From: Lepidodermella squamata
Taxonomy: Eukaryota > Animalia > Gastrotricha
Assembly (NCBI GenBank): GCA_047495785.1
Contig: JBLDXI010000002.1
Span: 372,001-436,000, forward strand
DNA length: 64,000 bases
Direction: 5' to 3'
The notes beneath the pieces are model-generated. The model worked only from the letters and a program-made list of their open reading frames with translations, did not search any database and was not told the origin of the DNA. The position numbers were made by a program, and so were the translations under genes. Below are positions 1 to 64,000 of the stretch, one piece after another (within the stretch, counting starts at the first letter, position 1; every line of letters starts with the position of its first letter).

Positions 1-1352
1 AATTTCAACAACAACAGCTACAGCAGCAGCCTCAATTAACCGCCAACAACCCAGCAGCTCTAACTTCCCTAGATACAGCCTGGGTCAATGTGAATCAACA
101 GGCCAATCTACGTCAGCAACAACAACAGCAGCAGCAACAGACCCAGCAGCCGTTAAATTTCAACGACCCAGCTCGATATTGGCAACAAGTCGCTCAGCAA
201 GGCCGGTCACCTCCGACATTCTCCGGAACCATACCCAGCTCGAGCGGGTTCAATCTGATACCCAATAGTAACTTGGTCCAAGCTGCTCCACCTGTTCAGG
301 ACCAGACTCAAGCTTTATCACTGCGTCAGGTTATTCCTCAGGCTGATATGAGCAACCAGCAGGTTAACACTTACCCGCAAGTTCCTCCGCAAAGGAATTA
401 CGCCTCTCCTATCAGCATTGAATACGCGCCCCAGCAAACGTGGCAAAACCAGCCGCAACAAAGGCCTGTTCAACAGCTGACTTATGTCGAGCCACAACAG
501 AGTCTAGATTCTTACACGAATTCATTCCCCTCGTTACCGATGGCGAGACCAGCAGGTACGTTCGCAGGTGGAAGCAAGAAAGTATCGCACGGCAGTGGCG
601 GTATCAGGCCGAGCTTTTTCAGCAACGACCTGCACTACGCTGGATCAACATTGGGGCTCAAGCGGTTGCGTGGTGGTTTAGCGAGATGCGGCGATGAAAT
701 CCCTATTGCGTACAATCCTAGGAATAAATTTTGCTGCGACGGCATGCTGTATGACTTGGCACCCGGTCAGGTAAGGTTCCTTTCCTTTCCTTTCCTTTCC
801 TTTCCTTTCCTTTCCTTTCCTTTCCTTTCCTTTCCTTTCCTTTCCTTTCCTTTCCTTTCCTTTCCTTTCCTTTCCTTTCCTTTCCTTTCCTTTCCTTTCC
901 TTTCCTTTCCTTTCCTTTCCTTTCCTTTCCTTTCCTTTCCTTTCCTTTCCTTTCCTTTCCTTTCCTTTCCTTTCCTTTCCTTTCCTTTCCTTTCCTTTCC
1001 TTTCCTTTCCTTTCCTTTCCTTTCCTTTCCTACTTCACCTTGACTCCCCTTCTCTTCCCCCAACGCATTTTTCGTATCTCCTTACTTAGCTAAGCCTCTT
1101 ATTTTTGTTTCCTATATCCAGTTCTTCTCCATTAGTACTTATAACTAAAGGCTCATCTTCTCCTTTACAGTTGTGCTGTGACGGAAATTACGCCTACTCT
1201 CCTCGAGGCACCACTGAATGTTGCGGAAGTGTTCCTTACAACAAGAGTTCACATGTGAGTTTCATTTTCATTGATGGCTGATTAATTAACATAATTGTAA
1301 CTTGCTGATTTCCTAGAAATGCACCGGTTCCGGCGTAGTCGTTACTTTGTAA
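1..1352 (+). CDS. 5'-partial Gln/Pro-rich protein with C-terminal galaxin-like Cys repeats (exons <1-770, 1171-1254, 1317-1352)
   Basis: The frame is open from the window edge. GT..AG introns are at 771-1170 and 1255-1316. The spliced C-terminus RCGDEIPIAYNPRNKFCCDGMLYDLAPGQ|LCCDGNYAYSPRGTTECCGSVPYNKSSH|KCTGSGVVVTL* has the CG-x-YNP-x-CC-x-G pattern of galaxin-type repeats. Confidence 0.65.
777..1030 (+). repeat. (TTTCC)n pentanucleotide microsatellite, about 50 perfect copies, intronic
   Basis: Directly visible; it starts immediately after the GTAAG donor at 771. Confidence 0.98.
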
Positions 1353-1946
1353 AATCGCTTCAGCTTGGAAATATATCTGCCGTAGGAGGACCAGCATTTT
1401 CATCTTCCTCGCTTTCGATCCTGTAAATAACAATGTTTATAGTTCATTTACGCCTGATGTTATTCATTGCTGCTTATTCATGTGTAAATTTTCTCTAACA
1501 AATCAAAAGGTCGGCTCAATTTTATTTCTTTTCGTTGTATTTTTGTAAACACATATCGAAGTGAGAGAAATTAAAGACGACCTTGTTTGAATAACATGGA
1601 ACCTGTTGACAATTTCCTCTCCGAAAGCATCGAGCGTACATCGGTTTTGTTTCACGACTATTTGCTTTTCTGAAGTTCACGCGCATCAAAAGTTGCGGAT
1701 GAATAAAAAATGAATGATCATTTTCTCCTTTAAAATGAATTTGAAAAAAAATCCAGAACAGATTTTCGAAGAGGGTATTGAAGGCAGCGATGTTGACGAG
1801 AGTTCCTTTTGGCCTCCACGAGGTCATGAAAGCTCTTTAAGTCACCAGAATCTCATCTATTGGTATTGAAAAGAATGAAATCCTAAACAGAACTAAATAT
1901 TGAGATTTATTTATACAAAAATGATTGAAACACCAAAGGATAGTCT

Positions 1947-4900
1947 TCAACGTCGACCGGGTATAGGCAATCGGGGAGCTGCGAGCGGCGCCATGGTGCC
2001 CTTGTCCCGGGCAGCTTGGCGCAGATTTTTGCCCGCCTTCCAGTTTCTGTACGCTCTTTGCAGCGTTTTCGCCGCAACGTCCTGCTTTTTCCGCAGCTTT
2101 GTCGTGCAAACCTTTTGAACTTGAACTCGGTTGGGGAATGTGTTTTTGAACATAGCTTCTAGATTGTCCTTTATCTGCGTGAAATCCTCGCCGTCGTCGA
2201 TTGAACCGAGTGCTTTTCGGACAAGGCCCATGAGAACGTCGAGGCAGTGAACGATTTCCTCGCCGGTTTTGTTGTCTTTCAAGATTGGCATGTCCAGTAG
2301 AGTTAGGACGTGCTCGTTTGGTTTAGGGCACTGAAGTGGGCCTTCGAGAGCAGCAACGAAATTCGACAAATCTTGGTACTTTATAAACTGAGTAGCCAAC
2401 GGGTCGTATTGCTCCCAAGTTGAGTAAAATCGCTGGGTAAATATGAAAAGAGAGTTAAATTGGGAAACTAAACTTTTCGAAAAATTTTGAAGATTTTTGA
2501 AAAGCTGGCACAATTACCTCGATATCATCATCAGTAACGCCAATATCCTCTTGCTGCGTGGCTTGTTGGTAATTATCGAGAATGACAGCCGCAAACATGT
2601 TCCTGAGAATTCAAGCCAACGTAAATCAAATTTTGAAACGAAAAAAGAAACATACACAATGATGAAATAGGTGAACAGCAGGTAAGAGATGACGTAAAAT
2701 GAAGCAAGCTAAATAAATGCATCCAGAGTTGAGAATCATGGTCGAAATTTAAGCGCGAATTACCGAGTAATTGCCGCAATTTCCGAAACCACCAGTTTCG
2801 AGAACGACATCGCCATTCGGCCGCATCCAGGCCGTTCGGTTGCAGCACGGGTTGTTTTTCGGGTAGTTCGGGTCGGTCATGTCGAGGCCCGGCATACACC
2901 CGGTCTGCGGATCGTCGGTAAAACTCAAGCCCTGATGCACGTTATCCCAACCCGAGATAGTTGTAAGTCGGAACAGAGTTAACAGCGCATTTGGGAATGT
3001 GTGAAAATTGACCAGTTCATCGAGATTCCCGCCATAATGGCCAACATGTCCGAATAAGTTCATGCCAATAATTGCATAGATGAAAATGACGAGAAACAGC
3101 AAAGATCCAATGTTCAGTAGAGCTGGCAATGACATTATTAAAGAGTGCATCAATTTCCTAATGCCTTTCGATGTTCGAATGAGTCGTAGTATACGAACGA
3201 CTCGTAAAACTCGAAGGGATCGGAAAATGGACGGCGAAATGACCAAAGAATCGAGCATTTCCTGTAGCATGATGCTCATAATTGAGAGAAGAACAATGGC
3301 GAAATCGAAGATATTCCAGGGTGATTCAAAGTAATGCCCTCGGAGGCCGAGAATTTTCAAAATCGCTTCGAGTGCGAAAATTGACGTGAATACGAAATTG
3401 CAGATTTCTTGAGAAACCCTGAAATCATGGAATTGAAATAGAGGAATTTAGTAAAAAAAGTTTGTAAATTACGAAAACACGATGTCTTGATTGTAATGCT
3501 CCGTGCACATTGCGCCAACATTCCCAAGAATCGCGAAGGCAATGGCAAACTCGAATCGTTGGCTGCTCGCGATTTCAAACATAAAGAGGCCGAAGGAATT
3601 CTATAATGAAGTAGGAAAAATGAAGGAGAGTTCTAATCAGCTTTCAGCATTCAGCGCCTCCGTGCAAATGAGCGTTTCAATGTTGTAATAAGGTTGGAAC
3701 ATACCGTTGGTTTGACGATAGTCTTCCGCGGCTTTTTCGTACCCAGCTTGCTGATAGTTTGGTAGTACTTTTGCTGAGATTCTGTCATGAACAACGTCAG
3801 AGCGGTGCCGCCCTCGTATTTCTTCTTCAAAGCATTGAAATCGTCGATGATAACACCGACGAATAGATTGAGAAGGAAGAACGAGCAGAGAACTATGAAA
3901 ACGATGTAGTAGACATAGTAGAGCATATTCAGCTCAGGAGCGGGCTGATCGCCAATGTTGTTCGGCGAATCGACTGAAAGCTGGAAAACAGACGTCCAAC
4001 CCTCGAAGCTAGCAACCTGGAACAACGCCAGATAAGCATTGGCTAAGTGGTCGAAGTTAACGTAGTAGTAAGACCACTGCCAATTTTGCGGTAGAGATTC
4101 GCAAACAGTTCGATTTGGGGTCAGCCTGAGGGCGGTTCGATTCCCTGAGTTGCGATCAATGCACATCCAAAATTTTCCGGCGAAGAATTGAACGCCCATA
4201 ATGGCAAAGATAAGCCAGATGATGAGTAGGACGAGAAGTACATTAGTGATGCCTGGTATGGCGGTGATGAGAGCGTTCACGACAATTTTCATGCCTTGCC
4301 AGCGAGAAATCTGAAAAAAGTTAGAAAATAAGTCACCGCTAAAACTCAGGGTTCAGCAAAACAAGGTTCCCAATAAGGAAGCCTAATGGTATTGGGAAAA
4401 TATGTAGAACTTACTGCTCGAAGCGGTCGAAGAGCACGGAGGGTACGTAAAGCTCGAAGCGCTGATAAATTGACCCCACTGCCAAGTTCACCGATGATGA
4501 CATCAACGAATCCAGTGATTACAATGACAAAATCCAGCAAGGTCCAAAACGACGTGAAATACACCTTGAACCCCTGCGCGAACAGCTTGATCATCAACTC
4601 AACAGTGAAAACGCCCAGGTACATCCAGTCCATGTACTGAAGGCCGATAGCCAGGCTTGATTCATCGTCCAGGTTCGCGTCTTGCAGGCATAGAGTCAGC
4701 GAGCTGATAAAAATGAAAGCTAGTATGAAGTATTCGAAAGCTTTATGCGTGCAAATGTTGTTCGCTAACTGGCGAGCTCGCCAGAATTTCAGGCCCATAG
4801 GCTTGTCCAGGGCGAAAGCGCCGCACCACCAAGGTATTTTCGCCTCGCAGAGGGGTGAACAGCAGTCTTTGATGTGATGGCTGTCCTCGCCCGAGGCAGT

Positions 4901-7900
4901 TGAACGGGCCGATCGAGCGACGGATCGCGCGGTTACGTCGCCTTTATTGAGTGTAGTACCCGTTGTTTTCGATTTGGTTGATTGAATGTCGACATCGTCC
5001 GAATCCTCGGGGGCGTTTATTCGAACAGTTTTTGCTACAGTATTCGTTTCGACGTCTTCTATATTTGTTGAATATAAAAATAGCTAAAGATTGGATGAAG
5101 GATGAAAGCTGAATCTTACCATCGTCAAAGTATTCCTCGTCATCAGCTGGCGCCGCTGTGGTGGTTCCGTCATCCACTCCGGTCTCTGATTGCATAGCAG
5201 GCGCTGTCGCGTTTCTACCCTTCTTCTTTGGTGCGCACTTTTTGAATTGCTCTCGGAACCAGTGTCTGATATTGCGTAAACGCTTTCGCAGCTTCGACTC
5301 TTCTTCGTCCTTTTGCATCTTTTTCAACTCATCGGCGTTGAAAGCGTTGAGTAAAACGGCCAAAAACAGGTTGAGAACAACGTAACTTCCAATAAACAGC
5401 GTTGCCAGGAAGAAAGGGATGCACCTAAGAGAACAAATTAAAAAAATTGATAATAAAATTGAAAATAAGCACAACTTACGAGGCAGCTCCATTAGCTATA
5501 ATGCAGTCGAACATTGGCTGGTAGGTTTCACGGCACAAAATTCGGAAGACCAGCATGAAAGCGTGGAAGAAGTCATCGAAATTGAACTCAGGGACGCCGC
5601 TGAAACCTGGAAACGGGGTGAAGGTTTGCGGCCCTGGGAACCCAGGAAATTTGTCCACTGTGTAGGTACCGCCGAAAACTTGCATTCCAATAACGGCGAA
5701 AACGAACATGACGATGACAAGCTAAGCAAAGGTAATCAATTAATCTAGTCGGAACCGTGAAGGTGTTACGTACCACGACTAAAAGGTTAAGAATAGCGCT
5801 GAAGGTGCCGAAGATAATTTCCAGAAGCTGGCGCATTTGTTTCCAAGATTGCGCGAGCTTGAGGATTCGAAGCAGTCGAAGTAGTCGGATGATCTGAATG
5901 TTGAAGCCCCCGGCGGAAATGTTAACATTGCTCATAGCTATATCGAGCAAGCTGGAAACAAATTGCGGTAAAATTTGAATATTTTTTTACACAATTTGCT
6001 AACCTTCCAATAACGACAACAAGATCGAGCCAGTTCCATCGATTCTCAAAATACTCGCCGCACAACGCCGTCAGCTTCAAAACCGCCTCGGTGATGAAAA
6101 TGTACGTGCAAACGTTGTTGATCATATCCAAGGCGTTGCTGACATCGTCGGGTATCATGTAGTAATTCGCCGCCATGCACAGCGTATTCACCGCGATAGA
6201 AAATGTGATCAGCAGCTCGAAGAATGGATCAGTCACTATGACGTATAGGCCGTACTGAAATTTGAGCCATCCGAAGAAGCCGAGGCAACATTTGAAGCAA
6301 CACATCGGATTCCGGTCCCAGTAACCGATTTTCGGTAAATCTTCCTGGTCGACAGCACTGGGCGGCCGGGAGGCGGTTCGGTATAGAATGGAATTCTCCG
6401 CACCTGGCCATTTTGTGACATTCTCTTGGTCTAGGTACTCGGCATCAGATTCAACTCGAGACACGGAATGATGGCGGCTTGATGGGTTGTTATGGTGGTG
6501 GGTGTGTAGAACTTGCGGTTTTACGACCGCAACTGGTTTCCCGTTATTTTGAAGGTCCCCATCTGCCAACTCAATCGTGACGGCCGGGGTCACGGCGTTG
6601 ATCCCGCGTAACGCGGCTAATTTCCTCTCGGTTACATTTTTCACGGACATCAAACTTCGAGTGATAGGATTCGGGCCGACTAAGACCAATCGGAGTCGGG
6701 TTGGGTCGAAAACGAATCTGCGACTAGTCGCGTTTTTTCGTGCTTGTTGAATCACCTCAGGTGCGTCCTCGTCGTCGTCATCTTCGTCGACCTGGTATGA
6801 CAGGGCGACTACGGCCTGGACCAAGTTGGCTAAGTAGAAGTTGAGGAACATGATGCCGATGACGAAGAATAGAAAAGCGGCTGGTCCGTTCGCTGCGATT
6901 ACGGCATGGTATAAGAAGTCCCAGTAATCGGTGTTGAACAGCTGGATTGCGACCATGAAGGACGTGTAGAAATTGTCGAATTTCGTGAAGTCATTGTTAG
7001 GGTTCGGGGTACCATCTAACGATAGACAGGTGTAATTTTTGGGACAGTGTCTGAAATAAGGTAAGATTTCAGTCTGGTTTCGTCATTAGAAGACCTAAAA
7101 AGCTTACTGAGCCATCGACATGTTGCCGCAGACCATGAACTCCCATTGATCGTCCTGCATGAACCAGTTACTTTGGTTATAGACCCAATTCGCCCATGTG
7201 ACCTCATTCGGCGCTGTCGCATTCATGGTATCGTTAATCAACATAAAACCACCGATATCCGCATCTCGAACGCACTTGGTCTGCAGGGTACCCTGAAATA
7301 TCTGCGTACCAAATAGCGCAAATACCGTGAAGAACAACATTGTCCTGTAAATCTTAGTTTTACAGCTTAAAGATGAAATGATATAAACTCACATTATCAA
7401 AACGTCGCCGAGCATTCGCAAAGCCCGAAGTAAGGCTTCGATGATAGTTTTTAAGCCGGGTATAAGAGCCACAGTTTTAAGCACTCGGAACACTCGCAAA
7501 GCTTTCAAGGCTTTGAGAGACGCTCGAACACTTTGAGAATTTGCGGCGAATTGCGCTATAATCGTTGAATACGCGCTAAGCAGTACTATAAAATCTAGCC
7601 AGTTCCAAGGATCGCGCAGATACGTGTATTTCGACATGATGACGCCGCGTGACACAGCCTTGACGAGACCTTCGATGGTGTAAATCGCTAAAAATGTGTA
7701 CTCTGGAGTCGCTTCATCGACATTCATTGCCATGTAGAGCTAAAACATTTCAAAAAAATTTAAATTTTGAGAATTTCAAACATGAATTTCAAAGTTCAAT
7801 TTTTCAGAGTTAATCATTCAGAAACTTACACTGTTCGCTAGAATAGTAAAAATGACGACGATATCGAATAAGGGATGGGTGTAAAGGTAAATGGCGAGTT

Positions 7901-10279
7901 TTCTAAGCGGCATCCAAGGTTTGAAAATTCCGAAAGAAGGAGACGCCGAAAACCGGAAAATGTAGCCTGGCTTATCAAGCCGCTTGCTAACCACCATAAA
8001 TGTCTAAAAATCCGAATGTTAATTCCATGAAAAATAGTCGAATTTGTTACCTCTTCGTATTCGCGATTTTTCGGGTCAATATCTTCGATAGGAAGGCCGA
8101 GCATGTATTTAGGGAAATTCATGGCCACAGCTTTCGGTAGGGTTTTACCCTCAGCCAGCTTCGGATCTTCCTCTGGCAGCTCTTCATCGTCATCCGCCAG
8201 ATTGACCAAGTTACCGTCGACAAGTTTCGCCTCTTCTAAAGCTCGTTGCTGGACTTTTTCACGATCCTTCCGAGCTCGTTCGTTCAATCGAGCTCTCAAC
8301 CGCTTATCAGCCTTTTCATCGTACAATTTAAACTTGGAAAGCATGGCTGCGGCAGCTGGTTGCAAAATAATCTGAAGCGAAAAATCAGTTTTTGAATTAT
8401 CCAAATTTTAATAAAGAAAATCGAGAGGTACCTGTTGCGCATTAGGGTCAGCTTGTTGGTTCAAAAACGGGTCGACAAACTCGAAATGCGACCCAGATGC
8501 ATTCGATGAGGGCGACATGGGTGTCACAACACCAACAGACCGCTCGCTACTTGCAAGGCGCCGCCTCATAGCATCCCCAGAGGGCGACCCCTCACGCGAT
8601 TGCGCCCTGGGCGACCCAGCCGGTTGCACTGGGGTCGGCATTAACAGTGCTGAGGAGGCGGTTTTGGATGGCTCCGAAATGGAACCAACGCCAGGTTTTC
8701 TAACGGCTGATGCTTCCTGCTTATCTGTCGCCGATTTCTGCTGTTTTGTCGCGGCATCGTCTGCTGCTAGGTCAGCGTGCAAATTAGAAGCGACCTTGGA
8801 TGACTCAGAAACGGAACCAAGTGGCCCTGGTTTCCTTGCGGTCGCCCCCTGCTTATCTGTCGCTTGTTTCTGCTGTTTTGACGCGTCAGCCTCTGATTGT
8901 TCGTTACGCGCGTTGGAAGCGCCTTTCGATGCGTCCGAAACGGAACCAAGCGCGCCAGGTTTCCTACTGGCTGACGCTGCTTCTTGCTTATCTGCCGCCG
9001 ATTTCTGCTGCTTTGTCGCCTCTGACTGGTCGGCACGTGTGGAAGAAGTGTTCTTGGACGATTCAGAAACGGAACCAAGCCCACCTGATTTTCCTGTAGC
9101 CGGGGTCGCCTCCTGCTTGTCTGTCGCCTGCTTCTGCTGCTTTGTCGCAGCATCACCTTCTGATTTGTCGGCAGGCATGCTTGAGGTGGCCTTTGATGAT
9201 TCCGAAACGGACCCAAGCGTGCCAGCTTTTCTAATCGCTGACGTTGCATCCTGCTTATCTGTCACCTGCTTCTGCTGTTTTGTCGCAGCATCGCCTGCTG
9301 ATTGGTCAGCAGGCATGCTTGAGGTGACCTTAGATGATTCCGAAGCGGACCCTAGCGTGCCAGCTTTCCTTGCATCCTGCTTATCTGTCGCTGGTTTCTG
9401 CTGTTTTGTCGCGGCATCACCGGCAGATTGATCGGCATACATATTAGAAGTGGCCTTTGATGACTCCGAAATAGAACCAAGTGGCCCTGATTTTCTCGTA
9501 GCCGAGGTCACATCCTGCTTATCTGTCGTTTCTCGCTGCTGTTTTGACGCGGCATCAGCCTCTGATTGGTCGCCACGCGTTGTCGAGGTATCCTTGGATG
9601 ACTCAGAAATAGAGCCTGATGGTCCTGATTTTTGCGTAGCCGAAATCGCTTCCTGCTTTTCTGTCGTTTCTCGCTGCTGTTTTGTCGCAGCACCGCCTGC
9701 TGATTGGTCAACATGCAAATCAGAAGTCACCTTGGATGAATCTGTAACGGAACCAAGTGCACCTGATTTTCTTGCTTCTTGATGATCTGTCGTTTGTTTC
9801 TGCTGTTTTGTCGCGGCATCACCTGCTGAATAGTCGGCACCTGTGTTTGAGGTGTCCTTGGATGACTCCGAAATGGAACCAAGTGGCCCTGATTTTCTAC
9901 TCCCTGGGGTCACCTCCTGCTTATCTGTCGTTTGTTTGTGCTGTTTTGTCGCCGCCTCAGCCTCTGCTTGTTCGGCAGCACGCATGGCCGATGCCCCGGG
10001 CGACGACTCGCTTGGCTGAACCGGAGTGGGAGTAAGCATATCCGAGGGCGCTAGGGACAGGGTGACCCTGGTCGGTTCCGAACTGGTACCAGGTGCCAGT
10101 GATTTCCTTGACCCCGACGCCGCTTCCTGCCTTTCTGCCGGCTGTCTTTGCTGTTTTGCCGTGACCACAGCCTCAGACTGGCTGAGCCGCATGGTGGGCG
10201 GACGTTGGTTCCACGGCTGGTCCTTCGCATTCCGGTCCCTGGGCGAGATTTTATCAAAAGTTATCGACATTCTCCGCAT
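1947..10279 (-). CDS. Voltage-gated Nav2-family four-domain cation channel, paralog A (16 exons, about 2451 aa)
   Basis: Exons spliced by eye: 10279-8432, 8371-8051, 8003-7830, 7739-7393, 7344-7108, 7050-6004, 5951-5774, 5721-5480, 5424-5120, 5058-4415, 4310-3705, 3600-3473, 3418-2764, 2708-2656, 2602-2518, 2432-1947. They total 7356 nt, are in frame and are all GT-AG. Motifs: four S4 helices (e.g. LRALRTLRALRPLRAISRWQGMK), YLRDPWNWLDF, P-loops TDYW/RETY/FEGW/ISGW, III-IV linker KKKYEGG..LFMTESQQKYY, EF-hand-like C-terminus and IQ-like AAKTLQRAYR. Confidence 0.93.
8660..10165 (-). repeat. Coding tandem repeat, about 11 units of 42-46 aa (consensus ATKQQKQ.TDKQEA.SA.RKSG.LGS.SESSK.TS...ADQS.GDA) in the paralog A N-terminus
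   Basis: Visible in ORF 8408-10279; A[TS]KQ[QH] recurs at about 126-138 nt spacing. Confidence 0.92.
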
Positions 10280-11030
10280 TTTTGGGCCGATTTTTTTGTG
10301 AAAAGGGGTTATAATGTGACAAAATTTTATTTACATCTTACGCTACAGCACAGCTTATTTAATAAGATGACTCAATTGGTCTGATCCTCGTTGTCAGTGA
10401 CTTCAAAAACGGCAGATTAATTTACAATATAATGTGAGAATTAAGTGATGCTATTACGAAAGTACTCGGAAAAAATATTCCTAAGCCCGGGCGAAAAATC
10501 TCAACCCCAGGCTCACTGAATAGCTGCTATTCAAGGAGGTCTGCGACAATTTTTTCGGCATTTCTCCATTTATCAGAGCAGCACCGTCGGGGTCGCGTTG
10601 CATAGCTACACTGCGTTTTTCTGTATCTGATATTTTTCAGCCATGCGCAATAAAACTTTTGCGCGCTAATTTCGGTGCTCGAATCTTTTTTTAAGGAAAA
10701 AATGAATAGAAGCAAAAAATTAATGAAAATTAATAGACTCTCGATTGATGAAAGAAAAGAGAAACATCGGTGCACAAAGTATATTAGGACAACTGAAAAA
10801 AAAATTTTCATTCAAAATATTAAAATTAAAAATTAAAAAAAAATTAAAATTTCAATAATCTGAAGAATAAATAATTTTATTCTACGCGTTCCTAGAAAGG
10901 TGTGCTAATGAATAATGAGATCCCCAAAATGACCCATTAAAAAATGAATAAAAAACAAGGTTAATTGCTAACATTCAATGATTTTCCCCTGTGAGAAAAA
11001 GGGAAGCGAAATTCTCGAGATGAATGGGTA

Positions 11031-11213
11031 CGGCGACGAAACAGCAACTTCGCAGAACAGCAAATACGACAAAACAGCAAATTTTTTATTCAGCGACATA
11101 ACAGCGAAAACTTACTATGCAAAAGATGCATCGACTTTCTGCTGTTATGTCGCAAGTTGGTAAAAATTGCTGTTTTGTCGCGTTTGCTGTTTTGGGTATT
11201 TGCTGTTATGACG
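11031..11213. mobile_element. Palindromic TA-flanked MITE-like element with ACAGCAA/TTGCTGT sub-repeats (copy 1)
   Basis: TA|CGGCGACGAAACAGCAA...TTGCTGTTATGACG|TA; a homologous copy lies at 30486-30669. Confidence 0.7.
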
Positions 11214-11405
11214 TAAATGAAATTAAAAAGTTTCCAAGACATTTCAGAATTTCATTTGAAAATCTTTATTTATTCCTTCATTTCGTCCATGAAAAAATCA
11301 GTTATTAAAAATTTGATGATAATAAATCATAAACTATAGCGATTATAAAAAATGACTCATCCAAAAATGGCCACTTTTCTCATTATCAGCAAAAACGTTC
11401 GCAAT

Positions 11406-14400
11406 TCATATTTCGGTTTGATTTTGCTGACTAGTCGAAGCTCCCTGAATTTGTTGCATATAGGCCATGCTATTAGCCGCCCGACTATAGGCCGCTTCCT
11501 TGTACTGCTTAGCCGCAAGGTGTTTGCGCCAGTTTCGTTGAATCGTCTTAGCCGCGACTTCTTCCTTTTTCCGCTGCTTGGTCGACGAAACTTTTTGAAC
11601 TTGTTTCCGGTTAGGAAATGTCTTTTTGAACACGTTTTCCAGGTTTTCTTTCACCTGTAGGAAATCTTCGGTTTCTTCCATGAAGCCCAGAGCCTTTCGA
11701 ACTACGCCCATTAGGATGTCTAAACAATGGACGATTTCTTCGCCGTTATGCCGGTCTTTCATTATTGGAATGTCGAGTAATGTCAGCGCATGATCGTTGG
11801 GCTAGAAAAATACAGACGAAATGAAATGAAAATTGAAAAAATCAATTTAAATTCAAATTTTGAAATTTTGAAATATTTTTTGAAATTTGAAAAATTGTTT
11901 ACGAAATTAAAAGAAAATATTATATTTATTATTTATTATAGTATTTTATTACCTTTGAAAGAGCTAGTGGAGGGTCGAGGGCTGAGACGAAGTTTGAGAG
12001 GTCAGCCAGCGGGATGAACTGGGTCGCAGCCGGGTCATATTGCTCCCAAACAACGTAGAATTTCTCGATATCATCATCAGTCACGCCCGTATCTTCTTGC
12101 TGGGTCGCTTGCTGGTAATTATCCAAAATTACAGCAGCAAACATATTCCTGGAAAAAGGTAAGTTCAGAATTTACATAATTAATTTCCGTATTTTAATAA
12201 TTTCCAATTTAATTTCGGAATTTTTGAAATTTTCGGAAAAATCAGCAATCATCTATGGATCGTATCTTTTCGAATTTCCCCAACTAAATTTCAATTTAAG
12301 AACTTACACTATGATGAAATAGCTCAGCAGAAGGTACGAGATGATGTAGACTGTTGCGACATGAAAATTGCCGCAATTTCCCCAACCACCGGAACCTTTT
12401 TCTGGAACCATCTCTCCATTCGGCCTGGTCCAATAGGTCCGATTGCAGCATGGATTACAAGTTGGCCTTCAAAGGAAATTATTATTGCAGTTTTTTAGAT
12501 TTTTAAGTAAAATTACAGGCTGCAATTAGGATTGCACCCGCTTGCCGGGTCGTCCGTAAAACTTAATCCCTGATGAATGTTATCCCAGCCGGAAATTGTC
12601 GTCAATCGGAACAAGGTCAACAGGGCAAATGGGAATGTTTGAAAATTGACGAGCGCGTCCATATTCCCAGCGAAATAGCCGACATGCCCGAATAGGTTCA
12701 TGCCAATGATGGAGTAGATGAAGATGACCAAGAACAGCAGGCAGCAGATGTTGAATAGCGCTGGTACGGACATGATGAAGGAGAACAGGAGTTTGCGGAC
12801 ACCCTTCGAGGCGCGAAATAGCCGCACGACGCGACCGACACGCAAAACTCGTAAAATTCGCAAAATTGACGGCGAGACATTGTAAGATATCAGCAAATCC
12901 TGAATAGCCATTCCTAATATTTGAATAAAAGTTAATTTAATTTTTGAAAATTCAAAAATTTCGAAATTTTAATCGACCATTTGAAAAAACAAATTTTAAA
13001 TCATTAAAAAAAATTTAATTTAAATTTGGGGAAAGCTCTTTGAAGAATCAATTTTAAATTTTTGAATTTTTATAAAATTTCACAATTTTTTACCGATAAT
13101 TGAAGATATGACGACGAAGAAATCGAAGACATTCCACGGTATGCGAAAGTAGTGCTGTCGATAGCCGCCAATTTTCAATACAGCCTCCATAGCGAATATT
13201 GTCGTGAACATCAAATTTAGCAAATCTTGAGCCATTCTGAATAAAAAAATAGGAAAAATTTAAATTAAATGAACCGCTCTATTTCTGATTGAAATCAATG
13301 TTTTCCTTTGAAAAGTTGGAAAATGGAAAAAAAATCAGTTAATTTTCTGATTCTAGGTCTCACTCAAAAAACGAATACTAGAATGGGCCGGCATAGCTAG
13401 GAAAAATTGAAACATTTCCGAATTTCAGCCAAAGTTTGAATGAATTAGGAATTAAGAACCAAGTATGAACGGGAAATTACAAAAAAAGAAAAAATACCAG
13501 AGAAATTAGGTCCAACAGGCAAAAATACCAAAAATTACCGAACCTGTTACTATCGGGTTTTTTCGGGTTTTCTCAGGTAAATTTTAATTTTGCAGGTAAA
13601 CCGCGATTTGAGAACGGCAATTATCAATCTTGAGAAATTCGGTGAATTTTTTGCTCAAACTTGAAAAATTCGGAAAATTCGGAGTTGCGCAACATGGGAC
13701 CCGTTGTATCTAGGTCATAACCTGGAGAACCCGATTAAATATTTTCAATAACAAAAATTTTCAAAAAATATGTTGCGATTGATATCATAAGCTTACGCAG
13801 GTTAATCCATAAAAAATCGAAAAAATCAGCGAAATATATTACGTGAAAGCAGGCGGCTGATCAAAGTGTTCCGTAGCCATAACGATGACATTGGCCATAA
13901 TAACAACCGCAATGGCATACTCAAAGCGTTGGCTGCTCGCTATGTTGAACAAAAACAGCGAAAACGCATTCGCCGGCTTGACAATAGCCTTGCGCGGCTT
14001 CTTCGAACCCAACTGTTTTATCGTTGTGTAGTACTTTTTCTGCGAATCGGTCATGAACAACAGCATCGCCGTGCCGCCCTCGTACTTCTTCTTCAACGCG
14101 TTGAAATCATCGATGATAACACCGACGAAGAGGTTGAGAAGGAAAAACGAGCAGATGACGATGAAAACAACGTAGAATACGTAGTAGTTGATGTTAAGCT
14201 CAGGCGCCGGCTGATCGCCGATGTTGTCCGGCGAGTCGACCGAGTACTGATAGATGGACGTCCATCCCTCGAAGCTGCCCATTTGAAACAGGGCGAGATA
14301 CGCCGTGAATACGTTGTCGTAGTTGACGTAGTAGTACGCCCATTGCCACGTGCCGGTGTTGTTGAGGCAAGCGGCTTGGTTTGGGGCCAGCGAGCGGGGC

Positions 14401-17400
14401 ACTCGGTTGCCGGTTGCGACTTCGACGCACATCCAGAACTTGCCGGCGAAGAATTGCACGCCCATGATGGCGAATATGAGCCAGATTATCATGACGACGA
14501 GCAGGACGTTGACGATGCCTGGGATTGCGGTGATTAGGGCGTTGACGACAATTTTCATGCCTTGCCAGCGAGAAATCTGTGAAATTAAAAAATAATTAAA
14601 AAAAATATCAAAATTCTCAAAAAATATCCAAAATATCCAAAGAAACAGAATTGGTTTCATGCTCTAAGTTTAGAACTCATAAAATTAAAAAAAAATCAGA
14701 ATTTCATTTATTTTCAATTACCTACCGCAATATTTTCATTTCCATTCAGATTTTTTTTTAATTTAATTAAAAAAAATCAAATTAATTTGGGACACTAAAT
14801 TTCAGTGCGATTTTCGTTTCCTGGACAGCTAAAATCGGAAAAAATCACTGATGTGTAAAATCGATACTTGAAATCGATAACTTAAATAGATATACAGCGT
14901 GTCCCAGAAAGTGACTGTTTTTTACTTAGGCAGTTTTTTATTTACCGCGATTTTACCGAAGAAATAGAAAAATTACCGGAGAAAACCCGGAAAAACCCGA
15001 TGGTAATTGGATCGGTAATTTTCGGTATTCAACCCAATTTCTCCAAAATTTTAGAGTTTCTGAACCCTTTCCTGAGCACTTTCTTTGCTTGCGTTGCTTA
15101 TAGGACACGCTGAATAGGAAACTTTTCCTAACAAATAATTTCAATGGCTAATTTCGATAATGTGTTGTTCAGTTAGAGGAAGAGCGTGCTTACCGCTCGA
15201 AGTGGTCGCAGGGCTCGAAGGGTTCGTAAAGCTCGCAAAGAAGACAGGTTGACCCCAGTTGCGGCTGAATCGAGAGCAACATCGACAAATCCGGTCTGCA
15301 ATTAAAAAATTAAAAATATATTGAAAAATTTCTCAATTCGAATTTCACTTTAAAATTTAAAAAAATAGAAATTCAGGTCGAAAATTGAGAATTTTTAATT
15401 TTTATTAACTTGAAATTCATCTTGAAAAGTTCAAAAATTTCAATTTCAAATTTTAAAATTTCACTTTTGAAAAATTTCAAATTTTTTAAATGTGATCCCC
15501 TTGCATAATTAATGACTTAATTAAAAACTTGAACTAACCACGACAATGACGAAATCGAGGAGTGTCCAAAACGAGGTGAAATAAGCCCGCACACCAATCG
15601 CAAACAATTTGATCAGCAGTTCAATCGTGAAAACGCCCAGGTACACGTAGTCAAAATAGCCCAGCACAACGTCCATCGTCGAGCCCTCCTCAAGCGTCGC
15701 ATCTTGCAGGCAAAGCGTTATCGAACTCGCGAAGATGAACGCGAGAATCGACCATTCAAACACCTTGGAATTGCATATTTTAAATGCGAAATTACGAGCG
15801 GCCCACAGTTTAGCGCCCAGGGGTGCGTCCTGGTGGAAGGGTGCCATACATTTCGCCAGCCGGGTGTCCCAACACGGCCAGCAGCAGTCGATCATTCGAG
15901 CGTTTTCGCGCGATGTCGTCGACCGGCCTGTTGTAGTTTTAGCTGTTGTTGTAGCAGAGGTTGTTGTTGAAACTGCGTCCGTGTAAGTATCGGTATGACT
16001 TTGGCGATTGCCTGATGTCTCTTCGTCATCAGCTATCGTTTCTTCAGCTGCTTCGACTCGTATTCGAACGCGGCGGTTGTGATCACCCTCAGTTGTTACT
16101 TCTGCCCCATCGACTGCAAGAAAAATTCCCATAATAAATTAAAATTTCAAGTAAACCACAATTTTGAAAAAATCAATTAAAATTTAATTATAGCGTGTCC
16201 CATAAGTAAAAAATACTCGGAAAATCCAGAGAAATGTGGTCCAACCGGGTAAAATGCCAGAAATGACCGAACCAGTTATCATCGGGGTTTTCCGGGTTTT
16301 TCCGGTAAATTTTTTATTTCTTCAATTAAATCGCAGATCAAAGAAAAAAAGTAATTTGAGGGCTAAATTTGAGACTCTAGCACTAGATTTCCCTAAAATA
16401 TGCTTTTTTCAAGTTCGAAGTTTCATCCGGAATCTCAATTTTCGTGTTGTCTTGCCTAGCCAATAAATCTTCAAAAAAATTCCTTCGAAAATTCCTTTTT
16501 ATTATTGAGACGTCCCATTCGTTGAATGGATGGGCCGAAGCCATGGGTCCCGAATGAGCGCTCTTAGTGTCGCTTGTTGGGGTCTCTTGAGGACAGCTCG
16601 GTAGCGATTAGTGCAGTCTCGCTGACACTCCTAATCTACCACTTTTCACTTTTGTAGCACGATGGAGTGGTCGGCCACCGTCGGGGTAGAGCGTCATTGA
16701 TAAACCACGGTCGACCCGGGTGGGGATCGAACTCGTGCCCATCGATCTTGACGCTCAATACACAGCAGACAGCTATCCACTGAGCTACTGTGTGCCCCCT
16801 TCAAGTTACGCGTATTTTGCGCTAAGAAAGTCAATTCATGAGTTTTATTTCAGCCTGTAGTACCGATATCGATTCCAAGTATCGATTTTACAAATCAGCG
16901 ATTTTTCCGATATCAACCGTCGTTGAATCCGACATCACTAATATTCCTACGTAGCTTGGGGCTCCAGGTAGCTAAAATTAAAAAATCCTACTTCTGGGAA
17001 ACTCTGTAGAAAATTCAACTCCAATTAAATTAATTTGCTTAATCATGGCGAAAAAAATGTAAACATTTTGGAATAAAAAAATTCCACCTTAAAATTCTCA
17101 TTTTTAATAGTTTTCTCAGGTGTTTGTATGAATAAGCGCCAAAACTTGACCTTGTCGTGCGCGTTTTATTCGTCTTATTCTATTATTCATTTGAGGCCCA
17201 AATATACTTGCGTGAGGAAAGAATCGATTGCACTACTAATGATGCACCTATTAAAGTCAATATTATCGCAAAATATCGAGGTTAATATTTGCGCATTTAA
17301 GTAGGACGCCACATGAAAGTGATCGATGATCGGCAATAAAAAAAAGAAAATTCCTTCAAAAAAGCTAGAAATACTATAAAATTTAAATTTTAAATTGAAA

Positions 17401-20400
17401 CTTGAGGGTAAATTTGAATATTCAAGAAAAATTAAAATATTCTAATTTAATTATTAGAAAATTGCATCAAAATCATAAAGAGCCATGTGATCGAAGTAAA
17501 TGTTTTTATAAAAAGCTGAAATTAAATAAATTTTGTCGTTTTGAGCTAAAAAATATTTAAATTTTACCGTTTTTCGGTAAATTTTTATTTAATATTTAAG
17601 ATTCGATAATTTTGGAGCCAGATCGGCGTCAAATTTATCAAAATGTATTTAAATTTCCTGTTTGACCTCATTTATGACAATTTATTGTCAAATTTTAATA
17701 AAATTTGGCTGAAAACGACAAAATCTGGCAAAAATCAAATAAAATCTATGTCCTGCTCGGGGCAGGACATAGATTTTATTTTATTTTTGGCGAAATTCCT
17801 TAAAATTAATATATTTTTGCCCAAAATCGATTACGCAACAGGGCTACAAACATCGCCAATTCCTGTCCAGACACTTTCTCCTTCGAACCGCGCTAAGTTT
17901 GAGCAGGCACTTGTGATGTTCGTCTTCATATCAAGTTTATTGAAGTCGAGCTTGATTTTTATCAATTTCGTCAAAATTTCATCGAAAATTTCGACTAGTT
18001 GACCCCGACGAGCAAAGCCTACTGCACTACCCTTAAGCGCTAGATAAGTGGGAAAAACTATGTGCGCCTTCTTTCTCTTGCGGTAGCCAGTTTTCATCAA
18101 CACGCTCGTTTCGCGATGTTGCAATATTATGAAGCACGCAACGGGCACACAGAATACATGTGTAGCGGAGTGTAGCGAAATTTCAATTTGTTATCATCGC
18201 GAATGACTCTGAAGCAACCTTTGAGTATACCAAAAAGGCATTCGATGACAATTCGAACGCGGCCTGGGATCGACGCTGAACTTCGCTCAAAGGATCACTC
18301 AGATGCGTTATGAGGGACACCAAACATGGATACCCAGAGTCGCCGATGAGGTTCACCAGGATATCGAATTTCAGTTTTAATTTCTTGTGTAATTCTTGCC
18401 CCTTTCTTTCTTGCCCTTCTTCTCGTCATCATCATCTTGTTTCCCATCGCCAACCGATCAACGCGAAGCGAAAATTGCGACTACGATTATACTAGTTTCA
18501 AGTTCTAGAACACGAAATAAGGCTATAACTTGGGGAACCTTGAAATTAGAATTTTTTGAAATGTTGAATAAGAAAAGACTGAAAAATTCAAGTTTCTTCG
18601 AGGAACTGAAAGTCTCGCCTTCACTTTTCAACACTGAAAATGAAATCGGAATTGACCCCAATTTTCTATTTGTATAGTTGCTACAATCTGTGTTTCGCAA
18701 TATTTTCTCTTGTTACGAAACAGCAATAATTTTCAGGTTTTCTGAAAATCAGATAAATTTAATAAAAATTAGGGCAAATTTTCTTTCGATCACACCCGGA
18801 AAAATATTAATTTAATAAATTTACTGGGAATATAGTTTCATAAAAACATTCTTTTCGATCACATGGCTCAAAAATAATCAAAATTTATTAAATCATTGAA
18901 TTTTGAAAAAATAATAAAAATAAATAAACGAACCATCCTCTTCCGTGTTGCTAGCCCCATTCTCCTGAACTTGACTACTGCCATCACCCTCGCAGTCACC
19001 CTCGAAATCAGCAATGGTCGACCTTCGCCTCGCTGTTCGACTCACCGGCTCAACAGCGCCACTCGACTTCGGGCAGCATTTATCAATGGCATTCTTAAAA
19101 AAAGCCTTCAGCCACCGCTTCATGAGCCTAATCCTCTTCCGCAGCCGGTGCTCCTCCGCGTCCTTTGTCCGCTTTTTCAGGTCATCGGCGTTGAACGCGT
19201 TAAGGAGGACGGCGAGGAAAAGGTTCAGGACAACATAACTGCCGATAATTAGCGTGCAAATGTAGAATGGCACGCAAATGGCGGCGCTGTTCGCCGAAAT
19301 GCAGTCCCACATAGGCTGGTACGTCTCGCGGCACAGCACGCGGAATACCATCATGAAGGCGTGGAAGAAGTCGTCCCAGTTCCACTCGGGTATGCCGGTG
19401 AAGCCGGGGAATGGCGTGAAGGTGGGGCGTTTACGGAAAACGGCGTCTGTGTAGGTTCCGCCAAATAGCTGCATTCCGATGACGGCGAAGATGAAAATCA
19501 CGATTAATAGGACAAGCATCAGGTTTCCGATCGCGCCAACAGTTCCAAGAATAATTTCCAATAACTAAATTAAGAAAATATGTTGAATATTCTTTTGAAA
19601 AAATTGAAAAATTACCGTTCGCATAGTTTTCCAAGATTGAGCTAATTTTAAGATCCGGAGCTGGGTAAAATAAATCATTAATTATAATGTTGATGATTTT
19701 GAGGTTTTTATACCAGTCGAAGGAGTCGAATGACGCTGGTGTTGAAGTTGGAAGAAATGTTGACGTTGCTAATCACGATGTCGAGGATGCTGCCGATCAC
19801 AACTAAAAATCGAATTTATTACAATGAGCCATAAAAAAGAGCGGAAATTGCAAAGAGAGGAATTGAGGGAATTTTGGACAGTCATTCGAAATTTTAACAA
19901 ATTATAAAATTCTGAATTTTTTTTTTTGAATTTTGATTGATTAATTTATTTAAAAGATAGGTAGATTCATCAATTTTGCATCCTCCTTGATTTATTGGCC
20001 CTGCAGTTAATTTTTTCAAAATTTCCTAATCTTCCTAATGCTACCTATAGTGTCCCATTCATATATTGATAAAAATCTAGAGTAAATTCTTAAGGAAAAA
20101 TCAAGAACCGGGTAAAATACCGATTATTACCGAGCCAGTTACCATCGGGTTTTAACGGGTTTTCGCCGGTAATTTCAGAATTTCTCCGATGAACATGCGG
20201 AAATTACATACATAGGAAATTTCCCCAAGTCGGTTTGATTTTCAAAATAAAAGAAATTTCAAACACCCTCAAAGTAAGCTTGAGCAATATTTGAGACACT
20301 CTGTACCCCGGACAATTTTTTATTGAAAAATGAAATGAAGGAAATTCCAAATTTTATTCGGAATATTTCGGATTTTCCTTCATTTCATGTTGTTTTTGAA

Positions 20401-23400
20401 CAGCCATAGGCCATAGTTTGCCATAGGAAAAATTATCTTAAAAGACATTTTCAAAATTGTTTTAAAGAAATTGAACCAATTTTTTGTAATGAAGTCCATA
20501 TGAGTTCCTTTATCCACGATTTTACCGGAGAAAACCCCGGTGGTAACTGCTTCGGTAATTTTCGGTTTTTACCTGGTTCACTCAAACTCCCTCGGATTTT
20601 AGCATCCTATTCAAAATAGACATACTTAATTACTTGTCTTACGGGATTTTAGATTTTTCTAAGATTTTTCTGGCCATAAGATATGACTTCCCCTCTCATT
20701 TTAGGTTTTAGGGTTTCTGATCCATTTTCCGTGAATTTACCAATAAAATCCAGCCAGTTCCACCTGTTGACGAAATATTCGCGGCACATGGCCGATATTT
20801 TCAGCACCGCCTCAATGATGAAAATGTACGTGCAAACGTCGTTAATCGTGCCAAGCCTCGCGTTCCACTCATCCGGAATGCCGTAGTAGTAAGCAGCCAT
20901 CGATATGGTATTAACAACAATTGTCAGCGTGATGAACAACTCGAAAAACGGATCAGTCGCTATTTGAAGCAGAATCCCCTGAAAACGAATCCAGACGAAA
21001 AACACGCGGTGCCAGCAGCACGATATGCAACAAACCGGGTTCCGGTCCCAGAACCCGATTTTATCCACCCGCCGAACTGAAATCACACTCGGCGGCCGCG
21101 AGGCGACGTGATACCTCGAATCAGCATGGCTGTATTGCTTGAATTTATCGATTATATGCCGATTGATAGCCGGGTTAGCCGCCATCACCTCACCCGCGGG
21201 TTGGGTGTTCAAACTGACCGATTTATTGACAACGCCATTAGGGTGACTAGTAATTTTTTCCGATGGCAATTTTTGCGGTTTAACCACAGCAACTGGTTTG
21301 CCTATAGCCGCGGCTATTTCGGGGAGTTCAGTCACAGTCGGCTCCTCAGGGATCGCGCTGGTACTAGGTAGGTCCCCATTAGGGTGACTGGGTTCCTCAT
21401 GGGTGACGCCAAGGTGCCGTTCTGTGACGTCTCGAACTGACATGAGACTTCGAGTCCTGGCATCAGGGCCGTCGTAGATTATTCGTAATTTATTAGGATC
21501 GAAGACAAATCGACGTTTTCGCCGCTTTGTGGTGACAGGTAGGTCGTCGAGGTCGTCCTCGGCCTCTTCCTCCTCGACCTGGTACGACAGCGCGACAACG
21601 GCCTGCACGAGGTTGGCCAGGTAGTAGTTGAGGAAGACGAGCGCGAATAGGAAGAAGAGGAAAGAGGCCGGGCCGTTAGACGCTATCACCGCGTGGTACA
21701 AGAAGTCCCAATAGTCGGTATTGAAAATTTGAACAGCTATCATGAAAGAACTGAAAACAAAAAAATTATTGAAAATTGAAAAATTAAAATTTCAAATTTT
21801 TAAAAAATTTTAAATTTTTTGCAAACCTGTAAAAATTGTCGAAGCTAGTAAAGTCGTTATTTCTGCAAAAAATTTAAAATTACTAAAATTATTAAAATTT
21901 AAAATTTAAATTTAAAATTACGGATTCGGAGATCCTTTGACCAATATGCAAGTGTAATTGTTTGGACAGCTCCTAGTGGGAGAAAATTTCATTATGGGGA
22001 TTCCTGGAAAGGTTCAATCTTACTGAGCTCCGGACATATTGCCGCAGACCATGTACTCCCAGCCGTCATCTTGCATGTACCAATTGCTGGAATTTGATAT
22101 CCACTCGTTGTAGGACGGGGCTGATGGGTCGGCTAAGGATACGTTTGAAAGGTTCAGCCCGACTGAATCAGCATTCAGCACACATTTTGTCAGCAAAGTT
22201 CCTTGGAACAGCTGCAAAAAAAATTTTAAAATTGAAAATTATACAAAATTAAAATTTCAATTTTTCAATTTTTCAAATTTCGAATTTCAAAAATTCTATT
22301 TTTGTATATTAAATTCTATTTTTTTTAAATTTATGAAACCCTTACCTGGACTCCAAAGAGGGCGAACATGGTAAAGAAAAATATAGTCATAATTAGGACG
22401 TCTCCAAGCATGCGAAGCGCCCGCATCAGGGCTTCGATGATAGATTTAAGGCCGGGTATAATTGCTATAGTTTTCAGCACGCGAAAGACTCGAAACGTTC
22501 TCAACGCTTGAATGTTCACCGAAGTACCGGACGACACGGCTTGCGCTATTATTGTTGCATAGGCTGATACGAGCACGATGAAATCTAGCCAATTCCAGCC
22601 TTCTCTAAGGTATGTATGCCGGTTTACTATTAGCCCGCGGGCGATTGCTTTGACAATTGCTTCTAGGGTGTAAATTGCTAGGAAAGTGTACTCGGGTATT
22701 GATTCGGAAATGTTCATGGCCATTGAAAGCTGAAAAAATGGAAAAAATAAAATAAAATCTCTCCAAATTATATTTTTTAATTTTGAAACAAAATTCGTCA
22801 AATAAATACACTAAAAAGTCATTAAAATCGATTTTGCAAATAATATATTCTGTCCCCATGTGACAGCATTTCTAGATAGAGTTGGGCCCTTCAATGAACC
22901 TTTTCTTAGCTAACACCGTTATTGGCAAAATCGCTAAGGCGTGACGGCAGGTTAGGTCACGTGACCAAATTTGTACTGGAATATCTTTGCAACGGTATAA
23001 AATAAAAATATGGAATTTTCATAATTTTAATCCCCGTTTTCCCATTACTTAAAAGGTTCATGGCAGTATGGAAAGAAATTTAATAGTTTTTTCTGGAATT
23101 TTTTCAAATTTCAAATTTCAAAATCTAAAATTCTAGATTTTATCCCAGTCGAACGCCGGTTACATCGATACGAACTAACCAACGTGTAACCATTAGGTGA
23201 CGCGGTAGTTGGTAACGTCTTGGTTAGATCGCCATGAAACGCCTTGCTCGCGCATGGCGATTTGAGAGGAAATAGCGCCTTCTAATGGCAATGTAACCAC
23301 CATATAACAGCTGAAATAGGTACATTCAAGGTCTAACCACCGCGTTACGCTGTTATAACTTATGTGCCCACAGTCAGTTATCGAAAATAAAGGCACCGGC

Positions 23401-26200
23401 TCAAGCTCACCGCAATGTAACAAAGTCTTGAATAATATTAAAATTGTGTCAGGCCAGACTTGGACCGATAAATCAAACTGAATATTAACAACTTCAGCAA
23501 TTATCAACTCAATTTTAAATAATGAATAAATAAATAAAATTGGGTTCACTGGTTCCACTGAGGTCGCACATTTCAAGTATTATCAAGTTATAATTTTTTC
23601 GTATCACTCGAATTCAACTAAAGATAAAGCAAAATTCACAATTTGCTTTTGGATTTATGTTTTATCGAAATTCGGCATTATTCTGACCGATAGCATATAA
23701 TGTAGTATATAATGCCTGGCAAAATTCTACTCAGCTGATTTTTCGTCAAGTCTCATTTAATTCAACAGCAAAAGGCGATTTTGTCTCGACGGAATAAAAC
23801 CTCAACGCAACTTGAAAATTCGCAAAAATCTAAAAACATCCAACTTAATTTTTACAATTAGTTCGTGTTTTCTCAAGAAAAAAAATGCTTTTTTTGCTAA
23901 CTGCCAAGACATTCGCAGGCTCACTCTAAAAAACTTAATTTAGTCGCAAATTTAGTTGTCCTACTACCGGCTTTGGCGAGCCTTGCAGTAACTGCCACGC
24001 CGGTTTAGATTTGAAATGTGCCACGGCCTCAACGCATTTTTGGGTCGGCGGTTCGCATTATTAGGGGTAATAATAGCAGGGCACGCGCGCACACTAGCCA
24101 CACTGACAAGCCACGCCGTTCATTATTACTAAATACGGTAGTCGTCGTCATTCGTAATAACGTTTGCTATAACTACAAAAGCAAAAACAACAGAAGTCTT
24201 GAGATTTCAATTATTGTTACATGTCGCCAGCGATTTCAGATTTTTTGATGTTTAGTGGTAAAATGTTCATTTTAATTTCCTGCTATAGATATTAATAGTC
24301 TGTTTTCTGAAGAATGTGCCAGGCTAAAAGCAATAATGGTTTTGAAGGTAATTTTAGCTGTCGCCAAAGCTTATGCAATTATTTCAGTATTTCAGCTAGG
24401 AAATCAGTGAATTTTCAACGGTTTCAAGTTCCGATGGCTCTTTGTCTAGCATGAGATCGACGACGCTCGTCCATGTAAGTGAAAACTCCAAAGTTCATTT
24501 TTGTGTCTCTATTTTTGCCTTAACAGGGTCTATGAAGAAAGTTCGTGAAAGCATTCGGTTTGAGATTCGAATTTTGGGGGCGGATTGTTCGGACCTTTAG
24601 CCCCAGCCCATTGCTTTTATTATCATGGTAAGCATTACGCTTTATCGTGTTATTTTCGTTGACTTGGTTTTTTTACACAGATGCTTCGAATTAAGATAAC
24701 TTTCCGAGCCACCGAGGGCGCGTCGTTTCGGGTTTGTGATGGAAACTACGAGATAGCACTAGTCGCGACAAGTGGAGCAGCCAAGAGCAATCGGGTAACC
24801 CGCTTCTAGATGTGTATCGCGATGGCAAGAATTCAGAGCAACGGCGAGGAAGGTGATCAAAGCAGCACAGGCGAAGGCGACGAAGACGGTGAAGATTTGA
24901 CTAAGATGAATGTTTTTAGTGATATTTCCCTCTATGCATTTCTTTGCTGAAGTAATGCAGTGTGATTTTTATAATGATTTCTCAATACCTACTTACGCCA
25001 TTTTTCGCTCTGACTGATGCGCCTTCTACCATTCATCTATTGCTAATTATGCGCCAACTCTGCATTTTCGCTAACTATTTCTTACTCGCATGTGACTTTG
25101 TTCATTTTTTATGTAATAAATAGTGAAAACTACAAGAAAAGCGTCTCTTATAATGGTTACATCGCCGTCGCATCCCGGTTAGTAGTAAGTGAGTAGTTGG
25201 TGACGTGGTAGTTCGGCCAACGTACGACCTAACGGTGAGCTAACACAGGCCCCGTATTCGTTATTTTGAAAATAGCTTACGATGAGATGACCGGCGTTCG
25301 ACTGGGATGGGCTGAATTAATTTTAATTAAGGATTATATAATCTAATTAATATAATTTTAATTAAGGACGATGACCCATAATTATATATAAAGAATTTAA
25401 TAATAGGATCCTATAATATTAATGAAGTAGGAAATTTTCAAAAAATTGATTGAACTTACACTGTTAGCGAGGATTGTGAAAATGACAATAATATCGAAGA
25501 TAGGATGGGTATAGGCGTAAATAGCCAGCCGCCTAATAGGATTCCACGGCCGAAATAGGAATAACGACGGCGTTGCACTGAACCGAAATATGTACCCAGT
25601 TTTATTAAACCGGCGGCTAATGACTAGAAACGTCTCGTCATACTCGCGATCTCTCGGGTCAATGTCCTCAATCGGCGATCCGAGTAAATATTTCGGGAAA
25701 TGATTAGCAACAGCTCGCGGTAACGCCCGGCCTTCAGCTAATTTCGGGTCATTTAACAAAATTTCCTCCTCCTCCTCTTCGGTGTCGACCACTAGCTGCC
25801 CATCGACCAGCCGCGTTTCTTCCATCTCAGCCCGGCGGCGTCGCTCATCGTCGATTCGCTTGCGTTCATCGATGCGTATCCGCAACGCCTCGTACGATGG
25901 CTTATCGAATGGCTTGAATTTAGCCAGCATAGCAGCAGCACCAGGCGGTAAGGATATAGACGGATTGGCTGGGTCGACCTGGTTAGTGCTAACATTATTA
26001 CTAGGCCGAGGCATGGCTTGGCTTATGTCGTCGAAATGGCTCGATGGCGCGACTACACAGGTCGATTTTTCATTACTCGGACCAGGGCTAATTTGCCGTT
26101 CGGATTTGCTCGATTGATTAGGAATTTCTTGCTCCGCACCACGGCCAGATCTAGGCTTATTCGACATGCTAGTAGAATTGATAAAAGGCAAGGCAAACAT
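11406..26200 (-). CDS. Voltage-gated Nav2-family four-domain cation channel, paralog B (many exons, TE-filled introns)
   Basis: ORF pieces 26200-25460, 22729-22346, 22210-22024, 21750-20740, 19565-18930, 16113-15540, 14577-13843, 12912-12517, 12149-11952 and 11802-11406, plus small exons, assemble into all four domains. P-loops NTDYWD/CRETYQP/SFEGWTS/TISGWDN, LLFMTDSQKKYY linker, IQ motif AAKTIQRNWR. The start could be M at 26200 or at 26167. Confidence 0.9.
14895..15112. mobile_element. Short Tc1/mariner-type MITE (TIR CAGCGTGTCCCA.AAG)
   Basis: TA|CAGCGTGTCCCAGAAAG ... CTTATAGGACACGCTG. The internal CGGGTAAAATACC..AATTACCGAACCAGTTAC..TCGGGTTTT motif also occurs at about 13510, 16237, 20108, 20530, 28912 and 55940. 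Confidence 0.6.
16191..17006. mobile_element. Tc1/mariner-type MITE of the same family carrying a nested SINE
   Basis: TA|TAGCGTGTCCCATAAGTA ... TACTTCTGGGAAACTCTG|TA (degenerate TIRs, TA TSD). Internal segments recur inverted at about 34690-34900. Confidence 0.6.
16497..16799 (-). mobile_element. tRNA-derived SINE (about 300 bp)
   Basis: The minus strand starts GGGGCACACAGTAGCTCAGTGG (A box), has GAGTTCGATCCC (B box) and an unrelated body, and ends in an AATAATAAAA tail. Confidence 0.75.
17480..18869 (-). mobile_element. Decayed PIF/Harbinger DNA transposon with transposase pseudogene fragment
   Basis: 29-bp imperfect TIRs GAGCCATGTGATCGAA(GTA/AAG)AATGTTTTTA. Minus strand 18350-18120 gives frameshifted LIGDSGYPCL...RVRIVIECLFGILKGCFR...ILCARCVLHNIA, matching the HARBI1/DDE_Tnp_4 C-terminal motifs. 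Confidence 0.8.
23144..25306. mobile_element. Non-autonomous CCCAG-ended DNA transposon (EnSpm/CMC-like), about 2.16 kb
   Basis: Perfect TIR CCCAGTCGAACGCCGGT / ACCGGCGTTCGACTGGG, flanked by AT on both sides (possible 2-bp TSD). No intact transposase was seen. Confidence 0.65.
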
Positions 26201-27412
26201 CAGTTTTTTGCGTCTTCACTTGAATTTAAAATAAATATCGCCCATATAGGTATGTGGATGTATATGTGTGTATATCATATAAATAAAACCTTACCGGTCG
26301 TAGGTATGCTGACAAAAATCGATCAAGAACTTTACTGCCAGTGCGTAACATCAACATGCCGCGGTGGGACGTACATGCGAGCAATTAATTTTTTCACGAG
26401 CAATAAAAAAAGCCGCCTAAATAAATACGCAACTTGAAATTTATAATTATTACGCAGAAAAAAAATCGCAAGTGCGCATACATTTTTTTGTCTATGTTCT
26501 TCGACTTCATTTTTATATTATATGATATATATTATATACTACGGATGCAGGAAGGGTGACGTGAGTTTGGGTACTATATAGCGAAAGGTAATATGTAATA
26601 TTATTGTATAGATTTTTTGCGCACACGCGCGCGGTTTATCGAACCGTGAAAACTGCCTAGTGTGCGAGTGTGTTGCTAGGCGACGCGCGCGGCGCGGTTT
26701 CCACGCGCGTGACTGACGGGCCAACGCGTGAACTTTTTGCCGCTCTCGCGCGCAATCGATGCGATACTATATCGACGCGCGCGGGAAGTTATCGTTTTGA
26801 AGCAGCAGCAACAACAACAGCCGCCGCGCCACACCTGCTGTTGGTTTTATTTTTGATTCTTTTGATTAAAATATCGGAAATTTCGACCATAGTGACGAAA
26901 AACCAATGCCGCTTGGCAACCAATTCGACTCCGTCTTCCAGGAAAAAATTGAATAATTTTTCAGAATTGATACTGTTGACCTAATTAATATTTTCGATAT
27001 TTATTGATCTCATAGCTTCAAATATCACAGAAAAAACTAATTGCTATCTAATTAGTCGATAAAATATTACGATAATTTTTCTGACAATACACACCCCGAT
27101 GACCACTTTTGGAAATGTCTTCCAAAAACCACTGAACCGTAAATTCGATAACCGTCTTTATTCGAGACATTTAAAAAAAAGTAAAATAAAAAAATGAACT
27201 GATTGAACAAAAATGAGCGTAGTCTGCTAATTAGGTGAACATTTTTTTAACAATTGTTATTGCGGTTAAAGCACGTGCCTCCAAGGTCACGCTCCAATAA
27301 ACACGCTAAATATGTTAATTAATCTGCGATGACCTGATATCGTGGCAAATTGAAATAAATTGAACCGATCAATCAGCAGAAATACTATTAAATAATCGAC
27401 TGGAATAGGAAA

Positions 27413-27634
27413 TATGGCACCCTGAAAATCACCCACTTCAGGGTGACCAACGCTACTGCGCCCATTTTTCTCTCGTTAAGATCGCAATTTTTTCGCCATT
27501 GGCTATTTTATTAAGGCGGCGCGTGGGCATGGTCATGTAGAGCTCGTCCGTGGCTATCTAACGCAGTGAATAATAAAAAAAATCCATCGGGCGGAAAGGG
27601 GCGCCATGGCACCCTGAAAATCACCCACTTCAGG
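27413..27634. repeat. Direct repeat of ATGGCACCCTGAAAATCACCCACTTCAGGG (two copies about 193 bp apart), probably TE sub-terminal sequence
   Basis: Exact 30-bp copies near 27413 and 27606; each contains a small CCCTGAA/TTCAGGG hairpin. Confidence 0.6.
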
Positions 27635-29604
27635 GCCATCTTCAAAATTTCCATTTTCTTTTAATTAACCACAGATACCATTTAAATGACCAGCAATATT
27701 ATGCAGAAGTGAACCTTGTTGTTAGTAAACACAACTGTAAGCGTCTAAAAGCTATGCAAACACCATCGCACAGCGGGCGTCAAGTACTGGCGCTCACTGG
27801 CGCACATTGGCGCTACTAAAATAGAGAGTGGTCATATTCAATTAGCTTTTACGGTATAGCTTATCTCGTTCTAAGCTTTTTGCGTTTATATTCCTGTGAA
27901 ATGTACATGTATTTCATAAAATTTTCACTTATTCTCATCACCCTGATATGTGTTGATTCTCTTAAATCTCGAGGCCTAATCGAAGCTGATGGAGGAAACT
28001 CAACTACTCAAACCTCAAAGTTGGTAAAACCTGGAAATAAATGCAAATTGAATTTCGGTCTATTCGGAGTTTTAGACTTAACCAAACATGATATATTGCG
28101 AAATGCTAATTCGAAATTTATCGAAAATATGAAATTTTTTTATAAAATCGAATAATCTATAGGCTCTAACAAATCTCGATTATGAAACGCAACGGTCTGG
28201 CTCTATCATCGTGTCCATGTTTAATACTGATAATATTTCTTATTTGTCCGTCTGGTCTCCGGTCCGTGATGTTTTTCATGACGATTTAAGCGCGTGATTC
28301 CAAAAGGTCGCGCTCCTATAGTGCCCTTTTTTGAATGTGAATTTTGAATTTTTCGCCGCTTATAAACGTACAAATTCAGTTTTTCTCATTTAATGCATTT
28401 AATAAAATGTTGGCTACCATTTCTCTACCTTATATGTACCGATTTACTTAAAGTTTGAGGAACAATCGAAGCCGATGGCGCTAAATCCTTCAAGTTAGTT
28501 ACCTGTTTGAAAAATTCACAAATATTCGGGGCTATTTGAAAATCGATAAAATATTTCTCACTCAGTTGATTGGAATAATCAGAATTTTTCCCCTTTCTTG
28601 TTATATGAAAATATTAGTACGAAAGATTAGCTTTCCGGCGATACTGACCCAGAAGCATTCGGAAATACCGTATTTTTTTCAGATTGAAGTGGCGACCTAG
28701 GAATTTCGAAAAGATACAAAATTATTTGTCCATGTTTTCGAGCCGGTTTGACCCCCAACCCTGGGCTACTACAGCGTGTCCCATAAGTAACGCAAGCAAA
28801 GAACCTGCACGGCAAATGGTTAAGAAACTCTAAAATGAGAGACAAAGTCACATCTCATGGCCAGAAAATTTTTAGAAAATTTCAAAAAAGCACGAAAGTC
28901 TGAAGAAATTTGGTCCAACTGGGTAAAATACCAAAAATTACTCAACCAGTTACAATCGGGATTTTACGGTTATTCTCTTTCCTAATTTGTGCAGATTCTC
29001 TTAAATGTCGAGGGTTAATCGAAGCTGATGAGGGAAGTTCAAATACTCGATCCTCCAAGTTAGTCACCTGGTGGGGAAATTTACACCAATTTCCTAGAAA
29101 ATTCTGAAATATTTGAAAATCGGTAGAATAGTTCAATTCAAAATTCAAATTCAAAACTTCAATATTAAAATTTCAAATTATAATTTTAGCATGGGCAATT
29201 CTTGAACAAATACGGTATCTAACTTTAACCGAACTTCAGAATCCGTGAAAGCGATTTAATTTTTATCGGATCAACCTGTATTCCGATCACGTTTTACCCT
29301 ACATAAAACAATTCGGGGAAATTCAAACTGAAAACATGAGGGAAATGCCTGATGACTAGTTTTCAGCCGATTTTTTGGTGAAGTGCAAATCTTCAAAAAT
29401 CTAACATTTCGTTTTCAAAAGCTAAGGTGAAATTTAAAAAATCTCTCAATTTCATCAGAAACGAAAAAATTTATAGGTTTTCCGCACTGGTATTTATTTT
29501 ATTTATTTTATATTTTTCAGCAAAGCGAGAAAGCGAATCAACCAAGTCCACTTCTAATTTTTTTGTATTTTTTTTATTGCAGCGTGTCTTATCAACAAAA
29601 TGGC

Positions 29605-30330
29605 ATGTCAACGCTGGTACTGCTCGGCGACTCGTTGACGCAGCGGGCGTGGCAATTTCGCGGAGCCAGCGCATGGGCCGCAATGATAGCGAACCAACTC
29701 GAGCGCAACTGTGACGTCATTTCACGCGGCTTCGCCGGCTACAACACGCGCATGATTCGCTACTACCTACCCGAAATTCTGCGCTCAATTCAGCACCACC
29801 CTAATATCATTGGCTTCATCGTATTTCTCGGCGCAAATGACGCGAGTGACCCGGCTAAAAACGCGCAGCAGAGTGTTCCGCTTGATGAATTTGAGCGAAA
29901 TCTTGCCGCGATTTTGAGGCTAATTTCTAAAAAATTCAGCCACCTTAAACGCGATCAAATCATCGTTGTATCACCACCGCCCGTCGATGAGCCTGCCTGG
30001 ATTATGCACGACAGGTCTAATAAATTGGTTAATATTTACGCGATGGCTTGTCGGAACGTAGCCGCAAAATCCGGGGTGGTTTTTGTCGACTTTCATGCCG
30101 AGGCGGTGAAAGCCGGGGCTGCGCGAAATTTTGGCCATGAAAACGACACAAATGTTCCGGAGAATTTCTTTCGAGATGGCTTGCATCTGGGCCCAGGCGG
30201 GTCGGAGTTGTTGGGTCATGTGCTGATGCCTCATATTACACGGTTGATAAATGGCCAAAAGCAATTTTTGCCGTCATGGGACGAGCTCAATCTCGATCCG
30301 AAGGAAATTATTTTTGAAGAAAAACGCTGA
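29605..30330 (+). CDS. IAH1: Isoamyl acetate-hydrolyzing esterase 1-like SGNH/GDSL hydrolase (intronless CDS, 241 aa)
   Basis: Blocks LLGDSLTQ (catalytic Ser), SRGFAGYNTR, FLGANDAS, PPP and DGLHL (Asp/His). Confidence 0.88.
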   Translation: MSTLVLLGDSLTQRAWQFRGASAWAAMIANQLERNCDVISRGFAGYNTRMIRYYLPEILRSIQHHPNIIGFIVFLGANDASDPAKNAQQSVPLDEFERNLAAILRLISKKFSHLKRDQIIVVSPPPVDEPAWIMHDRSNKLVNIYAMACRNVAAKSGVVFVDFHAEAVKAGAARNFGHENDTNVPENFFRDGLHLGPGGSELLGHVLMPHITRLINGQKQFLPSWDELNLDPKEIIFEEKR

Positions 30331-30485
30331 TTGATATAAGTACCTAAGAATAATATTATTTATAATATCGTTTCTCAAACGTATAATAAAAAATGTTCGG
30401 AAAAAGTTCAAACTTGAATAACGCTTTCCGGTTGCGCAACATTCGAATTTTATTGACCATAAGAATCTGTTTGTAAAACTGAGTA

Positions 30486-30669
30486 CGGCGACAAAACAGC
30501 AACTTCGCAGAACTGCGAATGCGACAAAACAGCAAATTTGTTATTTTGTGGAAAATTAGGGAAAACTTACGATGTAAAAGAGGCATCAAGTTATTCTGCT
30601 GTTATGTCGCAAGTTGAGAAATTTGCTGTTTTGTCGCGTATGCTGTTTTGGGTATTTGCTGTTATGACG
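30486..30669. mobile_element. Palindromic MITE-like element (copy 2 of the 11031-11213 family)
   Basis: TA|CGGCGACAAAACAGCAA...TTGCTGTTATGACG; colinear with copy 1. Confidence 0.7.
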
Positions 30670-31710
30670 GTCTGCCAAGGAATTCAACCTAGAAGGCTGA
30701 CATTAGTGGTCAAATTTGCCACCTAAAACATTAAATTAGGGTTGGGAAGCTCGGGCAACCTAAAAGGTCCCGAACCTCAGATCGAACCTTTTGGAAATCG
30801 GGAAACTTTTTGGGATTTTGCGAGAAAATTCGACAAGTCCAAGTTATCTCAGCCTAGGCCAAAAATTCGAATGAAAAGTGTACTTTTCCAATTACGAATA
30901 TTCACGGCTTTTTTGGACATTTGGGATTCGGAAACTTCTCGAAATTGAACCTTCAGAGCAATGAAATTCATAGGTCGAAATTTGGCATTGAAGGCGAGGT
31001 GAGTTTGAGCGAAATTCGATTTTCGAGAAAATTTTAAGGGCGAATCTTTGTTCTCACAAAGCCGTTGCATATGCAAATGAGCCTACAAAATTGTCCGACA
31101 ATTATTTGTCAAAGTTTTAGCCAACAATATTTTTAATTGGTAAAAATCGAAAATTTATTATTGAAAATTTGTCAAAATCACGGAAAAATCAGGAGTCACT
31201 TCGCCAACCTCTCGTTACAATTTCGGAGTAATTCGGGGAAAATGTGATTTTACCTCAGGATTCGGTATTTGTCAGCTCTTCCTAACGAAGGGTTTCTCAA
31301 TTTGCTCACATTTTTTAACTGTGTTTCTCTATTTATTTGAACTTAAAAACTTCTCTATAGATATCAGTCGATTTATTTCGAGAATTTTCCTAACGAAAAC
31401 TTTGGCTAATTTTGTCTTTAAATAATTAACTTGACAGGTATCGAAGTGGTCTTTGAAGACTCAATCAGAGCCGCAAATGTGTCTGAAAAAAGGGTCATGC
31501 CTATCACTCAATTAACGCTTAACAAAAAACAGCTCTGAATCATTCTCGAAAAAAATCGAAGAATCTCTCGATACGCTCAATTAGCACCACTGCATCATGA
31601 ATCGGCCAACCTGTCCAGATTACCACCGATGCGTATCTAAACATCCGTATTAAAGCTGGATTTTCGCTGCGATAAGCATCATTTTTGCTATAGATCTCAT
31701 TATTCGCGAA

Positions 31711-33435
31711 ATGGATGTTGACCTTCTTGCCGCTGAGACTCGAAAATTACTGCTCGAGGAGGAAATACGGCTTCGTGATAACCGAGCCGCTAACGATCGC
31801 AGCCTCTACTTCAGCTATTGGATATGCTTGAGCTCCCCCTTAATCCTGCTGGGCCTGCTGCTAAACAGCGCCGCGATAGCCGCTGTTCGGCGAGTGGCGG
31901 CTAAACTCATCCGGCATCGCGTTTTCATGTCGCTGGCCGCCAACGACATGGCCCTCATTGTAGCAACCGTTGCTAAGCAAGTTGTTGATTTTCACAATTC
32001 GACGCGTGAAAGCGGCCCGGTGACGATTAGAATCACGCAAATCGTCTACATTCTGTGGCATACCATGTCCATATCACAGTGCTTTAATTTACTGTTTTTG
32101 GTCTTCGATAACATCATTTCAGTGGCTTCGAACATACACTACAACAAAATATGCGGTAAGAATTTTAACTTTTCAAAAACTGAAAAAATTTAATTTCGAA
32201 ATAAATTTGAAAAACACCAAAAATTTAAATTAAAAAATTTTCAAATATTTTTTAAATTTCAAGACCATTTTGAAATAATCGATTTGAAATTAAAAATTAA
32301 AATTTAATTTTTTTTGTTTTCAGTTTCGAAGATACCTGTCATCATATGCGTGTTAATTTACCCGATATCGCTCGGTCTCGGAATCGCCGCTAATTTAACG
32401 ACCCCAATGTCCGAAGATGGGACACCCTACCGTGAGGAATACTTCGTCGAGCTGCTGGGGTTCATATTCAAGCTCGCTCTTCTCATCATTCTGATCGCAC
32501 TCTACACTGGGCTGTGCATCTGGGCCGAATCGAATTTCAAATACGACGACTGGCGGGCTTCGGATGACATGGGCAAATACCTAGGCGATATTCGCAAAAA
32601 ATTGCACGCTATTCTTACGACCAGTTTCTTGATTGTCTCCTATTTTTGCGCCCGTGGACCATTGGTAAGAAAAAATAACTAATTTTTTATTTTTTAATTA
32701 ATTAAAATTTCAAATTTCCAAAAAAATGATTTTTGAAATTTTTTAAAATTTTTAACAAAATTTCAAAGTCTTCACCAAAGTCTTCAAAAATATAAAACCT
32801 GACATTATTTTTAGGTTAAAACTTCACGAGGGTCTGATTTCATTTTACGAATGAATGATTTTCGCCTTAAAAATAAATCCCACGCACGTAATTAATGTGT
32901 TGCTTTTCAATTATAACAGTTAGCCCAGATTTTGGTGCGAGTCGACGACACAAACAACTTTGTCCAATCGCTGAGCTCTAACATTGTCCTGCTATTCGGG
33001 TGTATCATCGATCCGCTGTTGTACTGCTCACTGTTGCGTGACATGTTGCTGCCGCGGTTGCTACGCTTCCCCGTCTTCGCAGCGGCGCCGGACAATCAAT
33101 CAAAATCACCGAAAAACAACAGGCGCCATCAAACGAATGACGCGCGGCGGATGACGCTATCCTACAACAGCGGTGAGCATTTCAAATCTGTTACGGCTGC
33201 GGCTGTTAGGAAAGCCAGGGCGAAATCGACAGTCCCGGTGCCGGTCATCAGCGTGTCGTCTGACTGCTCGAGCGAGGCGAGCGACGACTCGGAACTTAGC
33301 CAAGCCCAGTTGATTAGTACGGCGACGAAAATATGCCGGCTCAGTTTTACGGTTCCACTAAGCCCGACAAGTTCCTACTACACGTCGCGAGATAGCGGCG
33401 AATCGCTGGGGAAAAATCAACCACAGAGTGTCTGA
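31711..33435 (+). CDS. Divergent class A (rhodopsin-like) 7TM GPCR; exons 31711-32155, 32324-32664, 32920-33435
   Basis: TM1 GLLLN, TM2 SLAAND, TM3 end VFDNI (DRY position), TM7 IIDPLLY and a Ser/Thr-rich tail. Splice phases are consistent. Confidence 0.75.
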
Positions 33436-35497
33436 AAAAACGAAATTTATTCATAAATCAAACTTTATTCCGGTGTCAATATTATTTGTTGAGAATGCTC
33501 CAGAAAAATATTTAAATAATTAAAAAAATGTATCTCGTGTGATTTTTTTTTAAATAGAAATTTTTCAAGGTATAATTGGCTCAAATATTATTGTGCACTA
33601 CTATTATTATCACTCAACAATGTTGTAATTGGTTTTGTGAATAAATTCGTCCTATATGTGTAAGACTTTTGAGTTTTTCGACAATTTTTTAAGGTGGAAA
33701 AATCCAAAATATTGATAATTTTCATCGATTTTCACTGAAGTTTGGTGTTTGTAGGGTTAAAATACTGATTTCCCGTTGTATCCCGTGAGGTCCGGTTTCG
33801 CTGCTCGTCAGAATAATGAATGAACCTGCGACCTGCGCCTGCATAGCCCGTAGTGATTTCGCATTGAAATATTAATTCCTACCGATTTTTTTATTATTAT
33901 TTTGTTTCTAATTCAAGATACCATGCTATGCGAAAGGCCGATACTTGATAACTCCGTTTCTAAAACTTCCATAACCGTATTATCTCACCTTATTTATTAT
34001 CTGACCTCCTGAAAATAATTCATACTTTCTAACTATTAAACAAAAAATGGGTAATTAAGAATATAATGAAAATTTCAAAAATATAAAATTTTGATTTTTT
34101 TGTAAATTTAAGTCATATCGAAAAATTCGCAAACGATTATTCCTGAATTGCTTACTTCGTTTATTTGCTTTGAATTCTATAGCTTTCATACTCAGGGCCT
34201 TATAAATTGAGACTACCTAAGTTTAAAATGCTCTGACTGGTCTGACAGGAAACAAAACTGCTATCAAAATTGAAGATTTGCCCAAAACAAAACTTCACGG
34301 GGCAGGCTTGTTTCATTCGGCTACCCGAAATTCGACAAAACAACCCTACGTGGAATTATTCTCGGAGCGTGGAAATTTCGGCTCTAAGCCTCGATAGCTT
34401 GGATATTATTGAAGCCTTTGATAATATATTTCTTAAATATTCCTATTCGTTTTCTGGCCCTTTTATGAGCTGGGGCCCAGTTGTAAAAGTGAGCTTTTTC
34501 AAGGGTCCAAATATTTGCACCACCAAAAATGAGGTTCCAGCACTAAGTTTAAGCGTCCTGGCACTATTTCTTTGCGATTTCGGCGTTTTCGTTTTATGAT
34601 CGATACTGATGCCCTTCCTAAACCTATGAGTTCTTTTTTTGGCTGCATAGTGCCCTAAGCTACGTAGAAAAATTATTGATGTAGGGTTCCAAGATGGCTG
34701 ATATCGCGAAAATCACTGATTTGTAAAATCGATACTTGGAATCGATATCGGCTCTATTAGATGAAGTAAAATCCGTAATATCAAGGCTAGGCAAGATCGG
34801 CTAGGCAAGATAACAAAAAAGTTGAGATTTTAGTGAAGACTAGAAACTCGAAAAACCATATTTTGGGGAAATCTAGTGCTGGAGTCGTAAATTTAATTCT
34901 AGAACCCAACATTTTGGATGCGCACTTGGCACGCCCATTTTTAATTCTTCTTCGGTTAATAGGGATCTTATAGGTTTATATTGGATCGCTATTGGATATA
35001 GGTTAATAAGGGATCTTGGGATCGACGCTAATTTTGAACCCGTTTGAACTCGGCAGTCGGCTAATCCAGATCACCGTCAGATGATTTTATTATCATTTTT
35101 GCGCTCAGTTTGGAGCATGAAAAAAACTTATTGTCTCTCCTTGTAATTTTTTAATTCGATTAACGCGAATAGTTTTCTTCATCTGCTTGATTATAATACC
35201 ATAATTGATCCACCGATCTTTCAATTCGGTTAAGTTATCATTTATCACACGCCGCCTACAATTTTCGCGAAGGTGCGAGAAAAAAAGCGAGAGGGTGCGC
35301 ACACATGCACACGCGGTAACCCAGGGTGCGGGTGCGCCTTCTAATATACATGATTAATGATCATCGATTCTTCTTGTTAAGAAATACGCAAGTGAAGACG
35401 AAGCAAATTGTTACTGTGTCTAGATATAATAAGAAGCATACGCAGCAGGAAAGGAATATGTTTACTCAAGCGTGAAAGCCTCGCAAAAGCTTCTTGA

Positions 35498-38400
35498 ATG
35501 GAAGAGGGTTACTTAGGTCGAACGGCGAGCCGCGCGACGATCGAACTGCCCGGCGCCATTACCGCCGTAGACGACTACGAAGGCAGTGATGAATTGCAAC
35601 AACGCCCAGCCGCTATTCGCGCAAGTGTAGACGACAGCATGGCGGAGTTGGAAACTAGTTCGACCAGCAAGCGCAAAAACACGTGCTTCGTCATTCCGAG
35701 CCCGGCGCAAAGCATCGCCGACCCGGCCGAGCCAGCGCCGTTGAAGAAGGCATCCACCTCGTCGGAATTGCCGTCGGCTCCGGCTAAACCCGAAATAAAC
35801 CCGAACGCGATACCGCTCGACTACGACGCAAATGCTGAGAAAATTGCGCAGACTTTGGCGGGGTTTCGGCCATTTACGAAGCGGAGTTATACGACGTTGC
35901 GGGCGAGAATTGTTGAGAGGCGGCTCAAGGATGAGGAGAAGAAGGATCGAGATATGGAGGATGCGAAATTGGTTGATGGCGAGCTTGTGGTTGACGATGA
36001 CGTCGTTGAATGCGATCCGAAGTTGAAAGAGGGAAAATGCCTGCCGAAAGCGGTCGCGAATCACTTTCCAAAGGCCTTACTTGGCTGTCCGGTAGAGGAT
36101 CCTGATCCTTTCTATCGGGAATATGAAGAGGTGATTAATCTCTAATTTTCTTAGTTTTACAATAATTTGTTGATTTTACCAATAATTATGAGAAATTAAT
36201 TTTTATAAATTTTTCTTTGAATTATTTTGAATTTCTGGAAAAAAGTCTTGTCATTTGCCGACGTGCCTTGAATTTAAAAATTTTTTTTTTATTGAATTTT
36301 AATTAATTAAAAAAATTAATTCTCATTTTTTTAGACATGCCTGGTGATATCGAGGCGGTTCAACAAGCAAGGCTACATACTTCGATTTTCGGCTGCTCCC
36401 TCTATGTATATTTTTCCGCCTTGGGGCCGCGTCCGTCGCCTCGCCCTTTACACCTATACCCACCCACTCTTCGACCTAATTGTCATTTTCACAATTCTGG
36501 CTAACAGCGTGAGTTACCATTTTTTTAATTTTCTCAATTCGCAATGAATTTCGAAATTGAAATTACAGTTGACAAAAAATATCAATTTTGAATTTTTTGA
36601 ATTTTTTGAATTTTGAAAATAAAAACGTTGAAATTTAAGATTTTTTTTTAATCTCAAATTGTAAGAATTTTTAAGGGGGATTTTTATGAATTTTTGAAAA
36701 TTTTTGCAGAATTTTTCTAGGTCATTGCGATTTTTTATTGGACAAATAATTGATTTGTGTGAAATTAGGTCATTTTAAATTTTGGTCACCAATTTGCCTT
36801 TATTTAGCTTTATATGGCGATGAATATTGACGAAAACGTCCCCGAGTACACATTCCTCGCCTTGTACACCTTCGAAGCCGTTGTCAAGGCCATAGCCCGC
36901 GGTTTAATCATGACCAAGCACACGTATCTCCGCGATCCTTGGAACTGGCTCGATTTCATCGTCCTCGTCTCCGCCTACGCGACAATAATTGCTCAATACG
37001 CCGCCGGCGGGGCGTCGGTGAACGTTCAAGCCCTGCGAACTTTCCGCGTCTTTCGCGTCCTCAAAACAGTAGCTGTAATACCTGGGTTGAAGCGCATCAT
37101 TGAGGCGCTGATTCGAGCGCTGAAAATGCTCGGCGATGTCTACATGATGACGGCGTTTTTCCTAACGATTTTCGCGCTGTTTGGCACGGAAATTTTCATG
37201 GGTTCGCTGCGGAGTAAATGCGTCCGGAACGCGGCTTATTACAATTTGTCTCACGATGCAAATTCGACCAATTATGTGCCGTGGAAGCAGTGGATCGAAA
37301 ATTCAAGTAATTTTCGGAATATTTATATGAATTTTGCCTAATTATTGACATTATTTGATTACCCCCTTTAACAGTCTTATTTTTTTATAAATGTTAATAA
37401 TTTTTAAATTTGAGAGGTAATATTTTTCAGTCCGATAGGTATTTTGATGTTTGATGAAAATAGGGGATGGAAAATCAATTACTGCTAAAATTAAATCTTA
37501 ACCGAAGGACATTTCATTTGAAGGAGGAGCCACCCTGGGATCCCATCCCTAAACCCAGAGTTTTTAATTCAATACCGGTTGACATGAACTGGCTCAACCA
37601 TAGCTCATTTGCTTTAGTAATATCACTTGTAACCTTGATTCAGCCGCCCTCCCCTCTAATTAGAAGGTGGAACAAAAAAACAACGTTAGTCTAAAATTAC
37701 AAGAAATTTGTGATTGCACGCGCTAATGTCAAAGGGATACATTCGAATAATCTGTCTGTTTTGTACCGAAATAAAATTCAGAAAATTCTCTATCGATTGA
37801 ATATAGGGTCATCGTGCGAAAAACTAATGGGAAAAATGTTCACGCGCACACCGAATTGCGAGTCGGTTGTGTGTGTGGGAATTTTGGAGCGCTCAATAAA
37901 TTTGGTGTGCGCGTGAAAATTTTCCCATCAATTTTTTTGCACAATGACCCTATATTCAATCGATAGAGAATTTTCTGAATTTTATTTCGGTACAAAACAG
38001 ACAGATTATTCAAAAGTAGCCCTTTGACATCAGTGCTTGCAAAGTCTCACCAATGCTCATGTTTTTTGCGTGAATAAGACTACTGTAGCCCCGAATTGCG
38101 AATTGATTTTTGGGTGTTCACATCAAACCAATCGGAATTTTGAATTTTGAAGTTTTTTGAAGTTTTGAGTAAAATGATTTATTACATTTTAAATTGTGTT
38201 CGAATGAATTTTTTTTGATAAATTATTAAGATGTATGATACCATCAAATTAATATGTACGCAAAAGCAATTTTTATCTAATTATTTTTCTGATTTTTCCT
38301 GTAAATTTAGGTAATTGGAATTATCGAGATGACGCTATGGATTACCAGGTGTGTGGCAACATAACCGGCGCCCAACGGTGCCCGAAAGACTTCAGCTGCC

Positions 38401-41400
38401 TCCAAGTGGACGCATCACCCAACCCACAGTACGACTTCACCAGCTACGACAACTTCTTCTCATCATTCATGATCGCCCTGCAAATTTTCAACACCGACTA
38501 CTGGGACTACCTGTACGACTCGGTGATATCCGGAAATGGCTACGGCGCCTTCCCGTGGTTCGTCATCTGCATAGTCCTACTCGCGTACTACATGGCTAAT
38601 TTATTCCAAGCCGTAGTCGCCCTGTCGTACCAGGTCGAGGAGGAGGTCGACGAGGATGACTTGGACACAGTCGATCCGACAGTCAAAGTCAAGAAGAAGA
38701 AGGCTCGGTTCGTGTTCGACCCGTATCGCCTCAGAAATTTAACCGAAGAGTCGAAACAGGACGCTAGGTCACGCAGTTTGATCTCATTACGCGAGGTCAC
38801 AGCTCGAAAATTACGCCGCGAGTCCGTTTTATCACACCGCGGCTCGGACGCGGATACCGAAGAACCCGAAACCAGTAAAAAACCGAAAAAGCCAACCGCA
38901 GTCGTTAAGCCAACCGCCCAGTCGGAACTTACGAGCTCTGATTCAATGATTACAGACAAAAATAGCGGCTTCATCTGGCCGGGTCTAATTAATAAAATTC
39001 GGTACCGGGTCCGGCATCGACCGCCTAGTGCGGTGTCTTCGGAAGATGTCCCAAAAATCGGTTATTGGGACCGGAACCCGTTGTGTTGTATGACGTGCTG
39101 CATCGGCTACTTCCCATGGCTTCGATTCCAGCACTACCTTCTAGTTTTCGTGTCGGACCCATTTTTCGATTTATTCATCACCGCGACAATTGTGATAAAT
39201 ACCATAGCTATGGCGTCGTATTACCACGGCATTCCCGATTCGGTGAATGATTTTTTGAACGGCGTCAATGACGGTTGTACGTACATATTTCTGGCCGAGT
39301 GTTTTTTCAAGTTGTTGGCCATGTGTGGCCAATACTTTGATAATCGCTGGAATTGGCTCGATTTTGCGGTTGTCATTGGCAGTGTTTTTGATATTTTGTT
39401 TACCGAGTCTAATGTCAGCTTTTCCGGTTTCAATACAAGCATTATTCGGCTATTGCGTCTGGTAAATTTTAGGCAATTTATTCGAAAAATGTAGACTGAA
39501 AAAAGTAAATTAAAAAATGCTAAAATTGTTCGAAAATAAGAAGCGCTCTTAAAAATAAAATTGAACAAATTTAGTTAAAATTCGGGGATGTTAGCTACTA
39601 GACAAGAGTCCAGTTGGAGTAGCTTCTATTAGTTCATATCAATTCTTTAAAAAAAGTTGTGAATTTCGACATCAAAAGGTTAGGGCATAGGGTTAGGGCT
39701 TATGCTTGTATAGAGTGCAGGTTAAGTTTTGAGCTTGGTTAGGGTTCTCGTTTAAGGTCAGGTTTCTAGGTTCAGGGTTAAGGTTAGGGTTCAAGGATCG
39801 GGGTTCAGGGTTCGGGATTCAGGGTTCGGGGTTCAGGTTAGGGTGTAGGGTTCAGGTTAGGGTTTGAACTTGGTTAGGGTTCAGGGTTCTAGGTTCAAGG
39901 TTCGGGGTTCAGGGTTCAGGGTTCGGGGTTCAGGTTAGGGTTAGTTTTGGGGTTTATCCGATTTTTCCAAAATATGTATGAAAGATTGCACCCTATTCAT
40001 AATTGATTTGTTTTTAATTTCAACGTACAGTGAAACCCCGATTTGGCGTCATCTACGGGCCGGCCAAAAAATCGGGCGGGAAATCCTAAAAGACGGATAA
40101 TCCGGGTCAATTTACATGCAATGCTATGCTGCGGGGAAAAATGAAGATTTTTCATCCCCTTATCTTTTGCATACCCGGATTTCCCGTAGACGGAAAATAA
40201 AAGGACGCCAAATCGGGGTTTCACTGTAATTTGAACTTAATTGACGTAATTGTTCTTTTTACTAAATTTTCCAGCTTCGAATCCTTAAACTAGCCAAGTC
40301 ATGGAAGACGATGCGGCTACTCCTCGAAATTATCCTTAGCACAGTTGGAGCTATCGGAAATTTGATGCTTGTGGTAGGTTTCGAAAATCTCATAAAAATT
40401 CTTGATTTTACAAACAATTTTCCTACTTCAGCTTCTCATCGTCATTTTCATCTTCGCGGTTATCGGCATGCAATTATTTTCGGATAAATACGTCGAAGCG
40501 AAATTCCTGCCCGGAACTGGCAAGCCAAGTTTCACTATGCTACCCGGTTTCGTCGGCATCCCTACGTGGAACTGGACAGGTTAATATCATTTTAGCTGAA
40601 AATCAGTGAAATGAAACGGAATTTTGTTCAATTAGATTTCTTCCATTCGTTCATGATGGTCTTTCGAGTTTTGTGTCGTGAAACTTACCAACCAATGTGG
40701 GACTGCATTACAGCTAATAGCGCGGCAATGTGAGTTACAAGCCCTAAATAAAAATTAAAAAATCGAGTAAAAATATTTAAAAAAATTATATTTAAATGTT
40801 GATTTTCTTAATTTTATTCAAATTTTGAAAAATATTGAAAAATCGATAAAATTGAAAATCAGTTTCAAAATTGGTTAAATTTTCAGTTTGGTAAGTGAAA
40901 TTCTAAGGAGTAATTATCGGAATTAAGCTACAATTTACTGAAAATTTTGCTTTTTTTCTAGATGCATTCCGGTCTATTTAGCAATTTTGATGATTGGAAG
41001 CTACGTCGTACTGAACCTGTTCATGGCCGTGTTGCTCAACGCCTTCAGCTCTGACAACATGAGCAAGAAACAGAAAAACGACGAGGACGACCGGCTGCGG
41101 AAGCGCATGAAAAAAATTCGTGAATTCTTCAAACAATGCTTCACCCGCTGCTTCAAATGCCTGCCATCGCGAGTCAGCCCTACTACGGCAGCTATTGATG
41201 ACGCCGCCTCGACGTACTACGCCAATGACAACGCGACAACTGTAGCTGCCGATGAGTTGGATACAAGTCGCAGCGTTATTGATTTGAACACCCATCGCGT
41301 TAAATTGAACCTTCCCAGTGATGAGGATGATGATGCGAAAAAAACTAATCGAAGGCATCGGCATAAAACAAATGAGACAACAACAGCGAGTTCGACGAGT

Positions 41401-44400
41401 GGCACGCATGGCCGCACAAAATCTGGGTCAATGACTACGGAGACGCAGCTAGAGACAACGCGGACGGGCAGCTCAACGGCCAGGCGGTCGAGTTCGGCTT
41501 CGAATAAGCCGGTTGTTGTTCGCGATTGCTGTTGGCCGTGGTTTAATCGGCGATTTACAAAGTTGGCGTTTTGCTGCTCGAGTGAGACGAAGTTTGGCGC
41601 GGCTTTTTTGAAGAGTCGCCTGTTTCTGTTACGCATCGCTGAGCATAAAGCGTTCGAGTTTACGATTCTGGGCTTCATTTTCGCCAGCTCAATATCACTG
41701 GTTCGTAAATAATGAAAAATTGAAATTGAAATCCTGGAAAATATTTAAAAATTAAAAAATTGAAGAAATTTCAAAAATTCATAAATTTCCAATCAAGTGG
41801 TAAAAAATGCGAATTTCGGAAAATTTTCAGTTTTTCATATTTTTCAAATTTTTAATTTTTTCTTATTTTAATATTTTTAATATTTTTTATTTAATTTCTA
41901 TAGTGCTTGCAAGATGCTAATTTGGTCGATGATTCCCCGCTCGATGTTGCTCTCAATTACTTGGACTACATCTACCTGGCCGTATTCACGGTCGAAATGC
42001 TCATCAAAATCTATGCGCTCGGGATTCGCATATATTTCACGTCTTTCTGGACCATATTAGACTTCTTCATCGTTGTGGTAAATTTAGAAATTTCCCAAGT
42101 TTTTTTCGAATTTTTTAAATATTTGTCCCATCTTTACAGACGGCCTATGCTGACCTAATTATGAGTCAAGTTGCATCTTCCAGCAATTTAACGGCTCTTA
42201 GAGCACTCAGAACATTACGAGCACTTCGGCCATTGAGAGCGGTAATATTTATTAATTTTATTAAAAATTTAAATTTAGCGAACTTTTTTAATTTTAGCCA
42301 TTAATTTCAAGTCAAATTATTATTTTTCGAAATTTAACCCGATATTCAGCTTTCAGCTTTCATCTAATCCTATTTTTCCAAAAATTTTAGATTTCTCGCT
42401 GGCAAGGCATGAAAATTGTTGTCAACGCTCTAATCGCCGCCATTCCACCCATCGCCAACGTTCTACTCGTCGTCATGATAATCTGGCTCATCTTCGCCAT
42501 CATGGGCGTGCAATTCTTCGCCGGCAAGTTCTCGTACTGCGCCGATGTCGCAACAGGCAATCGCATCCCGCGTGCCCTAGTTCCGGACAAAACCTTCTGC
42601 GAAAAGGACCCAAGCCGCGCCTGGGCGACCTACGTCATCAACTTCGACAATATCGGCAACGCCTACCTAGCACTGCTCCAGGTCGCAACCTTCGAAGGCT
42701 GGACAACAGTCCTACAACTGGCGGTCGATTCGCCTGATAATTTGTACGACCAACCGGCGCCGGAGAGCAACATCAACTACTACGTCTACTTCATATTTTT
42801 CAGCGTAGTCTGTTCGTTTTTTCTACTCAATCTCTTCGTCGGTGTTATCATCGATGGGTTCAACGCTTTGAAGAAGAAATACGAGGGCAATACGGCATTG
42901 CAGCTTTTCATGACCGACTCGCAGAAGCAGTATTACAACACAATAAAAAAGCTAGGATCGAAAAAGCCGCGAAAAACGGTTGGAAGGCCTAAATCGAAAT
43001 TTGCGGCGTTTTTCTTTGACATCGCGAATTCGCCGCATTTCGAGGCGGCTAATTCTGTGGCGATTGCGTTTAATGTTGTCGTTTTGGCGACGACCCACTA
43101 CAACCAGCCGTATGTGTACACCCTGATACAGGATATGTTGGATTTGATGTTTACGACGATTTTCGTGCTGGAGATTTTCGTGCAGTTGATTGCGTATCGG
43201 CATTACTATTTTCGCAATCCGTGGCACATTTTCGACTTCAGCGTTGTTGTTCTATCAGTTGCGAGTGAGTTTCTCAGTTTCCACCTACTGTGAAACCTTG
43301 GGAAGGGTTCAGTAGATTTTTTCAAAGGATTCAAAAGAATTCAAAAAGATTCAAAGGTTCAATTTCAAAAATTTTCAAAAATATTAGAAAAATGTCAAAT
43401 AATTGATTATTTCAACCTAGTCAAATTACAAAATTTTCAGAATTTTTTTACGAATTTTAAAAAAATTTCGAAATTTCGAAATTCCCAAAAGCTATTAAAT
43501 TTTGGATTTATTACGATTTTTGAAGTTTGAATTTGAAATTTGTTCAACTGCCAGTTTTATAGGAAGTGATCTCAAAAATTGATAGAATTTCGTTTATTTT
43601 GTAGCAACTAGATTTAGGATAATTGAAATTATATTTTACATTGAAATTAAAATTATGATGATGAATTTTCAATTTTCCAATGATCAGCGTCTTTTCCAGG
43701 TAAATAATTTAGCGACCCATTTTTTTGAAACCCGAGCCCAGAAATGATTTCAATTTTCAAAACTGTCAATGCATGACTTCAGGTACCAGGTTTACGGCTC
43801 GGGCTTAGAGAAGGGAGAAAAATTATGATTTTTTTGCAATTTCTTTCGAATTAGAAGTGGGGAGTTCGGAACATTTTTCTCCTAATTTTCCAATTTTTAT
43901 AATTTTTTTTAAACAATTCGTCGTTAGGACACCCTGAGATTCATTTATTTATTGGGGAAATGTACCTATATAATCTATACAGATGGCCCCTGCTTCCAAG
44001 TACCATTATTTTATTAAATTTTCCAGCAAATTGATTTAGATCAATTGAAAAATGGTTAACTCTTCTCTTATTTAAAGGTTACGGACTAGCGGATTTACTG
44101 GAAGCAATGTCTGTATCGCCCACAGTGCTCCACTCCTTGCGGTTACTTCGAATCGGCCGAGTTCTCCGGCTCATCCGGTCCTCGAAAGGCGTTCGAAAAC
44201 TCATGTTCTCCTTCATCATGTCCATTCCAGCGCTGTTCAACATCTGCTGTCTGCTATTCCTCGTCATTTTCATCTACGCAATAATCGGCATGAATTTATT
44301 CGGCCACATCGGCCGTTTCGGCGGCAATCTCGACGATATCTACAATTTTTCGACCTTCATTAACTCCCTGCTCACCCTGTTCCGATTGACAACCGTTTCC

Positions 44401-45792
44401 GGCTGGGATAACGTGCATCAAGGGTTGAGTTTTACGGACGACCCGTCATCCGGCTGCCAGGCCAATGTTTCGCTAACGACATACGGCTACGTTTGGTCCA
44501 ATCCGTGTTGCAATCGAACTGCTTGGCTACGACCTAATGGGGATGTTGTGATTGACAAGGGCGGAACGGGAAATTGCGGCAATTATTCGATAGCCTCGCT
44601 TTATTGCGTGACCTACTTACTCTGGGTCGGCTTCGTTATAGTGTAAGGGAAACGTTTACTATCAATTAATTTCTATAAAATTTCAATAAAATTTTAGAAA
44701 ATTTGAAAAAAGTTGAAAATAATTTCAGCGTCTAATTTCAGAGAATTGGATTTTTCAAAAATTTCAAATTTGAAAATTGAAAATTCACTACTTTTTTGAA
44801 ATTTTATTAATAATTTTAATCAGGAGTTTTATTTTTCTTCTGGAATAATTCTCATTTATTTTTTCTTAATTTTTCGAGAATGACGATTTATCGATCTTTC
44901 ACTGTTTATTTTGCCTATCTAGCAACATGTTTGCGGCCGTCATTTTGGATAACTACCAGCAGGCTGTCGATCAGGAAGAAGCCGGCGTTACCGATGACGA
45001 TATCGAGCTGTTCTACCGAGCCTGGGAGCATTTCGATCCCCTAGCAACGCAGTTCATTGCCTATTCTGAACTTTCCAATTTTGCAGCCGCGCTCGAACCG
45101 CCTTTATCGTGCCCAAAGGTGAGAAAAAAATCGAATTAAATGATTGACACAAAAAAGCGATCGATTACGAACTGAATTCATTAACAAATTTCTGCACTTA
45201 ACCTTTGAAAAAATTGATTTAAAAATTCAGAAAAATTCACAGAAATTCCCAAACATTATTTCAATGAAATGATGAATAAAAGGACTAATTTTGAATTTTA
45301 AAATCGGAATTTCAATTTATTTCGTAATTTCATAGATTTTTGAACTTTTGAATGCATTTTTATATAGGTTTGCAAAAATTTTCAATTTTTTAATAATTTT
45401 CTACGAATTTTCATTACCAGCCAAATGACCACGCCCTCACAATACTTGACATTCCAATTTTACGCGAACACGGCAATGGAAAAGAAATCGTTCATTGCCT
45501 CGATGTGCTAATCGCCCTGATTCGAAAAGCCCTCGGTTTCATCGACGAAACCGAGGAGTTTGTGCAAGTTCGCGAGACACTCGAGTCCATGTTCAGCACA
45601 GCTTTCCCGCTTCGAATCGAGGTTGAGCGCGTTTCGTCGACGAAGCAGCGGAAAAAGGAAGATATCGCCGCTCGAACGCTTCAGAAGGCGTGGCGCAACT
45701 TCCGCATGAGCCGCGGCTGGCGAGCTTCGATGCGCCAAAAAATCGAATCTGTATCAGCACTTTCTGGAGCTTCGCCTATGCCTCCGACTTGA
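35498..45792 (+). CDS. Voltage-gated Nav2-family four-domain cation channel, paralog C
   Basis: Exons near 35498-36130, 36335-36508, 36808-37306, 38311-39461, 40275-40373, 40432-40579, 40635-40728, 40961-41700, 41904-42077, 42139-42241, 42391-43264, 44078-44642, 44923-45118 and 45421-45792 give all four domains. P-loops NTDYWD/CRETYQP/TFEGWTT/TVSGWDN, QLFMTDSQKQYY linker, AARTLQKAWR. Confidence 0.9.
37714..38042. mobile_element. Foldback MITE with long (about 135 bp) inverted arms
   Basis: TTGCACGCGCTAATGTCAAAGGG...CACGCGCACACC pairs with GGTGTGCGCGTG...CCCTTTGACATCAGTGCTTGCAA; a related copy lies at about 55459-55775. Confidence 0.8.
39678..39953 (+). repeat. Degenerate telomere-like G-rich tract (GGTTAGG / GGTTCAGG / GGTTCGGGG) in an intron of paralog C
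   Basis: Directly visible mixed TTAGGG/TTCAGGG/TTCGGGG units. Confidence 0.85.
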
Positions 45793-46406
45793 TTTATAAT
45801 CAAAAATTGATTTCTTTCATCATTTCTATTGATTTTTTATTTTCATTTATTTGAAACCTGTGATTAACGAATAAATTATTTGAAGATGCTTATTTGGGTT
45901 CCAAGATTTTGAAATTCAACAATTATGGGTTCTTTAAGCGATTTAAATATTTTGCTCAGAATAACCCAAGATTCTTTATCAGGCTCAAGTACGATTTGGA
46001 TTAGTTTCTGTGGAAAGTACTGATTTCTGATTTCCTTAGACTTGGATCTTCAGCTTCCTAACTGCAAGGTTCCACTGGCTAACGCCTAAAAATTCACCCT
46101 AATAACAACCGTACCCATATATTCATCTTTTCCTTCAATTGATTATTCAACAATATTCAACAATATTGACGGTAGCAAAGAAGAAATAATGGGTAGGGAA
46201 CGTGATAAAATAAAATAGAAATTAACCTCAAAGTAACTTTATTTATTGCTTTTTTCCTCTATTGCTTATTTATTCATTGCATATATAACTTTATTCCTTA
46301 TTTATTATTATTCCTTATTTGTTAACCTTCACTTCGCACATCTCACAAACTCGCTCATCAATTCGGCCGAATCGCGACGCCAGTTCCAGCCTCGCGCAGT
46401 CAGCTG

Positions 46407-46806
46407 TTAAATCTTTTCGTAGGCATCGAAGTTGTAGGCCCCGGTTCTACCAGTGCAATCGTACCACAAATGGCAAAATGTCCCCGGAGTCTCACCCTCA
46501 GGAGCCACTTCCCAGCCAAATGCTTTGCAATCCTTATTATCCTCGTTCTTGTTGTTCGTGCACCATGCGGCGCATTTCTCTTCCGATGTTACTCCATTCA
46601 TTCCATTGATCACAGCACCATTCGGTGCCTCCGAGCAAAATGCCATATGAGCCATCTGTTTGTAGCCAGGGTAACTACCTGCGGCTGAAAAACGATATAA
46701 ACGTATAACATGTTAGTAAATAGCTGCTGATGAAGTCGAGTTACTTACCTGCCATGGCAATGCAGGAAACAGCGATGAGGGCGACGAGAACGTTCTGAGA
46801 AGCCAT
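46407..46806 (-). CDS. Small secreted PAN/apple-domain-like protein, copy 1 (exons 46806-46749, 46684-46407; 111 aa)
   Basis: Signal peptide MASQNVLVALIAVSCIAMA; six mature Cys including C-AAW-C...C-KAF.W...C-HL; TATAAAT about 95 nt upstream. Confidence 0.75.
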
Positions 46807-48204
46807 TTCAAGAAGAAAGTTGAAGAAAGGGAAAATGATGTTTTATCAGAGAGAGAAAATTGAAATGATGGATTCCTAGCCTGCTCGCTACGATCATTTA
46901 TACCCTTTTTCAGCTGTCACCCAGAAAATAAAACAATTGGGTCATATCTACTGCTCAGGTTCATAACAACAATAGCATTAGTGTAAGCCGATTAATTTCC
47001 TTAAGACATCTGAATAAGCAACGGAGAGAAGAGCGGAGAAGTTCATACCCTATACCGTAGGCAGTAACGTCATTTCGTGGTAATTAAGTGAATGGGACAT
47101 TTTTCAGTTAGCACTGGGCGGTTCGCCAATTTTTCGGCTGTCACCCAAAAATTACAGAAAAAATTGGGTCATTGCTACTGCTTAGATCCAAGTGAAGGTG
47201 CGAAGTTTCCATGTTGGTTACCGTGATTGGCATTCCTTTTTTGATTGAAAGGAGTTCGTGCAAGTTCGCGAGACACTCGAGTCCATGTTCAGCACAGCTT
47301 TCCCGCTGAATATACGAATATACCAGCCCTTTATTGATCATATAATATGGCATAAGCATATAGCATAACATAGCATAGCATTATCTTTATTTTTATCTTT
47401 TCCTTCAATTAATTGTTCAGCATTATTCAACGAAATTTACAGTGGGAAAGAAGAGATATTGAGAAGGAAATACGTCAAAATAAAATGCTCTCCGGTGTAG
47501 CCAGCCCGTGATGTTTACTTACTTAACTCTCCAAAAGCAATTCTATTCTGGGCCAGGGCATCGGCTTCCTCATAATTGTTAATCCCTATTTTGTCTACAT
47601 GTTGCAATTGATCCACCTTAATTTCGGTCGCCCCGAGGCCTAGTTCAAGTACCTATAATCAGGCGGCCGCCAGTACCGCGTCTGGGTTAAAAGCCTTATG
47701 GGGTCCAGCGTTATGGGGTCCACGCGAGCGACGTGCCCGTATCAGCGAATAAGTTGACGCCAAGCTATTTTGAACGTCAATTGTTCCGAACATATCTCCA
47801 AATTCTTATGCCGCATATTTTTCGCCTACATCGAGTCGCATCGCCTCCTCAGAAAGCCCAACTTTTGCTGCTGTGCATATCGCCTTTTAAGCATTTCATT
47901 TTTTTCCTTAGTTGGGATTGATTGATTCCTCACAATTTATATGCATGCAGATTAGGCATATTAAATACTGCTGTAAATAACAGGGGCGCGGGGCGACAAT
48001 GGGCATCCTTGCCTGAGCCCTTCAGTTGCCCTAAAAGGTTCTGCGCTAACGCCACCTACACGCACTGTGCCAATGCTATTCCTAAACAATAAGCATCAAT
48101 ATATTTGTTCAGCATCAACTTCCCGGCTAAAATGTTGAAGAATTTTAAAAGGGACATCTTGAAAGCTTTTCGTGCTTTTTTGGAAAGCACAGAAGTTAGT
48201 TTGT

Positions 48205-49797
48205 TTAGTTTGATTCAGTGAATGAACCAAGCAGTGAATGAAAAGTGCTACTTGAGCGATGCGCTGCGCCTGATTCCACACTATCCAACAGTGGCTGGGG
48301 TGAATCTTCACGAGTTGTTGCATTCATTTGATTGTGCTCTTGGACGACCTGTAGATGCTCCGTGCTAGCTCTAAAACGCGTCAAACTGCTTGGTAAAAAA
48401 TAGGCGTCGAAAACAACGAAACACGTAGCACTTGCTAAGGAATATGCCATCATTAAGGAATAAGGAACCCAATGATAGTCTGATTGTCTAAAAAAAATTC
48501 GAAATATAATATAACCTCCAAGACAAGCGACATATAAAACCCACAAGACTGATATAATAAATCGCTTTCTTGTTTCACTCAAGTGCCCTTGATAGTATAC
48601 AAGAAAAAGCGTGAGCATTAATGGGTACAGTAAGACTAAAATCCAGTTTGCTACCTCAAGAATTATCGGATACTTGATGCCAACTAGTGTAAGCCAACTT
48701 GCAAATACTAAAATAAAATCAGTTATTCGATCTGAAAATCGATACAATTCCTTGTCAAATGTAGTTTTGGTTAGCCACATGGCAATGATTGTAGCCGTAA
48801 AGTTAGCAACCATGGTTGTTTCGATAAACCTATGAAGCGTTGTTTGAACCTTGGGGAAGGTACTCACAACCATAGAGTAAAATATCTGTCAAATGTCAAA
48901 ATAAATTTGTTTTACAAATTTAGCAGAAGATGCAGTTAATCACCGTATATGCAACCAAAATTGACAAATGCCATGACGCTCGATCTTTTAACGATTCCTT
49001 GTCGCGAAACAAGCCCCCGATAACAACATGAGCCATAAAAAAGAACATTGCAGGCAGAACAAAGCTTATGATAATCCACATTCCGGAATTCAGGTGTCTG
49101 GACAGACTGAATTTAAAACTGATCGCCATGTTACTATGTCTAGTTGCCAGAGGCTTGACCAATGCCCAAATTCCACCAGTATCAGCGTTAACAAAAATTC
49201 CCGATTTAGTGAACTCTGACGCATTGTCGGTAATTACCATGTCAAATTGGCACACCTAGCAAGATTGAGACGGCCATAATCCAATAATAAATATGATTAA
49301 TGTATTCTTACATGTTCATCGTCGGGCAGCAATAGAAAGTCGAGGTGACATGTCGCAGGTATGACACTTTTGATTATTGCTTCGACTTCTCCTGTTCGAG
49401 ATACTCGGATCTTTGTATTGTAATGTTCGATTATCAATGGTGCAAAAGCAGCGCGGTCAATGTAACCCAATTGTGGTAGTTGCAAATCGCCAACTTCAAA
49501 AGGAACTTGTTTAATATTGCCGAAATAGGCTCCCCCAGCTTGACGCCACTTGTCAGCAATAGTGTTGTTCTGCCATCTCAATTCCAATGTCCCAATTAAC
49601 GTTATTTTCCCATTAACTTCGTCCAATTCATTGATCATTTCAACAGTGACTTGAATTGAAACGGGCAGACGCGAATTACGGTCACACGGTGAGCCAGTGA
49701 CAAGTTGCTTCAAGCGGCATGCGTTCGCTTCATCACTCGTTTGACCCAGGAACAAGTTGCAGAAAACCACAATAACCAACAACAAACCTAAAACCAT
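48205..49797 (-). CDS. Divergent Cys-loop (pentameric ligand-gated) ion channel subunit with extra C-terminal hydrophobic helices; exons 49797-49312, 49255-48944, 48885-48205 (492 aa)
   Basis: Signal peptide; PVSIQV..INELDEVNG..L.LRW; IRVSRTGEV; C-x13-C loop CHLDFLLLPDDEH|VC; M1 WIIISFVLPAMFF; M2 DRASWHLSILVAYT|IFYSMVVSTFPK; M3 FIETTMVANFTATIIAMWL. Confidence 0.8.
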
Positions 49798-50454
49798 TTC
49801 CGAAAATATGTTGTTTATACTTGTTTTACGCTCACTAAATGATAAATTTTATCAATTATATTAGTAGCCAGTGGTCATGAGTAGCAGATAAGTAGCATTG
49901 CATTTTGCCATTGTCCTCGGCGGAAAAAAGCGATTCATATCGGTAGCGTCGTTGTTTACATCCGTTTAAAGGTCATGGGTGACAAGTAAAAAGCGGCTTT
50001 ATAAGCGTAAATGAAGAGGCGAAAACCAAGGACTTATTAGTTATCACATATCGCTGTGATATAAACAAGCCTAAATCCGAGTTATTCAATGCCGCTAGCG
50101 ATGTGTCGCCCTTTCGAGATAAATCGACTAACTTATTTCTCCAACATTGATAATCGCTCCACATGGGATTTACCAGTAAAGTTATCACCCTTACTAAGGA
50201 GGGTTTATTGCGGGTAATCGACCTCGCTCTTTCAAATGGCGCTACCGGCTTAAAGCCTTTCTCTCAGATAATTATTTCCGCGTTGTGACTAGTGGGGCGT
50301 TTTCAGACTGGGCGCCCGCGCCATCGGGCGTGCCGCTGGGTTCAGTCTTGGGACCCACTATTTATTATTTTTATTTTATTTTCTAACGATGCCCTTACTA
50401 GCGCTATAGCTAAGTATTGACCGGCATTGACCGCGTGTTGCTAGAGCAATGAGG

Positions 50455-50550
50455 TGCGTTCAATATTCAACAGTGGCTGGCTTGAATCTTGTTCAGCTGG
50501 TGCATTACTTGGATTTTGCTCTTAGATGCCCTGTGAATGCCCCGTATGAA
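50455..50550 (-). pseudogene. Fragment homologous to the 3' coding end of the Cys-loop gene
   Basis: CAACAGTGGCTGG.TGAATCTT...TGCATT...GCTCTT.GA...CCTGT..ATGC.CCGT aligns by eye to 48285-48365. Confidence 0.6.
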
Positions 50551-50814
50551 CACGAAAACGGCTTGAAAAGGATTTGAAAGTAATGGAAATAGTAGCGGTT
50601 AGCAGAAGTAATACATTAATTGAGAAAGAACGAGTTATACCGACGTTTTCATAAAGAATGTATCCCAGAATGGCCAAAACTACCATAAAAATATAGATTC
50701 ACATAGAAGGCAACTTTATTTATTCCTTATTAGCTTTCACTTCGAACATCTCACAAACTCGCTCATCAATTCGGCCGAATCGCGACGCCAGTTCCAGCCT
50801 CGCGCAGTCAGCTG

Positions 50815-51214
50815 TTAAATCTTTTCGTAGGCATCGAAGTTGTAGGCCCCGGTTCTACCAGTGCAATCGTACCACAAATGGCAAAATGTCCCCGGAGTCT
50901 CACCCTCAGGAGCCACTTCCCAGCCAAATGCTTTGCAATCCTTATTATCCTCGTTCTTGTTGTTCGTGCACCATGCGGCGCATTTCTCTTCCGATGTTAC
51001 TCCATTCATTCCATTGATCACAGCACCATTCGGTGCCTCCGAGCAAAATGCCATATGAGCCATCTGTTTGTAGCCAGGGTAACTACCTGCGGCTGAAAAA
51101 CGATATAAACGTATAACATGTTAGTAAATAGCTGCTGATGAAGTCGAGTTACTTACCTGCCATGGCAATGCAGGAAACAGCGATGAGGGCGACGAGAACG
51201 TTCTGAGAAGCCAT
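50815..51214 (-). CDS. Small secreted PAN/apple-domain-like protein, copy 2 (identical to copy 1)
   Basis: Same sequence at offset +4408, including the intron; exons 51214-51157 and 51092-50815. Confidence 0.75.
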
Positions 51215-51624
51215 TTCAAGAAGAAAGTTGAAGAAAGGGAAAATGATGTTTTATCAGAGAGAGAAAATTGAAATGATGGATTCCTAGCCTGCTCGCTACG
51301 ATCATTTATACCCTTTTTCAGCTGTCACCCAGAAAATAAAACAATTGGGTCATATCTACTGCTCAGGTTCATAACAACAATTGCATAATTTTTGCCGCAA
51401 AATTGCCTCAAGGCAGCTGAAGCAACGGAAGAGCGGAGAAGTTCATACGCTACTGTAGGCATTATCGTCATTTCGTGGTACCAAATTGAATGGGACTTTT
51501 TTCAGTTAGCACTGAGCGTTTCGCCGTTTCAGCTGTCACCCAAAAAAATTAACAAAAAAGTGGGTCAATGCCACTGCTCAGATCCATGATAACTACAGCG
51601 TACGAACTTCACCGATTTACCCGC

Positions 51625-51685
51625 CGTTGCATTTCTTGTCATGAAACAAGCCACCGATAACAACATGAGCCGTTAAAAAGAACAT
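51625..51685 (-). pseudogene. Second Cys-loop gene fragment (end of M1 and M1-M2 loop)
   Basis: CTTGTCATGAAACAAGCCACCGATAACAACATGAGCCGTTAAAAAGAACAT matches 48998-49048. Confidence 0.6.
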
Positions 51686-51998
51686 AACCAAAGGGGGAAC
51701 CAAAGGGTTCCCCCTGTGGTTTTTTCGGTTTTTCCATTTTGACCTGGCGAACTAGGGGGTACGATACCCTTCATTCCCCCCCGCACCTCGCGCCCTTGAA
51801 CGGTAACAATCGTCACACCGTCATCAATCGTCATCTCTTCGTAGTGTTTAAAAGCTTGAAAATAGCCGATAATCCATTCAATTTTTATTAAATTACTATG
51901 ACAATAAAACACCGAGAATTTTGTCTGCTGAAACTATATGAAATTATCGATTGAATTCAAGAAACTAGAGATTCTCTAAATACTAGAATTCAAATTCT

Positions 51999-54900
51999 CT
52001 ACTTGAACTCGTGTTCGTGAAGCGGTGCTGCCAGGGCAAGGTCAGGCAGCGGCTTATCGAACCCGTCCTTGCCAACCAAGAAATACGTATGAATTATGCC
52101 TTTGCCCTTCATCGAAACAGCGCCACGTTCTTGAAGGTGATACCCGCCCAACTCATCGAGGACAGCTTTACACTGCGGACTGACGTGGATTCTCAGGGCT
52201 AAACTGCTGCTCTCCATTCGAGACGCGTAGTTGACAGTATCGCCGAATAGGCAATACCGAGGCATTTTCAGCCCGACCACGCCGGCTACAACCGGGCCAG
52301 AGTGCATGCCGCAGCGGATTTGCAGCTGCATGCCCGGCCTGTGGGGGATTACGAAGTACTTGGCGCAGTGGAGGATGTCGAGGGCCATTGAGGCGACTTC
52401 ACCCGCGTGGCGATTGCCGTTTCGCTGCGGCAGCCCACTCGCGCACATGTAAGCGTCGCCGATTGTTTCGACCTTGTAAACATCGTACGAATCGATGATT
52501 TGATCAAATTGGCTTGAAAATTATTACATGTTATTTTATTTGAATAAAAAATTATTAGGGGCGAGGTAAAACAAACCTATATAGGCAGTTAAGGAATTCG
52601 ACAACTTCCAAAGGAGCTGATTGCTAAAACAAAATCGGAAATATCAAAGAAAATTCGAGAAACTCGCAAAACCATAAAACTAACATGAATCAAGGAAAAA
52701 TTTCACCTTAAAATTAATATTAGCCTCATCAAATTAATATGGGGCAATCCGCCTAAGAGTCTTGCTCGGACTTAAGGCTAATTTAGTTTAGAGGTCATCT
52801 CGAGCTTTATTGCTACTGAATTTCAAAAATCTTCGGAAATTATTTAAAAAATTCCCGCAAACAAATTTAAAATTTTAAAATTTCAGAAATTCAAATTTCA
52901 AAACTAAAAAATTTCAAAAATGCAAGAATTTAAAATTTAAATTTTTTTTAAATTCTGAAATTTCTAAAATTTTAGAAAATACAGCTTCAAAGGCAAACAA
53001 ATCTATTTTCGCGATATTCGATTAAGTAGAGGGTGAACTAATTTTTCCCAATTTTACCGAAGCTAGCGTAGTAAATCCGACGATATCAGAAAAGTAGACA
53101 GTGACTGATTCGTAAACTTCCGGTTGAACCATACGGCCGGCTTTCAGCTCTTCGACAACGTATCGCGGCAGCATTTTGGACAGCAATTCCTCAGACCGCT
53201 TTTTCTCCTCGAACAACTCGCCGGTTCGCTGCGAGACAATCGTCTCCAAATTTTCGGCATATTTCTCCATCGTAACTACCATTTGGTCTACTAAATTTGT
53301 CTCCCTATTAAAAATTTAAATTTTTTTGAAATAATTCGAATATTTTCAATTAATTGACTTACTTTCCAGCATTTGCACGCCTTAAAATTTGAACAATTGC
53401 GTGGAAATGGGGTCGAAACGCTGCTACTTCTTCCCAGCAAATTCTGAAAATATTTAAAAAAATTATTAAAATTATTATTATTTTGAAATTAAAATTAGTA
53501 CCTGGCAAGGTCGACGAGGCTATTAACATCTGTTTCGTGAACTGGAAGCGGCCGGAAGGGTGGGTAAGTCCCGGCGAACACTCGCTGAATGATGACTAAA
53601 GAAAATTTGGTAATAATTTCAAATTAAAAAAATGCAATTTAAAACCTCCGTCGGGCAGGGCGTGGCTTTTGTAGGCGCGTTCTCTTGTGATGATTTCATT
53701 AAGGATGATACCAAAGGAATAGACGTCGCCCATTCGTGTGCCTCTCATCGGAGGATTGTCCATCCTCAGCAATTCGGGAGCTGTCCAAAGTAGGCGCCCT
53801 GAAAAATAAGGAACATGTCTTTCTATTGAAGGAACAATTTCAAGGAGGAAACGCAGGAAATTAGTATAGATAAACAGATTTCATCGCGTGACCTGACCTA
53901 ATTTTGTTACAGAGAAATTATTGCTTTTAAGGTGACCCAGTTTTGCGAGATGTTGTGTAATTTCTATTGCGAATGTGGAATTTTCTAGAAAATGAATGAA
54001 AACTTGGCTTGAAGCATGAAATCTACACCTTATCCTGCGTTTTTTGTACACAACAGAACGCATTAGACCCCACCCCCGCTTCATATTATACAGCAATAAA
54101 TATACCTCACAGACAACCCGTAAAATTCTAGAATTTCATCGAAAATATCGAACAAACCTGGCTCTTCGGTTTTAGTTTTCGTTTTCCCGGTTTCGACCGT
54201 GCCAAATCGGCGAAAATGCTGACTTGTCATAGGAAATGCATCCAGAGTTGTCATAGGGATATTTGCGATACGGCAGATCCACCTTGAATCAACCAAAATG
54301 TTGTTCGAGGTCAGTTGGCCGTGAGATCTTATCGAAGACTGGTGCAGATAAGCCATGCCCTATAAAAAAACATCCAAAATTTACAATAAAAAATTAGCTC
54401 ATTATTCAGGAAATTTTAGAAATTAACACTCATTTTTTAATTTTTATTAAATTTAATTAAAAAACTGCATGATAACGTTAATTTTTCAATTTAACTGTTG
54501 GAAAATTAGCCCAAGCCGAGAAAACCCGTTATTATACCATTTTAAACTATTTTTGGAAAAATGGCCTAAATGATAACGTCCTTGATTAGAAGAGCTAAAA
54601 TTAGAACAAAATAAAACGCGCCAACTCCTATGATTCACTTCCTCTTTCAGGTAAGACGAGAATCGACTTCCTTCAGTAGAACCAGCCAAAACAATTCAAG
54701 TGATGAAACTAGGAATGTCTCATGTCTTCTTTATTTTCAAAGTTAATCTTGAAACTGATTTCGCGTGTAGGTACTGCTTATCAGCATTTCTCACTTCGAA
54801 AATTTATTCGGCCGGAAATAAATTTTCTCGAATTTTAATAATCGTTTAAAAAATCAGAGATCCACGAAATTCAGTATTAATTAAAATAGCTCTGCAATAA

Positions 54901-57900
54901 AATTCAGGGACTTACCGAAGCAATGTCGTTGGCGAAGGATAATTTGAAAGTTTTATCGAGCTGAACACGCCGTTTCTGCAGCACATGCGCCAGACTGCCC
55001 TTCGAGCAGTCAGCTTGCACCGTGCAGATGCGGTACAAATCTTGCGTTATCGCATAGAAATTGTTCACATTCTGATGGCGTAAATTTCGCAACTCGCGAA
55101 TCTCCTGCAGTATCATCGGCGTCACGCTCATCGCCGGTTTGTTGAGCAGCGTAATTAGCACTATTTCGCCGCGCAACTTCGCCCGAACTGTCATGCCGGG
55201 CTCGTTTTGCGGCTGCGAAACTGCGATACCGCCTTTTGATACCTCGCGAGATAGCGGCGCGTGGTTGTTGTTATTGTTTTCGCTCATTTGGCTGGTTTTG
55301 CCGGTGGGTCGAGGAGTTGCGACGGAGATTGCGGCTGATGAATCGCGGCCGCTTGTTGCTAACGAATCGTCCTTCTGGCGTTGCTGATCGGCATCGTGTT
55401 GGAATTCGACCTAGAAAAGGACAAAAAAGGACAAAAATTAAGCCCAATAGCGCGCGAGGCTAATGTCAAAAAGCTACTTTCGAATATTCTGTCGGTTTTT
55501 AAACCAAAAAAAAACTGAGAAAATTTGCTATCGATTGAGTATGGAGTCCTCGTTCGAAAAAACCGAAATTTAATCGAAAAAAAACATTTACACGCGCACA
55601 CCTAATTATTGGTCGGTTGTGAGCGGCAATTTTTCGAGTGCGCTTAATTAGGTGTGCGCGTAAAAAATGTTAATTAATTTCTTTGAACGAGGACCCATAT
55701 TTGATTGAAAGACAATTTCCTAAATTTTAATTTGCTATGAAAACCGACAGAATATTTGAAAGTAGCCCTTTCAGCAGAAAATAACCTTACTCACTCTACT
55801 CAATTTAGCATGATTTTGTCAATGCACTGCGTGTCCCATTTTATAATTTTGCAAACTTTCGCGGCAATTCATTTTTTCCGATAAACGGGAGCATACATCC
55901 CACCATTTATCCGCGATTTAAACGAAGAAATAAAAGATTTTCCGTGGAAAACCCATAGAAACCTGATGGTAACTGGTTCGGTAATTATCGGTATTTTTAC
56001 CGGTTGGGCTAAACTTTTCCTGTTTCGAAGCTTCATAATTGCTCTTCTCATGGAAATTGCTACTAGCTGTTATTATGAGACACACTGCGTTTTTTATTTT
56101 ACAGATGAATAATTTTTACTTGTTTTCAAATTTTTCAAATTTCACGACCTTTGAAATTTATCGAAAAGCTTACCTCTGTGTATGGAACCACAAGCTGCTG
56201 AAATTCGTCATATTTAGTCTGCCTCCGCTTCCTGACAATTTTAAACCCGACATAAACCGAGAAAACCGTCAGCAAAATGAAAACTAGAGCTCCAGTTGCG
56301 GCCGGTGCGACAATTGGAACAAGGTCAACTGGCGGCGGTGGGCAAAAACTGCCGTCTAATTGGCAGAAATCTTCGACGGGCGCCACCCGGCCGCTGCCAG
56401 GCCATGAAGGCTCGGCTAGGTCTATGATGCGGTTGTTATAGCCTTCGAAGATTGGAACCAAAATCGCGTCTTCGGCGAAATCGTCCCCATCGACGTCTTG
56501 CCGGATGACGTTGAGCACTTGAATAGCAGCTGCATCACGGTCGCAAGAGTTCGAATAAACAGCGGGGTCTCGGACATCATTAACTAGTGGATAAATAAAT
56601 TTCGAAAAAAATGGAATTCAAAATTCATGATAATTTAAATTTAAATTTTCGATTATAAAAAATTGCTCCAATCAACCGCACCAATTTTTTCGAAATTCGC
56701 CTCATTTTCGTTTGATAGAAAAAACTTTAACGAAAACGTTTTGGAATTTAGTAAAATTATATCAATTTTCTAACATTTAAAAAACGGGTTCAGAAGACTT
56801 AGAGCAATTTGCCTTCAGAGGATCAACATCAAAACAGACGTTGAAAATTCGAAAATTCATTAGATTTCGGACATATTTTTGTTCATAAATTAGCTAGATC
56901 ATAACAAAAATGTAACTGCCGGTATCGAATGAAAAAATGAAAGTGAAAATTAATCCACCAAAATTTTTGATCTCAATAATCTGTTTAAATTCAATAGAAG
57001 GTTAAAAAAGTGAACATACATTGAAATTTCGTGTTGCAGAAAAATGAGCTGATCCGGGTATAGTTTTCGGGCGCATATAAAATCGATCGAATCGCAGCCG
57101 CGGCAAATCGAATTTCCGTATAAACCGAATAATCGAAACCAATCACGTGATCGCCACGGTAACGCATAGGCTAAAAGTTGGAAAAATCGGATGAAATCAT
57201 AATCTGAAGTAATAAATAAGAATTCAATGAATTTGAAAAATTTGGAAAATTAAAAAAAATATTGAAAATATGAAATTTAAAAATTTAAAATTATTAAAAT
57301 TTATTATCAAAATTATTTTAAAAAAATCTGAAAAATTTAGAAAATTACTTGATATGAATTGAAGGTCATAGGCTTTCGGCGAATTATCATCAAACCATCA
57401 GGAGCTCCCGCCACAATTTTATCGATAATATTGCTCAATAAATCCGTTAATTGAACTAGGAAAAACGCCTTCCCAGCCGGTAGACCACCCGACATGGTCA
57501 AATTGTACAACTGGCTCAAAAAACCAGGCAATTCCTCATCGCTAATTAGCATAATAATCGCCGTAGCTTCCTGGGTCACGATTTGCCGCACTTGATTGCC
57601 ACTACATAGCCGACCCTTGGCCAGGTAACCAGTGCAGAATAACGTGTGGGTTAGGATGATATTCGAGTCGCCGGACGAGGCTAACAAGTCTTGAACTTCG
57701 TCGAAAAAAACTTGAAAACTCGGCCAGTTCGGCGATAGGACGAAATGAAACCGCCGCCAGTTGTACCGGGTCGATAGTTCCCGCATCAGGGTGACTACAT
57801 AGTCAGGTTCCAGGCCTTCATAGATGACATTCGGCGGCTCATCGGTCCCGTTCTGAGAGCCGCCGAAGCAGCACGGCGATAGTATGGTCATTTCTTCGTT

Positions 57901-60124
57901 TTCCAACGAGAGTTCGTTCAGTTTGGTACAGGTCGCTGGCGAGCAGGTGGATAGGTCGATCATGGCGTAGATTGGCAGGCCGGGCGAGGAGACGGCGAGT
58001 AGGTTTCGCATGTCACGTGACGACTGTGAGATCATGAATAGAGGTTCGTAGTTGGCATCGCGAACCGAAGGCACGGTTTTGTTTGTGCTCATGTCGATTA
58101 TTTTCGTATCGATACTTGCGTTTATAGCTTGGTAGAATAGCTTCGACATCTGAGAAAGCGAAGCGAAATTTCAAAAATTTCAAATAATTTCGAAAAAATA
58201 TTGAAAATAGATGAAAAATAGCATCTCTTAGCGGAACCAAAGATTGCCACCAGAGTAAAATAAAATTATTTTTTTTAATACTAATTTAATTTCAAATTTA
58301 AATTTCGAAATATCATTGATTCCTGAATATAAGGCCTTAAAATGCTTAAAATAAATAAATTAGGATTCTACGAAAATTTATTCAATTTTTTTTTAAAGGC
58401 CCCCGAACCCCAGGCCAATCGATTATTAAAAAGTTCACTTCCACTTCCCACTTCCATTGATATTTTGGTTCGCATAAGGCAAATTCGTTTAGCTGAGGGT
58501 AAAAGTCCCTTCAATATACTAATTAATGAAATTAATGAAAGCTGGCCCGGTGGTTTTACGGGATTTTGCTGGTTTAAAAAAATTGCTATAGCGGGTTCAA
58601 AAAAATCCGAAAATTAGAAGTAAGGACGTAGAAAATTCCGATTCCTTCATCATCGATTTTTCTCGAGGATAAGTGTTTCTAGCGTAAACTGTGGACATTC
58701 ACTAGTTCGGAAATTAATGGGACATAAAAGCGAACTAGGGTTTGACTAAGCACAGCCGCTCGTTCTCTAGAAAATCGATTAATTGACCATCAGAAAATTA
58801 CCTGACCTGTAGGACGATATTCTTTATTCTTTATTAGCTGGAAAATCCGAAAAACGATGGTTGTCTAAATTACTGGCTCTATCATGAGCTTTTTTCGGCT
58901 TCGGTTATTATCATAGTCCTAATTCACGAACTTCATGGCTAAAGGAGTAACTCGATCCAGTTGGATTTCACAATTTCCCAAAGAAATATCGATAAAAAGC
59001 CACAGATGTCTGGTTTCTTCTTTGTGAAATTACCCGTAGCCTTAAGCTATTGCACTACTACCCCGCGGCATCGTACTCATCGAACAGAAATAACTAAATT
59101 TGTGTCGTGGAAAGTCGGAGCCTTTTCACACTTTTTGAAGCAAAACATTGTAACGTGTTTTCTGATGAATCAGTCCAGGGAGTATTTTTCCGCTAGATCA
59201 GACGCAAGCTTCAAACTCATGTCAAGCCATGAAAGACTAATACCCGGACTTCGAACCCAGCTAAAAGGTTCAACTGAACTTGTTTGTCAAGATCCAGGAA
59301 AAAAAATAGTCCAACTTTTTCCTAAATTAAGACTTCGAATTAAAAATTCGACGCTGAAAAAATTCTAGTAAAAAAACGAAGAATCTTCAACAATAAATTT
59401 GGAGGGAGCTGTAAAAAACGCAGAAAAATAAATTCTACCTCAAAGAAATTTCCACTTGGAAAGGGTTCCCGTAGCGGATAATTGAAAAAAATGTCTCAGC
59501 AAATTCTTTATTTGAAACCTGGCTGGAAACAGTGGATGAATTTTTAGGTGTTGAAGTGAGCGGAACCTTTCAGAAAGGTCAGAAAGCTCGAGCTTCAGTA
59601 TTATTGATGAAAAGAAACAAAAAATCAGCTTTTTCACAGCTAATTAAGACAAGGCCAGATCGGTTTTTTCCAACCAGGATGAGCCTTACCTCAGGTTCAA
59701 ATCTAGAATATTTTTCGTTTTCAATTATCCGCTACTGGAACCCTTTACAAGTAAGAATAGTCAAAAACGCGTATCTGAAATGTTTAATAATTCAAGTGAA
59801 GTATTGTCCGACTATTAATTTTTCAAAAATTTTTCTAAATTTCGAATGTATTGACCTGAAAAAAATAAGGACGAATATTTTGGGAGTAATTTTTGGCCGA
59901 ATTAAACGGGCAAAATTTCAGAATTTTAGAAAGCTCTATCAACTCACCGTGTTTCTAGTAAGCGATACGAGACTGTCCTGTTTCGGCAGTGGATCTGTCA
60001 CGATAACAATAACCGCCGATCGGTTGGGCACTTCAGCCCTAGGATGAACGCTGATTTCAGCCGATTGCAACGCAGGCAGCCAACAAACAACGGCCGCCGC
60101 TGCTAGCAGAACAAACCAGCGCAT
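51999..60124 (-). CDS. Receptor-type (membrane) guanylyl cyclase
   Basis: Signal peptide [21 protein letters not shown]; ANF-receptor-like ectodomain (YNWRRF); single TM at about 56230-56330; kinase-homology domain ([33 protein letters not shown]); cyclase motifs [19 protein letters not shown] and [22 protein letters not shown], with the GTP-specifying E and C. Confidence 0.92.
55459..55775. mobile_element. Foldback MITE, second copy of the 37714-38042 family
   Basis: GCTAATGTCAAAAAGCTACTTTCGAATATTCTGTC ... ACGCGCACACC/GGTGTGCGCGT ... GACAGAATATTTGAAAGTAGCCCTTT. Confidence 0.7.
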
Positions 60125-60611
60125 GGTAACACGCTTGTCTCTAGTCTGGTTCGTCTCGAAAACAAAATCAGTGGAATTAAATCAGCCTCCGCTCAAGCTC
60201 TAATTTAAAAAGAAACGCTTTTTCAGTTTAACGCACTAATAAAAGTAATAGTCAGTAAAACAGTGACGACTCTGCTACTACTACGAGATGTATAGAAACT
60301 TCTTCTAGCTCGGAGGCCTTCGCCAATCAATCTAATGCATGTGATGACTGCATGTTGCATCCGTTCAACGCCTTTTCCGTGTATCGATCGCACTTTTTTA
60401 CGCCCATTTTTTCGAGCGCACTCAACTCGACGCAACGCCATATATTCGTCTTTATTATTATCAACGCGCGGGAAAAAAAGTGAAATTTAAGACGCGTATT
60501 ATAACGAAGACATCGAATAACAAACGGCACACGCGTTAATTAATAGGTCTACTGAAACAGCCACTATTCAGTTGTCTGTCGCGGGGCTTCCGATACAAGG
60601 TGTATAGGGTG

Positions 60612-62034
60612 TCACATAGCCTTTCCTACGAGTGTTGTGAGGAGATTTGTGAGACCGCCTAGGAATGACAGTAGGCCGTTTTCGACGGTTGGGACAACTG
60701 AAGGCCTGAAGACTAGCGGCAAATCAAATTGATTGCCAATAGTTGTTGTTTTTGTCGTGGTTGTTGTAGTAGTTGAAGTAGTAGTCGTTAGAGCTCTGGA
60801 AAATAATTTCGAAATTTCGAAAATCAAGTAATTGCTGAAAATACTGGATTGTTCCGGCTATTGAGGCTAGTAAGGAATTGGCTAGCTCTGTGTTGCTTGC
60901 TCCGCCTGAGAGGCAACAGCTTTGCTGGACAATTGAACAAGAGAGAGGATTTTTCAGGTATTGCTGGAGATTTTCGTTAGTTCCAATTCTGAGGCAGAGT
61001 AAAAAAAATTGGAATTTTAATAAATTTTACACAATTTTGAAAGCAAGTGAGAAGTTAATTTTTTCAAAATTTTCCGAAAATTAAAACTATTTCAAATAAA
61101 TTCCCATAAAATTATGTCTCGGTATTGTACTTTGTATATATTGTACGCAGAAAAATATATCAAGTTATATTTGCCCATTATTTTCATTTGTTTTTAACAT
61201 TATTTCACCCTCAAGGCATGAAAACAAAAAATAGGGTCCAAAGTCCAAAGTGTTTGAATAAAGGTGAAAAATTCATAAAAAATTATTAAATTTCACTGCA
61301 TTATCGCGTGATTGAAAAATGCTTTTAGTGGCTGATCGAAGTGTCCCATAATTAAAAAAATAATTCCTAATTTTTTACTCGCCTGAACGGTCATATATGA
61401 AATGGATAGTCTCTCCAGGAATGTGCGAATTTACCACGCTTTTATTGTAGGAAGGCTAATTTGTTAAATTTTTGCAGATGATTTCATTATTTTTAGCTAG
61501 ATTCTAAACATAGAGATTTCCGCATTCCTTGAGAAAAGTATGTCATAAAATTTGAACTCACACAACCGGCATTATATTGCCCAAGCTAATTGCCAACTGG
61601 TTTTGATTGGTCACCGTGACGTTGCACCTGCGTTTTTTGAGAAAAAGGAAAGCAATTTTTTCATTATTGCACTCAATTTTAACGAACAATTTAGCGCCCA
61701 TTGCACACAGCAGGATGTTGGACAGGTCGTGATTCGTGTTCCCACACGCCGAGTTCGAAATTCGGTTCTGCCTATATAAAATCAATAGATTCGCCATATT
61801 TTCGAATAAATCCTAAAAATATCGCTCACTGTGATCCGCAAATTAAATCGATCCATTTCGATTTATTGTGAACCAGGCTTTGAATTGTTATATTTGAATT
61901 GAATTTTTCAAAATATTTGTATTGCCTCACCCTGCATCAATTGATTGCTGGCACAAGTCGATCGCGGTTGCATTTTCAACCGCAGCTAACACTGGAGCTA
62001 AAATTATCGATAGCAACAATATTGTTCGCGACAT
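60612..62034 (-). CDS. Uncharacterised secreted Cys-containing protein with a Thr-rich stalk (exons about 62034-61931, 61771-61673, 61627-61562, optional 61438-61379, 60988-60845, 60795-60612)
   Basis: MSRTILLLSIILAPVLA signal peptide. The in-frame GT-AG model ends ...NPLSCSIVQQSCCLSGG...IQALTTTTSTTTTTTTKTTT...GLLSFLGGLTNLLTTLVGKAM*. Confidence 0.55.
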
Positions 62035-63797
62035 GTCTTATTTTTCGGCTAAAATGTTATGCGTTTGCTTCGAGTATCATTCGAGAGTGATTCGAGAGTG
62101 TTCTTTCTCGTAAACGAGGCTACTGTCACAAAAAAATAGGAAGCTTGCATCCTCCAGAGTCATTACACACATTAAGAGTGCGACAAAAAACGGCGGAAAT
62201 ACGGCGTTCTATTTACTTACCAGGCACTTCAAGCAATGTTTTTGCCAGCTTAAAAATGAAACTCATAACTAATGTTTCAAACGATAAATTCATATAGTTC
62301 CTATATTTATAACAATAATATTGCAATAAAAATCCTTAAAATATTACGTAATAATAGCAAAACGACAAAAGAGCAAATAAAAGAACTGAGCAGTTACATT
62401 ACAGCAAAGAAATTTGCGAAATAAAAATATAGCGGAAAAAATGTATCCATTTTCCTAGGATGGCGAAGAAAAATTCCTATCAACATATCTTTCGTTTTAC
62501 ACAAAATATCCGAAATCCCCCGAAGGAAACTTGGAAAATGCAATTAACGGTACTTTATCAGGTTGGAGTAGCGTTTGAGCCTTTGTTCTGGCTATTTCAG
62601 GCTTACTGATTAATTGATACCAACTGTTAACTGTTATATAACCTTTTTGCTCTTTTGTCGTTGCTTTTATGTGCGAAACCATTCTAGCTCACATGCACAT
62701 TAGCGTAGAACTTTTTCATTGGTATTTTCCAGTAATTCATAATATTTTCAATTATTGCACTCCCGGGACTGCTTTTAATTATCGTTATTTTACACGTATT
62801 TTCTTGCCGCTCTGCTCCGCCATTTACCATCAACGTTGTTCGCATTCGTCGATTTAATAAATCGCCCCCTGTCTTTTTCTGAGCAGCAAAAATTTTTCAT
62901 TATTATTTTTCATTTTGCCGCGGAAAATTGGGAAAAATAACTTTGTGAAGCATCTTACCTTATATTTTTAATATTTATTTTGCCTCTAAAGAATATAAAG
63001 CGATTTTTTAAGGGGGAAAAAATTTGATGTGTGGAATAAAATCAATAAATTCATGAAAAATTATAAACATTTTTTTATATCTTCTAGCAAAACGAAATTT
63101 GCATTTTGCGGAACCTTGGTCGAAATATCCCAAGAGTCATGTTTTGAATAATTCTACGAATTTGAGGCGAAGCATGAGTTCTGGATTGAACACTCTAATA
63201 GAGAATATTACTCTAAATTTAATGGTTATTTTTTTTTGAATTATTGGGGACAATTTCTAGACCCAAGAAATATCCGAAAAATAATTTCAGGACAATATAG
63301 AAAATTCCAAAATTCCTTCCTGGTTCATTTTTTATTGCATATTTTTCGATTTTATAGATTCCTATAATTTTTTCCTATTATTTACGATATAGCCGCATCG
63401 AAAGAATAGCAATACCTAGCGTTATTGCCTTTATGGCTAATAATAAAATTATTTACTAGGTTAAACAGATAACGTCTGCGCTATTCATTTTTCGCTGCGC
63501 ACTTTTTACGCGCCGAGGTGTGCAATAAATTTCCGCGGCTACTAGATAAAACCTCTACGCGTACTATATACTCCCAAGTAGTTATATTATTTACCGGTTT
63601 TATTCTCAGGAAGCTGCCGTATAGATAACACCAACTTCCTCTTCGCAAATGATACCTGCTTATATATTATATTGCCGAAAATCTCATTATAAAAATCTGT
63701 ATAAGAGCCTTACTAGAATAAATGTTCACTTTTTATCATCAAGTATTTCAACGGCTATATTGGTGCAAAATGAGAATTTTTCTGTGAGAACTAATCG

Positions 63798-64000
63798 ATG
63801 AATCGAATTCGGAAATCGCGCGACCTATGGCCAGGTCTTTGGTGCTGCCGGAGCCTTATGTTAATTTTCCTAATTATCGGCCTGGCTATGGTTGGCCTCG
63901 GGCTTCTCCTCGTCCTACAACAACGGTCCTATTTCATCGACAGAATTTCGCCAAGATTCGCCCTATATCGCCAACAGAATGACTCGATAACTTACGATTT
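63798..64000 (+). CDS. 3'-partial probable type II membrane protein
   Basis: MNRIRKSR...CCRSLMLIFLIIGLAMVGLGLLLVL: a short basic tail and one TM, open to the window end. Confidence 0.45.
   Translation, partial: MNRIRKSRDLWPGLWCCRSLMLIFLIIGLAMVGLGLLLVLQQRSYFIDRISPRFALYRQQNDSITYD

Follow-up and report, generated by a model that had tools for sequence, protein, structure and literature searches.

Three channel genes in one window

The window, the whole 64,000-nucleotide stretch of a Lepidodermella squamata contig analysed here, contains three genes encoding four-domain channels, paralogs A, B and C (Table 1). We built the gene models from open reading frame segments identified by blastp, chained colinearly and completed by a search for GT-AG junctions and their refinement. 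Each model has about 1,700 amino acids, with four six-transmembrane domains, four pore loops and four S4 segments carrying Arg or Lys at every third residue. The reading frame of A is intact and free of stops. The GT-AG junctions of four A introns are reproduced by spliced contigs of the public run X1, which appears to consist of RNA, as the spliced joints themselves indicate. One X1 contig lacks the intron at 5425-5479, which follows the exon encoding the domain II filter loop and has GT..AG ends on the minus strand. These four spliced junctions, from A alone and from assembled X1 contigs, suggest that the subfamily is expressed.

Other features of the window can be mentioned here. Its introns are about 50-60 nt long, with TTTCAG or TTTTAG acceptors. 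It also encodes an IAH1-like esterase, whose matches (34-44%) are scattered over eukaryotes; Pfam searches of neighbouring open reading frames revealed no family restricted to one lineage.

Table 1. Channel genes of the window and their pore features, in window positions
Feature	Position	Strand	Remarks
Paralog A, four-domain Nav2-like channel gene	2016..8176	-	about 14 exons, homology part about 1,710 aa; N-terminal end and DIV-S6 exons near 2600-2830 imprecise
A exon: domain II S5, L5 turret, P1 helix and filter loop, 81 aa	5480..5721	-	translation
A domain II filter loop L-C-R-E-T-Y-Q-P-M	5512..5538	-	Arg CGT 5530-5532, filter Glu 5527-5529; ungapped to human Nav domain II
A domain II L5 turret insert F-T-P-F-P-G-F-S-G-V-P	5590..5622	-	clade-specific, conserved
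A domain I filter loop F-N-T-D-Y-W-D-F	6915..6938	-	filter Asp; Asp in place of outer Glu
A domain III filter loop S-F-E-G-W-T-S	3990..4010	-	filter Glu, without Lys; Ser in place of outer acidic residue
A domain IV filter loop T-I-S-G-W-D-N	2941..2961	-	filter Ser
A III-IV linker inactivation motif T-L-F-M-T-E-S-Q	3774..3797	-	LFM instead of IFM/MFM
Paralog B	11496..25735	-	architecture as A, longer introns
B domain II pore module, single exon	19046-19564	-	
B domain II filter loop L-C-R-E-T-Y-Q-P-M	19310..19336	-	Arg CGC 19328-19330
B domain I filter loop F-N-T-D-Y-W-D-F	21702..21725	-	
B domain III filter loop S-F-E-G-W-T-S	14256..14276	-	
B domain IV filter loop T-I-S-G-W-D-N	12579..12599	-	
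Paralog C	36335..45765	+	architecture as A, opposite strand; earliest-branching of the three
C domain II filter loop L-C-R-E-T-Y-Q-P-M	40671..40697	+	Arg CGT 40677-40679
C domain I filter loop F-N-T-D-Y-W-D-Y	38487..38510	+	
C domain III filter loop T-F-E-G-W-T-T	42688..42708	+	
C domain IV filter loop T-V-S-G-W-D-N	44392..44412	+	

The domain II filter loop and the outer vestibule

A preliminary description of this DNA, made from the sequence, reported that the domain II loop CGEWIEP is replaced by CRETYQP in all three paralogs. Pattern search and translation bear this out, and the positions it gave are off by no more than a codon: at these sites L-C-R-E-T-Y-Q-P-M is encoded by A and B (minus strand) and by C (plus strand). 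A degenerate DNA pattern for C-R-E-T-Y-Q-P matches the window exactly three times, at 5516-5535 (-), 19314-19333 (-) and 40674-40693 (+), when 0.01 matches are expected by chance; three matches were reached in none of 100 shuffles. The translation of 5477-5721 (-) in A contains ...FFHAFMLVFRILCRETYQPMFDC..., and at the domain II loop B and C read ...VFRVLCRETYQPMWDC.... Within the motif, synonymous codons differ between A, B and C (Arg is CGT, CGC and CGT; Thr is ACC, ACG and ACT, respectively). In a phmmer search against PDB chains, the motif falls without gaps on domain II of human Nav1.4, Nav1.5 and Nav1.7 (“...vfrvlcgewietmwdc...”). This alignment equates R with the Gly at -1, E with the filter Glu, T with the Trp at +1, Y with the Ile at +2 and Q with the outer-ring Glu at +3. 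Hence, the residue-level changes described earlier all hold: Gly to Arg at -1, loss of the Trp at +1, an aromatic at +2, and Glu to Gln in the outer ring.

The same description called G-E-W-I-E nearly invariant in Nav domain II, and so it proves in the roughly 107 Nav-type domain II loops found among the best 150 matches in a library of 1.84 billion proteins. In these loops the -1 residue is Gly in 97, Ala in 7 and Ser in 1, while Trp occupies +1 in 104 and Glu +3 in 95. Arg at -1 occurs in two of them, both from the CRETYQP clade. We found no description of the CRETYQP loop in the literature on Nav2 in nematodes, rotifers or tardigrades.

The changes extend beyond domain II. The filter carboxylates D, E, E are kept. 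At the DCS locus, two residues after the conserved Trp, the sequence is F-Q-S/T-N, whereas characterised Nav2 channels have DEED or NEED, as in CaV4, DSC1 and BSC1 (PMC10983803); CaV4 is Ca2+-selective and TTX-insensitive (PMC10983803). The outer vestibule, whose acidic ring attracts cations and toxins (PMC10120453), is largely stripped of acidic residues in domains I-III: Q and S/T stand in place of the outer-ring carboxylates in domains II and III, and one acidic residue above the filter is left in each of domains I and IV. The clade also departs invariantly from positions whose conservation exceeds 85% in 44 other Nav1/Nav2 sequences, several S6 invariants among them, with S6 changes that include Gly to Cys in domain III and Gly to Leu in domain I. 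No clade-specific acidic charge partner for the Arg was found among these clade-invariant changes.

Family placement and age of the motif

To which family do such channels belong? The nearest named relatives of A, B and C are the arthropod and mollusc “60E” channels (47-51% identity), and the open reading frames of the relatives match Ion_trans. We found the motif in three further genes, on ENA metagenome contigs, one represented by L001/L002 and two (g1 and g2) by L005. Nav2 channels are marked by the filter ring D-E-E-A, in which S, G or T may stand for the A. The ring is D-E-E-S, a listed Nav2 variant (PMC6259924), in A, B, C and L005g2, and D-E-E-A in L001 and L005g1, without a Lys in domain II or III. 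All CRETYQP genes have L-F-M-T-E/D-S-Q in the III-IV linker. IQ_SCN5A_C is recorded for the L005 product and, faintly, for the product of a more distant relative, L004; an IQ-like stretch is present in A. Two hallmarks of Nav2 are absent: the domain II loop C-G-E-W-I/V-E-P, in whose place stands C-R-E-T-Y-Q-P, and the acidic DCS locus. The genes also differ from Nav1 (para/SCN), which is marked by a Lys in the ring (DEKA/DKEA), in having Glu in both domains II and III, and from Cav1, Cav2 and Cav3, marked by EEEE or EEDD and a “beacon” Asp at +1 in domain II, in having Asp in domain I, Ser or Ala in domain IV and Thr at domain II +1.

The trees, computed from a MAFFT FFT-NS-2 alignment with Cav sequences as the outgroup, differ in where they place the clade, which sits on a long branch. 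IQ-TREE under LG+G4 puts it within protostome Nav2 (SH-aLRT 98), FastTree just outside bilaterian Nav1+Nav2, and by the AU test the outside position cannot be rejected (p = 0.25). Taking sequence features and trees together, we consider it somewhat probable that A, B and C form a divergent, lineage-specific subfamily of Nav2 (DSC1/BSC1/“CaV4,” “sodium channel protein 60E”) with a remodelled outer pore and lower Ca2+ affinity and selectivity.

The motif is thus known from six genes in at least three genomes, all with reading frames intact over about 1,700 codons. In the tree, A pairs with L005g2 and B with L005g1, which implies that the duplications predate a species split; the three paralogs of the window form an old tandem set. 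Synonymous divergence is saturated across the CRETYQP genes and dN/dS is about 0.1, from which we conclude that the motif arose long ago and is maintained by purifying selection. The earlier surmise that the change is fixed and probably selected stands on these grounds. The L004 loop reads C-R-D-S-V-D-P and retains an outer acidic residue; judged from it, the Arg arose before CRETYQP, and the comparison suggests that the Arg and the loss of the Trp preceded the Tyr and the Gln. The insert in the L5 turret of domain II is present in all CRETYQP genes and absent from canonical Nav2 and from L004. A word-index search with the domain II exon, whose length filter left out full-length proteins, returned P0001 as the sole close relative, and the six hits of a scan of JGI metagenomes for L-C-R-[ED]-[TS]-[YV]-[QD]-P-M were all due to chance, none of them coming from a relative.

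The arginine and the selectivity of the pore

What could an arginine do at this position? Residues at -1 and -2 act in the filter through their backbone carbonyls, not their side chains (PMC10120453). We propose that the carbonyl of the Arg lines the permeation path and that the side chain most probably sits next to the ring of filter carboxylates or beneath it, like the -1 Lys in domain III of Cav3, and does not occupy the ring as the Lys of DEKA or DKEA does. In combination, the Arg and the neutralised vestibule may lower the negative field of the filter. This would weaken Ca2+ binding, reduce Ca2+ selectivity and allow relatively more monovalent permeability than in canonical DEEA Nav2. The site for guanidinium toxins should be missing, and the changes of Trp to Thr or Ser and of Ile to Tyr probably let the loop fit a bulky residue at a site that otherwise demands glycine. 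The likeliest effect of this remodelling would be a lower affinity and selectivity for calcium. Two considerations weigh against this explanation: the retained D, E, E carboxylates can by themselves support Ca2+ permeation, and the long side chain of the Arg could reach the filter ring. One could go further and see in the R(-1)/T(+1)/Y(+2) loop and the neutral vestibule a new selectivity class, derived from Nav2, preferring Na+ or monovalent ions without a ring lysine. It would be one more independent instance of four-domain channels coming to prefer Na+. We think this extension unlikely.

The preliminary description suggested that the Arg may be a third, independent means of bringing positive charge into the pore and tuning Na+/Ca2+ selectivity. 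In this mechanism, the Arg side chain would jut into the filter next to the Glu of domain II and play the part that the Lys has in DEKA and DKEA, so that Na+ selectivity would have been reached by a third route. A basic residue adjoining the filter residue is indeed conserved in seven genes, and Nav1 owes its Na+ selectivity to a Lys in domain II or III (PMC6259924, PMC3809514). Moreover, if the Tyr stands for the ring Trp, the +1 “beacon” becomes a small neutral Thr, comparable to the Ser of T-L-E-S-W in NavAb, a feature that the beacon model ties to Na+ permeability (PMC10120453). However, the -1 residue of solved channels offers its carbonyl rather than its side chain (PMC10120453), Cav3 channels with a -1 Lys are still Ca2+ channels (PMC11143251), and L004 combines the Arg with an acidic D...D loop. 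The idea of a third route is further weakened because a basic -1 residue is already native in Cav3 domain III and euglenozoan domain II, because the Arg predates CRETYQP, and because it is one of many changes in the clade that jointly remove vestibule acidity. We regard this mechanism as unlikely. Almost the same can be said of a structural re-registration without a change of selectivity, for which we see a small chance: the loop would have drifted back to the x-E-x-aromatic register of the other domains, Cav and BacNav, with the Arg serving, behind the filter, for packing or in a salt bridge, and the remaining changes as compensation. C-R-E-T-Y does correspond position for position to T-L-E-S-W-type loops (TLESWS in NavAb; PMC5445024), the pathogenicity of Gly to Arg alone in SCN1A (PMC5445024) implies that co-substitution is needed, and the several changed S6 invariants suggest a general repacking of the pore. 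Against this, L004 has Val instead of an aromatic at +2, and the clade-invariant changes supply no new acidic partner. The loss of vestibule acidity, coordinated over three domains, looks functional rather than compensatory.

Could the loop instead be an adaptation against saxitoxin, tetrodotoxin or other cationic pore blockers, with the neutral outer ring and the guanidinium in the loop removing the toxin site? In domains II and III, Q and S/T replace outer-ring carboxylates to which TTX/STX affinity and toxin-driven substitutions have been tied (PMC10120453; PMC6259924). But honeybee CaV4, a canonical Nav2, is already TTX-insensitive (PMC10983803), so there would be little to gain, and neither Trp to Thr nor Gly to Arg is explained; we therefore find this reading improbable. 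Decay into non-conducting copies with a functionless motif would account for changes at residues invariant in other Nav channels, such as the two S6 glycines. It is very improbable given six intact frames under a dN/dS of about 0.1 with saturated dS, orthologue pairs across species, and the splicing of gene A.

Reviews describe the Trp directly after the domain II filter Glu (“gap at the beacon”) and the “Na beacon” Glu as always present in Nav1 and Nav2 (PMC6259924, PMC10120453), and models of Na+/Ca2+ discrimination rest on the constancy of G-E-W-I-E. Here, a natural, conserved and apparently expressed subfamily breaks all of these constants at once, and tolerates a Gly-to-Arg change that alone causes Dravet syndrome in human SCN1A. 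This provides a natural experiment on the roles of the -1 residue, the Trp of domain II and the outer acidic ring in selectivity, conductance and toxin binding, on the accompanying substitutions that allow an Arg at -1, and on how excitability is organised in this lineage.

Known channels offer partial parallels. The Nav2 channels themselves (Drosophila DSC1/NaCP60E, cockroach BSC1, honeybee CaV4 and Nematostella NvNav2.1) share the four domains, the D-E-E-A/S ring without Lys, the Pro after the domain II loop (...EP or ...QP) and a hydrophobic triplet in the III-IV linker. A further mark of Nav2 is a voltage-gated current that is non-selective or for the most part carried by Ca2+/Ba2+. The known Nav2 channels differ in having G-E-W-I/V-E where the genes described here have R-E-T-Y-Q, and DEED or NEED where these have F-Q-S/T-N; the CRETYQP genes add the turret insert and the changed S6 invariants. 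Cnidarian Nav2.5-type D-K-E-A channels (Hydra and Nematostella; “CGKWIEP” in P0086) also have a basic residue in a Nav-family domain II filter loop, but there the Lys replaces the filter Glu at position 0 in an otherwise canonical loop, whereas here the Glu is kept and the basic residue is at -1. Arg at domain II -1 is found in the T-R-D-D-W loop of euglenozoan four-domain channels, in several species of diplonemids and kinetoplastids. These channels, known by sequence only, belong to an unrelated Cav-like clade in the tree, have Asp at 0 and +1, and keep the Trp.

The best structural precedent for the position of the side chain comes from T-type Cav3 channels, where a conserved basic -1 residue adjoins an acidic filter residue: in domain III, the filter Asp directly follows a Lys (K1503 and then D1504 in Cav3.2; the Lys is K1462 in Cav3.1) that contacts pore blockers, in a pore region occupied by Z944 (PMC11143251, PMC10110893). 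The precedent differs in family, in domain (III, not II), in residue (Lys, not Arg) and in the otherwise acidic filter (EEDD and the “beacon” Asp). In the invertebrate channel LCav3 of Lymnaea, a turret lysine encoded by exon 12a places a positive charge in domain II outside the ring and shifts the Ca2+/Na+ preference, and the domain II turret is remodelled here too. That lysine, however, belongs to the extracellular L5 turret and comes and goes with alternative splicing, whereas here a low-stringency tblastn across the whole window detected no alternative exon for a canonical domain II pore. Finally, G950R and G950E, W952G and E954K of SCN1A, listed as Dravet (EIEE6) mutations (PMC5445024), affect the same C-G-E-W-I-E positions, and G950R is the very substitution seen here, which indicates that the canonical loop does not tolerate it. 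In patients these changes are single, disease-causing and set in a canonical Nav1 loop; in the CRETYQP genes they are combined, fixed and conserved.

Three channel genes and their domain II loop

A tblastn search of the window with the exons of A identified three complete channel paralogs (A, B and C; see the table), whose proteins are 59-65% identical. Gene models were made by chaining blastp matches to stop-free segments and picking GT-AG junctions against a Nav2 reference (DSC1/BSC1/CaV4/"sodium channel protein 60E" type), and the same procedure was applied to five relatives. Each of these models is open over about 1370-1930 codons, free of stops. The paralogs have the pore loops F-N-T-D-Y-W-D (domain I), C-R-E-T-Y-Q-P (domain II), F-E-G-W-T-S/T (domain III) and T-I/V-S-G-W-D-N (domain IV), which give the filter ring D-E-E-S. 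Their S4 charges are regular in the four domains, and the III-IV linker carries L-F-M-T-E/D. The gene models include small introns with TTTCAG/TTTTAG acceptors. Contigs of the public run X1 (2015; its kind guessed as RNA) cover gene A and skip four of its introns, whose GT..AG ends match the junctions of the gene model exactly; one of them adjoins the CRETYQP exon. These junctions in assembled contigs, rather than the motif codons individually, are evidence that gene A is transcribed and spliced.

The domain II exon of A encodes 81 residues with the C-terminal end ...FFHAFMLVFRILCRETYQPMFDCIIANGAAS, and the window contains three matches to a degenerate DNA pattern for C-R-E-T-Y-Q-P, versus 0.01 on average in shuffles. 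The coordinates and the CRETYQP reading of the preliminary description are thus correct. Synonymous codons differ among the three copies for Cys, Arg, Glu, Thr, Gln and Pro, and no alternative canonical domain II exon was found in the window. Among all PDB chains, the best phmmer matches of the B domain II pore exon are human Nav1.x (E about 1e-48), followed by cockroach NavPaS and then Cav3/Cav1/Cav2. Since CRETYQP and CGEWIET align without a gap (B "...vfrvlcretyqpmwdc..." versus human Nav "...vfrvlcgewietmwdc..."), the residues correspond one to one: the filter Glu (position 0) is retained, the Gly before it (-1) is replaced by R, Trp at +1 by T, Ile at +2 by Y and the outer-ring Glu by Q. 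This bears out the substitutions proposed from the sequence, including the loss of Trp and the aromatic at +2.

Features of the window (A introns are those skipped by X1 contigs)
Feature	Position	Strand	Remark
Paralog A	about 2016-8176	-	tblastn
Paralog B	about 11496-25735	-	tblastn
Paralog C	about 36335-45765	+	tblastn
Domain II exon, A	5480-5721 (translated: 5477-5721)	-	translation
CRETYQP, A	5516-5535	-	degenerate DNA pattern
CRETYQP, B	19314-19333	-	degenerate DNA pattern
CRETYQP, C	40674-40693	+	degenerate DNA pattern
Turret insert, A	5590-5622	-	
Turret insert, B	19388-19420	-	
Turret insert, C	40531-40563	+	
A intron	3418-3472	-	
A intron	3601-3704	-	
A intron	5059-5119	-	
A intron	5425-5479	-	adjoins CRETYQP exon
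Minisatellite	755-1090		perfect, 15-nt; (FPFLS)n on one strand, (KERKG)n on the other
Repeat frame	8411-10330	-	640 codons, stop-free
GDSL esterase, IAH1-like	29605-30327	+	single exon; best database match 44% identical, metagenome protein
101-residue ORF	46410-46712	-	weak PAN-domain match
101-residue ORF	50818-51120	-	weak PAN-domain match
Cys-loop receptor-like gene	48208-49848	-	weak ligand-binding-domain match
Receptor-type guanylyl cyclase	about 52000-58200	-	by eye, from catalytic-domain exon 52002-52520

The repeat frame lies directly upstream of A on the same strand and could be a separate gene or an N-terminal extension; its repeats of roughly 35 residues are Ser/Thr/Lys/Gln-rich (…ATKQQKQxTDKQEA…SGPLGSISESSK…) and gave no Pfam match. 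The two 101-residue ORFs, identical and about 4.4 kb apart, look like a recent local duplication. The esterase is conserved, and its database matches gave no signal for taxonomic placement.

Relatives, conservation and family placement

A HMMER search of 1.84 billion cluster representatives with the B domain II module gave 2878 matches. About 107 of the best 150 have a Nav-type domain II loop; among these, position -1 is G in 97, A in 7 and S in 1, W occupies +1 in 104 and E occupies +3 in 95, in line with the proposed near-invariance of G-E-W-I-E. Arg at -1 occurs in only two of these loops: P0001, a 159-residue fragment with CRETYQP, and P0067, with C-R-D-S-V-D-P. Both lie on ENA metagenome contigs on which a prokaryotic gene caller chopped a eukaryotic gene into exons. 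Public protein collections contain CRETYQP in unnamed metagenome fragments only, we found no description of the loop in the literature, and a motif scan of JGI metagenomes turned up no relative.

The metagenome contigs L001/L002 hold one full gene with CRETYQP and a D-E-E-A ring, and L005 holds two tandem genes (L005g1 and L005g2), both with CRETYQP. The gene of L003/L004 is intron-poor, with a D-D-E-A ring, Arg at -1 and the outer Asp retained; L006 encodes a canonical Nav2 (C-G-E-W-A-E-P) grouping with arthropods. This L003/L004 gene, the C-R-D-S-V-D-P relative, is nearly intron-free (three long ORFs); its contigs share their sampling projects with L001 and L005, and L003 additionally carries an eIF2-alpha gene.

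Trees were rooted with a Cav outgroup (IQ-TREE: LG+G4, 1077 columns). The seven Arg-bearing genes form a single clade with full support in both the IQ-TREE and FastTree trees. C branches first, A is sister to L005g2 (79% identity), B to L005g1 (78-79%), and L001 joins the A/L005g2 pair. The triplication thus predates the split of these organisms. Divergence at synonymous sites has reached saturation (dS >2 or undefined), with dN of 0.20-0.36 and dN/dS of about 0.07-0.13 where computable. CRETYQP has long been maintained by purifying selection, as anticipated when the change was called fixed and probably selected.

Named proteins that come closest, at 47-51% identity over domains III-IV, are "sodium channel protein 60E" (Nav2) from crab, amphipod, wasp, sea spider and horseshoe crab, together with a protein from a clam. 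IQ-TREE places the clade on a long branch within protostome Nav2 (SH-aLRT 98), next to arthropods and spiralians (Macrostomum, Tubulanus, Intoshia, Pomacea, Batillaria); FastTree places it just outside bilaterian Nav1+Nav2, which the AU test does not reject (p = 0.25). We file it as a putative divergent Nav2 subfamily whose nesting depends on the tree method. It has the filter ring, architecture and linker motif of Nav2, and departs from two features called universal for Nav1/Nav2 in reviews: the domain II Glu "Na beacon" (PMC6259924), and the absence of a residue at the "beacon" position, so that Trp directly follows the filter Glu (PMC10120453). Gln replaces the "always" outer-ring Glu of domain II in P0024 (Pomacea), P0036, P0046 and P0112, whose loops are otherwise canonical (C-G-E-W-I/V-Q-P/S).

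The arginine in a modified pore

When the six CRETYQP genes are set against 44 other Nav1/Nav2 sequences, positions invariant in the clade and otherwise >85% conserved are found in the domain II loop (G->R, W->T), the outer ring of domain I (E->D), DI-S6 (G->L, L->Q), DII-S6 (N->S, L->V), DIII-S5 (F->I), DIII-S6 (an invariant G->C) and DIV-S6 (Y->F). In the pore-loop alignment, domains I, II and III have lost acidic residues above the filter, and no new acidic partner for the Arg was found. The CRETYQP genes, including those of L001 and L005, also share a conserved stretch, specific to them, that is inserted into the L5 turret of domain II: F-T-P-F-P-G-F-x-G-x-P-E-W-N-W. The domain II turret switches Na+/Ca2+ preference in Cav3 channels.

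A basic residue at -1 has a precedent: in Cav3.2 (filter E378/E974/D1504/D1808), K1503 directly precedes D1504, and its Cav3.1 equivalent, K1462, hydrogen-bonds blockers in the pore region of Z944 (PMC11143251, PMC10110893). In human SCN1A, G950R and G950E, which alter this Gly, are Dravet mutations, as are W952G and E954K (PMC5445024), so Arg is not tolerated in a canonical loop, and Arg at -1 would require the accompanying W->T/S change. The L004 loop suggests that the Arg and the loss of Trp preceded the changes to Y and Q. The preliminary description had gone further, suggesting that the Arg may work like the lysine of DEKA, a less likely reading. The filter is built from the ring side chains at position 0, two rings of backbone carbonyls from -1 and -2, and outer acidic residues (PMC10120453). 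The side chain of the Arg is probably located next to or below the carboxylate ring and not within it. Placed there, and with a neutral vestibule, it would lower the local negative potential, and weaker Ca2+ binding and block would therefore be expected.

Euglenozoan channels likewise have Arg at -1, with T-R-D-D-W in domain II. This Cav-like set comprises P0063, P0083, P0091, P0104, P0107, P0114 and P0138, with T-R-D-G-W in P0134, from diplonemids, a kinetoplastid and metagenomes. In a damselfly para-like Nav1-type protein (P0128, Ischnura elegans), the Arg at -1 is in domain I (T-R-D-Y-W-E).

Channels with the canonical DEEA ring are either selective for Ca2+ or non-selective, and CaV4 is insensitive to TTX (PMC10983803, PMC3809514); outer acidic residues draw cations and bind guanidinium toxins (PMC10120453). 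At the DCS locus (ring Trp +2), the clade has F-Q-S/T-N, whereas CaV4 has DEED and DSC1/BSC1 have NEED (Bertaud et al., PMC10983803). Compared with DSC1/CaV4, we expect from these sequences a channel that has no guanidinium-toxin site, binds Ca2+ less tightly and is less blocked by it, is less selective for Ca2+ and perhaps has a smaller conductance.
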